Below are positions 1 through 64,000 of a stretch of DNA of 64,000 nucleotides, one piece after another. How positions within the stretch are numbered: the first letter of the stretch is position 1; each line of letters starts with the position of its first letter. This DNA is from Acidobacteriota bacterium. GTDB taxonomy: Bacteria; Acidobacteriota; UBA6911; RPQK01; JAJDTT01. A model generated the notes under the pieces. It did not search any database and had not been told where the DNA came from. It saw only the letters and a program-made list of their open reading frames with translations. The stretch spans positions 391,991 through 455,990 of the forward strand of contig CBDCUP010000009.1 in the NCBI GenBank assembly GCA_965222655.1. Direction: 5' to 3'. The translations under genes were made by a program, and so were the position numbers.

Positions 1-680
1 GAGGCACCTTCATAACTGTGAGGATAACAATAGATGGGTAGACCTCGCTCAAAGCAGGGCCGATGAGAATCAAGAGAGAAGTCCAAGTAGTTACAAACAT
101 AAAGATCTACATAGCCGTCCCGGTCATAGTCAGCAAAAGCGGCACTTGTGCTCCAGCGCCCATCCCCCACCCCTGCTCGGCCTGTCACATCCGCAAATGT
201 CCCATCCCCATTATTATAGTAGAGCACGTTCGGACCCAGGTTGGTGATATACATATCTACGAATCCATCGTTATCCACGTCAGCAAAAGCGCAACCCATT
301 CCGTAAGAATTGCCTTCGACTCCCGCTTCGCGTGTCACGTCGGTGAAGGTTCCATCTTGATTGTTTCGATAGAGTCTATTGATGGGCCGCTGCTTTGAAG
401 CTATTTTCAGAGATCCACCAGGGATTAGGTATATGTCAAGCCATCCGTCATTGTTATAGTCCAAAAAACCTCCACCGGATCCCATCGTCTCCACGATGTA
501 TTTTTCAGGGCTCGCATTACTCTCGTGCACGAACTTAACGCCGACTTCTCGACTCACGTCACGGAAAGGAGGAGCGAAAGTGAAGTGCGAGATACTAGAT
601 CCTGTGATGAACGTCAAACAAACACCCAGCAATGCTAATGCGAACAAACGATAAAATAGTGTGGAACGACCATCGGACAT
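1..680 (-). CDS. FG-GAP / ASPIC-UnbV (CRTAC1-like) repeat protein, N-terminal part with signal peptide; gene continues beyond window start
   Basis: Minus-strand translation from ATG at 680: MSDGRSTLFYRLFALALLGVCL... followed by repeated DxDxDGxxD/Y..N.GDGTF motifs typical of FG-GAP/UnbV repeats. Confidence 0.7.
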   Translation of the reverse strand, partial: MSDGRSTLFYRLFALALLGVCLTFITGSSISHFTFAPPFRDVSREVGVKFVHESNASPEKYIVETMGSGGGFLDYNNDGWLDIYLIPGGSLKIASKQRPINRLYRNNQDGTFTDVTREAGVEGNSYGMGCAFADVDNDGFVDMYITNLGPNVLYYNNGDGTFADVTGRAGVGDGRWSTSAAFADYDRDGYVDLYVCNYLDFSLDSHRPCFERGLPIYCYPHSYEGA

Positions 681-916
681 AATCAACCACCCGTCAGATG
701 CCCGACCAACCGCATTCGACATTCCCCCAAGGAATTCTGTTTCTAGACGGCGGCCCGACTGATCCCTTACGCCCGACTGATCCCTTACGCGCATTATTCC
801 CAGATCGGCTCGTCCTGGACACGAGGATATAGCCGATCAAAGGCTCCGCTCCCATCATCATCCAATACTTCCAGTCTCATCCCGGGCAAGTAGCCTTGAT
901 CCTCTCCCCGTAAAAA

Positions 917-2167
917 TCAACGCTCCAGATCCCGTTCGTCGGCGGCATAGAAGTGACGCCGACCATCGGCAAAGCAAACGGCGAAGATCTGGCGTCGTTC
1001 GTTTTGCGGCAATACCCTACTGTGACGGAGGATTTCAGTTTCGTCCAACGAAACTCCCAGGCCAGGAGCTGTAGGAACATTCACAAAACCGGCCGCTACC
1101 GAAAATGACTCCTTCACGAGAGTAGACTCAAAGATGAGGTGAAGGGTAATGGCAGGCAATGTCGCCGTTGGTATCACCGATGCCAAGTGCAGTGTGAACG
1201 CAGTCTTAGGTCCCATGCCCACAAGTTGCAAAAAACAGGGAAGGTTGAGCTGTTGGAGCAAGCACCCAACCTTGATCATCTGCCCAATTGTCCCACTAAG
1301 AACGAATCCGTCCACTAAGCTCTCTCCTAACCCAGGTCCTTCCGGTATTAAGGCAACTCCATTCTGAACTTGGATGGATTCAACCAAAAGATCACTGACG
1401 CGCAGGTTCTGATTGATGGTAGCAGGTAAGTCAGCGGAAGGTAACACGGCCATTAGATGAAGAGCAACGGCCGCTTGGAAGCCGCAGCCAACAGCTTCGA
1501 TGCTACAGGGCAAGTTGAACAACTCACAGATCGCTCCCACGTTAAGCATTTCACCGATCGTGCTCCTCAGAACAAATCCGTCGGCCGCTCTACTCAGCAC
1601 TGCTTCCATTCCACTCTGGCGTCCACGCGGGGAGCATCCTGTGGGGCTAAGCCAGTGGAGTAAGATAGGAAAATCAACCAGCCTGCGCAGCTGGCTTAAT
1701 CCACGCAAGTCAAACCCGAGGATCGGCTGCTCGATCCGGATGAGTTTCGGAAACCCTTCTAGACGTCGCAGGACCGGCAAAGCTTTTTGGACAGACCTCA
1801 GGTGACGATCCAGATCTATCTCGATCGTGTAATCGGGTGGCGACACCTCCGAAATAGCCGCGACTTGGGCTACTGGATCAAACCAGGGTCGCCCTTTGAT
1901 CTTAATCAAGAGATAACCCATGCGAAGGCTATGTCTCACCTCCTCTGCTAACCCATGCGGATCGAAATCATGTACAAAATATCCAACTTTGCCGTGATTT
2001 CGCACCTTTGGTCCTAGCAACTTGTAGGCAGCGACATCTAAATATTTCCCCATCAGGTCATACATCGCAATCCCCAGAGTCAGATCATGTGGATCGCGGA
2101 TGAAATCGAAGGGATTGCGACCTGAACTTGGAGCGGACATCCTCATATCCATCGCTGTAACCGACAA
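917..2167 (-). CDS. Enolase-superfamily (mandelate racemase/muconate lactonizing-like) barrel protein lacking the N-terminal capping domain and carrying an internal ~95-aa tandem duplication; possibly degenerate
   Basis: KIKGRPWFDP...IEIDLD...IRIEQP barrel motifs; C-terminal PGLG segment present twice; no ATG start (tool used TTG); general-base positions not conserved. Confidence 0.45.
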   Translation of the reverse strand: MSVTAMDMRMSAPSSGRNPFDFIRDPHDLTLGIAMYDLMGKYLDVAAYKLLGPKVRNHGKVGYFVHDFDPHGLAEEVRHSLRMGYLLIKIKGRPWFDPVAQVAAISEVSPPDYTIEIDLDRHLRSVQKALPVLRRLEGFPKLIRIEQPILGFDLRGLSQLRRLVDFPILLHWLSPTGCSPRGRQSGMEAVLSRAADGFVLRSTIGEMLNVGAICELFNLPCSIEAVGCGFQAAVALHLMAVLPSADLPATINQNLRVSDLLVESIQVQNGVALIPEGPGLGESLVDGFVLSGTIGQMIKVGCLLQQLNLPCFLQLVGMGPKTAFTLHLASVIPTATLPAITLHLIFESTLVKESFSVAAGFVNVPTAPGLGVSLDETEILRHSRVLPQNERRQIFAVCFADGRRHFYAADERDLER

Positions 2168-2205
2168 GTCCCGTATCAGTGGTAACTCGGTAGAGAAATA
2201 TGCGA

Positions 2206-2637
2206 TTAGTGTGATCGAAACGCTGTAGATCGTGAGCCCTCCGCTGCGGCAGCCACGTCTTTCAGAAAAGGTACAATGTCACCATCACGTACTTCCATCC
2301 AAAATGGAAAGGCGACCTGGATCGCATTCGCTCCCAATTCTCGAGCGTAGGCGGCTCGACGTATTACCCCGAGAGTATAGGTCGAACTGCAACCGATCAT
2401 CACGGGCTTACCCCATTTTTTGCACTCGTCGACGGTCGCCCGCGCGACGGCCTTGAACTCGTCCAACTCCATCGCGTAAAATTCGCCGGTGGTTCCTCCA
2501 GTGTAGACTCCGGGTACATTCACCTTACAGCAATTCGCTACGTTGATACGGTAAGCTTTCTCATCGAATGTATCGTCATCGCTCCACGCGACCGGCAAGC
2601 CGGCCCACGGCCCGGTCATGGTCTCTCGAGTCAGCAT
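2206..2637 (-). pseudogene. DapA/DHDPS-family (class I aldolase) N-terminal fragment, about 143 of about 300 aa
   Basis: GVYTGGTTGEFYAMELDEFK...AFPFW matches the GTTGE and PYY region of DHDPS/NAL family; catalytic Lys/Tyr region missing; stop at 2206 overlaps the out-of-frame enolase-like ORF. Confidence 0.5.
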
Positions 2638-3005
2638 ACTGATTTTTTCATCTTAACAGTCTCGGAATTTCAATCAAGTGAGCTGTTCTCTGAGACCGCC
2701 CTTTCGTCACAGCCGGGGTGTCCCGAAACAGCCTTTTACGGCCTTGGCCGTCGGCACGAAGTGCCTACTTAAAGCAGGGGGGGAAGCAATTGTCCAAACC
2801 GTGTAGGCCTGGGAAGCCTGCCTTTCCACTTTTCCATCAGGCCCAATTTTTCTTTCTTTTTTGTTTCTTTTTTTGTAACTACTCAGGTAGCACCACCATG
2901 ATGCTGCCTGCGAATCAAGAGTAGCTTACCCCCCCCGAAAGCAACAGAAAAAAACCGAGTTTTTTCGCTGGACTCGGACGGGGTTCGTGGGGTATGGTGT
3001 GAACC

Positions 3006-3884
3006 ATGGCAGGCGTCATGGTCACGCAAGGACGGGAACTGCGCGCCGCAGACATCGACCTGATCCAAGGTCTGATGGCGGAACATCCGGACTGGGGCAG
3101 AACCCGGCTGAGCGAGGAACTCTGCCGGCGGTGGGACTGGCGCAACGCCCAGGGCCGCTTCAAGGATATGGCGGCCCGCACGCTGCTGCTGAAGTTGGAA
3201 CGTGGCGGCCTCATCCGACTGCCGAGGCGCCAGCGACCTTCGTCCAACGGGTTGCGGAACCGCCAGGCGCCCCTGGTGGCTCATGCGACCGAACCGATCC
3301 GTGACGCGTTGGGCGACCTACGACCGCTGAGGCTGAGCGTGGTGGAGTCGGGCTCCGCAGACCTGCAGCTGTTCAACTGCCTGCTCCGCCGCTACCACTA
3401 CCTCGGCCACCGCAACACGGTGGGCGAGAACCTCCGCTATCTGGCACGCGACCGCGCCGGCCGGGCGTTGGGCTGCGCGCTGTTCGGATCGGCCGCGTGG
3501 AAGTGAGCCGCGCGCGATGCCTTCATCGGATGGGAACGCCGGGCGCGGGAACACAACCTCTCGCGCTTGACCAACAACACGCGCTTTCTGGTCTTGCCCT
3601 GGGTCACGGTGCCGCACCTGGCCAGCCACCTGCTCGGGTCTATCGGCCGACAGATTCGCGCCGACTGGCAGAGCAAGTATGGCCATCCGGTTGATGCGCT
3701 GGAAACCTTCGTGGATCGCAGCCGCTTCCGGGGAACCTGCTACCGGGCGGCCAACTGGGTGCCCCTCGGCGCGACGCAGGGGCGGAGCCGCAACGACCGG
3801 GACCATGGCATCCGCGTCTCCATCAAGGAGGTCTACCTCTACCCCTTGATCCAGGACTTCCGCCGGGAGTTGTGCGCATGCTGA
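3006..3884 (+). pseudogene. DUF4338-like accessory ORF, interrupted by an in-frame TGA at 3504-3506
   Basis: Same frame before and after the TGA; motifs RYHYLG, FLVLPWV, CYRAANW shared with the intact paralogue at 8818-9720 (AAWK*AARD here vs AAWRIAARD there). Confidence 0.55.
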
Positions 3885-5341
3885 CGCGCGAAGAGGCACT
3901 GGCCATCTACCAGGCGGGGCCACAGACCGTGGTGCGGGTGTTCTTGGAGATGGACGCGCGTATCCACGCGCTGGAGCAACGCGTCGAGGAGTTGCAGGCG
4001 CAAGTCCAGCCGCTTCAAGATCAACTGGCCCAGAACTCGCGCAACAGCAGCAAGCCGCCCTCCAGCGATGGGCTCCACAAACCTTCGCCCAAGAGCCTTC
4101 GCCAGAAAGGCCGTCGCCAATCGGGCGGACAGCCCGGACATAAGGGGCACACGCTCCAGAGGGTCGAGAAGCCTGATCGTACCGAAGTCCACCGCGTGGA
4201 CGCGTGCGAGTGCTGCGGTCGTCCGCTGGGCGATCAGCCACCCGAGCAGGTCGAGAAACGACAAGTCCACGACCTGCCCCCCAGGCAGAGGGTGGTCACC
4301 GAGCATCAGGCCGAAATCAAACTCTGCTCCTGCGGCCACCGGAACCAAGGGGCCTTCCCCGCCGGGGTCAACGCCCCGGTGCAATACGGTCCCTGCGCCC
4401 GGGCCGCGGCCGTCTATTTGAACAACTCTCAGTTCCTGCCCTATGAGCGCACCTGCCAGCTGCTGGACGATCTGTTCGCCTGCCCCATGAGCGAAGGAAC
4501 CCTGGCCAACCTCATTGCCGAGTGCCAGCAGCGGCTGGAAGATCCCGTGGCTCGAATCAAGCAGCAGATCGCACAGGCCCCGGTCGCGCATTTTGATGAG
4601 AGCGGCTCACGGGTGGAGGGCAAACTCTGGTGGTTGCATGCGGCCTCCACACCCAACGCCCCCTATTACGCGATCCATCGCAAACGCGGCTCGGAAGCTC
4701 TCGATGCCATCCACATCCTGCCCCAGTTCCTCGGACGAGCCCTTCACGACTCTTGGAAACCCTACTTCGGCTACTCCTGTCTGCATGGATTGTGCAACGC
4801 TCACCATCTGCGCGAGTTGATCTTCGTGCACGAGCAGCACCAACAGGACTGGGCCGATCAGATGATCGACTGCCTTCTGGATATCAAACAGGCGGTCGAT
4901 CAGGCCGCACCGACCGCTGACCGTCTCCCTGAAAAACAGATCCAGGCATGGGAAGCCCGTTATCAGCAGATCCTGGAGGAAGGCTTTGCTCACAACCCGT
5001 TGTCACCGCGACCTGCCAACGCCCAGAAGAAACGAGGAAGGCGCAAAAAAACCAAACCTCGCAACCTGCTCGAACGCCTGGACCAACACCGCCAAGAAGC
5101 CTTGGCCTTCATGTACGATTTCAACGTCCCCTTCGATAACAACCTGGTCGAAAGGGACATTCGCATGATGAAGGTGCAACAGAAGATTTCCGGCACATTC
5201 CGAAGCGAAGCCGGCGCGAAGGCTTTCTGTACTATTCGAAGCTACCTCTCCACCGCCCGCAAGAACGCCGTGGGCGCCATTGACGCTCTGGCCCGCGTCT
5301 TCAGCGGCGACCCGTTCGTGCCGACCCTCGACTCCTCGTAG
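3878..5341 (+). CDS. tnpC: IS66 family transposase (TnpC type)
   Basis: Leucine-zipper N-terminus, SSKPPSSDG, CxxC...CxCG zinc finger, HFDESG, NAHHLREL, NNLVERDIR motifs; start overlaps upstream ORF stop. Confidence 0.85.
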   Translation: MLTREEALAIYQAGPQTVVRVFLEMDARIHALEQRVEELQAQVQPLQDQLAQNSRNSSKPPSSDGLHKPSPKSLRQKGRRQSGGQPGHKGHTLQRVEKPDRTEVHRVDACECCGRPLGDQPPEQVEKRQVHDLPPRQRVVTEHQAEIKLCSCGHRNQGAFPAGVNAPVQYGPCARAAAVYLNNSQFLPYERTCQLLDDLFACPMSEGTLANLIAECQQRLEDPVARIKQQIAQAPVAHFDESGSRVEGKLWWLHAASTPNAPYYAIHRKRGSEALDAIHILPQFLGRALHDSWKPYFGYSCLHGLCNAHHLRELIFVHEQHQQDWADQMIDCLLDIKQAVDQAAPTADRLPEKQIQAWEARYQQILEEGFAHNPLSPRPANAQKKRGRRKKTKPRNLLERLDQHRQEALAFMYDFNVPFDNNLVERDIRMMKVQQKISGTFRSEAGAKAFCTIRSYLSTARKNAVGAIDALARVFSGDPFVPTLDSS

Positions 5342-5516
5342 CCGACCCTGCTCGTGCCCCATCAGACCGGCTCCGCCTGGATGCGCGATTATGAGTTCGA
5401 ATAGGAATAGGTAACCGGAAACCGCCTTGCACAAATCCTGTTCATCCTGTAAATCCTGTCAGCCATTGACCTGAGTAGTTACCTTTTTTTAAGCATTTAG
5501 ACTTTCCCACAGGTCC

Positions 5517-7006
5517 TTACGCGGCCTGGTGGCTTTGCCGATTCAAAAGATTACCCTTCTGGTCATAGCGCCCCAGAAGATGCGGTCCATAGTGCAGGCT
5601 CAAAGTACCGTCCAAGTGCTCGCAGACCAGGACCCGGCAACCTCCCATGCTGTAGCGAAACTTCTGAGGCTCAATCTGCAAGGTATGCTTGTAGTAGGTC
5701 ACGGTGTTGTCGTGATCCACCACCCGCTGCTCGTGCCGAGAGAAGATCTTTTCCAGATCCGCCCCGTCAGCAGGGACGAAAGCCGTTCCTGGCTGCTCGG
5801 CCGGCACGGTAAATCGTTTATTGTGAAACGGGATCCAATAATCGTGAAGAAACGGTTGGCTTCCTCTAACGTTGGTAAGATCGTTCAAGCGCAGTTCCTG
5901 GGGCAGCCTCCCTTGCCAGGTTCCATACAGCCGCTCGCAGCGGCCTCGGGCTTGAGGGGAGTTGGCGACAATCAGCTCGATGCCCAGCTGCTCCAGGGCT
6001 CTGGCGATCTGGGTTCGGTGGCTACGATCCGGTGGACCTCCCGCTTTCGGAGTGTAGACCAGATGAGAGGCCCGATCCCCATTGGTGCAGCGCCGTCAAC
6101 GCCTGGTTCCATTTCGTTTCCAGCTCGCCCCGCTTTGCCTTCGAGAGCGCTCCTTGTAAAGGAGGTGGTCAAGAAAAAAGGCATCTTCTGTCAGCGAGGT
6201 CTTGATCCGCCGCTCCTCTCGGCCAGAGTGTCCCAGCCTCGGCTCTGCGGATTCACCAGCAAACGCGAGAGCCGCACCTTCGCCTCCACCTTCCCTTTCT
6301 CTTGCGCCTGGCCCGCCCGGCAGGCATCAATGTGAAACCCGACCGAGCGGGCGTAGGCCCGGTACAGCGGATGGATCACTCCCCAGGGCCCGCTTCCGGA
6401 CACCACGGCCGTCTTGACGTTGTCAATCCGGTTGACCGCCGCTACCCCCTTCAAACGGCGGAAGCTCTCGTTGTGGCAGTGCAGCCAGGAGAGTTGATCC
6501 TGCCGCCGGCTCCACACAATGGCTGGCCAGCGGCTGTGAGAGAGGACCATGACAAAGGCCGACAGGGACTCGAACTCTCCACCGATCACCACCGATGGAT
6601 ACTCGGCCCAATCGGTTTGGCTCTGGGCTCCCGCTGGCGTCTCCACCCGTCGCCAGGTCCTCACTTTGGGCCTCGGCCAATGCCGACGCACATAGCGCAG
6701 GACCGATCGATAGGATCCGTCATAAGCCCACTCGTAAAGCAGATGCTCGTACAACTCCCGCACGTTGACGGGACGTTTCCGTCCTTGACGCCCTTCCATC
6801 CAGCACCCGATCACTCTCTCCATCGCCTCGGCCTTGAAGGGCTTGTCCTCTCGCCCGTCCCTGCACCCGGCTGCGGCTCGCTTCAGGTGGTAGCGCACGG
6901 TCCCTTCACTCACTCCCAGGGTCCGAGCGATCTCACAGTGATTCTTTCCCTTGGACGCTAAAACTCCAATCGTCACCACTTCCTCCTCACTGAGGCGTAC
7001 CGGCAT
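5517..7006 (-). pseudogene. IS21-family IstA-like transposase remnant, frame broken between 5888 and 6191; no istB
   Basis: HTH N-terminus, QTDWAEY...SAFVMVLSHSRW rve/DDE region (6191-7006) and C-terminal piece (5517-5888) in different frames. Confidence 0.5.
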
Positions 7007-7257
7007 CCCTGACCTCCCTTCAATCAGGGAGCATCGGGGATGACTCTGACGCCTCCTTTGGGGAAGGGTCGTAAGACTTCGCGTCCCCTAAGAAATCAAT
7101 TGGGTGCGGCTCTTTTAGAACAGGCGATTCTGGTGCCGTCGAACGCAAGATGGACCTCTCTTACTATGGGAGCGGCGAAGGCATTTTGGGGTTGGGTAGT
7201 TGGGTGGGGCAGAACAATCTGACACGGAAGACCGACCGATTGGACTTCTGGATCTTC

Positions 7258-8814
7258 TTACTTCACCCGCTTCAGGTGAGAGCGCGTGGGGCCGCGCACA
7301 GGGACCAGCTCGCCGTCCGCGTAGCGCGCGGCATGGTTTCTGAGCGACTCCTGCCGCTCGTGAAAGCGCCAATAGGCGTCGAAGTCTCCGCTGGCCTGCA
7401 GCGCACGCAGGCGTAAGACCGCCTCAGCCCCCGCCAGAGACCAGCGCGCCCCGGTCACCTCCATCCGATCTTTGACCAGGTAACGGCAGGCCCCCTCGAT
7501 GACACCGGTGGCAATCGGGAACCCCCTCGCCAGATAGGTGTCATACTTCAGATACTCCGCATTTTTGAGCAGATAGTTGGCGCAGCGATCCACCGCTTCG
7601 CGCGCCTTGCCCGCCAGGCCCCGACGGGTCGCACTGCGACGGATTCCGCCCGCCACATAGCCACTGCGCCCGCGCAGAATACTCAGTAGGTGCTCGCCCA
7701 CCCAGCCCTCCAGCTTCGGGTTGACTTCCCCGTGCAGAGCCATGCCGGCCTTCCACACGTACTCGCTCACGTGGATGAAGTCCAGCACGATCGTGGGCGC
7801 CGCCCTGGCGGATCGGTGCAAACACCGCAGCAGCGTCTTCAGCTGACTCCGATGGCCGTCGACCAGCACCACCCAACTCTTGCGCCCCGTGGGATCCCGC
7901 GAGCGGGCTTCTCCGAGGGCTTGCTCGATGACCTCTTCGGGACGCTTCTCCAAGCTCGCCCACAGCCGTTTGTGCTGGGGCCGCGGTCGCTTCCCTTCCT
8001 CCCGCTGCGGCTGCGGGGCCAGGACCCGCATCACCTCCTCCGGCCGCCGCACCTGAGGCGCGAGGGTGTACACCGCCGCGACCGTTGCCATCCGCTTGGC
8101 GTGGCGCTTTTCGCCCTTGCTCAACCGCTTCTGCAACTTGTGCTCGCTCGCTTCCGCCCGCTGCCGCGTCGCCTCCCGCAGATCCTCACGACGCAGCACC
8201 ACTCCTTTGCCGTCCACCGAGATCGCCAAGATCGACCCCGACTCGCTCGGAGCCAACGCTCCCGCTTGTCGCTCCTGATAGAAGGCATCGAAGTCCTGGG
8301 CGGCACGGCCCACTAGCTCCTCCACCTGACGCTTGCCCACCTGCGCCCCCGTGGTTTTCGACAGCGCCTCCACGACTTTGTCGAACGACCCCTCGGCGGC
8401 TTCCTCCGCCGCCCGCCGCCGCACCTGGTGCGAGTACAACTCCGGCGGGAGGTTCAGATCCGCATCCAGTGGGTGCAGGCTCTGGAGCCCCTCTCCCCCG
8501 TAGCCGAGCCGCTCCACCCGAACCTCTCCAAAGACCGTTTCCAGCCCCCGTTGCTGCCGCCGGCGCTGTTGCCGCACCTGCCCTTCCGAATCCCGCACCG
8601 CAGCGGCCGCTTCACCCGGAGCCCGCAGCTCCAGGTGCGCCTGGTAGAACCGTCGCAGCAGCTCCCGCCCCTGCTGCTCCAGCTCTCGCTCCAACTCGCT
8701 GTGCGTCTTCCTATGGGCCTCGTCGGACATCAGAAAGGCCTCCATCTGGGCAAACTGCTCCCGCGCCGCCGCGAACTCATCCTCGGGCTGTAACTGGGCG
8801 GCTACCGCTCGCAA
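7258..8814 (-). CDS. DDE transposase, ISKra4-like family
   Basis: 518-aa ORF, C-terminal ATGVIEGACRYLVKDRME...ARWSLAGAEAVLRLRAL block typical of this transposase group; family assignment from memory. Confidence 0.6.
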   Translation of the reverse strand: MRAVAAQLQPEDEFAAAREQFAQMEAFLMSDEAHRKTHSELERELEQQGRELLRRFYQAHLELRAPGEAAAAVRDSEGQVRQQRRRQQRGLETVFGEVRVERLGYGGEGLQSLHPLDADLNLPPELYSHQVRRRAAEEAAEGSFDKVVEALSKTTGAQVGKRQVEELVGRAAQDFDAFYQERQAGALAPSESGSILAISVDGKGVVLRREDLREATRQRAEASEHKLQKRLSKGEKRHAKRMATVAAVYTLAPQVRRPEEVMRVLAPQPQREEGKRPRPQHKRLWASLEKRPEEVIEQALGEARSRDPTGRKSWVVLVDGHRSQLKTLLRCLHRSARAAPTIVLDFIHVSEYVWKAGMALHGEVNPKLEGWVGEHLLSILRGRSGYVAGGIRRSATRRGLAGKAREAVDRCANYLLKNAEYLKYDTYLARGFPIATGVIEGACRYLVKDRMEVTGARWSLAGAEAVLRLRALQASGDFDAYWRFHERQESLRNHAARYADGELVPVRGPTRSHLKRVK

Positions 8815-8817
8815 CTT

Positions 8818-9720
8818 CTAGCCCTCCCGCAAGCGTCGGGCCGCCTCCGCCACCAGCGGATACACCAGCACCCGTTTCGGCGCTGCCGCCTCGCTCCGCG
8901 CCAGCCGATCCTCTCGCTTCCCGCCCCGCGTGCTCCCCAGCTCGATCCAGTTCGCCCCCCGATAGCAGCTGCCCCGGTAGCGCTCCGGATCCACCAACGT
9001 CTCCACCAAAAACACCTCGACCCCGTAGCTCCGGGGCCAGTCCAGCGCCAGCTGCCGCACGGCCCGCGATAAGATCCGGCTCGCCAGGTTCTTGACCTGG
9101 ACCCAGGGCAACACTAAATAGCGACTGTTCGAGACCACGTGCACCAGCTGGCGCGTCCGCGCCTCCGCCTCCCATCCGATCCAGCGGTCGCGCGCCGCAA
9201 TCCGCCAGGCCGCGCTCGAAAACTGCACGCAGGCCACCACCCGCCCCGCCGGCTCCGAGGCGTAGACCAGGTAGCGCAGATGCGCCCCGAACGGCACCCG
9301 GTGGCCTAGATAGTGGTAGCGCCCCACCAGCTCCCGGAACAGCCCTCGTTGCTCCGGCGTCCGAACCGGCTGCAGCTGAATCTCGCCCAGGTCCCGGGCC
9401 GTGCCCACCAGCCGGGGACCCGGCTCTCCCCGCGCCGTCACCGGTACCCCGGTCGCTTTCCCCGGCGGCCGCCCCAGCCGCTTGGGGGGCAACACCAGCC
9501 CCCCCTGGCTCTCCAGCTTCTCCAGAAACTCCCGGCTCTCCCGCGCTTTCAGCGACCCCGTGCGGCGCTTCCACCCCAGCAACTCGCACACGGTGGCGGC
9601 CAGTTCCATCCGGCTCAGACCCCCACACGTCCCCACGATCTCCCGGATCAGGGCCTGCTCCGCTTTGCCCACCTCATGACCTAGGAATCGCGGCGCTTTG
9701 CTCTCCACACCCTCTGCCAC
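8818..9720 (-). CDS. DUF4338-like protein, intact accessory ORF of the ISKra4-like element
   Basis: RYHYLG, YLVLPWVQV, CYRGANW motifs; paralogue of 3006-3884. Confidence 0.6.
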   Translation of the reverse strand: MAEGVESKAPRFLGHEVGKAEQALIREIVGTCGGLSRMELAATVCELLGWKRRTGSLKARESREFLEKLESQGGLVLPPKRLGRPPGKATGVPVTARGEPGPRLVGTARDLGEIQLQPVRTPEQRGLFRELVGRYHYLGHRVPFGAHLRYLVYASEPAGRVVACVQFSSAAWRIAARDRWIGWEAEARTRQLVHVVSNSRYLVLPWVQVKNLASRILSRAVRQLALDWPRSYGVEVFLVETLVDPERYRGSCYRGANWIELGSTRGGKREDRLARSEAAAPKRVLVYPLVAEAARRLREG

Positions 9721-9993
9721 AAACCTACGCTAGCAAACCGACGCACAAATGTCCAGTGCTTTTTTCCCTCTTTCAATTTTTCATCGCACCGGGATTCCAC
9801 CGACTCACAGCGGGCAGAGTCTCAGGCCCGGCCCGGCGGCTATCCGAGCGCACCGCAATCCGACGCGTTTTAGCCGACTTATGCCCTTCGCCAAGCCTTA
9901 TCTCGCCCAAAAGCGCCACTCGCTACGATTCGGACCCGGCTAACCTATTGTCAATAAAGGATAATGGTTCGCTCTAAAAGAGCCGCACCCAAA

Positions 9994-10629
9994 TCAATTA
10001 GCAGGTTCCGTCACAGCATCGTCGAAAACCATGATCAGGTCCTGTTGGCCTCGCCCGGGGAGCCAGGAGTGTTTGCTGGCGTCCACATGCAAGAGGATCC
10101 CGGGCAAAAGGGGCCGCCTGGGCCGCCGTTTGCGGTGCTTGCCTCGCTTGGAGGCCTTCTTGACTAAGCCGGCCTCTTGCAGGGCTTTCTTGACCCAACT
10201 GTAGCTCAAGTGAATATCGTGCTCGTGGTGGAGCTTGTCCACGAAATGCCTGACGTTGAAGTCAAAGTACTTGTCGCGATAAAGCTCAAGCACCTTCTCC
10301 ACGGTTTTCAGTGGAACGCGCTTGGGACTGGGGCGTTTCAATCACCGGTCGTATAGGCCATCGTAGCCGTACTTCTCATAACGGTGTCTCCAACGCCTCA
10401 TCGTTCGCGGTGAGACCCCAATGATCTCGGCTGCCTGAATCCAGGTAATCTGTTTACTCATGGCTCTTAGAATCACTTCTTGAATCTTCATTGCCCGTCT
10501 CCTTGCTCGGGCCGGGTAAACTCTTCCGGAGAATGCCTCAACTCGTCCCTCCTTTCTAAGCTGAGGCCTCATCCTAACCGGGCTGCTCGGACCGGACACT
10601 TCACATGCTACGACGACCGGACATTTCAC
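9994..10629 (-). pseudogene. ISNCY-like transposase N-terminal remnant with in-frame TGA (10342-10344), 3'-truncated by the ISKra4-like terminal repeat
   Basis: MKIQEVILRAMSKQITWIQAAEIIGVSPRTMRRW HTH, then YDR*LKRPSPKRVP...YFDFNVRHFVDKLHHEHDI in the same frame; ORF terminates inside the ISKra4-like IR. Confidence 0.5.
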
Positions 10630-10840
10630 ATGTTACCGACACAAGACAAGACATTTTTTCACTTGACGTCATCGGATAATTCCACAAAAATCAGAACTGC
10701 CGGATTTCTGGAGAAACCTCGGAACTAGCGGGTCAGTTAGAAGAATTGTTTCCACGATCAAGCGCTTGAGAGCTTCGGAATTGGGGCTCAATTCTTTTAC
10801 ATACGCTTGGATAACGGTGATTACATTTTGATGTTTCCTT

Positions 10841-12550
10841 ATGATCGGATTACCATCTTTTCTTATGATCACCCTTGCCTGCAAAAGGATAGCCAAGAGG
10901 CTGTGGTTTGTTCCCTTTTTAGTTTGCACCATTGTTGCCCAGGAAAATCTCACCGAGCTGTCTGAGTGCACTCTGCGGCAAGCTGAGATTTATTTAAGAG
11001 AGGGACAAGTAAACCAGGCCGAACAAGAACTACAAAAGCTGTTGGCACTCTTACCTCCTGTACACACTTCCTATCGCACAGCCGCATATCGAAATTTAGG
11101 TCTCATCTATCTTCGGCAAGAGAAAGCGGATCAAGCCATTTCTGTTTTTCAAAAGGCATTGAGCCTGGACCCCACACAAGGAGATCTTCATAACTATCTT
11201 GGTGTATCCCTCACGCACAAAGAGCGACATCAGGAGGCAATTGTCCATTTTAAGAGGGCTTACTCACTGGGCCTGAAACACGCACCAATTTTATTAGACT
11301 TAGCCCGGGCAGAATTCACTACTGGCCAAATTTCTCGGGCTTTAAAAAGAATTGATGAGATCAGGACGATCTATCCATCAGAAGCTCATATTCTCCGTGA
11401 GACCGGGCTTCTACTATTTCAGAACCTCTTTTATGAGCGGGCGCAACAGGTATTACATGCTGCTCTAATCTTGGAGCCGAGCTCTTATGAGATCGCCTTT
11501 TATCTGGCGCTCGTCAACTTTGTCATGGAAGAGTTCGTTGCTAGCAGAGAGCTTCTCGAAGAATCGGTGGAAAAAGGAATGGTATCTGTGGATCTCTACA
11601 ATCTTCTTGGCTCTGTGTACGCGAAGCTCGGGCAATTCGAAAAATCTATTGCATCATTCCAAGTTGCCATGCAGCACGATGCGGATCGAGCGGATGCTTA
11701 CCTAAACCTCGCTCTCGTCTACCTGGAGTTGAGGGAAGTCGATCAGGTGGAAGAATTACTGCAGCAGTTGATCCCGCTCGCAAATAACCGGGAACTCAAA
11801 ATTTTTTACAGCCTAACAGGTGCTTCCTGCGAGAATTTACAGCATCAGGAGCAGGAAAAGAGCTCCCTTGTACAAAGTGATCACGCCAAAGCCGACTATT
11901 ATTTGAAAGTGGCCACACTTTTTCAGGATCGATACCATTACACGACGGCACTTGAGCTATTGAAAATAGCCCGAAAGTATGAACCCTCCTCGGCGCGTAT
12001 CTCCTTTGCTCTAGGACTGAGCTGTTTCAACTTGAAACCTTGGTCTACTGGGGCTCGTGACATGTTTCAAAAAGCGGTTGAACTCCAACCCGATTTTGAT
12101 AAAGCACACTATTTTTTGGGAGAAGCTTATGCGTACTCAGGAAAGCACGTAGCGGCTACGGAGGCCTATATGAAGGCGATCGAGCTAAATCCACGATCCG
12201 CTCCTTACTATTATGGTCTTGCTAAAGTGCTGATCAAACAAAACCGGTCCGGCTTTGCTATGAACTTGCTGAGGAAAGCCGTCGAACTGAATCCAAGCCA
12301 CGCTCCATCGTACCACGAATGGGGCAGAATTTACCTCAGACTTGGCGATTACCAAAGGGCCATTGACAAGCTGGAAAAGGCCGTCAAATGTGAGCCTGAG
12401 TTCTTCACATCGTACTATCTATTAGGACGGGCGTACGATAGGATCGGACAAAGAAAAAAGGCAAAAGAGTTACTTAGAGTGTTCGAGACCAAGAAAAAAC
12501 TTGCGGGCGAGCGCCCGCATCGACGGGGGCTTACCACGGTAAGCGAATAG
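10841..12550 (+). CDS. TPR-repeat protein with N-terminal hydrophobic segment
   Basis: Multiple 34-aa TPR units (A..Y..G..Y...G....A...Y..AL.L.P); about 45% GC host-like composition. Confidence 0.8.
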   Translation: MIGLPSFLMITLACKRIAKRLWFVPFLVCTIVAQENLTELSECTLRQAEIYLREGQVNQAEQELQKLLALLPPVHTSYRTAAYRNLGLIYLRQEKADQAISVFQKALSLDPTQGDLHNYLGVSLTHKERHQEAIVHFKRAYSLGLKHAPILLDLARAEFTTGQISRALKRIDEIRTIYPSEAHILRETGLLLFQNLFYERAQQVLHAALILEPSSYEIAFYLALVNFVMEEFVASRELLEESVEKGMVSVDLYNLLGSVYAKLGQFEKSIASFQVAMQHDADRADAYLNLALVYLELREVDQVEELLQQLIPLANNRELKIFYSLTGASCENLQHQEQEKSSLVQSDHAKADYYLKVATLFQDRYHYTTALELLKIARKYEPSSARISFALGLSCFNLKPWSTGARDMFQKAVELQPDFDKAHYFLGEAYAYSGKHVAATEAYMKAIELNPRSAPYYYGLAKVLIKQNRSGFAMNLLRKAVELNPSHAPSYHEWGRIYLRLGDYQRAIDKLEKAVKCEPEFFTSYYLLGRAYDRIGQRKKAKELLRVFETKKKLAGERPHRRGLTTVSE

Positions 12551-12564
12551 CTTCCTACAAAGCC

Positions 12565-12936
12565 ATGTCTAGTCTGGATTCCGGCATGGCTTCCATTTCC
12601 ACAGTAGTGACTGTGGATTTCTTCCGGCGCCTGAGATCACACCCGCGCTCCCGTTTGCAGGAGCTTCGGTTGGTGCGTGCGGTTACTGTCGCGACCGGAG
12701 TTCTGGCCGTTTTGGTTAGTTTTTGGCTGATGGATATTCCGGAAGAGAAGCGAGGTAATATCACCGACCTGTCCTCTCGCATTGGCTTCATAATGCTTGG
12801 ACCTATGGGTGGCCTGTTTTTGGTGGTCATTGTCATCAAGGGTTGTATAGGCCCTGTCACTACTGTCCGGTTGAGGGACTCACAAAATCCTCTAAGGTAT
12901 TTTGTGTCAATAAGTTGCAGTCTAAAATGGGTGTGA
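12565..12936 (+). other. Short ORF resembling the C-terminal transmembrane helices of a solute:sodium symporter-type transporter; possibly a gene remnant
   Basis: Hydrophobic segments VTVATGVLAVLVSFWL and IGFIMLGPMGGLFLVVIVI; no upstream remainder. Confidence 0.2.
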
Positions 12937-13497
12937 GCGCTTTGAATTTTCGACCACTTATTCCGTACCAGATCCGAGCGTCAAGATCTTGAGGGATGAA
13001 GCAAGAGAAACTGTATCCCCATGTTTTGATTGTATTTACGGGCTCAGCTAACCTTGGAACAGGCGTTCATGCCCCTCCATAATCCTCACAGTATTGTGCA
13101 GGTTTCGAGCGTGACTCTATTCGAGAAAGTGACGATTTATCAACTACTTACGAGAGCTCCTTGCAGGACTCTTGTGACGCTAGCTCTAAATGATTGAATC
13201 TATGGGACTTTTGACCGGACGGTAGTGAGGCCCTGTATCAATTCTCAGTACCCTACTTGGACTAGCTGCCGCTTTCATATTGGCGCTAGGTCACCTCTTT
13301 TTGGACCTGGGTACGCACGCAGGCGGACACCTCCGCTCTTTTTCCTGGATGTGGGTCCTGCCCACTGGATGCTCGGTTTCCTCCGGATTCGGTGGCCGGT
13401 TTGCCCGGAATACGCAGTCAAGTCGAGATTGAGATTCACTCGATTCACTTTAGTCGTTGTTAATGAAGTCATGCTAAAATGAGAGTTGAAAAAACAG

Positions 13498-13814
13498 GGT
13501 CATCCGGTAAATGGGGAGGTGGAACGTGGTTCGGCGCTTTCCGGATCCCAAATCTGGTTCCCCGTTCGCTTGTCAATATAGTCGGCTGCAGTAGCAGGGG
13601 CCGTGGGAACTGTGGAAAACTCCGAGCGATATCGAACTGGGCCAGCAAGCCCGTGATACGGAGTTTTCCAAGCGCTGTGCGAACGGTGGAAAAACAACTG
13701 CGAGCACTTGCCAGTTCTCCTCCAGAACTACTTGTTTTTCCACGGTTTGCATAGTGCGGCAGTTTCCGCGGCCTGCCTTTGACTGGCGGCACCTCCCCAT
13801 TTACCGGATGAACC
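13498..13814. mobile_element. MITE copy A (317 bp) with 24-bp terminal inverted repeats
   Basis: GGTCATCCGGTAAATGGGGAGGTG...CACCTCCCCATTTACCGGATGAACC; flanked by 8-bp direct repeat AAAAAACA. Confidence 0.8.
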
Positions 13815-13886
13815 AAAAAACATCCCTCGGAGCATCCCAAACATCCCAAACAGCAGAGGACAGCAGAGGGCGGAGGATTGCCTAGC

Positions 13887-15647
13887 AGTGTACCGTTCTT
13901 TCTGTAATTTCCCGTTAGGAGGGAATTTCTCGGGATACCGAGTATTCGGTTGATGAGGAACCTGGCGCGGCTCAGGCAGAGGGAGGCCGTAGGCCGACTG
14001 GAGCCTGAGCCGCGCGGCGCTCCGCGCCGGGCCCCGTGGAAGGGGGCCAAAGGCCGTCAGCCGAAGGGTTGAGCCGTCAGAGGTCTGGGACAAGATTCTC
14101 TAAATCATTCATCCAAAATGAAAGGAGAATCCAATGGCCCCAGACCTGGAAGACAGAGTACCACGAGAGATCCTAGAGGCGTTGATCCAAGAAGGAACGG
14201 AGGCCTTTCGCAAGGTGTTGGAGAAGCTCTTGAACTTGGCCATGGGATTGGAACGGTCGGAGTTTCTGGGAGCTGAGCCCTACGAGAGAACGAACCAGCG
14301 CCGGGGCCACGCTAACGGTTACAAGGACAAGAAGATCGCCACCCGTGTGGGAGAGCTCCGACTGAAGATCCCTCAGGTGCGAGGGTTGTCGTTTTACCCC
14401 CAATCGCTGGAAAAGGGCTGCCGTTCAGAGAAGGCGCTGAAGTTGGCCGTCGCCGAGATGTATGTCATGGGCGTCTCCACGCGCAAGGTCACTGAAATCA
14501 CCGAGCAGCTGTGTGGCACGGAGATCTCCGCCAGCCAGGTCTCACGGGTCGCCTCCCTGCTGGATGAGGAGCTGGAGAAGTTCCGCAGCCGGCCGCTGGG
14601 CGGCGAGTACCCCTTCGTCTACCTGGACGCCCATTACGAGAAGGTCCGTGTCGACGGGCGGGTGCAGGACCTGGCGTTCCTGAAGGCGGTGGGAGTCCAT
14701 GCTTCGGGTCACCGTGAGGTCTTGGGTCTCAGCGCCCGGCTGAGCGAAGCGGAGGTTCACTGGAGAGCGTTTCTGGAGGATCTGGCGGGGCGAGGCCTCA
14801 AAGGAATCGAGATGCTCATCAGCGACGACCACGCCGGACTGAAGGCCGCTCGACGAGCAGTTTTTCCCGCCCTGCCCTGGCAGCGCTGCCAGTTTCATCT
14901 GAGCCAGAACGCTCAGCGTTTCGCCCGTCGGCTCGAAGAGCGGGGCAAAATTGGCCAAGCGATGCGGGACATCTTCAACAGTCCCACCCTCGAGGACGCC
15001 GAAGCCATGCTCAAACGCAAGATCAAGACGTTCACTGAAACCAACCAGGCACTGGCCCAGTGGATGGAAGACAACGTGCGCGAGGGGCTGACGGTCTACG
15101 CCTTCCCGCGCAGCCTCCACAAGAAGATCCGGACGGTCAACGGCGTGGAGAATCTCAACAAACAGATCCGGCGCCGCACGCGTGTGGTGGGAATCTTCCC
15201 CCATAGCGACTCGGCCTTGCGACTGATCTCCGCCGTCATGGCGGAGATTCACGACGAGTGGCTCACGGGCCGCTGCTATCTGAACCTGGAGAGCCGGGAA
15301 CAAAAGGAGGCATCCTAAAGAGCGTTTCCTTGAACCCAAGACCCTAAGATCAGCGAGGGTTCTCGGTAAGGGGCGGCCCGCGATCGTGGCTCTGAGGGCT
15401 TCTGACAGCGCCTCTTTTCTTGGCCAAGGAGGTGGGGGCGCCGAATCGCTCTCACGGACCGGCTGGCTGCGGGTAGTGCATGCTGCTCCGGCCTTCTCAT
15501 TTTGATAGATCTGCTGGTGCCTTAGAAAACGCGGAGATTCACAACGAGCAGCTCACGGACCAGGGCTTTCTGGACCCGAGAGCCAAGAGGGGAGGATTCT
15601 GTCCCACAACCCACCTTGAAATTACAGAAAAATTGTTACGCTGCCGA
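13887..15647 (+). mobile_element. IS256-family element (approximate bounds) with diverged partial duplicate of its 3' end
   Basis: Imperfect terminal IRs containing TTTCTGTAATTTC at about 13887-13915 and about 15615-15647; region 15525-15590 repeats the last about 70 nt of the transposase gene. Confidence 0.55.
14134..15318 (+). CDS. IS256 family (Mutator-type) transposase
   Basis: 394 aa; MYVMGVSTRKV...YLDAHYEKVR...QRCQFH...VENLNKQIRRRTRVVGIFP motifs. Confidence 0.85.
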   Translation: MAPDLEDRVPREILEALIQEGTEAFRKVLEKLLNLAMGLERSEFLGAEPYERTNQRRGHANGYKDKKIATRVGELRLKIPQVRGLSFYPQSLEKGCRSEKALKLAVAEMYVMGVSTRKVTEITEQLCGTEISASQVSRVASLLDEELEKFRSRPLGGEYPFVYLDAHYEKVRVDGRVQDLAFLKAVGVHASGHREVLGLSARLSEAEVHWRAFLEDLAGRGLKGIEMLISDDHAGLKAARRAVFPALPWQRCQFHLSQNAQRFARRLEERGKIGQAMRDIFNSPTLEDAEAMLKRKIKTFTETNQALAQWMEDNVREGLTVYAFPRSLHKKIRTVNGVENLNKQIRRRTRVVGIFPHSDSALRLISAVMAEIHDEWLTGRCYLNLESREQKEAS

Positions 15648-15689
15648 TTGCCTTCGACTTTACACGCATGTTATGCTTCTAGCGAATCA

Positions 15690-17279
15690 ATGTCTGGTGG
15701 CCAGTGTATCGCCCTTCTGTACATATTTACATCGTTCTCGATCTTCTTACCTGAAGAAGATCGAGATAAGCAGGAGAAAATGCGGCGTGAGGAGGCGGCG
15801 AATCACTACGAGAATTGGCTCAAGACGGATGTCGTCTACATCATAACAGATGAAGAGCGGGCCGTCTTTAACAAGCTGAGTACAGACGAAGAAAGGGATG
15901 CTTTCATTGAACAGTTCTGGCGTCGCCGTGATCCGGACCCGGGTACCTTCAACGAATTCAAGGAGGAGCATTATCGGCGTATAGCGTACGCGAACGAGCA
16001 TTTCACGTCAGGAATTGAGGGCTGGGCGACAGACCGCGGACGCGTTTACATTAGGTTTGGTCGCCCGACGAGTATTGAAGATCACTTGGGAGGACCTTAT
16101 CGCCGTCGGCCGGAAGAAGGGGGGGGGGTCACCAGCACTTATGCTTTCCAGCGCTGGTTTTATAACTACATTCCGGGCGTGGGTTCTGGCATTGAAATTG
16201 AGTTCGTAGATAGCAGCAAAACTGGTGAATATCGGATCGCTCTTCGCCCTTCCGAAAAGGACGCCCTCTGGATGAGTGGCGGGGGGTTTACCACCCACGA
16301 ACGATTGGGACAGGCGTCTCGAGAACGGCTCGTAACCTCTGACCTGCTCATGCGTAACTTAGGGCTTCCCGGCGAGGCGAATTTCTCACGTGGGTCGCGA
16401 CTTTTTGACCGGCTTCGTGAGTATTTTGCACTGGCCAAGCCACCGGAACTGAAGTTCAAGGATTTGCGCACGCAAGTCGACACGCGAACCATCTACAATC
16501 CAATACCGCTCAAGGTGTCCGCCGGTGCCTACCGGGTCGCCGACAATGCGTTGCTTGTGCCCCTGACGATTGAAATTCCCGCACGCGAACTAACTTATAA
16601 ACCATTTGGGAGTTCTGTTCGACGTGCCGTGATTGCTCTGTACGGTAAGGTGGAAGACCTAGTCGGCAGGACGGTATACGAATTTGAGGATCTGCTTGCG
16701 GCCGACAGTACCAGTCACGCCTCCCTGAAAGACGGTACCCACTTTCTTTACCAGAAGCAGTTGCCATTGGGACCGGGCAGATATAAGGTGACCATCGTTG
16801 CGCAAGAACAGGATACTAAGCGTATCGCGAGCACGACCGTTTCGGTTCTCGCTCCTGCTGTCGAAGTGAACGTCTTGGACACAAGCCCACTGGTTCTGGC
16901 TAACAGATTTACCTCATCCTCTCCGAGCCAGACGCTTTCCGATCCTTTTGTTACGCCCAGTGGACTCAAAGTGTATCCCAATGTCACCGGTGAGTTTGCC
17001 GCAGAGTCGACGCTCCATTTCTATGTCGAAGTGTACGAGGTTGCGGTTGATCAGGCGAGCCAGCGTCCCGCCGTAGAAGCTCTACTCACTCTTTCTTGTG
17101 AGGGGAAACCGCTTAGAACGGAAGAGCCTAAGTTACTGCAACTGGCCGATCGAATTGTATTGCTTAGAAAGCTCGATCTAAAGGGGTTGCCTACAGGCTC
17201 ATTCCAACTGATTTTGCAGTTACATGACCGCATCTCGGGGCAGCGCCGGGTCAGACACGCAGCCTTCAAGGTTAAATAG
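15690..17279 (+). CDS. GWxTD domain-containing protein
   Basis: EGWATDRGRVYIRFGRP GWxTD signature; start chosen at first ATG downstream of IS256 right end, 5' end may have been altered by the IS. Confidence 0.65.
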   Translation: MSGGQCIALLYIFTSFSIFLPEEDRDKQEKMRREEAANHYENWLKTDVVYIITDEERAVFNKLSTDEERDAFIEQFWRRRDPDPGTFNEFKEEHYRRIAYANEHFTSGIEGWATDRGRVYIRFGRPTSIEDHLGGPYRRRPEEGGGVTSTYAFQRWFYNYIPGVGSGIEIEFVDSSKTGEYRIALRPSEKDALWMSGGGFTTHERLGQASRERLVTSDLLMRNLGLPGEANFSRGSRLFDRLREYFALAKPPELKFKDLRTQVDTRTIYNPIPLKVSAGAYRVADNALLVPLTIEIPARELTYKPFGSSVRRAVIALYGKVEDLVGRTVYEFEDLLAADSTSHASLKDGTHFLYQKQLPLGPGRYKVTIVAQEQDTKRIASTTVSVLAPAVEVNVLDTSPLVLANRFTSSSPSQTLSDPFVTPSGLKVYPNVTGEFAAESTLHFYVEVYEVAVDQASQRPAVEALLTLSCEGKPLRTEEPKLLQLADRIVLLRKLDLKGLPTGSFQLILQLHDRISGQRRVRHAAFKVK

Positions 17280-17311
17280 ACTGAGCTGATCAAGACCGTC
17301 ACGAGAGGCTT

Positions 17312-18883
17312 TTATCTAAATTGCAATGAGTAAAGTTTGGTCCGTTTGAGCAGAAATTTCAGACGGACAGGCTGCCTAATTAGTTCTGGAAGACTTGTCT
17401 TTCCTTGCCAGCTCACCGTATGGTGAATCGAGTTACCTGAGAAAGGATCACAAGCCGAGGCCTCGTAACCTGGAATCACCCTCCCTTCGCGGTCCTGCAG
17501 TTCAACTCGGACATAACCGGCTTTAGAAGCGAATTGCGAATCAGCATTGATGATGATCAGCCTTTCACCATCAAACACGAGGGGCTTGGTCAGCAGCATT
17601 CCCTCTGTTGCACCCGAATCAATCGATACGAATCCGTCTAGGCGAAGCTTGCCAAGACCAATGGCGACAAGTCTCTTTTGCCCATCAAAAGTCTGTCCTA
17701 GCGTTTCTAACGACTCGAAAGTATGTCGAACGTTCATTCCTGTGTAGTAAATCCAGATCTCATTGCCAACAACAACCGGAGCTGTTGGGTAAATCTGGGC
17801 TTCATCCCAACTGCCCTTAATGCCAACACCCAGAAAAGTCCGTCTGTCCCCTGCGCGTTCCCACCGGTGTCCATCACGGCTAAAGGCTAGCTGGACGTCC
17901 ATGCGCTGTTGTAAGCCGGTCAGTTGATCATCGGTGATCGTTTTGTCTTTGGGCCACGGCCAAGGCGGGTCATTGTGATAGATCCAAAGGAGGCCAACGT
18001 AGGTACCTTGGTAGGCCGAAACTGACATGGAATACAGTTCCATGTCTTTTGAGTCCTGCTCATCCGGGCGCAGCACTATCTCAGGAAGGGACCAGTTAAC
18101 GAAGTCATCACTCTCCGATCGACCGATCGTTCGTCGCCCGGCTCCCTCAACGGGGCCCGGCCCCTTGCCTCTGACTATCGTCCTACCAGGCCGTGGGTAC
18201 GCCACATAATTTCGATGCCGTGGGTCCCAACCCAGCAAAGTGTGGGTATCTCCAACAATACCGCCGGCAGCACTCAAGTGGGGGTTCTTGGGATGAGGAG
18301 CCCAGTGAATTCCGTCAGGGGAAAAGGCAACACAAAACCCCCGCTCCTTATTTTCCGATCCCTCGTCATAATAGACCGCCTTATAGCGCCTTGAAGGATC
18401 GGGATCGCGGAGATCTTTGATGATGTTTGGCCCGGCGATGTAGCGATTGCCAAAAAGCACAATGTTGTTGTCCTTCGAGCCTTCGTACTCTATGAGGCCG
18501 ATGGTAGGCCTCGTCCATCGAATCCCGTCTTTCGAAGTGGCATAGCACAAGGTGTATTCCGAACCCCGCTGGGACATCCGGAACGTTTCGTACCACATCT
18601 TGAACATCTGTTCCTGATCGTCAAAGAGGGGAGGGCCCTGCCCCGCTTGGATCGCAAAGTATTCCCAGGGCATTTCTGCCTTCAGAATCGGATTGAGAGG
18701 GTATTTCTCAGCGGGATTGAGCACCCGGCGAAGATTCTGCATCTCATCAACGAGATGATTATCAATGAAGACTTGACGGTGCTCGGAAATCGAAATAGGT
18801 TCCCTAGAAGTCGGGGAAGGTTTTGAGGCGAGAGAAGCTTGCAGCATCGCCAAAAATAGCGAAAGCAGCAAGAGATTTGACAT
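17312..18883 (-). CDS. Secreted beta-propeller glycoside-hydrolase-like protein (GH43/GH32/GH117-like fold; family not assignable by eye)
   Basis: Signal peptide MSNLLLLSLFLAMLQASLA; repeated aromatic/Asp-rich blades (WYETF, GIHW, GLLWIYH, EIWIYYTG). Confidence 0.5.
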   Translation of the reverse strand: MSNLLLLSLFLAMLQASLASKPSPTSREPISISEHRQVFIDNHLVDEMQNLRRVLNPAEKYPLNPILKAEMPWEYFAIQAGQGPPLFDDQEQMFKMWYETFRMSQRGSEYTLCYATSKDGIRWTRPTIGLIEYEGSKDNNIVLFGNRYIAGPNIIKDLRDPDPSRRYKAVYYDEGSENKERGFCVAFSPDGIHWAPHPKNPHLSAAGGIVGDTHTLLGWDPRHRNYVAYPRPGRTIVRGKGPGPVEGAGRRTIGRSESDDFVNWSLPEIVLRPDEQDSKDMELYSMSVSAYQGTYVGLLWIYHNDPPWPWPKDKTITDDQLTGLQQRMDVQLAFSRDGHRWERAGDRRTFLGVGIKGSWDEAQIYPTAPVVVGNEIWIYYTGMNVRHTFESLETLGQTFDGQKRLVAIGLGKLRLDGFVSIDSGATEGMLLTKPLVFDGERLIIINADSQFASKAGYVRVELQDREGRVIPGYEASACDPFSGNSIHHTVSWQGKTSLPELIRQPVRLKFLLKRTKLYSLQFR

Positions 18884-19000
18884 TCATTTGAATTGTAATC
18901 ACTCTACCCTTCAAGCTACGACGAGAGGAACACGACCGGGCTTCCAGCCGTGTTCCTCTCGAAGTTTCGCCGAAGGGCGATGATCAACGGGTCACGTCGC

Positions 19001-22000
19001 TCAGAATGCGAACCTCAAGGCCAGCTGAATCTGGCGGCCTGTGGAAGCGGAGTTCACCACGCCAGCACCAGCGACGTCAATAGCTGTGCCTGGCGTGCCA
19101 AAGGTGGGATGGTTGAACGCATTAAACAACTCAACCCGGAACTCGATTTCCCTCGCCTCTCCCAGAGCGACAGCCTTGTGAAAGGCGAGGTCAACATTCG
19201 CAATTCCATCTGTAACAAGAGGGTACATCGCAGAATTGCCGAACTTTCCGTCAGCTCGATTAGGAACCTCAAAGGCACTCACATCATAGAACCTGTCGAC
19301 GGTTCTTTGGCCTTCCGGAAGCAGCCCTTCACCTACTCGATTCGGGAGCACTAACCTACGACCGCTAATGTCGAAAATATTTTCGCGGACGTTCAGGCCA
19401 TAAGGACTACCAGACGACATAGTTACGATTGACGTAACTTCCCAACCTCCGAAAAGGGTCCGAGCTAGAGGGCTACCGTTTTTCGAAAAAGGAAGCTCCC
19501 ATATTACCGAAGCGAAATAAGTATGAGGTCGGTCCCACACAGCTGGACCGCGGATCGCGCTTCTATCAAACTCGTTTTGCACCTCTCGTTGGATAAATCC
19601 CGGAAAGTTCAAGGCAAAAACTCGCCCCCAGGTCCAACCCGTCGAAAAGCCGATTCCGTCTGCAAAACGCCGTTCTAGTTTGGTCTGCAAGGAGTTATAG
19701 TATGTGTTGCCGTCACTATGCGGCATCAGATGCGTTTGAACATTGGGGTACCACCTGCGCTCCTTCTCGGTCCCTGCAGCGATGACCCTCTCTCCTGTCA
19801 TCAAGATTATTTCACTACCCGCAGGCTCTGACTTATTCCAAGCACGGATATTGGATAAGTGGCGAGCTTGGCTTCCCACATATGCAACTTCCAGTCTTGT
19901 GCTCGGTAGAATTTCGTGTTGAAATGAGAGGTTATAGCTGTGTATGTCAGCTTCTTGCCAATTGGGATCTATACTTTCGTAAAGCCGTTGTTCTTGCTGA
20001 GCTGCTACCGAGTCCAAAGTCAAGAACTCTCCAAAGTTGAGTGCTGGAGATGCGTCACGTGTCTGAACTTGGACAGTCTGGAGTCCCGTATAGGGTCCAA
20101 CGAACCCAGTGGCGGCAATCATAATCCCGAACCACTGGTCATAGGAAACCCCGTACCCTGCACGTATTGCGGTGCGGTTGTTCCCTGTGGGTCTCCAGGC
20201 TATGCCCAAGCGAGGAGCAAAGTTTTTGTACTGTGTCGACACACAGCTCCGACTATCCCTTTCGCGATGGGGAATAGACAACTTCGATGGATCCCCACCA
20301 GTGAAGGCCTGTATGGGGAACCCTTGGGGTACAACTTGAACCGGGTTGAAACGCCCCTGGCTGCCGTCAATGTGACAACTGGCCCGATTGTTCTGGAAGG
20401 TAACAGGAAGATTCAGTTCGTACCGTAAGCCTAGGTTCAAGGTCACGTTGGGTTTGATCCTCCAGTCGTCATTGATAAAGAAGTTGTAGTTGGTCTTATC
20501 ATAAGACGTGAGCGCAGCGATACCGGAGGTCTCAGGCTCCCACAGGTTGACGTTCGCCCTACTTGGGGTTCCCAAGAGAAAATCGGCAAATGGCTGCCCT
20601 ATACTGCCGGCTATTTGCGAAGTCCCAAATCCGTTAAAGCGTGTATCACTAGCGCTCATCGGAACCCAGCGCTGATTAACTTCATAGTAGCGTAGCATGT
20701 CGAAACCGAGCTTCACGTAATGGTTCCCTCGATTCCAGGCTACAGTCTCTTTGATCCCTAATCCCTTGTCTCCCTCTATAAGATCCGACTGGCCGCGGTA
20801 TCGTGCATAGCCGGTAATTCTCATACTCGGAAGTCCGGCCGGACCCGGTCCACCGTCCGGAAGTGTCTCCAGAACCTGGTCTCCGTAGTCAAAGCCGAAT
20901 TCTTTCTCCCAGTTGATTGGGTCGATGGCTTGCTGGTCCCGGTACTTCCAATGAAAACCCACGTTTATCTCATTGATTAGGTTGGTACCGAAAGGCTTGA
21001 TCCAGCCAACTGCCGTCTGCCAGCCTTTCTCTGAGTCGAAAGCGCCCTGGTAGACCCCATTGGGAGAACCCGGCGGCCCCGGATAAGGCCCATCCTTAAT
21101 TTCAGGAGCATTCTGCCAAGTAAATCTCCCAAAGAGCGAATTGTCCGATGAAATCTCGTGGTCGATGCGAGCTGAGGCTTTGTTTCTATCCAGGATGCTG
21201 GTAGAGGCATAGGAATAATTGGGAAAACCCTCCACGTTTGGTTGCGGAAAGGGAAATTGTTGATTGATTGCACTAGCTATCGGGTGGATTCTATTCGCCG
21301 GAATCTTATTTCCGGGAAACTGCATTCTTTCGCCATCGACTACATTAAAAGGGTCATAAATGTTGCCCCCCGGAAACGCTGCTCCACCCCCGCTAAAGTC
21401 TCCCTGCCTTTCCGCCAAGCTCGGTACCGCTATTAGGCCGGGCCGGGAGACAGTGTTGCGAAACCCTTCGTAGGCTCCGAAGAAAAAGGTGCGATCCCTC
21501 TGAATTGGACCACCTACAGCTATCCCAAAATCATGCTGACTTAGGGGAAGTTTGCCCTGGCCGCGGCGATTAGAAAAAAAGTTATTCGCATCGAAGCGCT
21601 CTTTGCGTAAGTACTCCCAAGCCGTTCCGTGGAATTCGTTTGTGCCACTTTTGCTCACGATGTTGATAACCGCGCCAGCCACTCTGCCGTACTCCGCTGA
21701 ATAGTTCGCTGTGATGATCTTAAATTCCTGAACGGTCTCAGGAGTCGGACGGACGACAGGTTGCGCCCGGTTAACCGCTGTACTGGTGGCGCCATCATAG
21801 GTGATCTGATTGGAGTTTGGGGGCTGGCCGTTAAATGAGGGCAGACCTCCGCCAATTCCCCCCCAAGCGGGTTGCTCAGTGGCCCCGGGCACCAGTACCA
21901 CCAGTTGAAACAAGTCCCTGTCTGTCGTAGGCAGATCGACGATCTGTTGGTGCTCCACAACCGCCCCGATTTCCGCGCTTTGAGTGTCAATGACCAGAGA

Positions 22001-22441
22001 CTCGCCCGTGACAACTATGCTGTCTGCAATTTCGCCGGGAGTGAGCAGGAAATCGAGACGAGCTTTTTGATAGACCTCAAGACGGACACCCGAATGTACC
22101 TGCTGCTTAAATCCTGGGAGTCCTGCAGTCACGTCATAAATCCCCGGGATCAATTTGTCAACGATATACATTCCGGCTGGACCGGTTAGTACTTCGTGGA
22201 CAATATTCGTCGCCTGGTTCCTCACCTTGATTTCCACACCGGGCACTACACCTCCGGTTGCGTCTGTCACAGTGCCCACTAAGCGGGCAAAAGTAGTAGA
22301 TTGCCCCCACAGTAATTTGGGCTGAGTGAAAACAAACAGCAAAACCACAGCCCACAAGGCCAAAATTCGAGCCCTAGTAGACTGCCTCTTACTCTTAGTG
22401 AATACTAATCCTTTACTCGTACTCGTCAATCCTCTACTCAT
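19001..22441 (-). CDS. TonB-dependent receptor-like outer-membrane protein with N-terminal CarboxypepD_reg domain (Acidobacteria-type, about 1150 aa)
   Basis: Signal peptide, ARLVGTVTDATGGVVPGVEIKV...GMYIVDKLIPGIYDV carboxypeptidase-regulatory fold, plug and barrel-like C-terminus ending ...LALRFAF; TGA stop. Confidence 0.75.
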   Translation of the reverse strand: MSRGLTSTSKGLVFTKSKRQSTRARILALWAVVLLFVFTQPKLLWGQSTTFARLVGTVTDATGGVVPGVEIKVRNQATNIVHEVLTGPAGMYIVDKLIPGIYDVTAGLPGFKQQVHSGVRLEVYQKARLDFLLTPGEIADSIVVTGESLVIDTQSAEIGAVVEHQQIVDLPTTDRDLFQLVVLVPGATEQPAWGGIGGGLPSFNGQPPNSNQITYDGATSTAVNRAQPVVRPTPETVQEFKIITANYSAEYGRVAGAVINIVSKSGTNEFHGTAWEYLRKERFDANNFFSNRRGQGKLPLSQHDFGIAVGGPIQRDRTFFFGAYEGFRNTVSRPGLIAVPSLAERQGDFSGGGAAFPGGNIYDPFNVVDGERMQFPGNKIPANRIHPIASAINQQFPFPQPNVEGFPNYSYASTSILDRNKASARIDHEISSDNSLFGRFTWQNAPEIKDGPYPGPPGSPNGVYQGAFDSEKGWQTAVGWIKPFGTNLINEINVGFHWKYRDQQAIDPINWEKEFGFDYGDQVLETLPDGGPGPAGLPSMRITGYARYRGQSDLIEGDKGLGIKETVAWNRGNHYVKLGFDMLRYYEVNQRWVPMSASDTRFNGFGTSQIAGSIGQPFADFLLGTPSRANVNLWEPETSGIAALTSYDKTNYNFFINDDWRIKPNVTLNLGLRYELNLPVTFQNNRASCHIDGSQGRFNPVQVVPQGFPIQAFTGGDPSKLSIPHRERDSRSCVSTQYKNFAPRLGIAWRPTGNNRTAIRAGYGVSYDQWFGIMIAATGFVGPYTGLQTVQVQTRDASPALNFGEFLTLDSVAAQQEQRLYESIDPNWQEADIHSYNLSFQHEILPSTRLEVAYVGSQARHLSNIRAWNKSEPAGSEIILMTGERVIAAGTEKERRWYPNVQTHLMPHSDGNTYYNSLQTKLERRFADGIGFSTGWTWGRVFALNFPGFIQREVQNEFDRSAIRGPAVWDRPHTYFASVIWELPFSKNGSPLARTLFGGWEVTSIVTMSSGSPYGLNVRENIFDISGRRLVLPNRVGEGLLPEGQRTVDRFYDVSAFEVPNRADGKFGNSAMYPLVTDGIANVDLAFHKAVALGEAREIEFRVELFNAFNHPTFGTPGTAIDVAGAGVVNSASTGRQIQLALRFAF

Positions 22442-23089
22442 GACCGAAACCCCCGTTGCAATACCATAGTATAGCAAAATGCTTGTAAATTATAATTTGT
22501 AACATACTACATGGCAAATTTTCAGCCTGTCAAGACCTAATGAACATATTCTTGTTCTTGCTGCACGCCATATAAACCGCCTAATTGTGCCCCTATGCTC
22601 TTGGCGCACCCCCCCCTCAAACCCAGTGTTTATGCGGTTCTCTCATTGCGGCAGGGTCAAAAAGTGGCAAACATGGGCTAGGGCAACAGGTGCGGAGAAT
22701 ACGACGCAGGAAAGGGTTGACGCAAGTTATACATGCTGGATAATTCTGTCCGGAGGAATAAGCTGCACGTGGCCGTCTGTGAACAGATCAGCACGATTGA
22801 TCTCAGGGTTGAGATTATCGGTCAGCTGTTTGACCCGCTTCTTTTCAACATCGTAGACGAACACATTGGCCGGCGCGTCATCGTTGACGACCCGAAAACG
22901 CATCAGATCCTCGCTGCGGCTAATCGTTGAGCAAGAAGGACAGACGGATCTGTCAGCCTCGTCCGCGTGCGGATGAAAAGGCTGCCGGAGGCGAGGGCGG
23001 GGGTGGCGAGGATGGATTCGGCCATGTCCTTTTTTTGCGAGGACTTTGAGGTCCGGGCCGCTTTCGAGGACGACGACCACGTCCAGCAT

Positions 23090-24781
23090 CTACAAGGTCC
23101 ATCCCTCGCGGTAGTCGGCGCGGACGTATCTGTTCGCATCAGGTACGTTGGTCACCTTCATGGCCTGCGAGTCCCATTGCAACTTCTTGCCAGTTCGGAT
23201 GGCGATGACGCCCAGGAGTACGGTTTCGGTCAGAGGGTCGGCGTAGTCAAAGCTGCTCAGCGGCGTTGGGCCGCCTTTGCAGGCGTCGATCCATTCGCGG
23301 TGCTGCAGGGATATTGACAACGCGTCAGGACCTCTCGTCTGAATCCTTACGCGTGGCAAGGACGGCTCCGGACGCGGGAAGTCTCTGAAGCGCGATTCCG
23401 GCAGCAGCCGGAGACGGCCGCCGAAGCCGGCCAGCAACTTGCCCTGTTCACCGATGCAAAGCACACCCTGACCCGGCAGGTTCTGTCCGTCGTGCAGCTC
23501 CGCCGGCCGGGGCGGTTTCAAACCGCCGTCGTACCAGGTCAGCTTCACCGGCGGCATGCCGTGACCGGCGGGAAACTCGTAATGAACCATCGATGCCACC
23601 GGCGCGGTTTCCGACGTGACCCGGCTCGAAGTGGCTTCAACACTCGTCGGATGCCTCAACTCTAGCGCCCAGTAGACGGGGTCGATGATGTGACAGCCCA
23701 TATCGCCCAGTGACCCGGAACCGAAAGCCCACCAGCCACGCCATTTGAAGGGCAGGTAGGCGGGATGATACGGTCGGTACGGTGCGGGGCCAAGCCACAG
23801 GTCCCAGTCGAGCCCGTCCGGCACCGACGGCGTATCCGCGGGGCGATCTCGACCGGGAGCCCATGCCGTGCCGGCCGCTGCCCAGCGCCGCTGCCTGACC
23901 GGAGACCATGGGCCGTGCCAACCCGTGTCGGCACACCAAGCATGTACCTCGTGTACCGGGCCGATCGCCCCGGACCGCAAGACTTCGACCTGAAGCCGGA
24001 GATGGTCGTGAGCATGGAACTGGTTGCCCATCTGAGTGGCGAGCTTGGCCGCGCCAGCCACCTCAGCCAGCTTGCGGGCCTCGTCGATCGTATGGGTCAG
24101 CGGTTTTTCGCAGTAAACGTGCTTGCCCATCTTGAGTGCCTGCATGGCGACGACGGCGTGCGAGTGGTCCGGCGTCGCCACCACCACCGCCTCGATGCCC
24201 TTCTCTTCTTCGAGCATCTCGCGAAAGTCGCGGTAGGCGGCACAGCCCTTGTACGTGCCGCTCCGTTTTTGCTGGGCGTAATGGTTTTCGACCATCCGCC
24301 GCGCCGGCTCGCGCCCTGCGACACCACCCTTGTAGTCAAAGTAGTCCCTGCCTTCCCGGTTCACATCGCAGACGGCGACCACCTGAACGTCCGCTTGATT
24401 TGCCAGCAACGACGTGACATGCCTTAGGCCGTGACAGCCGGTACCGATCACCGCCAGATTCACTTTTTCGCTTGGCGGGGCGTGAACGCCCGCTCCGAGC
24501 ACATGTCGAGGAACAATGGTAAAGGCCGCCGCGGCCGCAAGCGCACCGCTGCAAAGATCACGCCGAGACAGCTCCGCCGCCTTGGATGGATGTTTCTCGG
24601 TCCGTGTATTGCCCGATGATCCGGAGTCGTTGCCCGCGCTTAACCTTGGTCCTTTCGGGGATTTCCTGCTTCGCCTTTCGGTCGTCTTTCTCCGATCTTC
24701 CACCTTAGCTCTCCCGTATTTTTCGTTGCGACTGCTTGCTTCATCAGTGCATTTGTTCCTAACCCCTCTTTTTGGGGTCAT
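23090..24781 (-). CDS. Gfo/Idh/MocA-family NAD(P)-dependent oxidoreductase with Tat-type signal; putative start codon lies inside the MITE terminal repeat
   Basis: SRRDLCSGALAAAAAF Tat motif, NLAVIGTGCHG Rossmann, EKPLTHTIDEARKL; only in-frame ATG upstream of the Rossmann fold is in CCGGATGACC of MITE copy B. Confidence 0.7.
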   Translation of the reverse strand: MTPKRGVRNKCTDEASSRNEKYGRAKVEDRRKTTERRSRKSPKGPRLSAGNDSGSSGNTRTEKHPSKAAELSRRDLCSGALAAAAAFTIVPRHVLGAGVHAPPSEKVNLAVIGTGCHGLRHVTSLLANQADVQVVAVCDVNREGRDYFDYKGGVAGREPARRMVENHYAQQKRSGTYKGCAAYRDFREMLEEEKGIEAVVVATPDHSHAVVAMQALKMGKHVYCEKPLTHTIDEARKLAEVAGAAKLATQMGNQFHAHDHLRLQVEVLRSGAIGPVHEVHAWCADTGWHGPWSPVRQRRWAAAGTAWAPGRDRPADTPSVPDGLDWDLWLGPAPYRPYHPAYLPFKWRGWWAFGSGSLGDMGCHIIDPVYWALELRHPTSVEATSSRVTSETAPVASMVHYEFPAGHGMPPVKLTWYDGGLKPPRPAELHDGQNLPGQGVLCIGEQGKLLAGFGGRLRLLPESRFRDFPRPEPSLPRVRIQTRGPDALSISLQHREWIDACKGGPTPLSSFDYADPLTETVLLGVIAIRTGKKLQWDSQAMKVTNVPDANRYVRADYREGWTL

Positions 24782-25091
24782 CCGGTAAATGGGGAGGTGG
24801 GGACGTGGTTGGCACCTTCCGGATCCCAAATCTGCTCCCCGTTCGCTTGTCCATATAGTCGGCTGCAGTAGCAGAGGCCGTGGGAACTGTGGAAAACTCC
24901 GAGCGACATCGAACCGGGCCAGCAAGCCCGTGATACGGAGTTTTCCAAGCGCTGTGCGAACGGTGGAAAAACAACTGCGAGCACTTGCCAGTTCTCCTCC
25001 AGAACTACTTGTTTTTCCACGGTTTGCATAGTGCGGCAGTTTCCATGGCCTGCCTTTGACTGGCGGCACCTCCCCATTTACCGGATGAACC
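24776..25091. mobile_element. MITE copy B (316 bp)
   Basis: Same 24-bp TIRs; flanked by 9-bp direct repeat CTCTTTTTG. Confidence 0.8.
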
Positions 25092-25100
25092 TCTTTTTGT

Positions 25101-25733
25101 TCAATCCGCCAGCTGTACGAACTCGATGAGCATCCCGTCAGGTCCCTTGGCACAGATGACATGCTTGGCGTCTGGCGCAGAAAGAGGTTCCGACACGAAC
25201 TCGACTCCCGCGGCCTTGAGTCGGGCGACGCAAGCGGGAACGTCTTCAATAATCAAGGTCAACCAACGCACCCCCGCCTGAAAGTCGAACGTTCGCTCTT
25301 CAGGAGGTGATTCGATTTCCATGAGCTTCAGCAGCGTGTCGCCGGCCTTCAGGCGTACCTGTCTGAACTTCCTTGGAGCCAGACCGAGTTCTTTGGCGAG
25401 ATCTCCGGCAACCTGGATCTCATGCACGACTTTCAGACCGATCAGGTCGCGATAAAAGTGCAACGACTCATCAAAGTCGCTACAAACAATTCCGAGGTCG
25501 ATCACCGGATGCCTCAACGTGCACATGGGTTGATCTGTTGCCTGAGACGCTTCATTAACCGAAGCGATGGGGCGGCCTGATTCGCTCGATCCATTACTAC
25601 GTTCTTGCACAGCCTGTGTTTCGCTGCCAACGTCTGACTTTGTCGCTCCCGGGCCAGCATCCTGTGGGGCACCGCATCCGGGCAGCACGGAACATAGACT
25701 CATACCCAAGAGAATTCGAAAACAGGGCTTCAT
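25101..25733 (-). CDS. VOC-family (glyoxalase/bleomycin-resistance/dioxygenase fold) lipoprotein
   Basis: Lipobox LPGCG after signal peptide; HPVIDLGIVCSDFDESLHFYRDLIGL VOC-type beta-alpha-beta-beta-beta module. Confidence 0.6.
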   Translation of the reverse strand: MKPCFRILLGMSLCSVLPGCGAPQDAGPGATKSDVGSETQAVQERSNGSSESGRPIASVNEASQATDQPMCTLRHPVIDLGIVCSDFDESLHFYRDLIGLKVVHEIQVAGDLAKELGLAPRKFRQVRLKAGDTLLKLMEIESPPEERTFDFQAGVRWLTLIIEDVPACVARLKAAGVEFVSEPLSAPDAKHVICAKGPDGMLIEFVQLAD

Positions 25734-25765
25734 CGAGAGTCCCTCCTGTGATTCATATCAAGTGG

Positions 25766-26593
25766 TCACGTCAAATCCTTTCGAATCTTAATGTTCTTCC
25801 ACCGACACTTCGCTCCCTTTGGCCAAACGCCTCCACCGTGGACTTGCAGGGCGATGCTCCCCTCGGCGCCGATTGTTTTGAAGATCTCCTCTTTCTTGTA
25901 GTCTTTGTTGCTGGATGTGTGGCCGTTGAAAACACAGACCCTTTGGCCGTTGATCCAGGTCGTGATGCGTGGATACTTGCCCTCCACACGGACGCGGGCG
26001 GTGTTCCAGTCATTGAGCTTCCAGGCTTTGACCCATTCGTCCGGGGTGCACGAATACTCCAGCCCGACGCTCTGGGCCGACTTATGTTTGGCTGTTTTCA
26101 GCCCAATGAGATTCCGGTCTTTATCGTATCTTCCGTTGATATCGAACGTGCGCGTGTAGAAGTCACTACCGGTGGCTTCGCCGGTAGCGTGCCCCAGGAA
26201 CAAGCCGGAACAAACGCCCCAATCGGGCTTCATATCAATCAACAGTTCAAAGTCGCGAAACTTCTGGTCGGTGAGCAGGATGCCACCATTCCCCGAACCG
26301 GGCGGGTCCTGCTCTCCCGTGATCGTTCCGTCTTCCACTGCCCATCGTCCCCCGCTGCCATGCCTGATCCTCCGCGGATTCTTGTGCCATCCTTCAAGCG
26401 TCTTGCCATCGAACAGGCTGATCCATTCACGTTTGCAGCCGCTACCAATCACCCCCAACGCAAGCCGGTTGCTGGCGCATGATCTGGCCTCCCTTGCCAG
26501 GGCCGAGCTGGTCATCACGCAGGGGACAAGAATCGGCACCGCCGCGGTTCCGGCAAGAAAGCTGCGGCGAGTGATCGGTTGGTCTGGAAGCAT
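25766..26593 (-). CDS. DUF1080 (3-keto-disaccharide hydrolase / laminin-G-like) protein with Tat signal
   Basis: TRRSFLAGTAAVPIL; LFDGKTLEGWH...W.VEDG.I.G..., ...ALQVHGGG...W.NIKI; commonly partnered with Gfo/Idh/MocA dehydrogenases. Confidence 0.7.
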   Translation of the reverse strand: MLPDQPITRRSFLAGTAAVPILVPCVMTSSALAREARSCASNRLALGVIGSGCKREWISLFDGKTLEGWHKNPRRIRHGSGGRWAVEDGTITGEQDPPGSGNGGILLTDQKFRDFELLIDMKPDWGVCSGLFLGHATGEATGSDFYTRTFDINGRYDKDRNLIGLKTAKHKSAQSVGLEYSCTPDEWVKAWKLNDWNTARVRVEGKYPRITTWINGQRVCVFNGHTSSNKDYKKEEIFKTIGAEGSIALQVHGGGVWPKGAKCRWKNIKIRKDLT

Positions 26594-26842
26594 GGCATAA
26601 TCTCCACGATTGCGTGTTCGTATTGTAGTTTGTGCCAACCCGATCGACGATAATCACAGACTGCTCCGATAAAATTTTTGTACTTGATTACCGCGTCGCG
26701 ATTGGCCTTTCCTTGCACAGGGTTTGCTGTAGGGTTTCGCTCATCAGTGTCCCTCTCAGACGCCCCAATTCAGTGGCCTTGATCGAGAGGCTGACAGCAA
26801 GTCAACGTAGTTGAGTCCTAGTCTTACTCTAGCCCGGATTTC

Positions 26843-27577
26843 TCAAGGATAAGAAAAAGCAGTCAGCTCTCCCAGAACCTCTCGCTTGCCCCAACGCTTC
26901 ACTCCCAGGGCTTTGAGGATGGCCAGATCCTGGATCGCACCGTTGACTCTCACCTTCTCGTAGTGGGCATCCAGGTAGAGCACCCGGCACTCCCCCAGTT
27001 CCCGTTCCCGAAACTGCTCCAGTTCTTCGTCCAGCATCTTCGCGATCCTCGAGACCTGAGTGGCCGAGATCTCGGTTCCACACAACTGCTCCGTAATCTG
27101 GCTCACCTTCCGGGTCGAAACTCCCTTCACGTACATCTCGGCAATTGCCAGCTTCAGGGCCTTTTCCGATCGGCATCCTCGCTCCAGCGACTTCGGGTAA
27201 AACGACAAGTGCCTCACCTGGGGGATCTTCAGCTTCAGCCGTCCCACCCGAGTCGCCACCGTCTTGCCTTTGAAGCCATTGGCATGATCGCGCCGCTCGC
27301 TCGTCCTTTGGTACGGCTCCGCTCCTAAAAACTCGGATCTCTCCAGCTCCATCGCCAGGTTAAACAGCTTCTCCAGCACGTTGCGAAAGGCCTCGGCGCC
27401 TTCCTCCATTAATTCTTCCAAAATCTCTAGTGGTAAGCTCTCTCTCGGGTCTGGGTTCATCGATTCTCCTTTCAAAACTTGCTTGTTTCGTTTGGAGAAT
27501 CCTGTCCCAGACCCCTGTCCCCTTGGGCGGTGGCCGGGTTCGGCTCCGATCGGCCCTCCGGGCCTCCCTTCGCCCAA
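26843..27577 (-). pseudogene. IS256-family transposase, C-terminally truncated (about 244 of about 400 aa)
   Basis: Paralogue of 14134-15318 (about 75% aa identity over N-terminal two thirds) ending prematurely; IS256-type IR with AAATTACAGAAAGAAAGTTACAC at about 27600-27640. Confidence 0.7.
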
Positions 27578-28329
27578 CCCCTCTCCACTCCGGGGTAGAA
27601 CTCAAATTACAGAAAGAAAGTTACACGGCCTGACGTTAAACCTCGCCGCGCAGCGGTTTTGAATAGGGGTCGTCGGAAGGGTCGCTTGGTTTGATCCTCT
27701 CGACGCCGTGCGCCTTGAAGTCTTTCCATAGCTCTTTGAAAGCTGGGGTCCCTTCGACCAACTCCCCGCCCTCGATCCTACCAACAACCTCTCCAGCCCT
27801 TCATCCGGGTTAACCACACACGAAAGGGCCATATTGGAAAAGACGTGGGCCTCAGGCGCGCTCGAGTTACTGAAACACGCTTATTCCCACATCGAGCTCA
27901 ACTCCGCCTTCGACAAGCGAATGGCCTTCATCAGCAGCAATACCTGCGTGGAGAGGGGCTAATATAGCTGGACGATGCCCACATGGAGTTCCCCGGAATC
28001 GGGAGAAGAAATATCTCCTAGGAGTGTGCGCAATAGAACGGTTTTGGGAGAGTCCATTGGACCAAGATGGCAACAAAACATCAAATTACGCGTGTTGATA
28101 GGTCCAAAAGACTCAAAATACATTGACACCTAAATTGAGCGATTCTACTCATTTTAGCGAAAATGAAGGTCGCACAGATGCGAGTTCCGACGGCAGAGGG
28201 TTCCGGGTGAGTTCAGAAGGGTGGAGGGTGGCGATTTTCCCTCGCGAAAGGGAGCAGCGACCCTGAGCCGAGGCGATAGCGGGCACACGGGGGCCCTGAG
28301 GCTGGAAGGAGGCTTTGGTTTTTTGAGAT

Positions 28330-29787
28330 TTAGACCCAGGCGAAAGGCGGCGGGTGGGCGCTCTTGCGCCAGAGCCGGTCGATTTGAAGCTGCTTCCAGG
28401 TGGCGGCCGTTACTTTCAGCAGGATCTGGCCGGCATGGCGGACGATTTTCCCCGCCACGTCGATGATCCGCCGACGTAAGGTCGTGGGGTAGCAGTTGAG
28501 CGGCACCACCGGCTGGCACACATCTTCCTTGAAACACTCGTAAAGGAAAAAGGCCACCAGCAACGTGTAGTAATAGGCCGCGTTGGCAGCAAAGCGTTTA
28601 AACGGAAGAGTCTGTGAGGTAAAGTCCTTCAGGGCTCGATGCACTAACTCATCGGCTCCCCGTCCCTGATAGCCTTGCAGGATCGCCTCGGCTTGAAGCC
28701 AACGCTCGAGCCCCGCTTGCTGGAGCTGCTCGTCCACGGCGGAGCCGCAACCGAGATTGGTGTACAGGATCTGATCGGGACGGGCAAAGGCCAAAAGGCG
28801 CTGCTGATCCTCATAAGCCGGTCGGCAGAACAGGGCCCGGCGGAACTTCTCCCAGCTACCCCGCCGGTTTCCCAGTTCCACATAGTGCCACTCCTGATCG
28901 CCGTTGCGAGAGACTCCCCAGGCCGTTTCCTCCAGCTGCAAGATGTACTGTTGCACATCGCCATAGAGCTTGCCGGCGACGATGTAGCCGACCTGGAGTT
29001 CTTCCAAGACCTTCAGCAGCTTCTGATCGAAAAAGCCGCTGTCCAGGCGCACGATGATGGGTACCTCGGAGCGGTACTTTCGGCGAATCTTCCGGATCAG
29101 ATGACTCAGGGTCTTCGGGGCCGTGTCGGCGTGGTTGGAGTGCTTGTCTCCTCCCCGAAAGACGGCATCGATGAGCAAGCGGCCCCAGGTGACCTGAAGC
29201 GGCTGAAACCCTTTGACTCGTTTGTAGGTCGGCGCCACGCCGTGGCGCTGGGGGGCCTCGTCGTTGTCCATCACCATGGTATCCATCCCCAGCAGAATCA
29301 GGGGCGGCTGTTGCAATCGCAGCCGCCACAGGAACAGCTGCTGCAGGAGTCGGCGAAAGAGCCAGATGCGCCACATGGAAAAGCGGCCGAAAAAGCGCTT
29401 GACCGCGTGAGAGGACAGCAAGGCCTCGGGCTTCGTCTCGATCGCTGCTCCATAGCCCGGATCCTCCTTCAAGGCTTCGAAGGACACCAAATGGCGACTC
29501 GATCCGTCTAGGAAGAAGCACCACAGCTGTTTGAAGATCTCCGTCACCGGCTGTCCTTTGCGGCTTTTGCGCAAGGAGCCAAACAGCCGATCCAGATCAG
29601 GGTCCAGACCCAAGCTCCGCACATAGCGGACAAACAGGCTCAGCCCGGCGCGTCCGGTCAAGGTCTCCGAGGTGGGTTGCACGTCGTCTATCCTTCGGGA
29701 AACAGACGCCTCAGAATGACGGGGAAGGGTGCTATAGTGGCTCACAGTTGTTTTACCTTCTGGGTTAGGAGCTTTTCGGTAGCCCAT
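28330..29787 (-). CDS. DDE transposase, IS1380/IS4-like
   Basis: 485 aa; N-terminal ETLTGRAGLSLF, central RLDSGFF, C-terminal ANAAYYYTLLVAFFLYE block typical of IS1380/IS4 group; family from memory. Confidence 0.55.
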   Translation of the reverse strand: MGYRKAPNPEGKTTVSHYSTLPRHSEASVSRRIDDVQPTSETLTGRAGLSLFVRYVRSLGLDPDLDRLFGSLRKSRKGQPVTEIFKQLWCFFLDGSSRHLVSFEALKEDPGYGAAIETKPEALLSSHAVKRFFGRFSMWRIWLFRRLLQQLFLWRLRLQQPPLILLGMDTMVMDNDEAPQRHGVAPTYKRVKGFQPLQVTWGRLLIDAVFRGGDKHSNHADTAPKTLSHLIRKIRRKYRSEVPIIVRLDSGFFDQKLLKVLEELQVGYIVAGKLYGDVQQYILQLEETAWGVSRNGDQEWHYVELGNRRGSWEKFRRALFCRPAYEDQQRLLAFARPDQILYTNLGCGSAVDEQLQQAGLERWLQAEAILQGYQGRGADELVHRALKDFTSQTLPFKRFAANAAYYYTLLVAFFLYECFKEDVCQPVVPLNCYPTTLRRRIIDVAGKIVRHAGQILLKVTAATWKQLQIDRLWRKSAHPPPFAWV

Positions 29788-30080
29788 CTACCGCTAACTC
29801 CTAGCCCAGCAACATCTTAACTCAAAGATGTGACATCCCTAGGCCCATCAATCGCTCAATTTAGGTGACAATAAACGTAAAAATGGTCTGCTGCTCCTAC
29901 AAATTTTCCTGCCGCGCAGGCTCCTAGCACGCACCATAAGGTGCCCTGATCGACCCAGCGGATCTGTCGAACTCCGAAATCCCGGGCCTCCTTAGAGGAA
30001 GAGCGAGCCGGGATGTCATTTGTCGGTGTTTCAAGTAATGGAATGGGTTCGTGTTAGAATCGAAACGATCACCGGAAAAC

Positions 30081-40370: not shown

Positions 40371-42797
40371 ATGAATATAGACACCGAACTGCAAGATTAC
40401 GAGGCGGCGGGATCGCTGGCCGAGGAACTGCCTTATTGGGGGTGGCTTGACGATGAGCGGTCCTGTCTCACGCGGGCCGGGGAGTTGATGAGCTTGGCCC
40501 GCATTTCTCCTTTTGTCCTGGACGGCCAAACGGCCCGGCAGCTAGACCGGGTGATTGACCGCTGGCAGCGGATGTTAAGCGGCCTGAACGCCCGCACCCG
40601 ATTTTACTTCTATCTCTTGAGGCGTCCCATTCGCTTCCCAGAAGTGCCGCCTAGCGGCGCGTCCAAGGTGGTGACGCTCGGCCAACGAAAGCGGCGGGAA
40701 TTTCTCACAGAGCGAGTGCAGGACGTGTCGGCCTATGTTGCATGGGCTTACGATCCGGGCCTATCCACCGTGGCATCCGTGAGGCCCGGTGGACCCTGGT
40801 GGATAACCTACGCGAAGAACTGGATGGCGAGGCGGCGGAACGCGCAGAGGTCCGTTTACCTCCATTCCTCGATAGAAGCGGCGGCGGCGGGCTTTCGGCA
40901 AACGGTCGATGCCAGCCGGGCGCTTGTGGATGACCTCACGCCCTTGCGGTTGCTCCAAGCGCACGAGGCCAGCGTGATTTTGAGCGAACTCACCAACCGG
41001 CCCGGAACGCCGTGGGACGGCGCGACCGGCAGCGGCATGAATTGGAGGTTGGCCGTCTCCGAACTCGAAGCGGAGCGGCGCAACCTTCGCCTGGACGGGG
41101 AGCCCGTTGTGCTCTACTCGCTGCTCTCTCCCCCAGGCTCGGCCCGGAGCAATCTGTTGTCCGATCTTTACCGCCTCGATGCGACCCTGACGGTCACGCT
41201 CGAATGGCGACCGCAGCGCCTTGATGCCGCCCGGCGAAAGATCCGGGGAGCGCAGCGTCATTACTTCTCAAAGCGGTACTCAATGAGCGCCCACGTGCAG
41301 GAGACGGAGGGGAGCGCCGCGGCTATGGTGGACACAGCGGCGGCGGCGGAGTCCGACCGTTTAGGGGATGCCCTGGTCGAGCTTGAGACGGACGGCGTTG
41401 CTTACGGCGACCTTGCCCTGACGATTGCGATTCACGGCCCTTTAGAGCACTCCGAGAGCCTGGACGGGGATATCCGGCGCATCTTCGCCAGCCACGACGC
41501 CAAGGTGATCCGCGAGGGATACGGCCAACTCCCCGCTTGGTTTTCGCGGATGCCAGGGCAACCCCGGAGGCGGCAGGTACGATCCGTGTTTGTCTCGGCA
41601 GGTGTGACCGCTTGCATGGCCCCGATCTTCGGTCCACCTGTGGGAACTCCCCAGAGCGGCCACTTGCGGGCCCCAGCCCTGGCAATCCTTGAGACCCAAT
41701 GGCGGACCCCTTACCACTACGATCTATTTGCTGGCGACGTGGGACATACGCTGGTGTTGGGCGCAACCGGCGCGGGCAAAAGTTTCGCGCTCAATTTCCT
41801 GTTGGTCCAAGCCCTCCAATACGATCCGCGCATCCTGATTCTCGATCTAGGCGGTTCTTACCGCTGGCTCACCCAATTCTTGGGCGGAGGATACATGGAG
41901 CTATCCCCGGCAGCGGCAGACGGTGAAGGTGTCCAGCTACGCCCCTTCTCTTTACCGGCAGGAGAGCGGACCTACCAATTCCTGACGGGTTGGATTTCCC
42001 GGCTGCTTCGCATCGGCGGATGGAACTTGAGCGGTTCCGATCCGAGCGAGATCCGCGCCCGCGTGGAAGACCTCTATGCTTTCGCGCCAGCGGAGCGGAC
42101 CCTTGGAACGCTGGTCCACTCTTTGCCCTCAAAAATGTGGCCCGCGCTGGGCCGCTGGCACGGCGACGGCGCATGGGGCCGCTACTTCGATAACCCGGCA
42201 GACGGGGACGACCTGGAATTTCAAGACTGGCAGGTGATCGACATGGCCGGCGCCGCGGAGCATGACGACTTATGCGAGGCGGCGCTGTTCTACCTTTTGG
42301 AGCGGTTGCGCCTCGCCCTGGAGAACCCCGACGAGACCGCCCGCGTCAAGCTCATGGTGGTAGACGAGGCGTGGCGCTACCTTCAAGATCCCGCCGTCCT
42401 TTCCTATCTCGCAGAGGCCGCCAAAACCTGGCGCAAGAAGAACGCGGCGCTGATCGTGGCGACTCAAAGCGCCGTGGACGTGACGGGAACGGCGGGCGCG
42501 GAGGCGTTGCTTGAATCCATGCCGACCAAGCTCTTCCTTGCCAACCCGGACCTGCCTGAGAAGGCCGCAGAAACCTTCCGGTTGAACCCCTCGGAAATGA
42601 ACACCATTCGAGGCTTGATCCCGAAGCGAGAGCTTTACTTGAGACGCCCCGACGCGGCGGGGATCTTACGCCTTGAAGTCGATCCGGCCAGCTATTGGCT
42701 TTACACCTCTTCGCCGGTGGATGCGGCGAAGCGGGCCGCAGCCGTCGAAGAACACGGTTTAGAACTGGCCCTTGAACACTTATCAAAACGGAGGTAA
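40371..42797 (+). CDS. virB4: T4SS ATPase VirB4/TrbE
   Basis: 808 aa; Walker A GATGAGKS, Walker B MVVDEAW, CagE/TrbE/VirB4 architecture. Confidence 0.9.
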   Translation: MNIDTELQDYEAAGSLAEELPYWGWLDDERSCLTRAGELMSLARISPFVLDGQTARQLDRVIDRWQRMLSGLNARTRFYFYLLRRPIRFPEVPPSGASKVVTLGQRKRREFLTERVQDVSAYVAWAYDPGLSTVASVRPGGPWWITYAKNWMARRRNAQRSVYLHSSIEAAAAGFRQTVDASRALVDDLTPLRLLQAHEASVILSELTNRPGTPWDGATGSGMNWRLAVSELEAERRNLRLDGEPVVLYSLLSPPGSARSNLLSDLYRLDATLTVTLEWRPQRLDAARRKIRGAQRHYFSKRYSMSAHVQETEGSAAAMVDTAAAAESDRLGDALVELETDGVAYGDLALTIAIHGPLEHSESLDGDIRRIFASHDAKVIREGYGQLPAWFSRMPGQPRRRQVRSVFVSAGVTACMAPIFGPPVGTPQSGHLRAPALAILETQWRTPYHYDLFAGDVGHTLVLGATGAGKSFALNFLLVQALQYDPRILILDLGGSYRWLTQFLGGGYMELSPAAADGEGVQLRPFSLPAGERTYQFLTGWISRLLRIGGWNLSGSDPSEIRARVEDLYAFAPAERTLGTLVHSLPSKMWPALGRWHGDGAWGRYFDNPADGDDLEFQDWQVIDMAGAAEHDDLCEAALFYLLERLRLALENPDETARVKLMVVDEAWRYLQDPAVLSYLAEAAKTWRKKNAALIVATQSAVDVTGTAGAEALLESMPTKLFLANPDLPEKAAETFRLNPSEMNTIRGLIPKRELYLRRPDAAGILRLEVDPASYWLYTSSPVDAAKRAAAVEEHGLELALEHLSKRR

Positions 42798-42802
42798 TTC
42801 AA

Positions 42803-43642
42803 ATGTTGAAATTGATTCCACTTTTGACGGCGGCGCTCCTGGTTCAGGGGCCGGTGCTGGCTCAGGACGCGGGCGCGGTGTTGCGGATCATCGAAACCCA
42901 GGATCAGATTGTGAGGATTCAGGCCAAGACGCGGCACACCACTGTAATCGTGTTGCCCGCGTCCGAGGACATTCTTGATTTCGTAGTGGGGGATTCCGAG
43001 TATTGGCACCTGACCGGCGCGGCCAATCTCGCTTTCCTGAAACCGATTGCGGAAGGTGTCACAACGAACGTGGCCTTGGTCTGTGAATCCGGGCGGATCT
43101 ATTCGTTCCTGGTGACGGAAGGTAGCACCGGGGAACCGCATCTAATCGTCCGGGTGGAGCACCCGGAGATTGACGATCCCCGCATCTCGCCGGGTGTAAA
43201 CACCCCGGCCTTTGTCCGACGATCCCAGGTCACGGCCTATCAGGAAATGGCGGAAACCGCCATGAAGACCGTCGCCACAGTTCAGGAGGAAGCCGAGGTC
43301 CGGGTTGCCGAGGCGAAGGCCTTGGCCGAGGGTGAGACTGAGGCTTTCCGGTCGGACTATCCCACCCGGTTGAACTTCCCTTACCGCTTGGAGGACAAAG
43401 CGATCAAGTGGCCGTTCCTGGTCGAGGGAATGTGGAATGACGGCCAGTTTACCTATCTCCGTTCCAACGCCCAGGAGACGCCCGCGCTGTACGAAGAAAA
43501 GGACGGCAAACCGGCTTTGGTTGCCTACGATCTTGAAGAAGACGGCCTGTATATCGCCCGTCATGTTTTAGGCAACGGCTGGTTGCAGATCGGCAAAGAA
43601 AAAGCCAAGTGGCGATTCACCGCGCCGAAGGTGGCACCGTGA
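42803..43642 (+). CDS. virB9: T4SS VirB9/TrbG-like
   Basis: Signal peptide; DFVVGDSEYWHLTG...LFLKP...TNVALVCESGRIYSFLV matches VirB9 N-terminal domain pattern. Confidence 0.55.
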   Translation: MLKLIPLLTAALLVQGPVLAQDAGAVLRIIETQDQIVRIQAKTRHTTVIVLPASEDILDFVVGDSEYWHLTGAANLAFLKPIAEGVTTNVALVCESGRIYSFLVTEGSTGEPHLIVRVEHPEIDDPRISPGVNTPAFVRRSQVTAYQEMAETAMKTVATVQEEAEVRVAEAKALAEGETEAFRSDYPTRLNFPYRLEDKAIKWPFLVEGMWNDGQFTYLRSNAQETPALYEEKDGKPALVAYDLEEDGLYIARHVLGNGWLQIGKEKAKWRFTAPKVAP

Positions 43643-45030
43643 CGGACTGGAAGCGCCTTTACCCCAAACCAGCCGGGAGCTTGCCGGGAGGCATTGTCAC
43701 TCAATGGGGCGTGGCGCTTATTACGGTGTTGATCCTTGTGTTTGTGGCGATATGGCTTGCCACCGGCGGATCGGAGCCAGCAGAAACCGACTCCATAGGG
43801 GGAGAAGTCACCGGCCCGGCGCGGAACTTCGCCGGGCGGATGGCCGCGCAGGTCGAAGCCGAGTCCCTACGGGCCGAGACGCGGCGATCAGCGGCGGAAC
43901 GGACCCTACAGGCGCAGCAGCGCCAGGAGGCGCGGGCGTCCGCAACGGGCGCGATCGGAGGCGGGCAGGTGACGATGGACGAAGCGTTGTTACTGGCCGG
44001 GCCGAGTCCTGAAACCGGCGAAGCGTACACGCAGCAGGAATTTGAACTCCGGGAGCGGTTGCGCCTTGAAGCCCTGGAGCGGCGGAGCCGGTCCCTTCGC
44101 AGTTCGCCGGTGGCTCAGACCTACCGGCAATTCGACCGCGCCGGTTCAGTGACGGAAGGGGGAGCAGCCCCCGGCCCGGTCGAAGCGATCCGCGCCGAGG
44201 GAGCGGCGGCGCTCTCTCAGGCCCTTGGGAAGTTCGAGGGTGTGACGGGGAGCCTGGAAGATGACATTGCGGCGGAGGCGGAAGCGGATCGGGCTTTCCT
44301 TGCGGCGCTCACCGGAGCACAGCAGGGCGGTGGAGCGGACCCGGCCCAGGCCGTTCCTCCTGGACCGGCAGCGCCCGCGCCTAATTCGCTAGGCTTTCCC
44401 GGGGCGGCGGCGCAACCGGCCCGCGATTATGCCAACCCGCCGCGTCTTGAGGGCGGCGGCGATCCGCCAGGGTGGGAACGGATCTATGAGGGATCTTTCC
44501 TTGAGGCCGTCCTGGTCACCCAACTGTCCGGTGACTTCCCCGGCCCGGTCCTGGCCCAGGTTGCCGTGCCGTTTTACTCCGCTGACCGGCAGCGGATTTT
44601 AGTCCCGCGTGGAGCGCGGGTGGTCGGAACCGCGTCGGCAGTTCAGGGGCAAGATCAAGAGCGCCTAGCTGTCAGTTTCCATCGGTTGATCTACCCGGAC
44701 GGTCGATGGGTGACACTGGACTTTCACGGCCTCAACCAAGTGGGAGAAGGCGCGTTGAAAGATCAGGTGAACCGTCACTATTTCTCGATGTTTGCCGCTG
44801 TCGGTGCGGTTGGCATCATTAGCGGCCTCACCTTGCAGAACTCGAACCCTTACGGCGGCGGGGCTCAAGCGTTCCGGGCCGGGGCCGGGCAAGGACTCGG
44901 CCAAGCCGCCGAGCAAATCTTACAGCGTTTCTTGAACCGTTTACCCAATATCACAATCCGGGCCGGGCATCGGCTTCGCATCTGGTTTACGTCCGATGTT
45001 CTGGTCCCCCGAAACCTAAAAGGAGAATGA
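43609..45030 (+). CDS. virB10: T4SS VirB10/TrbI
   Basis: N-terminal TM, Pro/Ala-rich linker, C-terminal TrbI domain (VLAQVAVPFYS...ILVPRGARVVG...LIYPDGRW). Confidence 0.8.
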   Translation: MAIHRAEGGTVTDWKRLYPKPAGSLPGGIVTQWGVALITVLILVFVAIWLATGGSEPAETDSIGGEVTGPARNFAGRMAAQVEAESLRAETRRSAAERTLQAQQRQEARASATGAIGGGQVTMDEALLLAGPSPETGEAYTQQEFELRERLRLEALERRSRSLRSSPVAQTYRQFDRAGSVTEGGAAPGPVEAIRAEGAAALSQALGKFEGVTGSLEDDIAAEAEADRAFLAALTGAQQGGGADPAQAVPPGPAAPAPNSLGFPGAAAQPARDYANPPRLEGGGDPPGWERIYEGSFLEAVLVTQLSGDFPGPVLAQVAVPFYSADRQRILVPRGARVVGTASAVQGQDQERLAVSFHRLIYPDGRWVTLDFHGLNQVGEGALKDQVNRHYFSMFAAVGAVGIISGLTLQNSNPYGGGAQAFRAGAGQGLGQAAEQILQRFLNRLPNITIRAGHRLRIWFTSDVLVPRNLKGE

Positions 45031-45947
45031 AAATGAAACACCGAATCGTGAGCGGCCTTGTCTTGGTTCCCCTCATGATCGTCCTGAGCACCACGCCCGC
45101 CTACGCCATCTTTGGCGGGATCCTTGCGGCGATCCAGCGGGCGCAGATGATCGTCAATCAGGGGGTCCAAATCTACAACGATGCCATGGAGAAGATCACG
45201 ATGAACGGCCAGCTAACGGAACTGACCGATCAATTCTCGCACCTGAAAGAGCAAGCCCTTGGCACGGTCGGGGCGCTGACCCAACCCTTCACCGATCTTA
45301 GCTCGATCCCGACTGAATTTATCGGCGTGGGCCTTTCCTGGAAGAACGACTTTACCGGCGTCGCCGGGGAGTTGGCCGGAGCGGTGGAGCAACTAGGAGA
45401 ATCGGGAACCAGTTTCACCGACGCATGGCGGGATCGCTTGACGGCCAGTAACACCATATCGGAGAGCGATTTTCTGAGCCTCTACGCGGACCAGAGCCCG
45501 GAGGTCGGAGCGGCGGCGTCCCGGGTCTACCTAGCGGCAGCAGAGGCCGGGGACAAGAAGCTCGTCATGGCTCACGCTCAAAGCGATGCGGCCAAGAATC
45601 TGATGGTGGCCGCGAAGGAGGCGGTTTCGTCCTATGAAGGATTGCGAAACAACACGAACACGAGCAACACCGCGCTACAGCAAGCGATGGTTGCCGGGAC
45701 CGTGACCCAGGGCAACCTTACCGCTGCGATGGCGCAGTTGATGGTTTATCAGGCGTCCAAGGAGTCCGCGAGAGAGTACGAACAGGAGATAGCGCGGCGC
45801 GAAGAACTGGCCCGTTTCGTGGAGGCCGAGCGCGAAGCGCAGATTGCTTTTGACGCGCAGCAAGCCGGGATCGCGGCGCGGGTGGATTCGATGCGCGAGG
45901 GGTTGCTTTTCAGAGTCCCGGCGCTCTACGGAGGCCCCGGCCAGTAG
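45027..45947 (+). CDS. virB5: T4SS VirB5/TrbJ-like
   Basis: Signal peptide, alpha-helical 300-aa protein at the TrbJ position; ATGA overlap with virB10. Confidence 0.45.
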   Translation: MKMKHRIVSGLVLVPLMIVLSTTPAYAIFGGILAAIQRAQMIVNQGVQIYNDAMEKITMNGQLTELTDQFSHLKEQALGTVGALTQPFTDLSSIPTEFIGVGLSWKNDFTGVAGELAGAVEQLGESGTSFTDAWRDRLTASNTISESDFLSLYADQSPEVGAAASRVYLAAAEAGDKKLVMAHAQSDAAKNLMVAAKEAVSSYEGLRNNTNTSNTALQQAMVAGTVTQGNLTAAMAQLMVYQASKESAREYEQEIARREELARFVEAEREAQIAFDAQQAGIAARVDSMREGLLFRVPALYGGPGQ

Positions 45948-45957
45948 GCACACGCCG

Positions 45958-46959
45958 ATGCAGCTTCAGATTGACCCGAATATCCCCTCCAATCTCCCCG
46001 ACGAGGAACTGAGGGATTTCCAATCTTTCATTCAGACCGCGCTTGACGGTCTGACAGATGCGGCGGGGGGAGAGGTGATGGCCCTTGGAACTGGCCTGCT
46101 TACCGGGCTTGCGTTGATTGTCATCGTGATCGCCGGGGTCAAGATCGCCTTTAGCGGAAATATCCAACCGTGGGAGCTGGTGCGCCTCGTCATTGGAATA
46201 TGGATTCCGTGGGTGATGATGCAGTTCTACACGACCACGATTCCCGGCATGTCCCACACCTTTCCGGGGATGATTGCCGAGGGGGGGAACTTTCTACACG
46301 AACTGTTGCTAGGCGACATCATTAGCTCGATGCAAACCGAACTCGGCGACATGGTGAGGGCCATAGCCGCGAACATGCAAACGCAAGCGGCCCAGGGGAA
46401 CGTGGTGGGGATCTTAACGGGTGGCGCCCACGCCTTCATTACCGCCGTCGCCGGGAGCATCATCATGGCGTTTTTGATTCTCATGCTCATTGTCTTATTC
46501 GCTGTCACTTACGCTCAGGTGATCTGGGCTCAAATCGCGCTGGCGATCCTCATCATTTTAGGGCCGATCTTTATCCCGTTTCTGGTGTTCGAGCCGCTGG
46601 CCTTTCTCTTTTGGAGCTGGTTCAAAGGGATGCTCACCTATTCGCTCTATGCCGTGATCGCCGGGTGTGTGTTGCGAGTGTTCAGCGCCGTGGGGATTGC
46701 GTATATCACGACGCTGGGCGGCGCGAACCTTGACACCCAATCCATGACGCAAGTGGGCCTATGGACGCTGGCCGTCATTCCTCTTTTCATTGCCGGGATT
46801 CTCTCATCGCTCAAATGCGGGGAACTGGCCTCGATGCTCGTTACCGGAGGCGGAGCGGGAGGGAGCGGACTCATGGGTATGGCGACAACGGCAGGGATGG
46901 CTGCGGCCAGCGGCGGAGCGGCGGCGGCGAAGACAGCGGCATCGGGAGGGATCAAGTGA
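45958..46959 (+). CDS. virB6: T4SS VirB6/TrbL
   Basis: Polytopic membrane protein (at least 6 TM) with Gly/Ala-rich C-terminal tail typical of TrbL. Confidence 0.7.
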   Translation: MQLQIDPNIPSNLPDEELRDFQSFIQTALDGLTDAAGGEVMALGTGLLTGLALIVIVIAGVKIAFSGNIQPWELVRLVIGIWIPWVMMQFYTTTIPGMSHTFPGMIAEGGNFLHELLLGDIISSMQTELGDMVRAIAANMQTQAAQGNVVGILTGGAHAFITAVAGSIIMAFLILMLIVLFAVTYAQVIWAQIALAILIILGPIFIPFLVFEPLAFLFWSWFKGMLTYSLYAVIAGCVLRVFSAVGIAYITTLGGANLDTQSMTQVGLWTLAVIPLFIAGILSSLKCGELASMLVTGGGAGGSGLMGMATTAGMAAASGGAAAAKTAASGGIK

Positions 46960-47636
46960 GCCAAGATAAGACGCCCCCGGCGAAAGACGCGGGCGGGGAG
47001 TATGCCGAGATATGGGGCGAGGCGATCCACACCAACCGTCACCTTCGGACGATCACGGTGGGGCTTGGTATTGCGGTGGTCCTTCTCATTGTCGTCGTGC
47101 TTCGGATTGCAACGGTCGATCCACCACGGCCCATCGTCGTGAGGGTTGACGAAGTGGGCCGGGCGGAGGCCGTCGCTTATGACGTGATGGAGGCCCAGGC
47201 CGACCCGCTGGACCCGACGACCAAATACTTTCTCAATCGTTTCGTCTATGACTTCTATTCCCGTCGCCGGGCGACGGTCGAAGAAAACTGGTCCCGCAGT
47301 CTCCGGTTTCTCACGACCGATCTAGCCAACGCATCCTTCCGGGCCGAAAGTCAGAATATCGCCCTCCTAGCGGCGGGCGCGGCCCGCGATGAGTTGCAGG
47401 TGGATCGTGTCGTTTTGAGGATTCAAGCCAACCCCCAGGAGCCCCACAGCGCGACGGCCGATTTTGACCTCGTGCGCCTTGTCGCCGAGGGCGAAGTGGA
47501 CCGGGAGCGGTGGAGCTTATCGCTTCAATTCCTGTTCCTCGCTGAGATCCCCCCCGATCTGATTGTTCACAATCCTATGGGGATCGTCATCACCTACCTG
47601 CAAGGAGATCGGGCCGTGGTGACGGGCGACCGATGA
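46956..47636 (+). CDS. virB8: T4SS VirB8/TrbF-like
   Basis: GTG start overlapping virB6 stop (GTGA); N-terminal TM then NTF2-like periplasmic domain of about 180 aa. Confidence 0.55.
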   Translation: MSQDKTPPAKDAGGEYAEIWGEAIHTNRHLRTITVGLGIAVVLLIVVVLRIATVDPPRPIVVRVDEVGRAEAVAYDVMEAQADPLDPTTKYFLNRFVYDFYSRRRATVEENWSRSLRFLTTDLANASFRAESQNIALLAAGAARDELQVDRVVLRIQANPQEPHSATADFDLVRLVAEGEVDRERWSLSLQFLFLAEIPPDLIVHNPMGIVITYLQGDRAVVTGDR

Positions 47637-48565
47637 TCGAGCATTTGAAGGGCCGGGAACAGGCGCTTGCGCCCCTTGGATGGACCGGGCGGGAGGCGGA
47701 ATGGATTGCGCTGGTTTGTCTGCACAGCGGAGTTTTCACGCGGACGCAGTTCTGTTGCTACTTCAATACCTACCGGAAACAGGCGCACCGTTTCGTGAAG
47801 GCATTGATCGAACAACGGGCAGCGGTCGAAACCGATGTAATTGCCTTCAACGGCGGCGGAAAGACGTGCCGGATTTCAAGCAAGCCGCTTTACCGGGCGC
47901 TCGGAGTCGAGAATATCCGTCACCGGCGGAAAGCGGGAGCGCCGGTCGTCATGCGGCGGCTTCTCTCGCTTGATTTTATCCTGGAACATCCGGGCATGAA
48001 CTGGCTTCCGACCGAGGGGGAAAAGGTCGAATTTATTGAAGGGCTAGGGGTCCGTTCCAACCTCATTCCCCGGCGGATTTACTACGGCGCGGTGGCCGCT
48101 CAGAAACGCTATTTTGCGCTCAAGCTCCCCGTTGCCGGAGGCGATAAAACCGTCACCTTCGCCTATGTCGATCCTGGCCGGGAGAGCACCGGCGAACTCA
48201 ACTCATGGGGAGCGGCGCATGGACCGCTTTGGGATGCGATCCGCGCCAAGGGTCGGCGGGTGGAGGTGATCGCCATCGGCGCGGAACTGGACGCGGTTTT
48301 GCGGGCGGATCGGGTGCTACAGCTTTGGGCGTCGGCGGAGCCGGGGAAGGTGGCAACGGGGTTGACGGTGAAGCAGGAGATCAGGGCGATTAGTGATGCA
48401 ATCGACAATCGAGACATGGGATTTTTGGCACAGTACGGCGGGATGGGCGAGGCCGGGAAGCGGTACATGGCGCTTCAAAAACTTCCCGAAGCGGAGCTTG
48501 CGGAAGGGGTGTCGATTGACGACTATTCGACGTTCCGGGCAACCCGGTTTGCGGATCTGGCTTGA
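47633..48565 (+). CDS. Hypothetical protein with replication-relaxation-like N-terminal winged helix; candidate relaxase/mobilisation accessory
   Basis: LAPLGWTGREAEWIALVCLHSGVFTRTQF resembles Replic_Relax family N-terminus; lies directly upstream of hairpin-rich candidate oriT. Confidence 0.35.
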   Translation: MIEHLKGREQALAPLGWTGREAEWIALVCLHSGVFTRTQFCCYFNTYRKQAHRFVKALIEQRAAVETDVIAFNGGGKTCRISSKPLYRALGVENIRHRRKAGAPVVMRRLLSLDFILEHPGMNWLPTEGEKVEFIEGLGVRSNLIPRRIYYGAVAAQKRYFALKLPVAGGDKTVTFAYVDPGRESTGELNSWGAAHGPLWDAIRAKGRRVEVIAIGAELDAVLRADRVLQLWASAEPGKVATGLTVKQEIRAISDAIDNRDMGFLAQYGGMGEAGKRYMALQKLPEAELAEGVSIDDYSTFRATRFADLA

Positions 48566-48922
48566 GGGGCCAAATCCGGGGTGTTTTTCATGCCCCAAAG
48601 GACCGCTTATTTTTTGCCCCAGGGACAAAGGGGGGGGTGGGGCATAAAAAAGCGTGGGGGTGGGGCATCCATACACTCCTTGAACCGTTTTGTGTTCAGT
48701 GGTTTGCCCCTACTATTCGGCTTCCATAATGACGATACAGAAAAATCCGGGAAGACGATAGCGCCCCCCCCCGAAACGGGGGTTCCTACCGGCCCCGATA
48801 GCGGTCCTGCGGGGCAGTCCCCCTATCCGGCCCCAGGGGGTCGCTATCGTCGGTATTTATCCCTGCGGGAAGGCTCGGAAAAGACGCCCGACAGCGGCGG
48901 GCATTAAGCGGAGAATGGACCT
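48566..48922. promoter_or_regulatory. Candidate oriT / regulatory intergenic region with multiple inverted repeats
   Basis: ATGCCCC...GGGGCAT arms, CCCCCGAAACGGGGG hairpin, GATAGCGG...CGCTATC inverted repeat; only long non-coding stretch inside the T4SS cluster, upstream of virD4. Confidence 0.35.
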
Positions 48923-51229
48923 ATGGAATTGCGGAAGAACTGCCGGACACTGATCACGGCCTTGAACCGGTTTTGGCACCGGGAGGCCGGGCCGATGAAC
49001 TGGAAAAACCCCGTCCGCGTGGTGGCCTATATCGGCTGGGAAATTTTCAACGTCATGGCCTTCTTGGTGGGTGAATGGGTCCGGTACGGCGTCCGGGCCA
49101 GTCAGATTGTCCTGGCCATTCCCCCTACCGTGATCCTCTTTTCCGGGGGGGTTTGGTTCGCCGTTTGGAGCTTTGTCCGGCGTCCTTTTCCGGCGCTTGA
49201 GACGGTCCCTTTGCTCGATCTTTTGGAGTATCACAACCCGAATGTTTACAGTGCCGTGGTGATCTGGTACTACCTTTCTCCGCTGGTGGCGGTGATGCTG
49301 GCCGGATCTATTTCCCTGTCTATTTGGAAGGTTTGGATTGAGGCGCGAAAGCGCGATTTACTTCCCTTTGGGGCGCTCCCCGCTTGGCCTCTTTCCCCGA
49401 AGCAGCCCGGCCCCGAAATCGTCATCGGGGAAGTGCATCATCCGGTCGAAGCCAGGGAGATTTTCAACCCCGGATGGCTCACCATCCCGGAGCGCGGACT
49501 GTATACCGGCATTGCCATTTTTGGAGCGGTGGGGAGCGGCAAAACTTCGGCCTGTATGCACCCCTTCGCCAAGCAGCTACTCGGCTGGCAAGCGGACGAT
49601 CCGGAGCGGAGGCCAGCGGCGCTCATGCTCGAAGTGAAGGGAGATTTTTGCCATGACATTCGCTCGATCCTGGATAACGCGGGCCGGGGAGACGACTACC
49701 TGGAGATCGGAATGGGCGGCGTCTGGAAATGGAACCCCCTCTCCGCGTGGTGGCTCGATTCATACTCGCTGGCCTACACCGTTGCCAGCCTTCTCAATCA
49801 GCTTTTCGGCAAGGGCAAGGAGCCTTTTTGGCAGCAAGCCTATACCAATCTGGTGCGCTGGATTATCGAGCTTCACCGGGTGCTGCCGGAGCAGTGGGTG
49901 ACATTGCAGCAGGTCTATCAATGCGCCATTGACCCGGATCTTTTCGCGGCCAAGATCAAACAGGCCGAGGCATGGAGCGCGGAGCTAAACACCGGGGAGG
50001 TTTTCATTCCGTCCGAAATCTGGAAACCAAAAATGTACGATCTAGCCGATTGGGACATGAAGGCCACACCGGACGGGAAGGAAATGCAGACCGTCTACAC
50101 CGTGGACCTGGCTCATAAGCTAGAGGAATTGGAGATCAAGCCTCGTATCGTTTGGGAGCCCGGAGCCGGGGACGATGTGAGAGAGCGGGTGGCCACTGTG
50201 AAGCGGTGGTTTGACAACGACTGGCAAAAGCTGGACAACAAAATCAAATCCTCGATTGTCGAAGGCGTTTCCGTATTCCTGTCAATGTTCGATATGCCGG
50301 ACGTGGCGGCGGTGTTCTGTCCCCCGCCCCCGGAAGTGTCCGACGATCCCCGGCGCATCGGCCCGAAGGCCAGGGCCGCGATGCTGGCCGAGGCAAAGGC
50401 CCAGGCCAAGGGCCGGGGGGAGGCAAGCGGCGAGAAGAAGGGCAAGGAGGACCGGCAATGGCCCGCCCATACCATTGCCGAAAGGCCGCGCTATTTACCC
50501 CCGCTCTATGAATTGATCGAGGGCGGCAAGGTGCTGGCCTTGAACATGCCAGCCGGGAGCAACCCGGCGCTGGCCCGCGCCATCGGCGTGATGCTCAAAA
50601 ACGCATGGCTCCAAGCCTTGCTCATGCGACCGGCTCAGATGAAGGAATCCCCCACGGCCTACTTTCGGCCAGCGGTCTTTATCTGTGACGAGTACCAATC
50701 CTTCGCATCGGTGGGCGAGGACGATCCGACCGGCGATGAGAAATCCTTTGCCTTAACGCGGCAATGCCGCTGCATCCCGATTGTTGCGACCCAATCCATA
50801 TCCTCATTGCGGGCCGTGCTTGGCAGTTCGGAGGCGTGGCGGGCGCTCTTGCAGACGCTTCGCACCCGGATCTTCCTATCCTTGAGCGACGACGCCAGCG
50901 CCAAGATTGCATCGGAATTGTGCGGGCAGGTTGCCAAGATCAAAGGATCGTACACGATCAGCGAGACCTCGAAGCGGGCGGGCGTGTCCCCGCTCTCAGG
51001 CCGCGCCGGTGGATCGGGCGGCGGGAGCATCGGCGCAACCAAGTCTTTCCAGGAGCGCCGGGAGGCCGTCTTTCACCCGCGAGACTTCGCCTTGCTTGGA
51101 AACTGTCAGGCTATTTGCTTGCCCTATGACGGGGCGCAATCGCTGGAACCCAGGAGGGTTTATCTCAAACCTCATTACCTTCCCCTGGAACATTCTTATT
51201 GGAGAGCGAAGGAGGCCGGAGAGATATGA
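48923..51229 (+). CDS. virD4: Type IV coupling protein VirD4/TraG
   Basis: N-terminal TM helices; Walker A GAVGSGKT; TraG/TrwB family length; true start may be ATG at 48995. Confidence 0.85.
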   Translation: MELRKNCRTLITALNRFWHREAGPMNWKNPVRVVAYIGWEIFNVMAFLVGEWVRYGVRASQIVLAIPPTVILFSGGVWFAVWSFVRRPFPALETVPLLDLLEYHNPNVYSAVVIWYYLSPLVAVMLAGSISLSIWKVWIEARKRDLLPFGALPAWPLSPKQPGPEIVIGEVHHPVEAREIFNPGWLTIPERGLYTGIAIFGAVGSGKTSACMHPFAKQLLGWQADDPERRPAALMLEVKGDFCHDIRSILDNAGRGDDYLEIGMGGVWKWNPLSAWWLDSYSLAYTVASLLNQLFGKGKEPFWQQAYTNLVRWIIELHRVLPEQWVTLQQVYQCAIDPDLFAAKIKQAEAWSAELNTGEVFIPSEIWKPKMYDLADWDMKATPDGKEMQTVYTVDLAHKLEELEIKPRIVWEPGAGDDVRERVATVKRWFDNDWQKLDNKIKSSIVEGVSVFLSMFDMPDVAAVFCPPPPEVSDDPRRIGPKARAAMLAEAKAQAKGRGEASGEKKGKEDRQWPAHTIAERPRYLPPLYELIEGGKVLALNMPAGSNPALARAIGVMLKNAWLQALLMRPAQMKESPTAYFRPAVFICDEYQSFASVGEDDPTGDEKSFALTRQCRCIPIVATQSISSLRAVLGSSEAWRALLQTLRTRIFLSLSDDASAKIASELCGQVAKIKGSYTISETSKRAGVSPLSGRAGGSGGGSIGATKSFQERREAVFHPRDFALLGNCQAICLPYDGAQSLEPRRVYLKPHYLPLEHSYWRAKEAGEI

Positions 51230-52194
51230 GCAACGCGGCCAGTGGGCTGGCACACCTGAAACCTTTTTTGCCGGGGCTTGAACCCCTGCTGGAAGACGCG
51301 GAAGTGTCCGAGATCATGATTAACGGTCCCGGCAATGTTTGGATCGAGGCTAAGGGCCGGTTAACGGCTCATGCAGCGCCAGGGCTGGACGAATCGGCCT
51401 TGTTACGGGCGGCTATTCACATCGCCCGGCCTTTGGGCCTGGACCCCGCTTCAAATCCGATCATAGACGCCCGCCTGGATGATGGTTCCCGCGTGGCGAT
51501 CTGTGTTCCCCCGGCCAGCCCCCACGTTGCCATCACCATCCGGCGATTCGGCAAGCGGACCTTCAGCGCGGCGGATCTGGTCGAACAGAAAGCCCTACCG
51601 GAAAACGTCTTGAAAGCGGCGGAGCAGGTGTTGATGTCCCGCCGCAACATTCTGGTTTCCGGTGGGACCGGATCAGGCAAGACCACCTTGCTCAATGCCC
51701 TCATAGAACTACTACCCGTTGACGAGCGCATTGTGGCCATCGAGGACACGCTGGAGCTTCGCATCGGCCACTCGAATTGTGTCCGGTTTGAGGCCAGGGG
51801 CCTACAAGAGGGCGCGGTGACGATCCGCGATCTAGTACGCCATGCCTTGAGGCATCGACCGGATCATATCGTGGTGGGCGAGGTTCGAGGCGGCGAGGCG
51901 GCGGATCTACTGCAAGCTCTCAATACCGGACACGGTGGCTCACTCACGACCGTACACGCCAACAACGCGGAGAGCGCCCTGTCACGGCTTGCCAGTTGCG
52001 CCATGCAGGGCGGCGGGGAGTTGCCGTGGGAGGTGACTTGCCGGGGCGTGGTGGATGGGATTGCGATGGTAATTCACATGACGCGCCGGGAGGGACGGCG
52101 CTTTGTCGAGGAAGCCGCTTTTGTCAGTGGCTACGATGCGGGCCAGAACCAATGGGACATTGAGAGAATCACGGAGCGGGAGCTTCAACAATGA
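51226..52194 (+). CDS. virB11: T4SS ATPase VirB11/TrbB
   Basis: VSGGTGSGKTT Walker A, IVVGEVRGGEA, hexameric secretion ATPase family; ATGA overlap with virD4. Confidence 0.85.
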   Translation: MSNAASGLAHLKPFLPGLEPLLEDAEVSEIMINGPGNVWIEAKGRLTAHAAPGLDESALLRAAIHIARPLGLDPASNPIIDARLDDGSRVAICVPPASPHVAITIRRFGKRTFSAADLVEQKALPENVLKAAEQVLMSRRNILVSGGTGSGKTTLLNALIELLPVDERIVAIEDTLELRIGHSNCVRFEARGLQEGAVTIRDLVRHALRHRPDHIVVGEVRGGEAADLLQALNTGHGGSLTTVHANNAESALSRLASCAMQGGGELPWEVTCRGVVDGIAMVIHMTRREGRRFVEEAAFVSGYDAGQNQWDIERITERELQQ

Positions 52195-52631
52195 AAATAC
52201 ACTCCACAGGTAAGCTGATCGGGTTGGGCATTTTGATCGCCGGGATCGCGTCGTTTATCACGAGCGCCCAAATCGATCCGATCACGGCCCGCGTCGAGCG
52301 CGTGATTGATGGAGATACCATTCAGGTTCGTTTCGAGGGTAACAGCTACACCGTGCGGCTCATCGGAGTGGACACCCCGGAGACGAAACACCCCACCCAA
52401 ACGGTCGAGTACTTCGGGCGCGAGGCCAGCGCCTTCACCAAGGCGCATCTCGAAGGCAAGACAGTTGCTCTCGTAAGGGATCGCACCGGGGATACCGCCG
52501 ACCGCTACGGTCGCTGGCTCCGCTACGTCTACCTGGACGGAGACAACTTCAACGCCCGGCTCATCCGCGAGGGCTCCGAGAGGGCGAATCTTAGAAATAT
52601 AGATGATTTTAGTAGAAAACCCAAACACTAA
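52191..52631 (+). CDS. nuc: Secreted thermonuclease (staphylococcal-nuclease-like), as in pKM101 nuc
   Basis: Signal/TM, IDGDTI...RLIGVDTPE...RYGR SNase motifs; ATGA overlap with virB11. Confidence 0.8.
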   Translation: MKIHSTGKLIGLGILIAGIASFITSAQIDPITARVERVIDGDTIQVRFEGNSYTVRLIGVDTPETKHPTQTVEYFGREASAFTKAHLEGKTVALVRDRTGDTADRYGRWLRYVYLDGDNFNARLIREGSERANLRNIDDFSRKPKH

Positions 52632-52668
52632 GCCAGAGGCGTTTGACAGTGCTTCTCGGGCGGGCATA

Positions 52669-52995
52669 ATGACTGTTGAGGAGGTCGCTCAGTTTCTGCA
52701 TATGAGCCCGGGTTGGGTTTACAAACACTCGCATGAACTGGGCGCTGTGAAACTCGGGGGTTCTCTATTTTTCCCGAATAAGGAGGACCTCTATGAGTGT
52801 TTATTCAATAAAGGGCAAAGGCTGGAGGTACGATTTCACCCTCAAGGGCGAGAGGTACACTCAGGCTTGGTTCCCAACCAAAACGAAGGCCAAACAGGCA
52901 GAAGCAGAAACAAGAAAGGAGGTATTAGCACCACAGAAGAAAACTCAGACCCCAACCGACATGAACTTCTTGGAGTTGGTAAATCGGAAACTTGA
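52669..52995 (+). CDS. xis: Excisionase/Xis-like HTH (HTH_17/AlpA-type); 3' extent uncertain, overlaps integrase start
   Basis: MTVEEVAQFLHMSPGWVYKHSHELGAVKLGGSLFFPNKEDLYECL matches phage excisionase winged helix. Confidence 0.45.
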   Translation: MTVEEVAQFLHMSPGWVYKHSHELGAVKLGGSLFFPNKEDLYECLFNKGQRLEVRFHPQGREVHSGLVPNQNEGQTGRSRNKKGGISTTEENSDPNRHELLGVGKSET

Positions 52996-53892
52996 TGATG
53001 TAGAGGCTCGAAACAGCCTCAGATACTACAAGGACTTTCAATACATGGCGAGGCGATGGGCTCAGCTTTGGGGCGAGTTGAACTGTAGGCAGATAACCCG
53101 GGAAATGATCGAGCAGTTTGTCAAAAGACGGAAAAAGCAGGTTTCAGCACGCACCGCAAATAAGGAAATCCGCTATCTACGCTCAGTCTTTAACTTCGGG
53201 AAGAAAAAAAGTTGGCTGAGCACCAGCCCGGTTGATGGGATTGACTTCTTCTCGGTGGACAAACAGATACGGTACATCCCGACTGCTGAAGATGTGGAGA
53301 AAATCATCCTCCACGCTCGATCTGACAAGTGGTTGATGGCGCGGTATCCTGATGCTCCTGATTATCTTGAGACTTTGAGAGACACACTGGGACGCATAAG
53401 TGAGATCAATAGGTTGAAATGGGACGACGTGAACCTGGAAGAGAGATACTTAATCCTCTACACTCGCAAGATAGACGGGGGGCTTTCTCCCAGGAAGATC
53501 CCAATGACTCAAAGGCTGGACGAGATTCTTTCACTAAGGTATGCGCACAGAGACCCCAAAAAGCCTTGGGTGTTCTGGAATCCCCGTACGGGCCTACCCT
53601 ACAGAGATCGCAAGAGCATCATGAAGCGACTGTGTAAAGAAGCCAGAGTGCCGTACTTTCGTTTCCATTCACTGCGACATTCAAGTGCATCCCTCATGGA
53701 CAACAGCAACGTCCCAACGGGTGCGATCCAGAGAATCTTAGGCCATAGAAATCGGACCACGACGGAAATCTATCTGCACAGTCTGGGGGAAGGGGAAAGA
53801 GAAGCCATCGAAGCGTTCGAGGCCGTGAGAGAGGAAAAAGTCTCACACAGATCCACACACAGCGGTATGATGATTCCCCTGAAACCCTTGAT

Positions 53893-53902
<10 letters not shown>
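52793..53902 (+). CDS. int: Tyrosine recombinase/integrase of the conjugative element
   Basis: C-terminal R...HSLRHS...LGHRNRTTTEIYLH catalytic motifs; stop codon lies inside tRNA-Arg. Confidence 0.85.
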
Positions 53903-53970
<68 letters not shown>

Positions 53971-54018
53971 GATTTTTCAACGGGTTAGAGCAATCACCCT
54001 AACCGCCCCACGAGCCCA

Positions 54019-55092
54019 TCACCCGCTTTTCACCCGCTCGGTGTTCATGAACTCGCCCTCCTCTAGTCGCTGCGCGTCCCGGACGCTTCTTACAGCGTGA
54101 TCCGAGACAAAGAGGGCGTAGCGCATGGTGGTCTGGATGTCTCGGTGACCAAGGAGATCCTTGACGGTCCGAACATCGACGCCAAGGCGAAGCCAGTGGG
54201 TGGCTCGGAATCGGCGCAGATCGTGGAAGCCTACCCAATTCAGTCCGGCTCTCACGGCTCCGCGCTTGAACGCCTTCTCGGGATTGACCCAGCGCTGATT
54301 CGTCTGCGAACCGACAAAGACATAAGGGCAGTGGAGGTGCCGAACAAGACGTTGAAGCCAGTCCAGTGCGAACTCCGACAAGGGGATGTGACGGACCCGT
54401 TGGTTCTTGGTCCGTCCCACACTCAAGATCCGCTCGGGCACACTGATGCTATCCCATTCGAGAAATAGTGCCTCACTCTTCCGAATTCCCGTCTCCCCCA
54501 TGACTGCCACTAGCGCCGCAATCTCCAGCCGATCCATCGACTGCACGAGCAGGTGAAATTCCTCAACCGTAAGGATACGTCTTGGCACTTCTTGAACCTT
54601 GAGCATAGGAAAGCGAACCAGGGGATGGTAATCGATGACTCCCACCTCAAGAGCAAAGCTGAACATCTTCCGCAGAGCCGCAACGTCGCGGTTAACTGTG
54701 TTTGGAGAGACGTGCTTCACCCGACGCCGAACGTAACGATGCAGGTGGTGGCGGCGGAAGTCGACAAGAAGGATTCCCCCCAGTTCTCGGTTGAGGCTTC
54801 CGAAGGACAGTGCGTACCGATCCCAGGACCTCATCCGTACCTTGGCGTATTCTTCAAGAAAGGTGGCCGAAAAGTCGGACACGGTTGCGGCGTCTCTGGG
54901 ACTCGATCCCGTTAACGTTTCTCGAAGTTTGCGCCATGTGCCCTCGATGATGGCGGCCTCGATACGAGAGAGAGTCCGCTTGGCTACTTTGGGGTTGGGA
55001 TAGAATCGCCTGAACTCCTTTCCGTCCGGCCAGCGCTTCCTCACCTCGATCTTGGGAGCGCCCTTGCGATATTTGACCCGGTTAATTGCCAT
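54019..55092 (-). CDS. int: Tyrosine recombinase/integrase of second element
   Basis: GFHDLRRFRATHW...LLGHRDIQTTMRYA catalytic region; convergent on tRNA 3' end. Confidence 0.85.
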   Translation of the reverse strand: MAINRVKYRKGAPKIEVRKRWPDGKEFRRFYPNPKVAKRTLSRIEAAIIEGTWRKLRETLTGSSPRDAATVSDFSATFLEEYAKVRMRSWDRYALSFGSLNRELGGILLVDFRRHHLHRYVRRRVKHVSPNTVNRDVAALRKMFSFALEVGVIDYHPLVRFPMLKVQEVPRRILTVEEFHLLVQSMDRLEIAALVAVMGETGIRKSEALFLEWDSISVPERILSVGRTKNQRVRHIPLSEFALDWLQRLVRHLHCPYVFVGSQTNQRWVNPEKAFKRGAVRAGLNWVGFHDLRRFRATHWLRLGVDVRTVKDLLGHRDIQTTMRYALFVSDHAVRSVRDAQRLEEGEFMNTERVKSG

Positions 55093-55339
55093 GTTCCCTC
55101 CTTTCCTGACCGGGTCCTCCGTCCGGGTCAGGATACCACTCGTCCAGGGTGTCGATAAAACCGTTCAAGTCTTCCAAAGTGAAGACACGGTGGTTTTCCA
55201 GTCGACGGGCTCTGATCATGTTCAGATCGGCATATTTTCTTAGCGTTTGTTCGTGAACGCCCAGATAGCGGGCGGCGGCCTTGCTGCTGAACAGCCGCTG
55301 GTTGGGAACTTGGATCAGCGCAACTGGTTTCCCGATCAT
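55082..55339 (-). CDS. AlpA/MerR-type HTH (excisionase/transcriptional regulator)
   Basis: RLFSSKAAARYLGVHEQTLRKYADLNMIRARRLENHRVFTLEDLNGFI matches Phage_AlpA fold. Confidence 0.6.
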   Translation of the reverse strand: MIGKPVALIQVPNQRLFSSKAAARYLGVHEQTLRKYADLNMIRARRLENHRVFTLEDLNGFIDTLDEWYPDPDGGPGQERREHGN

Positions 55340-55417
55340 CGTTTACTGGTCCCGACCTACGCTTTGTCGTGTGATGAGGCCCTCTGTCTCTGCCAGTCCT
55401 GCAGCATCACAGCCCCC

Positions 55418-55795
55418 CTATCCCTCTAAATCGAAATCTAGGAGTCTCACAACGGGGGCTCTCCCTGGGTGTCGAGTAACTGAAACCAAACCCCTGCTCT
55501 CAAGCTGTGACAAGGCTCGATAACTCGAATGTCTGCTGACGCCGAAAAGATCCAAGGTCGCGTGAGTGAGACGGACACTCTTTGACTTCGTAAGCCCCGA
55601 CAAAAAACTCAGGGCGATCGCGACATGAAGCGACTTTCCGGGAAGTTTGGCCGCTGCCACCAACCAATCCAACTGGATTGGCCCCTTAAGGAACCTTCCC
55701 GTATTGCGCCGTATCCTCGAAGGAGATCTTCTCTTGGATTCCAGAGTCGTCTCAGACGTGAGCCGGAGAGAGTCCAGGTTGATCTGAGTCGACAT
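55418..55795 (-). CDS. Winged-helix DNA-binding protein (possible replication/regulatory)
   Basis: IQLDWLVAAAKLPGKSLHVAIALSFLSG...YRALSQLESRGLV. Confidence 0.4.
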   Translation of the reverse strand: MSTQINLDSLRLTSETTLESKRRSPSRIRRNTGRFLKGPIQLDWLVAAAKLPGKSLHVAIALSFLSGLTKSKSVRLTHATLDLFGVSRHSSYRALSQLESRGLVSVTRHPGRAPVVRLLDFDLEG

Positions 55796-55910
55796 TATTA
55801 TTAAGACTTCCTAAAGAGATACATATATAAGATGAGACGGGGGTGCACTGGTGCACAGGTATCGTTGCACCAGCGCTCAGGTCACCTGTGCGCTCATGCA
55901 CACCTTCTTT

Positions 55911-57640
55911 CTAAACTAGTTCCTTCATGATCTCCCAGACGGTCGTCCACATCTCCCTGCCCCGCTCGTCCATATAGCGCTCCGGATAACGGATCACCTT
56001 TGCCTCTGTCTGGATCTGAAAGCCATCAAGAACAGCCTCGCTCGCTTCTGTCATGGCCATCTGAGCTGCCGCAACGGCATCCTCCAATTCCGGCAGCGGA
56101 GCCTCGATCAAGATCGCATCATGAATAGGAGCGCAGACCCGTATGCCTCGCTCCGTTGCCAGGCAGCAAGCTAGACGTAGCATCTCCGCCCCGTTGGCCT
56201 GCATGGGGAAGTTCTGGAGAAACCGAGGATTCACTTCGTTTCCGACATGAATCTCCCAACCAAAGACGGTCCATAGCTTGCCGTGTAACATGGCGTAGTC
56301 GACCGCCGCTTCTGACCATCGCCAGAAAACGGGATAGGTCTGCCGGTGCATTTGCAGCAGCTCCCGTGCCTCGATCTCGGGCCGATCGATTTTCTGGGCC
56401 AAGGATTTGGCCCCCATTCCATATTGGACGGCAAGGACGCACTCTTTGAACATCTCCCGTTCCCAAGGGTGGCTTTCCTTGGTCGCATCAGGCGGCGCAA
56501 CTCCTACCTGCTTAGCCAAGGCTAGGTACGGATCTCCCGAAGTCGCGGCTTGTAGCATCGCCGGGTCACCCGAGAGCGCAGCTGCAATGCAATATTCCTG
56601 CTGAGCAAAATCAATGTGGGCCAGACCCCAGCCCGGTTCAGGCCGTATCAATCCGCGCAACCAGATCGCAGGACCAAAAATGAACTTGCTGTTGCTCGGT
56701 TGATTTCGCCCTGTGCGGGCCTGGAAGGCGGAGAGAAGACACCGATTGCGGCCGTCCTGCCCAATGGCTAGCTCCGACAGCCGCATCCGCGAAAGTGAGA
56801 TTCGAAGTTCTCGCAAAGGTGCAACTTCAGGATTGCTGCGAGCCATCTCACGGAAGATGTCGTCCTTGAGTGCCAGCCGACCGGATTTTAGCCTGGGCCA
56901 CGGCACCGCGTGTTTTTCAAGCCACTTTTCGAATCGATCGACCTTGAAGCTCAGGCCTTCGTATACCCCATATCTGGCGTCGATACGTCGGATCAACTTT
57001 TCTTGGATATGAGGCCAGTGCTCCCGCAGTGCCGAGTATGCTTCTGTGTCAATAGGAACCCCGCAGTGCTCCATGTGCGCAGCCGCCTTCATGTAGCGTC
57101 CCCGAAGAAGTGCCCTTGGAACATCCAGATGAGGGCTCATTCGATGCAGCAACTTATGAACTGCGACCACATCGCTCTCACAATAGTCTGTGAGCTGTTT
57201 ACGCTCCGATAGGCTCCAAGGACCTCCCCGTAGTGCCAGCTCACGCATATGCTCCTTCTCAGACGCTTCGATTCCGTCCAGACCAAAGGCCGTCAGAGCG
57301 CCGAGAAGGCCAAACCCGCACGGTGGAGTTTTGCCATTGACGAGGTTTCTGAATTCACAGAAGAGATCCAGTACATTAGCGGGGTGGGACCAGCCCAGAG
57401 CAAGGTGACAACCTAACTCAGCTGAGTCGTAGTAAGCGACAAGAAGGGAGTCCGGACCAACCGAGTATGGGGGTGCTGCAGAAGTGCTCAGATCGTCCTG
57501 CCAAAGTCGTATAGTCCGTCCGCTCCGTTCCTCCCTGGCCACAACACAGATCGGAGTGGGTTGCTCACCAGGCGGTGCGGAAAACTCAAAGTCTACGCAC
57601 CAGATTTCTTTGAATGCACTCAAAGGGGACAAGCTCAACG
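55911..57640 (-). CDS. Family A DNA polymerase with 3'-5' exonuclease domain (mobile-element encoded)
   Basis: Exo I VDFEFS, Exo II YYDSAEL; Pol motif A DFAQQEYCIAAALSGD, motif B K...QYGMG, motif C HDAILIE; probable TTG start overlapping upstream stop (TTGA); alternative ATG at 57740. Confidence 0.8.
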
Positions 57641-58306
57641 TACTCCTCTCAACTTCTGGATTGCTAAGTGATCCATGGATTGGATGAACTTGTCTTTGAA
57701 GGCGATCTCCAAGATCTGGCCCAAGCTCAAATCGGGCCATTCCGGTTCGGGGAGGTCTCCTGTGGCCGTAAACACCTCATAGGCCCCCAGCCGCATGTTG
57801 GCTACGATGCGTACCCAGTCTTTCATCGCGACCTGAGCGGCCTCCAGAGCCGACCGATGCCACTCGAGCTGACGTCCATCCGCACCGGGCAGCCTTACGG
57901 GATAGAGGAAGACAATCCCCTGCCGGTTAATGGCGGTGAAAAGGCACATGGGAACAATTTCTCCTGGCAGCTCCGACCATAAAGTGGGGTCTACGAGATA
58001 TGTCTCTCGGTCCTCCTTAAGCTCGAGGACTGCCGTTTCCAGCCGATAGGATTCGTCTGGTTGAACTCTGATAAACCATTGTCTGTCTGGCTTGCGAACC
58101 GGGATGGTGATGATCTTTTTCTTGACTCCAGCCGTTTCTGCAAAGTTCTGGGAGAGTCGGAGTTTCTCGATGTCAGGAATCCCTTCCTGCTCATCGCGGA
58201 TACTCCGCTGTCTGTCTCGATCGTCGCCCCCGTCGGGCGTCGGAGTGGTTGCGGTTTTCTTACCCTTGTTGGTCATGTTGTTTCTCCTTGAGTGCGGGTC
58301 GTTCAA
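57635..58306 (-). CDS. Hypothetical protein between PrimPol and PolA
   Basis: 223-aa ORF in operon; no recognisable family. Confidence 0.4.
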   Translation of the reverse strand: MNDPHSRRNNMTNKGKKTATTPTPDGGDDRDRQRSIRDEQEGIPDIEKLRLSQNFAETAGVKKKIITIPVRKPDRQWFIRVQPDESYRLETAVLELKEDRETYLVDPTLWSELPGEIVPMCLFTAINRQGIVFLYPVRLPGADGRQLEWHRSALEAAQVAMKDWVRIVANMRLGAYEVFTATGDLPEPEWPDLSLGQILEIAFKDKFIQSMDHLAIQKLRGVR

Positions 58307-58462
58307 TGATTAGGTTTTCTAGATCGCCCGACGGCAACCAAGCACCTTGAAACTCCGTTCAATTCAGATCCTTCCAAGGCCATAAGCCCGGCCTTCTTGA
58401 CTTCCTGAATCCCTTTACGCGTTCCATCAGACTCGTCCGGAAACATTGCCAGCATCTCTTTC

Positions 58463-60046
58463 TCAAACTCGGACAGCATCGGCAATCTGCTGTTTCTCTT
58501 TCGGGGGATCAGGCAGATCGTACTCCTTCAGGGAACCTTCTAGACGTGTGTCTACTTGAGAAATCGATCCAATCGATCCAATCGAGCCGCCAGCATGTAG
58601 GTACAGGAAGTTGCCGTCGATCTTGCGCCAGCCGATATGGGTGTAGACGTGCTGGGTTGGCACGTCGCCGGAAAGGTGTTGAATTGCCTCTCTCGCTCGA
58701 TCCTTGGCTCCATAACCGGCGGAAACAATGGCTCCCGCGCCAAGATTCTCCACGACCCATTGCATACCGGAAAACTGGTTGGCCGGGATAGTGAAGCGGC
58801 AAGGCTTGCCTCTCAACACAGCTTCGATCTCAAAGGATTGCCTGGTCTCTTCACCGTCGTCCTCCACCACGTCCCTGGCTATGCACGCTGTGAAGTTGGT
58901 TAGGACCACGGGTTTGACCCCATCATTTGTGGACTTGTTCCAGATGAGACCGTGATCCTTCACTCCGTAGATTGTATTCAGCGGATCACCGAACCCCTTA
59001 CTGACAAGGGCAGCAGCAGCAGCGCTGAAATTGCGAGAGTGGTTGAGATAGGTGTGGGCAGCAAACTTGTTATAGGCTCGCCCGGCTTCGAACGGATCGG
59101 CATTCGTGCTGAAAACATAAAGCAGATCACTTCCACCAAAGTTAGTGGTCGCTGAGACACCGGCGTCCTTACCTGGCCTGCGCCAGTACGTGGCTTCTCC
59201 GTTGTGCCCTACCTTCGCCCAGCCGAGCGGTTCCAGCACCTCTTCCCAGGTTGCCTTTCGGTTGAACGCATCACCCGGTCGGTTGCCGTTACGAGTGGAA
59301 GGGCCAGTGATGAGCCGCGCTGGCTCGACGTGCTCATTGAGGGCACGAGCACATTGCAGAAGAAGTTCTCTCTCAGCCGCACTGATGTTTGGAATACGTG
59401 TCAGATTCCCCTGGTCTAACACGTATGGCTTGTTCGAGGGATGACAGGCTTCAGGGGAGCCTGGAAGGAGAACATAGCCGCCCTCTCCCCTCGTCTCGAT
59501 CAGTACGACTGCTTTGCCATCCTCACCGGCCTGCCCTGCCAACTTTTGGTTCCGCTGCACACCATCTGGACATCTGTAGAAGGCGTGGCATCCCCCCCTC
59601 GGTGTCGAAACGAGTACCAGCCTGTCGAGAAGCTTTTCTTGCCCCTGCTCAAGGACCAGATAGAGCCACTTGGGAAACGCAGCACCACCAGCATCAAAAT
59701 CAAGGATTTCGAGGTTGCCGCTGACGCCTCCGGCAACTGTTCCAATCCCATTGCTACTGCCATTGCCAAACCAGTTTTTGAGCTCCTCATCAGTTGGCAA
59801 GTTCGATTGGTATGGTTTCCAAGGGATGAGAGGAGCTTTGCTGCCATCTGCTTTGATCGGAATCACTGACAGACCAGCGTCTACGAGTTGGCGTGCGAAA
59901 GAGAGCAGATCCGTGGTTTCGGTATGGGGAGTTTCATCCACAGTCGTCTGCCGCGAATCAACACTTTCCGAGATAGCTCCGGCCTTTAGGGACCACCGGG
60001 CTGATTCCCGAGGTGGAGACTCCTGCGGTGGGAACAGGTCGCTCAT
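58463..60046 (-). CDS. Bifunctional DNA primase/polymerase (PrimPol, archaeo-eukaryotic primase fold) with C-terminal extension lacking a Walker A helicase motif
   Basis: LSVIPIKADGSKAPLIPWKPYQ...LDFD...GGCHAFYR Prim-Pol N-terminal domain signature; ATGA overlap with upstream XRE gene. Confidence 0.75.
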   Translation of the reverse strand: MSDLFPPQESPPRESARWSLKAGAISESVDSRQTTVDETPHTETTDLLSFARQLVDAGLSVIPIKADGSKAPLIPWKPYQSNLPTDEELKNWFGNGSSNGIGTVAGGVSGNLEILDFDAGGAAFPKWLYLVLEQGQEKLLDRLVLVSTPRGGCHAFYRCPDGVQRNQKLAGQAGEDGKAVVLIETRGEGGYVLLPGSPEACHPSNKPYVLDQGNLTRIPNISAAERELLLQCARALNEHVEPARLITGPSTRNGNRPGDAFNRKATWEEVLEPLGWAKVGHNGEATYWRRPGKDAGVSATTNFGGSDLLYVFSTNADPFEAGRAYNKFAAHTYLNHSRNFSAAAAALVSKGFGDPLNTIYGVKDHGLIWNKSTNDGVKPVVLTNFTACIARDVVEDDGEETRQSFEIEAVLRGKPCRFTIPANQFSGMQWVVENLGAGAIVSAGYGAKDRAREAIQHLSGDVPTQHVYTHIGWRKIDGNFLYLHAGGSIGSIGSISQVDTRLEGSLKEYDLPDPPKEKQQIADAVRV

Positions 60047-60351
60047 GTTCTTCTTCTCCCGAGAGTGAACTCGTCCCTCTTTCCCCGCAATCGAAGGTCG
60101 ATCGTACACGCGCCATCTCGATCAAGAACCGCCGCCGCCTCGTCTTCCGTCACTTCCTCCTGCAGTTCTTCAGGACGGAGCCTCAGCGCCTGTCCCAGCT
60201 TTTGACTCTGCCCTGGATAAGGACGCATCCGAAGAGTTTCAATCCGTGAGACGTCAGCCATGCCGACATGCGCAATCACGGCCAGCTCCTGCTGACTCCA
60301 TCGCCGCTTCAGGCGTTCCAGCTTCATTCGTGAAATCTTGTTCATGCTCAT
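60043..60351 (-). CDS. XRE-family HTH transcriptional regulator
   Basis: MKLERLKRRWSQQELAVIAHVGMADVSRIE HTH_3 pattern; first gene of minus-strand operon, divergent from 60397 gene. Confidence 0.6.
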   Translation of the reverse strand: MSMNKISRMKLERLKRRWSQQELAVIAHVGMADVSRIETLRMRPYPGQSQKLGQALRLRPEELQEEVTEDEAAAVLDRDGACTIDLRLRGKRDEFTLGRRRT

Positions 60352-60396
60352 ACCCTAGGTTAGTATTTAACAGAACTACTTTTCAGGACGTTAAGA

Positions 60397-61356
60397 ATGA
60401 ACCAAACAGAATTGGAACAAAATTTGAGAATGACCCTCCCTCTGAACGACATGAAATTCTTGAAGGATGCCTTAAGTGAGTATTTAAAAGGTTCCTGCAA
60501 GTACGAATTCAGTGAGGAGGACGTGCGGCAGGTACGGGTACTGGCGGCAAGAAAATCTGCCGCTCCAACCAAAGAAACCAAGGAAACTGGGGAAGAGGTG
60601 ATCTTTTTCGGTCCACCCGGCGTCCGACAGGAGATCCTGAGCAAGAGGATATGCGAGGCGTACGAAGGGCAGGTTGAGAGAGTCAGAACAATGGCATGCC
60701 GCTTAACCCGTACCTTGTCCCGGCAAGAGAGTGTAGACTGGCTTGACCAACAACAAAAACGTGATCGCCAAAGTGCAGACGACGAATATCCGCTCTCGAT
60801 GAGCGAAGTGTCAGAGGAGCTTCCGCCGCCTCTTGTCGTCTATAACTTGCCAGGATCAGACGGAAAGCGTCTGCCTTGGCGGATCCAGCCAATCGCTCTA
60901 GGTTCGATCCTGGCAGATCTATCCCGGCAGGTTGAATTGCTGTTTTTGCAGACAGGTTTCGAGCGAGAAGACATTGCCAGATGGATTCTAGAAGGGGAAA
61001 GACCGACTATCTACCGTCATCGAACTATCGGGCATCAACGGTACCCATTGGGAGCCGGAGGACGGATGGCGTGGGTCACGCTTGAGCTCAGAGCTTCGGA
61101 CATTACCTGGAAGGAACTTTGGGAAGTCTACAGAGAGATCAGATCTGCGACCTATACAAGACGACAACCACCAAGTGACCTCCACGTCCGAATCTATGAG
61201 ATTGTCGAAGAGTGGGGTGGCATTCCAGCGAAGGGGAAGGGAAAGTTTTGGAACAAGGTAAGAGCCCGACTCCTCCAGGAGAAACAGTTCAGAAGAATCC
61301 CTAAATGGCAAGGAATCAGAAGGGCATACCACAACCTCATCGATTCAGTTCCGTGA
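60397..61356 (+). CDS. Hypothetical protein, divergently transcribed from XRE regulator
   Basis: 319-aa ORF, about 50% GC; no family recognised. Confidence 0.4.
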   Translation: MNQTELEQNLRMTLPLNDMKFLKDALSEYLKGSCKYEFSEEDVRQVRVLAARKSAAPTKETKETGEEVIFFGPPGVRQEILSKRICEAYEGQVERVRTMACRLTRTLSRQESVDWLDQQQKRDRQSADDEYPLSMSEVSEELPPPLVVYNLPGSDGKRLPWRIQPIALGSILADLSRQVELLFLQTGFEREDIARWILEGERPTIYRHRTIGHQRYPLGAGGRMAWVTLELRASDITWKELWEVYREIRSATYTRRQPPSDLHVRIYEIVEEWGGIPAKGKGKFWNKVRARLLQEKQFRRIPKWQGIRRAYHNLIDSVP

Positions 61357-61411
61357 GTCCAATCTTGACGCTCTCGTCGGCGAGTTCCCAGATCCTTTTG
61401 GCAGCGATAAT

Positions 61412-61843
61412 TCATCTGATGAGTGTTGCAGCACTCGTCTCTCTAGCGTCTTGTCTGTCAGGCTCTGGCAGCAGCCTGCCTATGCCACGCCCGATCGCAT
61501 GTAGCGTCTTCTGCTCTTTGATGTTCTCTCTGAGCACCGCGAGGATGCCCCCAACGAGCGTCGAGATCTCTGCAGCGCTGACCATCATTTCGCTATCTTG
61601 CATACGCTTGTTCTCGCTCTCGACGAGACTCTTCTTGCGATCCATCCACTCACCGAGATTGTGCCAGATGTCTTGCTCGTCGTGGATCTCAGCGAGCAGG
61701 TGCTCGAACTGATTGAGCACGTCGAGAAAGCCGTCGCTGTCGAGTCCCTTCGCTACAGCGGCTTTGGCGTTGCGAACGCTCTTGGCCGAAGGGAGACTGC
61801 TAAACTCCGAGATCATGAAAAGAAGAACCTTCCTGAAGAAGAC
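61412..61843 (-). CDS. Hypothetical protein (start uncertain; ORF tool extends to 61978, which overlaps the next gene)
   Basis: Acidic helical ORF; internal Met chosen to limit overlap. Confidence 0.25.
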   Translation of the reverse strand, partial: VFFRKVLLFMISEFSSLPSAKSVRNAKAAVAKGLDSDGFLDVLNQFEHLLAEIHDEQDIWHNLGEWMDRKKSLVESENKRMQDSEMMVSAAEISTLVGGILAVLRENIKEQKTLHAIGRGIGRLLPEPDRQDARETSAATLIR

Positions 61844-63008
61844 GACCGGTGCCGGTGGAGTCGTGCTTTCCTCGCTGGCAATTGGGACTGGATTCTCCAC
61901 CAGCGAATTGTTGTCCGCAAACCGATCCTCGGAGGCGTCCGATAAAGGAAAGAGTCCCATCAGAGTCGGGGTCATCACCCAAAAGGGCGGGCCTCACCTG
62001 AGTATCTACCTCAAGGCCCTGGCGGCGAGTGAAGGTTTGGCGGGGTTGGCCATTTCGGATGAGAGTGGTGCAACCTTCGAGCAGGCCGAGAGCTCGCTGG
62101 GCCAGCGGTTTCCGAATCTAGGGAAGTTTCGAGACTATCGCAACATGATCGAAAAGTTCAAGCCGCAGATGGTGCTCATCTCTCTGGAGGCACATCTCGC
62201 ACCGGATCGAATCCGGCGGGCACTGGAAGGAAACTGCAGCGTCCTGGCCGAGAAGCCGGCTTGTGTGCGGGCGGAAGATTTCGAGCCTCTGGTAGAGCTG
62301 GCCGAATCCAGGAATCTACACCTGATGCTGGCTCTTCCCGGACGGCTGCATCCCTCGGCGATCAAGGCGAAGGAGTTGATCCGTTCTGGATTTTTGGGAA
62401 AGCTCTATGGCACCCAGGTATTCCAGGTCAAGGACCAGACGCGCTTGACCCGTGTCAGCTATCACGACTCCTGGTTCGCCTTCAAGAACAAGGCCGGAGG
62501 AGGGCATCTGATCTGGTTGGGAATACACAACTTGGATCTGATTCAGTACCTGGCCGACGATCCCATCGCCAAGGTGTCCGCAGTTTGCAGGAATGTAGGA
62601 GGTCAACCGGTCGAAATCGAGGACGCGGAAGCATTGGCGTTCCAGTTCAAGAGCGGAATGGTTGGCACCTTTCATGGTGGCTACTATCTCGAGCAGGGGG
62701 GGACCCAATCCGCACTGACCATTTGGGGCTCGAAGGGTTGGCTTCGAATGAGTGCTTCTCGACACAAATCCGAGTCGCAGCAGCGGTTGGATTGGCAGTC
62801 GACACACCCCGATGCGCCGGAAGGGATCCAAACGATCCCTCTCCCAACTGGCATCAACAGCTACCAACTCCTGGTGCAGGCAGCGATCAAGGCCTCGGCA
62901 GGGACGGAAGAGGCCCCTCTAACAGGTCGGGATTGCCTACAGGTGCTCCGAGTGATCTTCGGTGCCTATCGCTCCTCGGAGACCGGACGAGAGCAGAGCA
63001 TCGGCTGA
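61815..63008 (+). CDS. Gfo/Idh/MocA-family oxidoreductase with Tat signal
   Basis: MKRRTFLKKTTGAGGVVLSS Tat motif; IRVGVI Rossmann; EKP motif; paralogous in type to 23090-24781. Confidence 0.75.
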   Translation: MKRRTFLKKTTGAGGVVLSSLAIGTGFSTSELLSANRSSEASDKGKSPIRVGVITQKGGPHLSIYLKALAASEGLAGLAISDESGATFEQAESSLGQRFPNLGKFRDYRNMIEKFKPQMVLISLEAHLAPDRIRRALEGNCSVLAEKPACVRAEDFEPLVELAESRNLHLMLALPGRLHPSAIKAKELIRSGFLGKLYGTQVFQVKDQTRLTRVSYHDSWFAFKNKAGGGHLIWLGIHNLDLIQYLADDPIAKVSAVCRNVGGQPVEIEDAEALAFQFKSGMVGTFHGGYYLEQGGTQSALTIWGSKGWLRMSASRHKSESQQRLDWQSTHPDAPEGIQTIPLPTGINSYQLLVQAAIKASAGTEEAPLTGRDCLQVLRVIFGAYRSSETGREQSIG

Positions 63009-63075
63009 TCGCCTGTGCCCTTTCGTCAGGAAAGCATTACGCTCTCTCCAACCGAAAGTTCTGTAAGATACTCCC

Positions 63076-63118
<43 letters not shown>

Positions 63119-63261
63119 GAGAACCTTTGAGTTTCACAACCTCCTCAAAACCAACAAGTTGTTGAGATCAAGTAAGTTCCGTTTAGCAGATTTTTTACGA
63201 CTTCCTCTATTTTGGTAGATTTTGGACGGATTTTCTCACACGGATTCTCACACAGAATTGC

Positions 63262-63759
63262 TCAATTTGGCTTGCCCTCTCCTTTGAAATTCTTGAGTCT
63301 CTCGGTAGTCTTCTCCCCAATCTCCCGGTCGATCATACTGGTGGGTGCATCCATAGCTCTTTTGATGTCCTGGCCCAGCCGAGTCTGTGGCTGCTTTACC
63401 GGTTTAGGCTTGACCCTTTCTCGCTCCGCCTCCACAGCATTCTCGATCATTTGCTCCTGCTCAGGAGTCCTGCTGCCTTGTAGCTCAAAGCCAGGATCAT
63501 CCTCAAGAATCTGATCTACCGTCTGATCCAGTATCGGGTAAGCTTGCCGAAGAGCTTCCTCGGTTGCCTCTCCAAAGCCCTCAAAATCAAACGTCCCATC
63601 CTCCGCCAGCCGAAAGTGCACCATGAAATCTTTCAGGACCGAGAGAGGACAACCCTCTGCATTGTCCACTTCATCCAGAGCTTCTACTGCGGCTTCTTTA
63701 CTGGTTGCTGAGACAAATGAAGAATCCCCGTTTGGCCAGCGGCAGATATAAAGAGGCAT
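63262..63759 (-). CDS. Hypothetical acidic protein
   Basis: 165-aa ORF downstream of tRNA fragment. Confidence 0.3.
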   Translation of the reverse strand: MPLYICRWPNGDSSFVSATSKEAAVEALDEVDNAEGCPLSVLKDFMVHFRLAEDGTFDFEGFGEATEEALRQAYPILDQTVDQILEDDPGFELQGSRTPEQEQMIENAVEAERERVKPKPVKQPQTRLGQDIKRAMDAPTSMIDREIGEKTTERLKNFKGEGKPN

Positions 63760-64000
63760 GATCAGTCCTCACTTATTTGATGGGTCGTCCTGTTAACAGG
63801 AGAGAGGTAGAAAGGGGACGGCCAGGTATCAGGAGCCATTCGACCTTCACGATTATGTTGTCTTTCCCCCTTCGTCTACAAGCTGCGCGAAGAGCTTTTT
63901 AACTGTAGGCCAAGGATTGGTTCTAAGGTGAGAGGCCTCCTATAATCCCAAAGTGCAAATCTTCACCATCGGTCACTCCTCCCGCAGCTTTGAAGAGTTC

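What the first reader, a model, noticed from the sequence alone, without database searches (positions are those of the whole stretch)
2875..5482. IS66-family element whose cargo is a DUF4338-like ORF instead of canonical tnpA/tnpB
The unit is cleanly bounded by a perfect 14-bp terminal IR and an identical 8-bp target duplication, CTTTTTTT. It therefore transposed as one piece containing a DUF4338-like ORF followed by an IS66 TnpC-type transposase. The same DUF4338-like ORF type sits upstream of an unrelated, ISKra4-like transposase at 7258-9720. A DUF4338 accessory gene is therefore associated with two different transposase families in the same locus. This suggests a shared, transposase-independent function, or module shuffling between IS families. 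DUF4338 is also the domain of the Druantia DruA protein, by recollection.
Basis: partly seen in the sequence, partly recalled or inferred. Interest (0 to 1): 0.6.

Follow-up and report, generated by a model that had tools for sequence, protein, structure and literature searches.

The report
Portable GNAT gene riding insertion sequences
A 2.6-kb IS66-family jumping gene carries, next to its transposase, a conserved enzyme-like gene (DUF4338/DruA family, GNAT fold) that proves to be a swappable cassette found beside or fused to at least nine different transposase families, which points to an undescribed helper function for mobile DNA.

Summary
Bases 2875-5482 are one complete 2608-bp insertion sequence. 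It has perfect 14-bp inverted repeats and an 8-bp target duplication, CTTTTTTT. It encodes a DUF4338 ORF (Pfam E 2e-37) coupled to an IS66 transposase. Eight more copies about 98% identical lie at other sites, five of them with different 8-bp duplications.

This copy's DUF4338 ORF has a recent in-frame TGA at 3504-3506. The second unit is itself a complete 2889-bp ISKra4 element (7102-9990) with 18-bp repeats and a 9-bp duplication.

The backbone is ISBst12-like, a lineage that already lacks tnpA/tnpB, so DUF4338 was added rather than substituted.

A survey of 160 loci and 1.84 billion protein representatives shows a portable cassette. It consists of a promoter-like motif plus an ORF with an N-terminal helical domain and a GNAT domain, tightly coupled to the transposase. 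It sits beside IS66, ISKra4, IS4, IS1634 and IS1182-like transposases. It is fused in frame to IS4, Tn5-like, IS630, ISAzo13 and ISAs1 transposases.

Cassettes 81% identical occur on IS66 and ISKra4 backbones, with the similarity ending at the gene boundaries. dN/dS is about 0.18.

The closest characterised relative by profile is phage Mu Mom, but only below threshold. The biochemical function is unknown. I found no prior description.

The parts
2867..2874 (.). Left copy of the 8-bp target-site duplication CTTTTTTT of the IS66-type element
   Evidence: Read directly from the sequence. It is identical to 5483-5490. Other copies of the element have different 8-bp duplications.
2875..2888 (+). 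Left terminal inverted repeat GTAACTACTCAGGT (IS66/ISBst12 type, starts with GTAA)
   Evidence: It is a perfect reverse complement of 5469-5482, and these are the only two exact matches in the window. All 8 other copies have the same ends. It resembles the ISDge4 TIRs GTGACTACTCAGCA and GTAACTGCTCAGCA.
2969..2998 (+). Promoter-like motif of the DUF4338 cassette: TGGACT, 18 nt, TATGGT, ending 8 nt before the ATG at 3006
   Evidence: The motif TGGAC[AT]-N15-19-TAnnnT was found upstream of DUF4338 in 88 of 150 loci and in 0 of 150 control windows. Promoter function is inferred. The stricter consensus scan did not call it.
3006..3884 (+). DUF4338/DruA-family ORF with an N-terminal helical domain and a GNAT domain. 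This copy is a pseudogene because of an in-frame TGA at 3504-3506.
   Evidence: Pfam PF14236 E 2.2e-37. The stop is visible in the translation. The intact allele P0001 is 98% identical and reads Cys at that position. An intact ORF occupies the same genomic site in L174. The AF2 model has a GNAT fold.
3878..5341 (+). IS66-family (ISBst12-like, TnpC-only) DDE transposase of 487 aa. It is intact, and its start overlaps the DUF4338 stop (ATGCTGA).
   Evidence: NF033517 at 317 bits, with DUF6444, zf-IS66 and DDE_Tnp_IS66 domains. The exact protein is also encoded in L174. The closest annotated relatives are single-ORF IS66 elements.
5469..5482 (-). Right terminal inverted repeat (ACCTGAGTAGTTAC on the + strand)
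5483..5490 (.). Right copy of the target-site duplication CTTTTTTT
7093..7101 (.). 9-bp target duplication AAATCAATT of the ISKra4-type element (other copy at 9991-9999)
7102..7119 (+). Terminal inverted repeat GGGTGCGGCTCTTTTAGA of the ISKra4-type element (the end next to the transposase 3' end)
   Evidence: ISCasp3 (1734 bp, single ORF, 9-bp DR; Guerillot 2014 Table S1) and L110 have the same terminal sequence.
7258..8814 (-). ISKra4-family transposase (518 aa)
   Evidence: NF033572 at 367 bits against a cut-off of 205. The same gene pair occurs in another context in L090.
8818..9720 (-). Second DUF4338/DruA-family ORF (300 aa, intact), 3 nt upstream of the ISKra4 transposase start
   Evidence: Pfam PF14236 E 1e-41. 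It is 40% identical to the IS66-linked protein. It has 2930 or more homologues, mostly on contigs of about 3 kb.
9727..9755 (-). Promoter-like motif of the second cassette (TGGACA, 17 nt, TAGCGT)
   Evidence: Inferred function.
9973..9990 (-). Other terminal inverted repeat of the ISKra4-type element
9991..9999 (.). Second copy of the 9-bp target duplication AAATCAATT

Best explanation
Bases 2875-5482 are an ISBst12-type IS66 insertion sequence that has acquired a portable accessory cassette upstream of its transposase.

The cassette has two parts. The first is a conserved promoter-like motif (TGGACW, about 17 nt, TAnnnT). The second is a roughly 290-aa ORF with a small N-terminal three-helix domain, plausibly DNA-binding, and a C-terminal GNAT-fold domain (Pfam DUF4338/DruA). 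Its stop codon overlaps or abuts the transposase start, so the two genes are probably co-transcribed and translationally coupled.

The cassette does not depend on a particular transposase or particular IS ends. It moves between IS backbones by recombination at the gene boundaries, and it is maintained by purifying selection.

Shown:
- the element's boundaries and mobility
- the cassette's presence inside the IRs of IS66, ISKra4 and IS4 elements
- its exchange between families
- its in-frame fusion to complete transposases
- the GNAT fold
- purifying selection

Inferred:
- The protein works together with DDE transposition in general, as a helper or regulator, rather than for the host.
- The GNAT domain is catalytically active, because residues equivalent to Mom Y49, S114/S124, D139 and Y149 are conserved.
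- Its substrate is a macromolecule common to all these elements. The most likely candidate is DNA, by analogy with phage Mu Mom, a GNAT that transfers glycine from Gly-tRNA to adenine N6 in dsDNA. Alternatives are the transposase itself or a nucleoid protein.

The copy in this window has a recent nonsense mutation in the cassette and an intact transposase.
For: Mobility as one unit. Nine copies share identical ends, and six distinct 8-bp TSDs are seen, counting the window.

Add-on to a self-sufficient backbone.
- The IR resembles that of ISDge4, an experimentally active single-ORF ISBst12-group IS with an 8-bp DR.
- The nearest annotated transposase relatives, at 42-48% identity, are single-ORF elements.
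- ISCasp3 has the same IR as the window's ISKra4 unit but is 1734 bp with one ORF.

Generality.
- 584 or more genomic hits across many phyla.
- 12,478 representatives at the 50% identity level.
- A transposase lies directly downstream in 50 of 68 genomic and 53 of 56 metagenomic loci that have enough downstream sequence.
- IRs enclose DUF4338 plus an IS4 transposase in L032 and L036.

Fusions. DUF4338 is fused in frame to full-length ISAzo13, IS630, IS4 (six separate 50% clusters), Tn5-like and ISAs1 transposases. The ISAs1 fusion is in a finished RefSeq plasmid.

Shuffling. Cassettes 81% identical at the protein level sit on IS66 and ISKra4 backbones, with break points at the ORF ends.

Coupling. 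The nearest transposase start lies within 20 nt of the DUF4338 stop in 105 of 114 loci, with peaks at -4 for IS66 and +3 for ISKra4. Gene calls overlap by 7 nt or are separated by 3 nt.

Selection. Median dN/dS is 0.18 for DUF4338, against 0.17-0.28 for the transposases.

Fold. The AF2 model has pLDDT 81, and Foldseek matches GNAT acetyltransferases at probability 1.0. This agrees with PMC10853773, which calls DUF4338 a GNAT.

Mom link.
- 17 of 54 members hit Pfam Mom, and no other GNAT family is hit.
- hhalign gives E 2e-4 over 152 columns. Mom H48/Y49, S114, D139, Y149 and N153 align with invariant or near-invariant H127/Y128, S203, D233, Y242 and N246.
Against: - There is no experimental evidence for any activity.
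- The cassette is not needed for the basic chemistry, because single-ORF relatives transpose without it. It could therefore be dispensable cargo.
- The window copy itself is a pseudogene for DUF4338.
- The similarity to Mom is below Pfam's cut-off (best 24.7 bits against 27.1). The hhalign probability is only 47%.
- Mom's essential Arg (R101, numbered R111 in the 2026 paper) aligns with an invariant Trp, and Mom's HTH-like insertion is absent.
- Foldseek against PDB and BFVD gives generic GNATs and does not single out Mom.
- dS is saturated for many pairs, so the dN/dS values are rough.
- The promoter motif is weak against the sigma-70 consensus and was not called by the scanner.
- Both locus surveys were ranked by similarity to IS-borne queries, so they do not measure what share of the whole DUF4338 family is IS-linked.
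Confidence: 0.6

Rival explanations
1. DUF4338 is passenger cargo that benefits the host and merely hitch-hikes on ISs, as resistance genes do. It could be a stand-alone defence or stress function related to Druantia DruA. It would have no role in transposition.
For: - It belongs to the Pfam family named after Druantia DruA.
- Single-ORF relatives of both backbones exist and are active, so it is dispensable for transposition.
- In the genomic set, 18 of 68 loci have no recognisable transposase downstream.
- One homologue is fused to a guanylate cyclase, not a transposase.
Against: - Recurrent in-frame fusions to complete transposases of five families are hard to explain for pure cargo.
- The cassette is always upstream, on the same strand and coupled to the transposase within a few nucleotides.
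- No other Druantia gene is nearby, and PADLOC DruA models match only weakly over 55-82 residues.
- The cassette is kept in high-copy ISs in very different phyla.
Confidence: 0.15
2. The protein is mainly a regulator. The N-terminal helical domain binds the cassette's own promoter region, and the GNAT-like domain senses a metabolite such as an acyl-CoA. Together they set transcription of the DUF4338-transposase operon. On this view the cassette is chiefly a portable promoter and repressor unit.
For: - A conserved promoter-like motif travels with the ORF between IS families.
- The ORF is coupled to the transposase.
- An N-terminal three-helix domain is predicted with high confidence.
- ISs commonly limit their own expression (general knowledge of IS biology).
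Against: - The residues invariant in the GNAT core are those used for catalysis or cofactor binding in Mom and other GNATs.
- The ISAs1 fusion keeps only the GNAT part (query residues 95-286), and other fusions place the module in the same polypeptide as the transposase. This does not fit a free repressor.
- DNA binding by the N-terminal domain is not shown. No Pfam HTH model matches it.
Confidence: 0.15
3. The GNAT is a toxin-like or anti-defence effector that promotes retention or survival of the IS rather than transposition itself. It could, for example, be an aminoacyl-tRNA acetyltransferase of the AtaT/TacT type, or an enzyme that inactivates a host defence component.
For: - AtaT bound to acetyl-Met-tRNA is among the Foldseek PDB hits (rank 39).
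- Mom, the closest profile match, also uses charged tRNA.
- DUF4338 domains occur in conflict systems: Druantia, and DndF fusions described in PMC10853773.
Against: - No antitoxin-like partner gene lies inside the element, whose only two genes are DUF4338 and the transposase.
- The AtaT match is no better than dozens of other GNATs.
- A toxin would be hard to keep in up to tens of copies per genome.
Confidence: 0.08
4. The adjacency is an accident of nested insertions in an IS graveyard, and the DUF4338 ORF is not part of the IS66 element.
For: The region is a nest of IS fragments: ISNCY and IS21 pieces at 5517-7006 and 9994-10629.
Against: - Nine copies have the same 2608-bp boundaries at different sites, each with its own target duplication.
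- The same architecture is seen in more than 100 loci from many phyla.
Confidence: 0.01

Closest known systems
ISBst12 group of the IS66 family (e.g. ISBst12, ISDge4)
   Same: - TnpC-type DDE transposase with no tnpA or tnpB.
- 8-bp target duplication.
- Terminal repeats beginning GTAACT.CTCAG. ISDge4 has GTGACTACTCAGCA and GTAACTGCTCAGCA; the window has GTAACTACTCAGGT.
- The top plasmid relatives are in Bacillus, Deinococcus and Geobacillus.
   Different: ISBst12-group elements are described as single-ORF. This element is about 1 kb longer and has a second, coupled ORF (DUF4338) with its own promoter-like motif.
Canonical IS66 (tnpA-tnpB-tnpC)
   Same: The transposase family is the same (NF033517), with 8-bp duplications, GTAA ends and accessory ORF(s) upstream of and overlapping the transposase gene.
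   Different: The accessory proteins are unrelated. No IS66 TnpA or TnpB domain is present, and the upstream ORF is a GNAT-fold DUF4338 protein.
ISKra4 group elements (Guerillot et al. 2014, PMC3942029), e.g. ISCasp3
   Same: The window's second unit has the same terminal sequence as ISCasp3 (GGGTGCGGCTCTTTTAGA), a 9-bp duplication and an ISKra4 transposase. The paper notes that four ISKra4 elements carry extra genes of unknown function.
   Different: ISCasp3 is 1734 bp with one ORF, whereas this unit is 2889 bp with DUF4338. The extra genes were not identified or discussed in the paper's main text. I could not see the relevant rows of its table.
Druantia DruA (Pfam PF14236 namesake)
   Same: It shares the DUF4338 GNAT-like domain, with a Pfam score well above the cut-off.
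   Different: - IS-borne proteins are about 290 aa, against PADLOC DruA model lengths of 407 and 675.
- They match PADLOC DruA models only weakly and partially.
- They have no DruB-E neighbours and are coupled to transposases.
Phage Mu Mom (Pfam PF25680), a GNAT that transfers glycine from Gly-tRNA to adenine N6 of dsDNA (PMC13219725, PMC7261163)
   Same: - It is the only other Pfam family hit by DUF4338 members, in 17 of 54.
- The profile-profile alignment spans the whole GNAT core. Mom's H48/Y49, S114(S124), D139, Y149 and N153 match invariant or near-invariant residues.
- Both combine a GNAT core with a small helical module that is DNA-binding or presumed DNA-binding.
- Both are encoded by transposable elements, since Mu is a transposing phage.
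   Different: - The match is below Pfam's gathering score, and the hhalign probability is 47%.
- Mom's essential Arg (R101/R111) aligns with Trp.
- Mom's HTH-like element is an insertion at residues 175-209, whereas DUF4338 has an N-terminal domain instead.
- No activity has been shown.
TnpB/IscB of IS200/IS605 and IS607 (functional analogy only)
   Same: It is an accessory gene that is not required for the transposition chemistry, is carried by several transposase families, and was long annotated as of unknown function (general knowledge).
   Different: The fold is unrelated (RuvC nuclease against GNAT), and no guide RNA is evident here. The analogy concerns genetic logic, not mechanism.

Membership tests
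IS66 family, ISBst12 group | TnpC-type IS66 DDE transposase | tested here: met
   NF033517 at 317 bits (cut-off 180). PF03050 E 2.5e-49, plus zf-IS66.
IS66 family, ISBst12 group | 8-bp target duplication and terminal IRs beginning GTAA | tested here: met
   CTTTTTTT on both sides and IR GTAACTACTCAGGT. Five other copies have other 8-bp TSDs. ISDge4 TIRs are similar.
IS66 family, ISBst12 group | Absence of tnpA and tnpB | tested here: met
   No IS66 TnpA or TnpB domain was found in any ORF of the element. ORF1 matches only DruA.
IS66 family, ISBst12 group | Single ORF (transposase only) | tested here: not met
   A second conserved ORF (DUF4338) lies inside the IRs in all 9 copies.
ISKra4 family, ISKra4 group (second unit, 7102-9990) | ISKra4 transposase, IRs ending in GGG, 9-bp target duplication | tested here: met
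   NF033572 at 367 bits. IR GGGTGCGGCTCTTTTAGA and TSD AAATCAATT. The IR matches that of ISCasp3 in Guerillot Table S1.
Pfam PF14236 (DUF4338 / DruA) | HMM score above the gathering threshold (27 bits) | tested here: met
   129 bits and 143 bits for the two window proteins. 54 of 54 aligned homologues also match.
Druantia anti-phage system | DruA encoded together with DruB-E (type I), or at least the DruE helicase | tested here: not met
   The only neighbours inside the elements are transposases. PADLOC finds only weak partial DruA matches (E 5e-6 and 8e-7) and nothing for the neighbouring protein tested.
GNAT (GCN5-related N-acetyltransferase) superfamily | GNAT fold of the C-terminal ~190 residues | tested here: met
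   AF2 model with pLDDT 81. Foldseek against PDB gives 140 hits at E<=1e-3, all top hits are GNAT enzymes, and TM normalised to the target is 0.5-0.63.
GNAT superfamily | Acyl- or aminoacyl-transferase activity and identity of donor and acceptor | not testable with these tools
   Only conservation of Ser203, Tyr242 and Asp233, at positions used by Mom and other GNATs, can be reported.
Mom family (PF25680) | HMM score above the gathering threshold (27.1 bits) | tested here: not met
   The best score is 24.7 bits (E 2e-5, P0208). 17 of 54 members hit at E<=0.01.
Mom family (PF25680) | Catalytic Ser (S124 in the 2026 numbering, S114 in the 231-aa sequence) and essential Arg (R111/R101) | tested here: inconclusive
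   The Ser aligns with invariant S203. The Arg aligns with invariant W195, so it is not conserved in this alignment.
Mom family (PF25680) | HTH-like insertion in the GNAT core (residues ~175-209), required for activity | tested here: not met
   There is no equivalent insertion in the alignment or the model. A separate N-terminal helical domain is present instead.

The most novel reading that the evidence does not exclude
The IS-borne DUF4338 proteins are Mom-like nucleic-acid-modifying GNATs. On this reading, a transposase-independent enzyme, carried or fused by at least nine IS families, chemically marks DNA, possibly using an acyl-CoA or a charged tRNA. The mark could control or protect transposition. 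It could distinguish donor from target or old strand from new, as Dam methylation does for IS10 and IS50, or it could shield the element from host nucleases. Druantia DruA would then be a domesticated descendant or cousin of this transposon module, which would suggest that Druantia uses a DNA mark.
Probability: 0.2. Interest if true: 0.9.

Novelty: new variant of a known kind. Interest (0 to 1): 0.7.

Why it matters
Insertion sequences are usually thought of as a transposase plus its ends. The few known accessory genes have each opened a field: IstB, IS66 TnpA/TnpB, and TnpB/IscB.

This gene has the hallmarks of a general helper of DDE transposons:
- It is a single, strongly conserved family with about 12,000 clusters at 50% identity.
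- It occurs across most bacterial phyla.
- It has its own promoter-like motif and is coupled to the transposase.
- It is exchanged between unrelated IS families.
- It is repeatedly fused to complete transposases.

Its function is unknown, and it is currently annotated as 'DUF4338' or, misleadingly, as 'Druantia anti-phage system protein DruA'.

Two practical consequences follow. Defence-system finders may miscount IS-borne copies as Druantia components. The family also gives a tractable two-gene system for finding out what the DUF4338 domain does, which would inform the unsolved mechanism of Druantia.

Full report
**Observation**

- GTAACTACTCAGGT (2875-2888) and its perfect reverse complement (5469-5482) are the only exact occurrences in the 64-kb window. 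Only 0.08 matches with up to two mismatches were expected by chance.
- They are flanked by CTTTTTTT at 2867-2874 and 5483-5490.
- ORF 3006-3884 matches Pfam PF14236 (DruA/DUF4338) with E 2e-37.
- ORF 3878-5341 is an IS66-family transposase: NF033517 at 317 bits, with DUF6444, zf-IS66 and DDE_Tnp_IS66 domains.
- The element is GC-rich at 0.55-0.69, peaking at 0.66-0.69 over 3201-4400. The flanking host DNA is about 0.50.

On the minus strand, a second DUF4338 ORF (8818-9720, E 1e-41) lies 3 nt upstream of an ISKra4 transposase (7258-8814, NF033572 at 367 bits).

1. This copy's DUF4338 ORF has an in-frame TGA at 3504-3506. Intact relatives read Cys (TGC) there. A contig from another sample carries the same insertion next to the same neighbours, with an intact 288-aa ORF and an identical transposase. 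The stop is therefore a recent lesion, not recoding.
2. The ISKra4 unit is itself a complete IS. It spans 7102-9990 (2889 bp), with 18-bp IRs GGGTGCGGCTCTTTTAGA and a 9-bp duplication AAATCAATT at 7093-7101 and 9991-9999.
3. The two DUF4338 proteins are only 40% identical. No other copies exist in the window.

**Mobility**

The intact DUF4338 protein P0001 (98% identical) is encoded on at least 14 contigs. Eight loci were fetched.
- All contain the whole 2608-bp element at 97.7-98.5% identity, with the same termini and in unrelated neighbourhoods.
- Five have clear 8-bp duplications, each different: GAATTATT, TCATGGAG, CAATCAAC, AAAAATTT and TAAATACA.

The two-gene unit therefore transposes as a whole.

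**Which backbone**

The terminal repeat closely resembles those of ISDge4 (GTGACTACTCAGCA and GTAACTGCTCAGCA). ISDge4 has an 8-bp DR and a single ORF. It is an experimentally active member of the ISBst12 group of the IS66 family (PMC12898284).

The closest annotated relatives of the window transposase are 42-48% identical, in Acaryochloris, Bacillus and Chlorohelix plasmids. Bacillus, Deinococcus and Geobacillus dominate the hit list. These relatives are single-ORF elements with no DUF4338 gene.

Likewise, ISCasp3 of Calothrix has the same IR as the window's ISKra4 unit and a 9-bp DR, but it is 1734 bp with one ORF (Guerillot et al. 2014, Table S1).

In both families, then, DUF4338 was added to a backbone that works without it. 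It does not replace tnpA/tnpB.

**How general the association is**

Each window protein has thousands of homologues, typically about 290-300 aa and very often on contigs of 2.3-3.2 kb. That size is what a collapsed multi-copy IS would give. A family profile finds 12,478 representatives at the 50% level among 1.84 billion proteins, 1,983 of them at E<=1e-30.

I fetched 80 genomic loci. They come from Verrucomicrobiota, Planctomycetota, Acidobacteriota, several proteobacterial classes, Bacillota, Bacteroidota, Nitrospirota, Chloroflexota, Spirochaetota and others. I also fetched 80 metagenomic loci.

The ORF immediately downstream on the same strand was classified with NCBIfam and iterated local HMMs.
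- Overall counts were 57 IS66, 57 ISKra4, 3 IS4, 1 IS1634 and 2 IS1182-like.
- Among loci with at least 1.2 kb of downstream sequence, 50 of 68 genomic and 53 of 56 metagenomic loci have a transposase there.
- Inverted repeats enclose DUF4338 plus an IS4 transposase in L032 (3781-6257) and L036 (35-2519).

**Fusions**

Many family members are 560-880 aa. The DUF4338 module is fused in frame to the N-terminus of complete transposases:
- ISAzo13 (model positions 2-387 of 387)
- IS630 (2-297 of 299)
- IS4 (six separate 50%-identity clusters)
- Tn5-like IS4 (1-405 of 405)

A finished RefSeq plasmid of Thiodictyon encodes a fusion of the GNAT part with an ISAs1 transposase. With IS66, ISKra4, IS1634 and IS1182-like, this makes at least nine transposase families.

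**Module exchange**

On a distance tree of the DUF4338 proteins, the transposase labels are interspersed. The closest cross-family pair, L108 (IS66) and L110 (ISKra4), is 81% identical in protein.

At the DNA level the similarity is 77%. It runs from about 50 bp upstream of the DUF4338 start to its stop and ends exactly where the transposase gene begins. L110 has the ISKra4-type IR.

The exchanged 50 bp contain a conserved motif, TGGAC[A/T]-N15-19-TAnnnT.
- It is present upstream of the ORF in 88 of 150 loci and in 0 of 150 control windows. It occurs in IS66-, ISKra4- and IS4-linked cassettes.
- In the window it lies at 2969-2998 and at 9755-9727.
- It looks like a weak sigma-70 promoter ending 8-10 nt before the start codon. 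The strict scanner does not call it, so promoter function is inferred.

**Coupling and selection**

Gene callers place the IS66 transposase start 7 nt inside the DUF4338 ORF and the ISKra4 start 3 nt after it. Across 114 loci, the nearest in-frame transposase start lies within 20 nt of the DUF4338 stop in 105 cases, with sharp peaks at -4 (IS66) and +3 (ISKra4).

Pairwise Nei-Gojobori estimates give a median dN/dS of 0.18 for DUF4338. The adjacent transposases give 0.28 (IS66) and 0.17 (ISKra4). dS is often above 1, so these values are approximate.

**The protein**

An AlphaFold2 model (pLDDT 81) shows three parts:
- an N-terminal three-helix domain (residues about 10-62)
- a low-confidence linker
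- a C-terminal alpha/beta domain

Foldseek matches the C-terminal domain to GNAT acyltransferases such as SpeG, phosphinothricin acetyltransferase, an acyl-homoserine-lactone synthase and AtaT, at probability 1.0 and E about 2e-5. This agrees with the statement in PMC10853773 that DUF4338 is a GNAT domain. No solved structure is detectable by sequence.

Among all Pfam families, the only one besides DruA that members hit is PF25680, 'Mom'. It is hit by 17 of 54 members, with a best E of 6e-5, below the gathering score.

A profile-profile comparison with a 33-sequence Mom alignment gives E 2e-4 and probability 47% over 152 columns spanning the whole GNAT core.
- Mom H48/Y49, S114, D139, G146, Y149, N153 and G158 align with invariant or near-invariant H127/Y128, S203, D233, G239, Y242, N246 and G251.
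- In Mom, Y49, S114, D139 and Y149 are functionally important (PMC7261163). S124 and R111, which are S114 and R101 in the 231-aa numbering, are essential (PMC13219725).
- The Arg is not conserved here, because it aligns with an invariant Trp. Mom's HTH-like insertion is absent.

The IS-borne proteins are therefore not Mom-family members. Mom is still their nearest characterised relative. Mom transfers glycine from Gly-tRNA to adenine N6 in dsDNA.

**Interpretation**

I regard the following as shown. The finding is a complete, recently active ISBst12-type IS66 element carrying a DUF4338 cassette. A second cassette sits in a complete ISKra4 element 1.6 kb away. The cassette is a discrete, selected, portable module shared by many DDE transposon families.

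The following are inferred.
- The module acts with transposition rather than for the host. The fusions, the fixed upstream position and the coupling support this.
- Its action does not depend on the IS-specific ends or transposase. Near-identical cassettes serve backbones with unrelated ends.
- The GNAT domain is an active transferase.
- The proposal that its substrate is DNA, in a Mom-like manner, is the most specific reading. It rests only on sub-threshold profile similarity, and I put it at about 0.2.

Rival readings are host-beneficial cargo, a portable promoter-repressor unit, and a toxin or anti-defence effector. None is excluded, but each fits the fusion evidence less well.

**Comparison with the known, and novelty**

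IS elements with accessory genes are a known kind. Guerillot et al. (2014) noted in passing that four ISKra4 elements carry extra genes of unknown function.

I found no paper that links DUF4338/DruA-family genes to insertion sequences, describes their exchange between IS families, or reports the transposase fusions. ISfinder could not be queried. I therefore rate this a new variant of a known kind, with fairly high interest.

One practical caveat for annotation follows. Some of these IS-borne genes are already labelled 'Druantia anti-phage system protein DruA' in public records (P0037). The context does not support that label.

Noticed in passing
window 3504-3506: There is an in-frame TGA in the DUF4338 ORF of this copy (TGC in intact copies). 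The same insertion at the same genomic site in another sample (L174) has the intact ORF and an identical transposase. The lesion is therefore very recent, or strain-specific, or possibly a sequencing error.
   Followed up: yes
window 5491-10650: This region is an IS graveyard. An ISNCY transposase gene on the minus strand is split into an N-terminal part (10629-9994) and a C-terminal part (about 6095-5517). Between them lie a truncated IS21 istA (7006-6191) and the complete ISKra4/DUF4338 element. The IS66 element's target duplication directly abuts the ISNCY remnant.
   Followed up: partly
window 2969-2998 (+) and 9755-9727 (-); loci L010-L171: A conserved motif, TGGAC[A/T]-N15-19-TAnnnT, ends about 8-20 nt before the DUF4338 start. 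It travels with the cassette between IS families (88 of 150 loci against 0 of 150 controls). It may be a weak promoter giving a near-leaderless mRNA, or an operator.
   Followed up: partly
P0270; P0278 and P0289 (protein representatives): Three architectures are atypical. In P0270, DUF4338 is fused to an adenylate/guanylate cyclase domain. P0278 and P0289 are proteins of 810-883 aa with the order reversed, an IS66 DDE domain followed by a C-terminal DUF4338. These may be real or may be read-through of tandem elements.
   Followed up: no
L172 (NZ_CP020372.1 278602-287429): In a Thiodictyon plasmid, a DUF4338 gene and an IS4 transposase are separated by an inserted integrase and IS91 transposase pair. 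The whole is flanked by two pieces of a DUF2235 gene. It looks like a DUF4338-IS4 element that was itself hit by an IS91-type element.
   Followed up: no
L001-L008 and window 2867-2874: Most target duplications of the IS66-type element are AT-rich: CTTTTTTT, GAATTATT, AAAAATTT, TAAATACA and CAATCAAC. The element itself is about 65% GC. This may reflect a preference for AT-rich or intergenic targets, or only the host's composition.
   Followed up: no
L007 1-2403 and 4859-7469: Two copies of the 2.6-kb element lie within 2.5 kb of each other in the same orientation on one contig. The arrangement could behave as a composite transposon.
   Followed up: no
window 36000-60200: The region carries genes of conjugative-element type: a VirB4/TraG-like ATPase (40371-42797), a coupling protein of the TraD/TraG type (48923-51229) and a Prim-Pol primase (58463-60109). 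Part of the window may therefore be an integrative conjugative element or plasmid-derived.
   Followed up: no
window 61996-62009: An IR-like sequence with two mismatches (GTAGATACTCAGGT) lies inside a GFO/IDH/MocA oxidoreductase ORF (61713-63008). No transposase is nearby, so this is a chance match.
   Followed up: yes
BFVD hits: Several large phage proteins annotated as 'homing endonuclease / endonuclease-like' (about 500-700 aa; Campylobacter phage CP21 and various Myoviridae) contain a domain that Foldseek aligns with the DUF4338 GNAT model. This would be another link between this kind of GNAT domain and mobile DNA.
   Followed up: no

What the first reader, a model, noticed from the sequence alone, without database searches (positions are those of the whole stretch)
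13498..13814. New MITE family: 316-bp element with 24-bp TIRs and 8-9 bp TSDs, three copies in 18 kb
Copies at 13498-13814, 24776-25091 and 31176-31492 are about 90-95% identical and end in GGTCATCCGGTAAATGGGGAGGTG / CACCTCCCCATTTACCGGATGAACC. Each is flanked by its own direct repeat: AAAAAACA, CTCTTTTTG and TCAAATAG. This is a textbook non-autonomous transposon. None of the transposases in the window has matching IRs, so its mobilising partner is elsewhere. The interior has no ORF-disrupting stops in several frames, which fooled the ORF track into calling 60-100 aa ORFs repeatedly.
Basis: seen in the sequence. Interest (0 to 1): 0.6.

Follow-up and report, generated by a model that had tools for sequence, protein, structure and literature searches.

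The report
ISL3-derived MITE in sponge-associated Acidobacteriota
The three repeats are copies of a small non-coding jumping element that borrows the transposase of a 1.7-kb ISL3-family insertion sequence found in closely related strains; this is an ordinary kind of bacterial mobile DNA, here with its partner and its pre-insertion sites identified.

Summary
Three 317-318 bp copies lie at 13497-13814 (+), 24775-25091 (+) and 31176-31492 (-). Each has 25-bp terminal inverted repeats (24/25 complementary) and an 8-bp target-site duplication. Copies 2 and 3 are identical; copy 1 is 94% identical to them.

Near-identical metagenome contigs (flanks over 99.5% identical) carry clean empty sites for copies 2 and 3, with the 8-bp target present once. 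This shows insertion directly.

It is a 1716-bp ISL3-family insertion sequence with these features:
- The left IR is identical to the MITE's (25/25) and the right IR matches 23/25.
- It makes 8-bp duplications: TGTAATTA, ATTAAATC, CGAATTAA.
- Its 402-aa transposase scores 293.9 bits on NCBIfam NF033550 (cut-off 180).

One copy sits in a conspecific contig at the site equal to window 34130-34137, which is empty in the window.

The MITE consists of the left IR, a nested-hairpin part of the IS's 484-nt 5' leader (80% identical, collinear), about 12 nt, and the right IR. The 80-99 aa ORFs inside it are not conserved.

ISL3-derived MITEs already have a precedent in Microcystis. Verdict: a new member of a known kind, of low to moderate interest. 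The conserved leader module is the only open point.

The parts
13497..13814 (+). MITE copy 1 (318 bp), 94% identical to copies 2 and 3. Intergenic, 70 nt upstream of the left IR of an IS256-like element.
13489..13496 (.). Left copy of the 8-bp TSD AAAAAACA of copy 1. The right copy is at 13815-13822.
   Evidence: sequence read directly
24775..25091 (+). MITE copy 2 (317 bp). It sits in the spacer between a glyoxalase-family gene (25733-25101, -) and a GFO/IDH/MocA oxidoreductase gene (about 24703-23090, -). The spacer is 72 nt in the strains that lack the element.
24767..24774 (.). Left copy of the 8-bp TSD TCTTTTTG of copy 2. The right copy is at 25092-25099. The target is present once in five empty-site contigs (L101-L105).
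31176..31492 (-). MITE copy 3 (317 bp, inverted), identical to copy 2. It lies immediately after the TAG stop codon of an ankyrin-repeat gene (30051-31175).
31168..31175 (.). Left copy of the 8-bp TSD TCAAATAG of copy 3; it contains the ankyrin gene's stop codon. The right copy is at 31493-31500. The target is present once in L110 and L112.
24865..25054 (+). Nested-hairpin module inside the MITE, also at 13588-13777 (+) and 31213-31402 (-). It is 80% identical and collinear with positions 95-282 of the 5' leader of the partner IS. The stems are built from GTGGRAA / TTYCCAY.
34130..34137 (.). Unoccupied target (TTAATTCG on the + strand). In the conspecific contig L110 this site holds a copy of the partner ISL3 element, flanked by the TSD CGAATTAA.
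49355..49362 (.). Unoccupied target. In the related contig L108 (flanks about 90% identical) this site holds a copy of the partner ISL3 element, flanked by the TSD ATTAAATC.

Best explanation
The three repeats are copies of a non-autonomous transposon (MITE) that depends on an ISL3-family insertion sequence.

**The partner.** It is a 1716-bp IS found in conspecific and closely related Acidobacteriota contigs. It has 25-bp IRs, a 484-nt 5' leader and one gene for a 402-aa DDE transposase with an ISL3 HTH domain and an ISL3 DDE domain.

**The MITE's make-up.** It keeps the IS's left IR unchanged. Next come about 65 nt with no similarity to the IS, then a 190-nt nested-hairpin segment of the IS leader, then about 12 nt and the right IR. 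It looks like an old internal-deletion derivative, or a mosaic, that lost the rest of the leader and the whole transposase gene.

**Inferred mechanism (not shown here).** Transposase supplied in trans binds the two IRs, excises or copies the element, and inserts it through a staggered 8-bp cut at A/T-rich targets. This produces the 8-bp duplications.

**What is shown and what is inferred.** Shown are the anatomy, the insertion polymorphism, the shared ends with an ISL3 element and the ISL3 identity of the transposase. Inferred are trans-mobilisation by that transposase and any cis role of the hairpin module.
For: - **TIRs and TSDs at exact boundaries.**
- **Empty sites.** They carry a single copy of the 8-bp target and no footprint. 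For copy 2 they are in L101-L105. For copy 3 they are in L110 and L112. Flanks are 99.5-99.9% identical to the window.
- **Recent activity.** Copies 2 and 3, and a copy in another MAG (L009), are 100% identical.
- **Matching ends on the IS.** L106:2017-3732 has IRL GGGTCATCCGGTAAATGGGGAGGTG, which matches the MITE left TIR 25/25. Its IRR is GACCTCCCCATTTACCGGAAGAACC (23/25). IS TSDs are TGTAATTA (L106), ATTAAATC (L108) and CGAATTAA (L110). The window holds the matching empty sites for the L108 and L110 insertions.
- **ISL3 identity of the transposase.** P0082 scores 293.9 bits on NF033550 'ISL3 family transposase' (cut-off 180). It also hits PF01610 (224.6 bits) and PF13542.
- **Interior homology.** MITE positions 92-279 are 81% identical and collinear with IS positions 95-282.
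- **Wider clade.** Environmental ISL3 elements carry related ends (GGTTCATCCGGCAAATGCCGGGGTG). Three of them show perfect 8-bp TSDs, and their flanks are A/T-rich.
- **Intact partner is abundant.** 402-aa transposase variants occur on 67 and 74 contigs, including contigs of 4.7-4.8 Mb.
- **Precedent.** A 187-nt Microcystis MITE shares ITRs and 8-nt direct repeats with ISL3 elements (PMC11448079).
Against: - No ISL3 transposase gene is present in the 64-kb window itself. Whether this particular genome still has an intact partner is not shown.
- The IS right IR differs from the MITE right TIR at 2 of 25 positions.
- MITE positions 27-94 are only 34% identical to the IS. The MITE is therefore not a recent simple deletion of the IS copies found. 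It may descend from a diverged relative or be a mosaic.
- Trans-mobilisation was not demonstrated experimentally.
- Most metagenomic relatives lacked a clean TSD, possibly because of chimeric assembly.
- The empty site of copy 1 could not be retrieved.
Confidence: 0.93

Rival explanations
1. The MITE is mobilised by one of the transposases encoded in the window. The main candidate is the IS256-like element that starts 70 nt from copy 1, because IS256 elements also make 8-9 bp duplications.
For: A Transposase_mut gene lies at 14134-15318, next to copy 1. That IS256-family elements give 8-9 bp TSDs is general knowledge, not tested here.
Against: The IS256-like element's own IRs (13885-13911 / 15618-15644, GCAGTGTACCGTTCTTTCTGTAATTTC) are unrelated to the MITE TIR. 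The MITE TIR occurs nowhere else in the window. An ISL3 element carries the identical IR.
Confidence: 0.02
2. The repeats are not transposons. They are a dispersed structured RNA or regulatory repeat (REP/BIME-like or a small RNA gene family) that spread by recombination or is conserved for a host function.
For: The element folds strongly: -166.3 kcal/mol (z = -10.2) on the + strand and -147.8 kcal/mol (z = -7.5) on the - strand. The stronger strand carries invariant G·U pairs.
Against: Perfect 8-bp duplications and clean presence/absence alleles in near-identical strains show insertion. The ends equal those of an ISL3 IS. There was no Rfam hit at gathering thresholds and no promoter-like or terminator-like site in or around copy 2. 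Orientation relative to neighbouring genes is not consistent among the three copies.
Confidence: 0.02
3. The element is an ISL3-dependent MITE, but the hairpin module is itself the functional core. It would be a cis-acting structured RNA or DNA element of this IS lineage, either a set of transposase-binding hairpins or a leader that controls transposase expression. On this view the MITE persists because it retains the module. This refines the best explanation rather than replacing it.
For: Conservation between MITE and IS is uneven: TIR 100%, module 80%, and the segment between them 34%. The same nested structure is kept in both, with 94% of cells paired against 39-46% for slid controls. All three stems reuse GTGGRAA / TTYCCAY. 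The G·U pairs favour the transposase-sense strand.
Against: Only 2 of 71 pairs show compensatory change, and the sequences represent only two lineages. The slid control is biased because the structure was derived from these same sequences. The covariance model finds the module only in this IS and its MITEs. The look-alike 3' region of other ISL3 relatives scores E = 0.52. A mosaic origin would explain the uneven identity without any selection.
Confidence: 0.25

Closest known systems
ISL3-associated MITE of Microcystis aeruginosa PCC 7806 (187 nt; PMC11448079)
   Same: Both are short non-coding elements whose terminal inverted repeats match those of ISL3-family IS copies in the same lineage. 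Both have 8-nt direct repeats, a stem-loop fold, and spurious ORFs that overlap the terminal repeats.
   Different: The sequences are unrelated: the Microcystis ITR starts GGCTCTTCG, and this one starts GG(G/T)TCATCCGG. This element is longer (317 bp). It carries a 190-nt nested-hairpin segment homologous to its partner's 5' leader. The host phylum is Acidobacteriota, not Cyanobacteria.
ISL3 family insertion sequences (NCBIfam NF033550; Pfam PF01610 and PF13542). The ISfinder family definition is recalled from memory: 1.3-2.3 kb, IR 15-39 bp, 8-bp direct repeats.
   Same: The partner element is 1716 bp, has 25-bp IRs that begin with GG and makes 8-bp TSDs. It has a single transposase ORF that passes the ISL3 equivalog model.
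   Different: It has an unusually long (484 nt) structured 5' leader. The MITE itself has no transposase. Whether this IS already has an ISfinder name could not be checked.
Clade of environmental ISL3 elements with GGTTCATCCGGCAAATGCCGGGGTG ends (loci L019-L098 from metagenomes)
   Same: The transposase C-termini are 63-86% identical over the roughly 50 residues matched. The full-length L019 transposase is 65% identical to P0082. The outer 11 nt of the IRs are the same. Three members show perfect 8-bp TSDs, and flanks are A/T-rich.
   Different: The inner halves of the IRs differ. None carries the hairpin module at a significant score. Some have 200-490 nt of non-coding DNA at the 3' side instead of the 5' side.
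Other bacterial MITE types: IS630-related elements (e.g. RUP) and Tn3-derived TIMEs (PMC4133298). Their properties are recalled from general knowledge.
   Same: All are small, TIR-bounded, non-coding, multicopy elements mobilised in trans.
   Different: IS630-type elements duplicate TA, and TIMEs duplicate 5 bp and have about 38-bp Tn3-type IRs. Here every TSD is 8 bp and the IRs are ISL3-type.

Membership tests
Bacterial MITE (non-autonomous TIR element) | Short (under about 600 bp) with no conserved coding capacity | tested here: met
   The elements are 317-318 bp. The internal 80-99 aa ORFs are interrupted at different positions in copy 1, copy 2/3 and the L107 copy.
Bacterial MITE (non-autonomous TIR element) | Terminal inverted repeats | tested here: met
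   25 nt, 24/25 complementary, in all three copies.
Bacterial MITE (non-autonomous TIR element) | Target-site duplication of fixed length, different at each copy | tested here: met
   The 8-bp TSDs are AAAAAACA, TCTTTTTG and TCAAATAG. TAAAAAGG flanks the L009 copy.
Bacterial MITE (non-autonomous TIR element) | Evidence of mobility (presence/absence at orthologous sites) | tested here: met
   Empty sites for copy 2 are in L101-L105. Empty sites for copy 3 are in L110 and L112. The site of copy 1 could not be retrieved.
Bacterial MITE (non-autonomous TIR element) | Ends shared with an autonomous element that encodes a transposase | tested here: met
   The IS at L106:2017-3732 has an IRL that matches 25/25 and an IRR that matches 23/25. 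Its leader is 81% identical to the MITE interior.
ISL3 family (partner IS, and hence the MITE's affiliation) | Transposase passes the curated ISL3 models | tested here: met
   NF033550 scores 293.9 bits (cut-off 180), PF01610 224.6 bits and PF13542 47.8 bits.
ISL3 family (partner IS, and hence the MITE's affiliation) | 8-bp direct target repeats | tested here: met
   IS copies are flanked by TGTAATTA, ATTAAATC and CGAATTAA. All MITE copies have 8-bp TSDs. The IS copy in L107 has no clean TSD.
ISL3 family (partner IS, and hence the MITE's affiliation) | Size 1.3-2.3 kb and IRs of 15-39 bp (family definition recalled from ISfinder) | tested here: met
   1716 bp with 25-bp IRs.
ISL3 family (partner IS, and hence the MITE's affiliation) | The transposase actually mobilises the MITE in trans | not testable with these tools
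   This needs a transposition assay. Identical MITE copies and intact 402-aa transposase genes on many contigs are only circumstantial.
IS256-derived MITE | Ends match those of an IS256-family element | tested here: not met
   The IRs of the window's IS256-like element are unrelated to the MITE TIR.
Tn3-derived (TIME) or IS630-derived MITE | 5-bp TSD (TIME) or TA TSD (IS630) | tested here: not met
   All TSDs are 8 bp.
Any Rfam RNA family | Match at the family's gathering score | tested here: not met
   The only hit in the window is a tRNA at 53893-53967.

The most novel reading that the evidence does not exclude
The 190-nt nested-hairpin module may be a previously unrecognised cis-acting structured element of this ISL3 lineage. 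It has three stems, all built from GTGGRAA / TTYCCAY, and invariant G·U pairs on the transposase-sense strand. It is shared by the IS's 5' leader and the MITE. It could be a set of hairpin transposase-binding sites or a leader RNA that controls transposase expression, and its retention could be what makes this MITE competent to move.
Probability: 0.2. Interest if true: 0.5.

Novelty: new member of a known kind. Interest (0 to 1): 0.3.

Why it matters
The main value is for annotation and for reading population data.
- **Assembly breaks.** This MITE and its ISL3 partner break short-read assemblies of the lineage. At least 15 stretches of one Acidobacteriota MAG carry the TIR, nearly all of them at a contig end.
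- **False genes.** The element produces spurious 80-99 aa gene calls.
- **Strain differences.** It accounts for several presence/absence differences between otherwise 99.5-99.9% identical strains.
- **Useful marker.** Knowing the element, its partner and its A/T-rich 8-bp target gives a strain-typing marker. It is also a documented case of an active MITE/IS pair in an uncultivated Acidobacteriota lineage. One MAG carrying it is named for Langseth, which I recall as an Arctic sponge ground. The ankyrin- and TPR-repeat genes in the window fit a sponge symbiont, but that link is my inference, not a tool result.
- **Open point.** Only the conserved hairpin module in the IS leader goes beyond routine. 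If it is required in cis, it would add to the poorly studied biochemistry of ISL3 transposition.

Tried and rejected
- **Partner in the window.** The window holds IS256-like, IS630-like, IS4-like (DDE_Tnp_1_4) and IS66-like transposases and a tyrosine integrase, but no ISL3. No further TIR-like sequence occurs at up to 7 mismatches.
- **Fishing with the C-terminal fragment.** A 32-aa transposase C-terminus from L014 was too short for the protein search. I padded it with 9 residues from the ISL3 consensus, which were my own guess and used only for fishing. That returned only short fragments. The full-length transposase came from a search with a relative's transposase, followed by filtering on the C-terminus.
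- **Exact look-ups that failed.** P0083, the ankyrin gene, the TPR gene, the 276-aa ORF at 32722-33552 and the IS256 transposase were not on record. As a result the empty site of copy 1 was not obtained.
- **Other collections.** Plasmids in distant BLASTN mode gave no match. Viral contigs gave two chance 17-mers.
- **Homology to relatives' 3' regions.** I tested whether the MITE interior is homologous to the 3' non-coding regions of other ISL3 relatives. BLASTN matched only the TIRs, and the covariance model gave E = 0.52 for L018. I rejected this as unsupported.
- **L011 variant.** My early idea that L011's variant left end was a deletion derivative keeping the transposase C-terminus was wrong. 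It is an IS66-like element nested in the ISL3 leader.
- **Signals around copy 2.** A promoter and terminator scan found nothing.
- **Covariation.** The test of the module was inconclusive.

Full report
**1. The observation**

The 22-nt core of the terminal repeat, TCATCCGGTAAATGGGGAGGTG, occurs exactly six times in the window as three inverted pairs. Dinucleotide-preserving shuffles expect 0.01.

Exact anatomy:
- Copy 1: 13497-13814 (+), 318 bp.
- Copy 2: 24775-25091 (+), 317 bp.
- Copy 3: 31176-31492 (-), 317 bp.
- Terminal inverted repeats: 25 nt, 24/25 complementary, GG[G/T]TCATCCGGTAAATGGGGAGGTG.
- Target-site duplications: 8 bp in every case, namely AAAAAACA, TCTTTTTG and TCAAATAG.

Copies 2 and 3 are identical, and copy 1 is 94.3% identical to them.

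**2. Insertion is shown directly**

The glyoxalase-family protein next to copy 2 is encoded, residue for residue, on five other public metagenome contigs. In all five, the spacer to the next gene reads ...GGATTGAA CAAAAAGA GGGGTTAGG.... The window has CAAAAAGA, then the 317-bp element, then CAAAAAGA at the same place.

Fetching 10 kb around the same gene gave contigs L110 and L112, whose flanks are 99.6-99.9% identical to the window. Both read ...AAGGTG TCAAATAG TTGCTCGG... where the window carries copy 3.

So two of the three copies have clean empty alleles with a single copy of the 8-bp target and no footprint. The empty site of copy 1 could not be retrieved, because the exact-protein look-ups failed.

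All three copies avoid coding sequence:
- Copy 2 expands a 72-nt spacer between two same-strand genes.
- Copy 3 sits immediately after the TAG stop codon of an ankyrin-repeat gene. That stop codon is part of the duplicated target, so the protein is unchanged.
- Copy 1 is intergenic.

**3. Host and copy number**

A scan of one genome per species found the TIR in two Acidobacteriota MAGs. This is the usual signature of a multicopy repeat that breaks a short-read assembly. The other MAG has a complete copy that is 100% identical to copies 2 and 3 (L009), flanked by the TSD TAAAAAGG.

Those contig ends fall into MITE left ends, MITE right ends, and a second type of left end that shares only the first 26 nt with the MITE.

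**4. Finding the partner**

The route had four steps.
1. One contig (L014) showed a TIR-like end (GGTTCTTCCGGTAAATGGGGAGGTC) directly abutting the last 32 codons of a gene, with a MITE nested in that gene.
2. That peptide hits the C-terminus of Pfam DDE_Tnp_ISL3 at 25.1 bits (cut-off 23). Its best annotated tblastn match, and the other annotated hits, are 'ISL3 family transposase'.
3. An independent 504-bp contig (L017) has the same C-terminus followed by ACCTCCCCATTTACCGGATGAACC.
4. A protein search with a related full-length transposase, filtered for that C-terminus, gave P0082 and P0083. Both are 402 aa, they are 97% identical to each other, and their C-terminus is identical to the L014 peptide.

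P0082 is encoded on three long-read contigs. In each, the gene lies inside a 1716-bp element with these parts:
- IRL GGGTCATCCGGTAAATGGGGAGGTG, matching the MITE left TIR 25/25.
- A 484-nt leader.
- The transposase gene.
- IRR GACCTCCCCATTTACCGGAAGAACC (23/25), which overlaps the stop codon.

The three IS copies differ by 2-7 nt. Two are flanked by perfect 8-bp duplications: TGTAATTA and ATTAAATC. For the second, the window holds the corresponding empty site at 49355-49362.

A fourth copy is 98.3% identical, and its ORF is split in two. It lies in L110, the same contig that provides the empty site of copy 3. It is flanked by CGAATTAA at the position equal to window 34130-34137, which is unoccupied in the window. 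The partner therefore exists in the same species, 2.6 kb from where the window carries MITE copy 3.

P0082 passes NCBIfam NF033550 'ISL3 family transposase' at 293.9 bits (cut-off 180), and also Pfam PF01610 and PF13542. Variants of the same 402-aa protein are seen on 67 and 74 contigs, including contigs of 4.7-4.8 Mb. Intact copies are therefore common in this lineage.

The 'second type of left end' in the Langseth MAG is simply this IS's left end.

**5. How the MITE relates to the IS**

| MITE segment (alignment A4 columns) | Identity to the IS |
|---|---|
| 1-26 (IRL) | 26/26 |
| 27-94 | 34% (no similarity) |
| 95-285 (module) | 80%, collinear |
| after the module | about 12 nt, then the right IR |

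In element coordinates, MITE positions 92-279 align with IS positions 95-282 at 81% identity.

The MITE thus has the architecture of an internal-deletion derivative that lost the distal leader and the whole transposase gene. It is old or mosaic relative to the IS copies in hand. Within the MITE family identities are 92-100%, and within the IS they are above 99.5%.

A shorter MITE variant also exists. It has an internal deletion between short GAAC repeats that removes the first inner hairpin (L003).

**6. The wider clade**

A metagenome scan with the C-terminal alignment returned 80 ISL3 loci. Many are complete elements of 1.3-2.0 kb whose ends share the outer GG(T/G)TCATCCGG with the MITE. The commonest end is GGTTCATCCGGCAAATGCCGGGGTG. 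The closest are L019/L020 (GGGTCATCCGGAGAATGGGGAGGTT) and L071.

Three of them show perfect 8-bp TSDs, and the flanks are A/T-rich like the MITE's targets. The remainder lack clean TSDs, which for metagenome assemblies may reflect chimeric joins.

**7. The hairpin module**

The whole MITE folds strongly: -166.3 kcal/mol (z = -10.2) on its + strand and -147.8 kcal/mol (z = -7.5) on the other strand. Beyond the TIR pairing, positions 92-279 form an outer stem that encloses two long hairpins. All three stems are made of GTGGRAA on the 5' side and TTYCCAY on the 3' side.

The same structure is kept in the IS leader. There, 94% of cells are paired against 39-46% when partners are slid. Several G·U pairs are invariant, and they would be C·A mismatches on the opposite strand. 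This favours the transposase-sense strand.

The support is still weak:
- Only 2 of 71 pairs show compensatory change.
- The five sequences represent two lineages.
- The structure was derived from these same sequences.

I therefore rate the covariation test as inconclusive.

A covariance model of the module finds only the MITE and IS copies in 385 kb of held sequence. A look-alike 3' region of another ISL3 lineage (L018, L045, L051) scores only E = 0.52.

The uneven MITE-IS identity (100% / 34% / 80%) fits selection on the module for a cis function. It fits a mosaic origin equally well.

**8. Things that are not there**

- No Rfam family matches at gathering thresholds.
- No promoter-like or terminator-like site occurs in or around copy 2.
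- There is no plasmid match.
- There is no relevant viral-contig match.
- The internal ORFs of 80-99 aa start at the ATG inside one TIR. Some run to the TGA inside the other. They are broken at different positions in copy 1, copy 2/3 and the L107 copy, so they are not genes.

**9. Comparison with what is known**

ISL3-associated MITEs have a published precedent. It is a 187-nt Microcystis element whose ITRs (GGCTCTTCG...) and 8-nt direct repeats match ISL3 elements, with a stem-loop fold and spurious ORFs over the ITRs (PMC11448079). The present element is unrelated in sequence but is the same kind of thing.

All defining MITE features I could test are met, and so are the ISL3 family features of its partner. 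Only trans-mobilisation itself is untestable here. The rival affiliations fail on TIR identity or TSD length:
- IS256: the IRs of the adjacent element are unrelated.
- Tn3-derived TIMEs and IS630-type elements: the TSD lengths are wrong.

I found no paper describing this element. ISfinder could not be queried.

**10. Verdict**

The element is a new member of a known kind, namely an ISL3-derived MITE. Its autonomous partner, its target preference and its pre-insertion alleles are now identified. Interest is low to moderate (0.3). The conserved leader module is the one feature that might repay further work.

Noticed in passing
window 13885-15644: An IS256-like element. The Transposase_mut gene is at 14134-15318, and candidate 27-nt IRs lie at 13885-13911 and 15618-15644 (81% complementary). 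It starts 70 nt after MITE copy 1, and its IRs are unrelated to the MITE's.
   Followed up: partly
window 28129-29865: A 1737-bp segment carrying a DDE_Tnp_1_4 (IS4-like) transposase gene (28330-29787, -). It is absent from conspecific contigs L102 and L110 but present in L112, so it is another polymorphic IS insertion.
   Followed up: partly
window about 31696-32768: An IS630-like element with DDE_3 (31705-32355, -) and HTH (32241-32723, -) ORFs, 200 nt from MITE copy 3. It is absent from L110 and present in L112.
   Followed up: partly
window about 2875-5400; L011:1-127; L107:5225-6209: An IS66-family element. It has a DruA-like ORF, frameshifted in the window (3006-3506 and 3567-3884), and a DDE_Tnp_IS66 transposase gene (3872-5341). 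In the Langseth MAG (L011) its left end is nested 83 nt inside the leader of a copy of the ISL3 partner. A Druantia-annotated domain travelling with an IS66 transposase is odd.
   Followed up: partly
L107:1694-3732: A MITE copy (1694-2011) and a full IS copy (2017-3732) lie head to tail, only 5 nt (TTTTT) apart. Neither has a matching 8-bp TSD. This could reflect insertion next to a related end, or a later rearrangement.
   Followed up: no
L014:6941-7129: A MITE is inserted inside the transposase gene of an ISL3 partner copy, 99 nt from its right IR. The MITE has therefore inactivated one copy of its own mobiliser.
   Followed up: partly
L003:900-1039: A shorter MITE variant in which positions about 122-175 (the first inner hairpin) are deleted between short GAAC repeats.
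   Followed up: no
L018:215-418; L045:2441-2668; L051:4153-4380: Another ISL3 lineage has about 200 nt of non-coding DNA between the transposase stop codon and the right IR. This DNA is built from nested hairpins with GTGGRAA / TTTCCAT arms, resembling the MITE module but on the 3' side. The covariance model gives only E = 0.52, so homology is unproven.
   Followed up: partly
L019:1838-2325; L071:1833-2230; L027, L070, L084: Several ISL3 relatives carry 270-490 nt of GC-rich non-coding sequence between the transposase stop codon and the right IR. Its function is unknown.
   Followed up: no
window 53893-55092: A tRNA-Arg (TCT) gene at 53893-53970 is immediately followed by a tyrosine integrase gene (54019-55092, -). 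This is the usual signature of an integrated element at a tRNA gene.
   Followed up: no
window 39065-39151: ARAGORN calls an 87-nt tRNA-Thr (GGT) here, but Rfam's tRNA model has no match at its gathering score. The call is doubtful.
   Followed up: no
window 30051-31175 and 32722-33552: The 30051-31175 ORF is a confirmed ankyrin-repeat gene with about 99-nt DNA repeats. The 32722-33552 ORF shares the same DNA repeat family, and its L110/L112 counterparts are annotated Ank. A 569-aa TPR protein is encoded at 10841-12550. Such eukaryote-like repeat proteins are typical of sponge symbionts (from general knowledge). The ankyrin array differs in repeat number between conspecific contigs.
   Followed up: no
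window 27582-27748: A 167-bp segment is missing from conspecific contig L112, a small indel polymorphism of unknown nature.
   Followed up: no

What the first reader, a model, noticed from the sequence alone, without database searches (positions are those of the whole stretch)
54019..60396. Compact integrative element encoding its own family-A DNA polymerase and PrimPol under XRE control: candidate self-replicating island or satellite
A single minus-strand operon runs XRE, PrimPol, an unknown gene, PolA, a wHTH gene, AlpA and int, with no structural or packaging genes in about 7.5 kb. The XRE stop and PrimPol start share ATGA. The unknown gene's stop and the PolA start share TTGA, if PolA uses TTG. 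PolA has an intact 3'-5' exonuclease and polymerase motifs. Pairing a primase-polymerase with a proofreading family-A polymerase on a tRNA-integrated, integrase-bearing island is reminiscent of self-synthesising elements such as pipolins and casposons, which use PolB instead. It also recalls NrS-1-like phage replication modules. This is a plausible undescribed class of replicative integrative element.
Basis: partly seen in the sequence, partly recalled or inferred. Interest (0 to 1): 0.75.

Follow-up and report, generated by a model that had tools for sequence, protein, structure and literature searches.

The report
Small integrative element with own polymerase

Summary
The genes are present as described: Int, HTH_17 excisionase, wHTH, proofreading family-A polymerase, an unknown ~210-aa protein, PrimPol and XRE, next to tRNA-Arg(TCT). 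The ATGA and TTGA overlaps are real.

The defining unit is not PrimPol+PolA. In 84 related loci from about 15 phyla the constant core is unknown protein → PolA → wHTH. It usually comes with a same-strand tyrosine integrase and often a tRNA gene. PrimPol and XRE occur in none. The window's PrimPol matches the first 494 residues of a ~920-aa PrimPol-DUF927 helicase and stops just before the P-loop.

Three relatives bounded by tRNA-derived repeats are 7-12.5 kb. No recurrent capsid, terminase, primase or helicase was found. The polymerase has no close relative among 50,697 phage or 72,556 plasmid records. A conserved non-coding block sits between PolA and wHTH and is a candidate origin or operator.

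I read this as a member of a huge, apparently undescribed family of small integrative elements with a PolA-based replication module. It works most like the SCCmec CCPol-MP-Cch2 module. The polymerase fits the published 'CHEAP' PolA subfamily, which was described as cellular. This copy is a mosaic, flanked by a 1.33-kb duplication, in tandem with an ICE of at least 54 kb.

The parts
53893..53970 (+). tRNA-Arg(TCT), intact. It is the left boundary of the island. In this ICE-carrying strain its 5' half is the ICE-borne variant (CCAGG instead of CTGG).
   Evidence: ARAGORN; Rfam 73 bits; comparison with ICE-free contigs.
54019..55092 (-). Tyrosine integrase, 357 aa.
   Evidence: PF00589 8.4e-26 and phrog_1 2.7e-57. 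Only 27% identical to the neighbouring ICE integrase.
55082..55339 (-). HTH_17/MerR-type excisionase-like protein, 85 aa. Overlaps the int start by 11 nt.
   Evidence: PF12728 7.8e-07; phrog_66 excisionase; TIGR01764.
55418..55795 (-). Small winged-helix protein, 125 aa. Third member of the conserved core. Proposed origin/operator-binding protein (inferred).
   Evidence: Weak HTH_Crp_2/GntR hits. Homologue directly downstream of PolA in 80 of 84 loci.
55796..55910 (-). Conserved non-coding block: three 17-bp repeats ACCTGNGCRCNNNNGCA (55844-55860 and 55866-55882 direct, 55884-55900 inverted), a CACCCCCGT box (about 55835-55843) and an AT-rich tract (55796-55833). Candidate origin of replication and/or operator.
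   Evidence: All three exact matches in the 64-kb window lie here; the two other hits need one mismatch. Five hits in all against 0.85 expected by chance. The same layout occurs after PolA in relatives from many phyla, with invariant columns in a 14-locus alignment.
55911..57638 (-). Family-A DNA polymerase with 3'-5' exonuclease (575 aa from the TTG that overlaps the upstream stop; the gene callers used the next TTG, 573 aa; the ATG-extended ORF reaches 57740).
   Evidence: PF00476 1.5e-21. Invariant exonuclease and polymerase motifs, Leu at motif-B position 3. AF2 pLDDT 84.6, N-terminal 37 residues disordered. Klenow-like over its full length. TTGA overlap.
57635..58306 (-). 'U223': conserved unknown protein (213 aa from the ATG at 58276; 223 aa from the TTG). 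It is translationally coupled to PolA and is a beta-rich protein with OB-fold resemblance. Proposed ssDNA-binding or polymerase accessory factor (inferred).
58303..58479 (-). 58-aa ORF called in related contigs, spanning the junction between the truncated PrimPol and U223. Significance unknown.
   Evidence: Gene calls in L085-L091; translation.
58463..60046 (-). PrimPol (AEP) gene, 527 aa, 3'-truncated. It is collinear with residues 2-494 of a 923-aa PrimPol-DUF927 helicase and ends just before the Walker A motif. Not part of the family core.
   Evidence: PF09250 8.6e-19. phrog_19930 matched only over positions 5-331 of 865. Alignment with P0246. No helicase remnant in the window. Other short homologues are IS-disrupted. 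Absent from all 84 loci.
60043..60351 (-). XRE-type HTH protein, 102 aa. Its stop overlaps the PrimPol start (ATGA). It belongs to the PrimPol-side segment of the mosaic.
   Evidence: HTH_31/HTH_3, weak; phrog_3. Absent from relatives.
60397..61356 (+). Divergent 319-aa gene of unknown function, inside the island.
   Evidence: ORF and gene calls. No family hit. Lies between XRE and the duplication boundary.
61412..61816 (-). 134-aa ORF whose 5' end runs into the duplicated host segment. Probably a gene cut by the junction at 61786/61787.
   Evidence: Gene calls; junction sequence.
61787..63118 (+). Right copy of a 1,333-bp direct repeat: 28 bp upstream of the GFO/IDH/MocA oxidoreductase gene, its 397-codon ORF (61815-63008), the spacer, and the 5' half of tRNA-Arg up to the anticodon loop (63078-63118). 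The left copy directly precedes the intact tRNA in ICE-free strains.
   Evidence: Repeat found. 99.9% identity over 1,333 bp in L089. Boundaries. Pfam.
63119..63256 (+). 138-bp arm that also forms the left end of the ICE in ICE-carrying strains, with a TCTCACACGGATTCTCACACAG motif that recurs just upstream of the tRNA at the ICE integrase end. A relic attL-type junction of an ICE-family element.
   Evidence: L090 against the window, 99.8% over 1,470 bp, then divergence. Repeat D7.
52793..53902 (+). Integrase of the neighbouring conjugative element. Its stop overlaps the tRNA 5' end. Not part of the island but shares its tRNA.
   Evidence: PF00589 2.8e-24. T4SS genes at 40371-52194. Absent from ICE-free contigs.

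Best explanation
Window 53971-61786 is an integrated copy of a small mobile element.

Its backbone is a tyrosine integrase (plus an excisionase) and a three-gene replication module. An OB-fold-like ~210-aa protein is translationally coupled to a proofreading family-A DNA polymerase. A repeat-plus-AT-rich non-coding block and a small winged-helix protein follow.

This backbone defines a very large family of 7-12.5-kb integrative elements spread across many bacterial phyla.

Proposed working (inferred):
1. Int and Xis excise the element as a circle.
2. The winged-helix protein binds the repeats next to the AT-rich tract, which serves as origin or operator.
3. The element's own PolA, helped by the OB-fold protein, carries out the initiating DNA synthesis. 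This could start from a transcript or R-loop running out of the PolA gene, as ColE1 does with host Pol I. Alternatively it could be de novo priming, as CCPol-MP does in SCCmec.
4. Host helicase and replisome, or strand displacement by PolA, complete the copy.
5. Spread between cells relies on other vehicles, for example the conjugative element that shares the same tRNA-Arg here.

The copy in this window is a mosaic. Its XRE-PrimPol segment comes from a different, PrimPol-helicase type of element and lost the helicase half at the joint. Its far end carries 1.33 kb of duplicated host DNA. That duplication is best explained by Campbell-type re-insertion of a circular form that had picked up flanking chromosome.
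For: Shown:
- Gene identities and intact polymerase and exonuclease motifs.
- Core conservation. U223 is in 83 of 84 loci and wHTH in 80 of 84, in fixed order and with start/stop coupling. Only four gene clusters recur: PolA, U223, wHTH and integrase.
- A tyrosine recombinase lies within 4.5 kb in 29 of 37 loci with enough flank, and 28 of those 29 are on the same strand.
- A tRNA gene of varied specificity lies just beyond Int in many loci.
- Three relatives are bounded by tRNA-derived direct repeats: L084 is 7.1 kb (44 nt of tRNA-Lys), L025 is 10.1 kb (42 nt of tRNA-Pro), L039 is 12.5 kb (20 nt at tRNA-Arg). The gene map of L084 shows only Int, the core and three unknowns.
- One Bryobacterales chromosome carries two copies whose cores are 92% identical but whose integrase regions are about 64% identical.
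- Breadth. 7,997 PolA homologues have E<=1e-10, and the 120th best is still 63% identical. There are 518 confirmed matches in species-representative genomes, and the best 80 (55-79% identity) span about 15 phyla by record title. U223 has 5,014 clusters at 50% identity.
- Not a phage or plasmid gene. The listed best places in 50,697 phage and 72,556 plasmid records are 22-27% identical, and none covers 80% of the query.
- 137 flanking proteins from 25 loci show transposases and integrases but no recurrent terminase, capsid or portal.
- 32 upstream proteins show no primase or helicase.
- The conserved non-coding block between PolA and wHTH.
- PrimPol truncation.
- The 1,333-bp duplication, and ICE presence/absence among otherwise identical contigs.

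From the literature:
- An A-family polymerase plus a small partner protein acts as primase-polymerase in the integrative SCCmec element, next to a site-specific origin-like sequence (PMC7581432).
- The CHEAP PolA subfamily (Leu at B3, active exonuclease, extra C-terminal helix) is a very active proofreading polymerase and is the closest subfamily to CCPol (PMC10201439).
Against: - No circular form, attP junction or copy-number excess has been seen. The island is 100% identical and fixed in all six near-clonal contigs, so nothing shows that this copy still moves.
- This copy has no classical attR.
- Most tRNA-adjacent relatives show no detectable repeat within 10 kb.
- No contig of a relative is circular.
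- The wHTH assignment rests on sub-threshold Pfam hits.
- The repeat block could be only a promoter/operator.
- No helicase or primase was recognised in typical members, so autonomous replication is an inference.
- Identity of the polymerase with CHEAP could not be tested by direct sequence comparison.
Confidence: 0.7

Rival explanations
1. Decayed, immobile remnant. This copy is a dead chimera of two former elements, a PolA element and a PrimPol-helicase element. It can no longer excise site-specifically or replicate, and can only be lost by homologous recombination between the 1.33-kb repeats. This is compatible with the family-level explanation.
For: - PrimPol is cut before its helicase domain.
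- The 134-aa gene is cut by the duplication junction.
- There is no attR-type repeat of the tRNA 3' end.
- The island is fixed and identical in all related contigs.
- A low-coverage contig, L092, joins the left flank directly to the right flank, as recombination between the repeats would produce.
Against: - All core genes, int and xis are intact ORFs with invariant catalytic residues.
- The 1.33-kb repeat is 99.9% identical, so the arrangement is recent.
- L092 has 2.9x coverage and may be an assembly collapse.
Confidence: 0.35
2. Hitch-hiker of the conjugative element. The island is a mobilisable island that travels with, or is transferred by, the ICE of at least 54 kb that shares tRNA-Arg. 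The PolA module serves only for establishment or maintenance after transfer.
For: - Tandem arrangement with a T4SS-bearing ICE at the same tRNA.
- The ICE is gained or lost among otherwise identical strains, so it is active in this population.
- A relic ICE-family junction lies at the island's far end.
- Islands without relaxase or T4SS commonly hitch on ICEs (bioRxiv 10.64898/2026.01.13.699239).
Against: - No relaxase or recognisable oriT in the island.
- ICE-free strains carry the same island.
- In the 84 relatives no conjugation genes recur next to the core.
Confidence: 0.25
3. Cellular accessory polymerase cassette. U223-PolA-wHTH is a host repair, damage-tolerance or defence cassette (the published view of CHEAP polymerases as 'cellular auxiliary' enzymes). 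It is merely carried as cargo by assorted islands.
For: - PMC10201439 classes the best-fitting PolA subfamily as cellular and as not replacing Pol I.
- PADLOC's RTasPolA model gives a generic PolA hit at 2.2e-17.
- No direct evidence of element replication.
Against: - In the fully mapped L084 (7.1 kb) the core plus Int is almost all there is, and the other repeat-bounded relatives are also small.
- The order and strand relative to Int are fixed.
- The distribution is patchy across about 15 phyla, with 55-65% identity between phyla.
- Multiple divergent copies occur per genome.
- No defence-system partner genes.
Confidence: 0.12
4. The element replicates through a dedicated PrimPol + PolA pair, with the primase-polymerase making primers and PolA extending them. 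That pairing defines a new class analogous to pipolins and casposons.
For: - Both genes are intact ORFs in one gene string.
- The AEP catalytic domain is complete.
- AEP-PolA fusions exist in another PolA subfamily, cluster 8 of PMC10201439.
Against: - PrimPol is absent from all 84 relatives.
- It is truncated before its helicase.
- A 156-nt gap and a junction ORF separate it from the core.
Confidence: 0.1
5. Replication module of a prophage or a phage satellite.
For: - PHROG polymerase and primase families match.
- About 25 IMG/VR 'viral' contigs carry the core.
- A more distant PolA relative (44% identity) sits on a 60-kb contig with a terminase-like gene.
Against: - No capsid, terminase, portal or tail genes in or around the island or recurrently around 25 relatives.
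- The IMG/VR contigs are mostly 4-18 kb with the same Int-core layout.
- No close relative in 50,697 phage genomes.
Confidence: 0.05

Closest known systems
SCCmec replication operon CCPol-MP-Cch2 (Staphylococcus; Bebel et al. 2020, PMC7581432)
   Same: - A small integrative element carries an A-family polymerase together with a small, beta-rich partner protein of no known family.
- A specific DNA site lies next to the operon.
- The PolA subfamily that best fits the one here (CHEAP) is reported as the closest subfamily to CCPol (PMC10201439).
   Different: - CCPol lacks the exonuclease domain; this polymerase keeps it.
- The partner gene here precedes the polymerase and is about 210 aa with an OB-like fold; homology to MP is not shown.
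- There is no Cch2-type helicase; a wHTH protein sits in its place.
- Integration is by a tyrosine recombinase at tRNA genes, not by Ccr serine recombinases at rlmH.
- Priming activity is untested here.
CHEAP family-A polymerases (cluster 15 of Czernecki et al. 2023, PMC10201439)
   Same: - About 575 aa with an exonuclease plus polymerase architecture.
- DxE and all polymerase motifs are kept.
- Leucine at motif-B position 3.
- An extra C-terminal helix.
- Not the host's Pol I.
- The nearest curated NCBIfam models are the actinobacterial exo/pol (APEX-type) family.
   Different: - Published as 'cellular' enzymes with no partners and no genomic context; here the gene sits in an integrase-linked three-gene module.
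- Direct comparison with the reference protein WP_151124575 was not possible with these tools.
Pipolins and casposons (self-synthesising elements with PolB)
   Same: Integrated elements, often flanked by repeats and at tRNA genes (pipolins), that encode their own replicative DNA polymerase and a recombinase.
   Different: - The polymerase is family A, not piPolB or pPolB.
- There is no Cas1.
- These elements are far smaller than typical pipolins.
- Primer independence is not shown.
Tycheposons and PICI-like elements (Hackl et al., bioRxiv 10.1101/2020.12.28.424599)
   Same: Small tRNA-targeting elements with an inward-facing tyrosine recombinase at one end and a compact 2-4-kb replication module. 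Polymerases are listed among their hallmark genes.
   Different: - Described in marine cyanobacteria with their own recombinase lineage.
- Their replication modules are mostly primase/helicase types.
- No packaging or interference genes are present here.
ColE1-type plasmid initiation
   Same: Initiation depends on a family-A polymerase extending a transcript-derived primer at a defined origin. Here the origin-like block lies directly downstream of the PolA gene in the direction of transcription.
   Different: ColE1 uses the host's Pol I and RNA II/RNase H. No such RNA is known here. This is an analogy only.
P4-like / PrimPol-helicase integrative islands (AEP + DUF927, DUF3987 or D5-type helicase)
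   Same: The XRE-PrimPol segment of this island is homologous (50% identity over 494 residues) to the N-terminal half of such primase-helicases.
   Different: The helicase half is missing, and the segment is not shared by any other member of the PolA family.

Membership tests
Family-A DNA polymerase (Klenow-type exo+pol) | PF00476 polymerase domain with motifs A, B, C and TGR | tested here: met
   PF00476 1.5e-21. D377, R428/K432/Y440, H540/D541 and T343-G344-R345 are invariant in 22 sequences. Foldseek TM 0.6-0.69 to Klentaq, Bst and Klenow.
Family-A DNA polymerase (Klenow-type exo+pol) | 3'-5' exonuclease motifs ExoI (DxE), ExoII and ExoIII (Yx3D) | tested here: met
   D50/E52, E108 and Y186/D190 are invariant. 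The ExoII carboxylate is Glu, by my own alignment to Klenow (inference).
CHEAP PolA subfamily (cluster 15, PMC10201439) | Leucine at motif-B position 3 | tested here: met
   L436 is invariant, four residues after K432. Definition.
CHEAP PolA subfamily (cluster 15, PMC10201439) | Supporting C-terminal helix behind a bent thumb | tested here: inconclusive
   The model has a long terminal helix, H592-608. Thumb geometry could not be inspected.
CHEAP PolA subfamily (cluster 15, PMC10201439) | Sequence clustering with the reference I. dechloratans WP_151124575 | not testable with these tools
   The reference sequence is not retrievable (no supplement held). Betaproteobacterial relatives do exist (L061, L082, L083).
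Archaeo-eukaryotic primase-polymerase fused to a helicase (PrimPol-DUF927 type) | AEP catalytic domain | tested here: met
   PF09250 8.6e-19.
Archaeo-eukaryotic primase-polymerase fused to a helicase (PrimPol-DUF927 type) | C-terminal P-loop helicase | tested here: not met
   The alignment with the 923-aa P0246 stops at its residue 494, just before GPTGEGKS. No remnant elsewhere in the window.
tRNA-targeting tyrosine-recombinase integrative element | Tyrosine integrase and excisionase at one end, next to a tRNA gene | tested here: met
   The same layout occurs in relatives.
tRNA-targeting tyrosine-recombinase integrative element | Direct repeat of the tRNA 3' part at the far end (attL/attR) | tested here: not met
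   None in this window; a 1,333-bp duplication of the tRNA 5' flank is there instead. The feature is met in relatives L084, L025 and L039.
tRNA-targeting tyrosine-recombinase integrative element | Observed excision or an empty site | tested here: inconclusive
   Contig L092 (2.9x coverage) shows the island-free junction, but this may be an assembly collapse across the repeat.
SCCmec-type CCPol-MP-Cch2 module | A-family polymerase plus an adjacent small partner protein that confers priming | not testable with these tools
   An adjacent, translationally coupled partner exists. Binding and priming need biochemistry.
SCCmec-type CCPol-MP-Cch2 module | Cch2 helicase and Ccr serine recombinases | tested here: not met
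   No helicase and no serine recombinase in the island or recurrently in relatives.
Pipolin | Primer-independent family-B polymerase | tested here: not met
   The only polymerases present are PolA and an AEP.
Casposon | Cas1 integrase and PolB | tested here: not met
   Neither is present.
Prophage or phage satellite (PICI, P4-like, PLE) | Capsid, terminase, packaging or helper-interference genes | tested here: not met
   None in the island. None recurrent in 137 flanking proteins of 25 relatives.
ICE / IME | T4SS, coupling protein or relaxase inside the element | tested here: not met
   None in 53971-61786. The T4SS genes belong to the separate ICE on the other side of the tRNA.
Known anti-phage defence system | Match to PADLOC system models beyond generic domains | tested here: not met
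   Only generic PolA, HTH and MerR-like hits.

The most novel reading that the evidence does not exclude
U223 and the polymerase form a self-sufficient initiator-replicase. The OB-fold-like protein would turn the proofreading PolA into a primase-polymerase, as MP does for CCPol, acting at the iteron/AT-rich site bound by the wHTH protein. This family of thousands of lineages in about 15 phyla would then be the family-A counterpart of pipolins. That is, it would be a widespread class of minimal 'self-synthesising' integrative elements needing neither a primase nor a helicase of their own. The published 'cellular' CHEAP polymerases would in fact be their replicases.
Probability: 0.25. Interest if true: 0.8.

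Novelty: new variant of a known kind. Interest (0 to 1): 0.6.

Why it matters
- It would add a very abundant and phylogenetically broad family to the short list of integrative elements that bring their own DNA polymerase. So far these are the PolB-based pipolins and casposons, and the staphylococcal SCCmec module.
- It would give a genomic and biological context to a polymerase subfamily (CHEAP) that has been characterised biochemically but called cellular.
- It points to two uncharacterised conserved proteins and a conserved DNA site as a compact three-part replication system. That system can be tested directly and may be useful as a broad-host-range minimal replicon or as an enzyme source.
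- For this genome, it shows how a tRNA-Arg locus accumulates elements in tandem (ICE, PolA island, relic junction), with duplication of a host gene.

Tried and rejected
- **attR search.** The last 25 nt of the tRNA with up to 3 mismatches gave only the tRNA itself. Exact matches of 8 nt or more between 53925-54025 and 60300-61900 gave one chance 8-mer.
- **att repeats in 12 tRNA-adjacent relatives.** blastn-short found nothing convincing.
- **Circular contigs among 31 whole-contig loci.** No terminal overlaps.
- **PrimPol as a family feature.** tblastn gave 0 of 84 loci.
- **Primase or helicase among upstream variable genes.** Pfam on 32 proteins gave one sigma-54 AAA+ protein and one weak E1-helicase hit.
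- **Defence system.** PADLOC gave only generic hits.
- **Known ncRNA.** Rfam found only the tRNA.
- **Promoter and terminator scans.** At chance level.
- **AFDB fold search for the polymerase.** The library was not available.
- **Source names for the proteins.** None on record, so the host taxon stays unidentified.
- **CHEAP reference sequence.** Not obtainable.
- **Literature.** Five full-text searches found no description of an integrase-linked PolA/U223/wHTH element. Absence from that library is not proof of novelty.
- **Tandem-duplication and unequal-crossover models for the 1.33-kb repeat.** Considered and rejected, because they need a pre-existing repeat or predict a second island copy that is not seen.

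Full report
**1. What is in the sequence**

Seven genes lie on the minus strand between 54019 and 60351.
- A tyrosine integrase (PF00589, 8.4e-26).
- An HTH_17/MerR-type excisionase-like protein that overlaps the integrase start.
- A 125-aa protein with weak winged-helix hits.
- A family-A DNA polymerase (PF00476, 1.5e-21).
- A 223-aa ORF with no hit in Pfam, PHROGs, NCBIfam or PADLOC.
- A Prim-Pol protein (PF09250, 8.6e-19).
- A small XRE-type HTH protein.

tRNA-Arg(TCT) sits at 53893-53970, 48 nt beyond the integrase stop.

ATGA lies at 60043-60046 (XRE stop / PrimPol start). TTGA lies at 57635-57638 (unknown-gene stop / a TTG in the PolA frame, preceded by AGGAG). That TTG, or the next TTG two codons further on that the gene callers used (573 aa), is the likely true start. 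The 36-37 residues added by the upstream ATG model as disorder (pLDDT about 26). Homologues cover 92-94% of the query and align from about residue 37-43.

In an alignment of 22 family members all catalytic residues are invariant. In the exonuclease these are D50/E52, E108 and Y186/D190. In the polymerase they are D377, TGR 343-345, R428/K432/L436/Y440 and H540/D541. The AlphaFold model (pLDDT 84.6) superposes on Klenow-type large fragments over its whole length.

**2. The surroundings change the picture**

Left of the tRNA lies a conjugative element. It carries:
- VirB4, VirB9/CagX, VirB10/TrbI, VirB6/TrbL, VirB8, a coupling protein and VirB11;
- a nuclease, an HTH_17 protein and ArdC;
- its own integrase (52793-53902), whose stop overlaps the tRNA 5' end.

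The two integrases are only 27% identical.

No copy of the tRNA 3' end exists to the right. Instead, 9,185 bp downstream, there is a copy of the tRNA 5' half up to the anticodon loop (63078-63118). It lies just after a TAT-signal GFO/IDH/MocA oxidoreductase gene.

**3. Population comparison**

Exact-protein look-ups recovered near-identical contigs from five metagenome samples.
- Three (L085/L089, L088, L091) lack the conjugative element. There the oxidoreductase gene directly precedes the intact tRNA, followed by the same island.
- Two (L086, L087), like the window, carry the conjugative element.
- L090 is that element's left junction.

The conjugative element is therefore a recent insertion of at least 54 kb, and the whole of window 1-53892 is inserted DNA. 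It supplies its own tRNA 5' half, CCAGG instead of CTGG.

In the ICE-free form the island is flanked by a 1,333-bp direct repeat at 99.9% identity. The repeat comprises 28 bp upstream of the oxidoreductase gene, its whole ORF, the spacer and the tRNA 5' half.

The island proper is therefore 53971-61786. It includes a divergent 319-aa gene and a 134-aa ORF whose 5' end is cut by the junction.

After the right-hand half-tRNA comes a 138-bp arm. The same arm forms the left end of the conjugative element, so this is a relic junction of an ICE-family element.

The island's genes are 100% identical in all contigs, apart from long-read artefacts. One low-coverage short-read contig (L092) joins the left flank directly to the right flank. 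That is either an island-free variant or an assembly collapse.

My best reading of the duplication is an inference. A circular form of the island had picked up 1.33 kb of flanking chromosome and re-inserted by recombination within that homology. Simple unequal crossing-over does not produce this arrangement.

**4. What the island belongs to**

The polymerase has an enormous set of close relatives.
- 7,997 proteins have E<=1e-10 among the 8,000 candidates scored, and the 120th best is still 63% identical.
- A scan of one genome per species gave 518 confirmed matches.
- By record title, the best 80 (55-79% identity) come from Acidobacteriota, Planctomycetota, Alpha-, Beta- and Gammaproteobacteria, Nitrospinota, Desulfobacterota, Myxococcota, Bdellovibrionota, Elusimicrobiota, Kiritimatiellia, Patescibacteria, Binatia, Dadabacteria and Zixibacteria.

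I compared the window's proteins with these loci.
- The unknown 223-aa protein ('U223') is present in 83 of 84 and the wHTH protein in 80 of 84.
- They are always in the order U223-PolA-wHTH, with U223 and PolA start/stop coupled.
- PrimPol, XRE and the 319-aa protein are in none.
- All-against-all clustering of neighbouring ORFs found only four recurrent clusters: PolA, wHTH, U223 and tyrosine integrase.
- With an integrase HMM, 29 of 37 loci with enough flank have a tyrosine recombinase within 4.5 kb, and 28 of those are on the same strand. It lies either just after wHTH or a few genes before U223.
- Where the integrase is downstream, a tRNA gene of varied specificity often follows (Arg, Cys, Gly, Lys, Asn, Phe, Ser, Thr).

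Three relatives have clear tRNA-derived direct repeats that delimit whole elements.
- L084: 7.1 kb, 44 nt of tRNA-Lys from the anticodon loop to the 3' end.
- L025: 10.1 kb, 42 nt of tRNA-Pro.
- L039: 12.5 kb, 20 nt at tRNA-Arg.

L084 contains only a divergent integrase, two unknowns, U223, PolA, wHTH and one more unknown.

One Bryobacterales chromosome holds two copies whose cores are 92% identical but whose integrase regions are about 64% identical. Other genomes hold two divergent copies.

U223 is always a stand-alone protein of roughly 190-340 aa. Its profile finds 5,014 clusters at 50% identity, of which 3,657 have E<=1e-10.

**5. What it is not**

- *Not a phage or plasmid gene.* The listed best places among 50,697 phage and 72,556 plasmid records are 22-27% identical, and none covers 80% of the polymerase.
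- *No recurrent structural genes.* PHROG scans of 137 flanking proteins from 25 loci show transposases, integrases and IS helpers, but no recurrent terminase, capsid or portal.
- *No primase or helicase upstream.* Pfam on 32 genes lying just upstream of U223 shows none.
- *IMG/VR.* It holds about 25 contigs with the same core, mostly 4-18 kb. A more distant relative (44% identity) lies on a 60-kb contig with a terminase-like gene, so the polymerase lineage has phage cousins.
- *Not a known defence system or RNA.* PADLOC gives only generic hits. Rfam finds only the tRNA.

**6. The PrimPol is a passenger**

Its closest full-length homologues are proteins of about 920 aa with Prim-Pol and DUF927. 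The window's protein is collinear with residues 2-494 of one of them (50% identity). It stops exactly where the homologue continues into its Walker A motif. No helicase remnant is left in the window. Other short homologues are genes broken by insertion sequences.

The XRE-PrimPol segment is therefore a fragment of a different, PrimPol-helicase type of element, joined to the PolA backbone.

**7. Clues to mechanism**

*(a) A conserved non-coding block.* The 115-nt spacer between the PolA stop and the wHTH start has three parts.
- Three 17-bp repeats, ACCTGNGCRCNNNNGCA: two direct and one inverted, at 55844-55900. These are all three exact matches in the 64-kb window. The two other hits need one mismatch, and the five hits compare with 0.85 expected by chance.
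- A CACCCCCGT box.
- An AT-rich tract.

Relatives from many phyla show the same plan at the same place: element-specific or shared repeats, a CACCCGT-type box, then an AT-rich tract. A 14-locus alignment has invariant columns, and the pattern is enriched over background. My crude box-plus-AT pattern is in 22 of 79 loci against 4.7% of background windows. This is the anatomy of an iteron-type origin or an autoregulated operator.

*(c) The polymerase subfamily.* It has Leu at motif-B position 3, a conserved exonuclease and a long extra C-terminal helix. Its nearest curated NCBIfam models are the actinobacterial exo/pol family. These features fit the CHEAP subfamily of Czernecki et al. (PMC10201439). 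That paper showed the I. dechloratans enzyme to be a very active proofreading polymerase, called the subfamily 'cellular', and found it to be the closest relative of the SCCmec polymerase CCPol. In SCCmec, CCPol plus the small protein MP is a primase-polymerase that acts with the Cch2 helicase at a specific site next to the operon (PMC7581432).

**8. Most likely working**

The element's anatomy, distribution and linkage to integrases and tRNAs are shown. The following steps are inferred.
1. Int and Xis excise the element as a circle.
2. The wHTH protein binds the repeats.
3. PolA, helped by U223, carries out the initiating synthesis at the adjacent AT-rich tract. It starts either from a transcript or R-loop leaving the PolA gene (as ColE1 does with host Pol I) or by de novo priming (as CCPol-MP does).
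4. Host functions or strand displacement complete replication.
5. Transfer between cells uses other vehicles, such as the conjugative element that shares this tRNA (compare iOriT hitchers).

I put 0.7 on the family-level statement: an integrative mobile element whose backbone is Int plus a PolA-based replication module. I put about 0.25 on the stronger claim that PolA+U223 is a self-priming replicase.

For this particular copy, activity is uncertain. It is a mosaic with a truncated PrimPol, a truncated gene at its far end and no classical attR, and it is fixed in the sampled population.

**9. Comparison with the known, and novelty**

It works most like the SCCmec CCPol-MP-Cch2 module and, more loosely, like pipolins, tycheposons and PICI-type islands. 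It is not a member of any of these.
- It has no PolB or Cas1.
- It has no serine recombinase or Cch2.
- It has no packaging genes.

Five full-text searches found no description of this integrase-linked PolA/U223/wHTH element. The tycheposon preprint lists polymerases among replication genes of tRNA-targeting elements, so the general idea is not new.

I therefore rate it a new variant of a known kind, with interest 0.6. It is abundant, broad and testable, and it reinterprets a published polymerase subfamily.

Noticed in passing
window 1-53933 (T4SS genes 40371-52194; integrase 52793-53902): A conjugative element of at least 54 kb is inserted into tRNA-Arg(TCT). It brings its own tRNA 5' half, so the crossover lies in or before the anticodon loop. 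It is present in some and absent from other otherwise identical metagenome contigs. Its left end (locus L090) carries AbiE, SIR2 and HerA-like genes.
   Followed up: partly
window 63119-63256 versus L089 20637-20773 and L090 11305-11442: The 138-bp arm after the relic half-tRNA has the ICE-type sequence in ICE-carrying strains but a roughly 75%-similar variant in ICE-free strains. This suggests gene conversion or a further integration/excision cycle. Unexplained.
   Followed up: partly
window 13497-13815, 24775-25103, 31170-31492: A repeat of about 320-330 bp (95-99% identical to a segment of L087 outside the window) occurs three times inside the conjugative element, in both orientations. It may be a MITE or an IS end.
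   Followed up: no
window 3872-5341, 14134-15318, 28330-29787: IS66-family, Mutator-family and DDE_Tnp_1_4 transposases lie inside the conjugative element. G+C content jumps between about 50% and 69% along 1-36 kb, indicating a mosaic of nested insertions.
   Followed up: no
window 30051-31175 and 32722-33552: Two ankyrin-repeat proteins are carried within the inserted DNA. Such proteins are unusual in bacteria outside host-associated lineages.
   Followed up: no
window 36520-37614 and 39396-40367, with tRNA-Thr(GGT) at 39065-39151: ArdC-type anti-restriction/metallopeptidase and an N6/N4 DNA methylase flank a tRNA-Thr gene just upstream of the T4SS genes. This is a typical leading-region arrangement.
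   Followed up: no
window 60350-60373 and 60467-60490: A 24-nt imperfect direct repeat (ATACCCTAGGTTAGTATTTAACAG / ATGCCTTAAGTGAGTATTTAAAAG) lies at the divergent XRE / 319-aa gene promoter region and inside the start of the 319-aa gene. It may be an operator pair for the XRE protein.
   Followed up: no
L085 17813-17995 (equivalent to window 55940-56093): One related long-read contig has a tandem duplication of about 150 bp inside the 3' end of PolA that splits the gene into 545 + 77 aa. It is either a real inactivating variant or a long-read assembly artefact.
   Followed up: partly
L113 (IMG/VR contig of 60 kb), PolA at 6033-8006: A 44%-identical relative of the polymerase lies without a detectable U223, next to sigma-factor-like genes, a terminase-like gene and a tail-fibre-like gene. 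A sister lineage of this polymerase therefore seems to live in real phages.
   Followed up: partly
L078 (Bradyrhizobium hipponense aSej3, contig of 6,127 bp): In an isolate genome the U223-PolA-wHTH core sits on its own 6.1-kb contig. No terminal overlap was found. It could be a repeat-bounded or episomal copy and is worth checking in the reads.
   Followed up: partly
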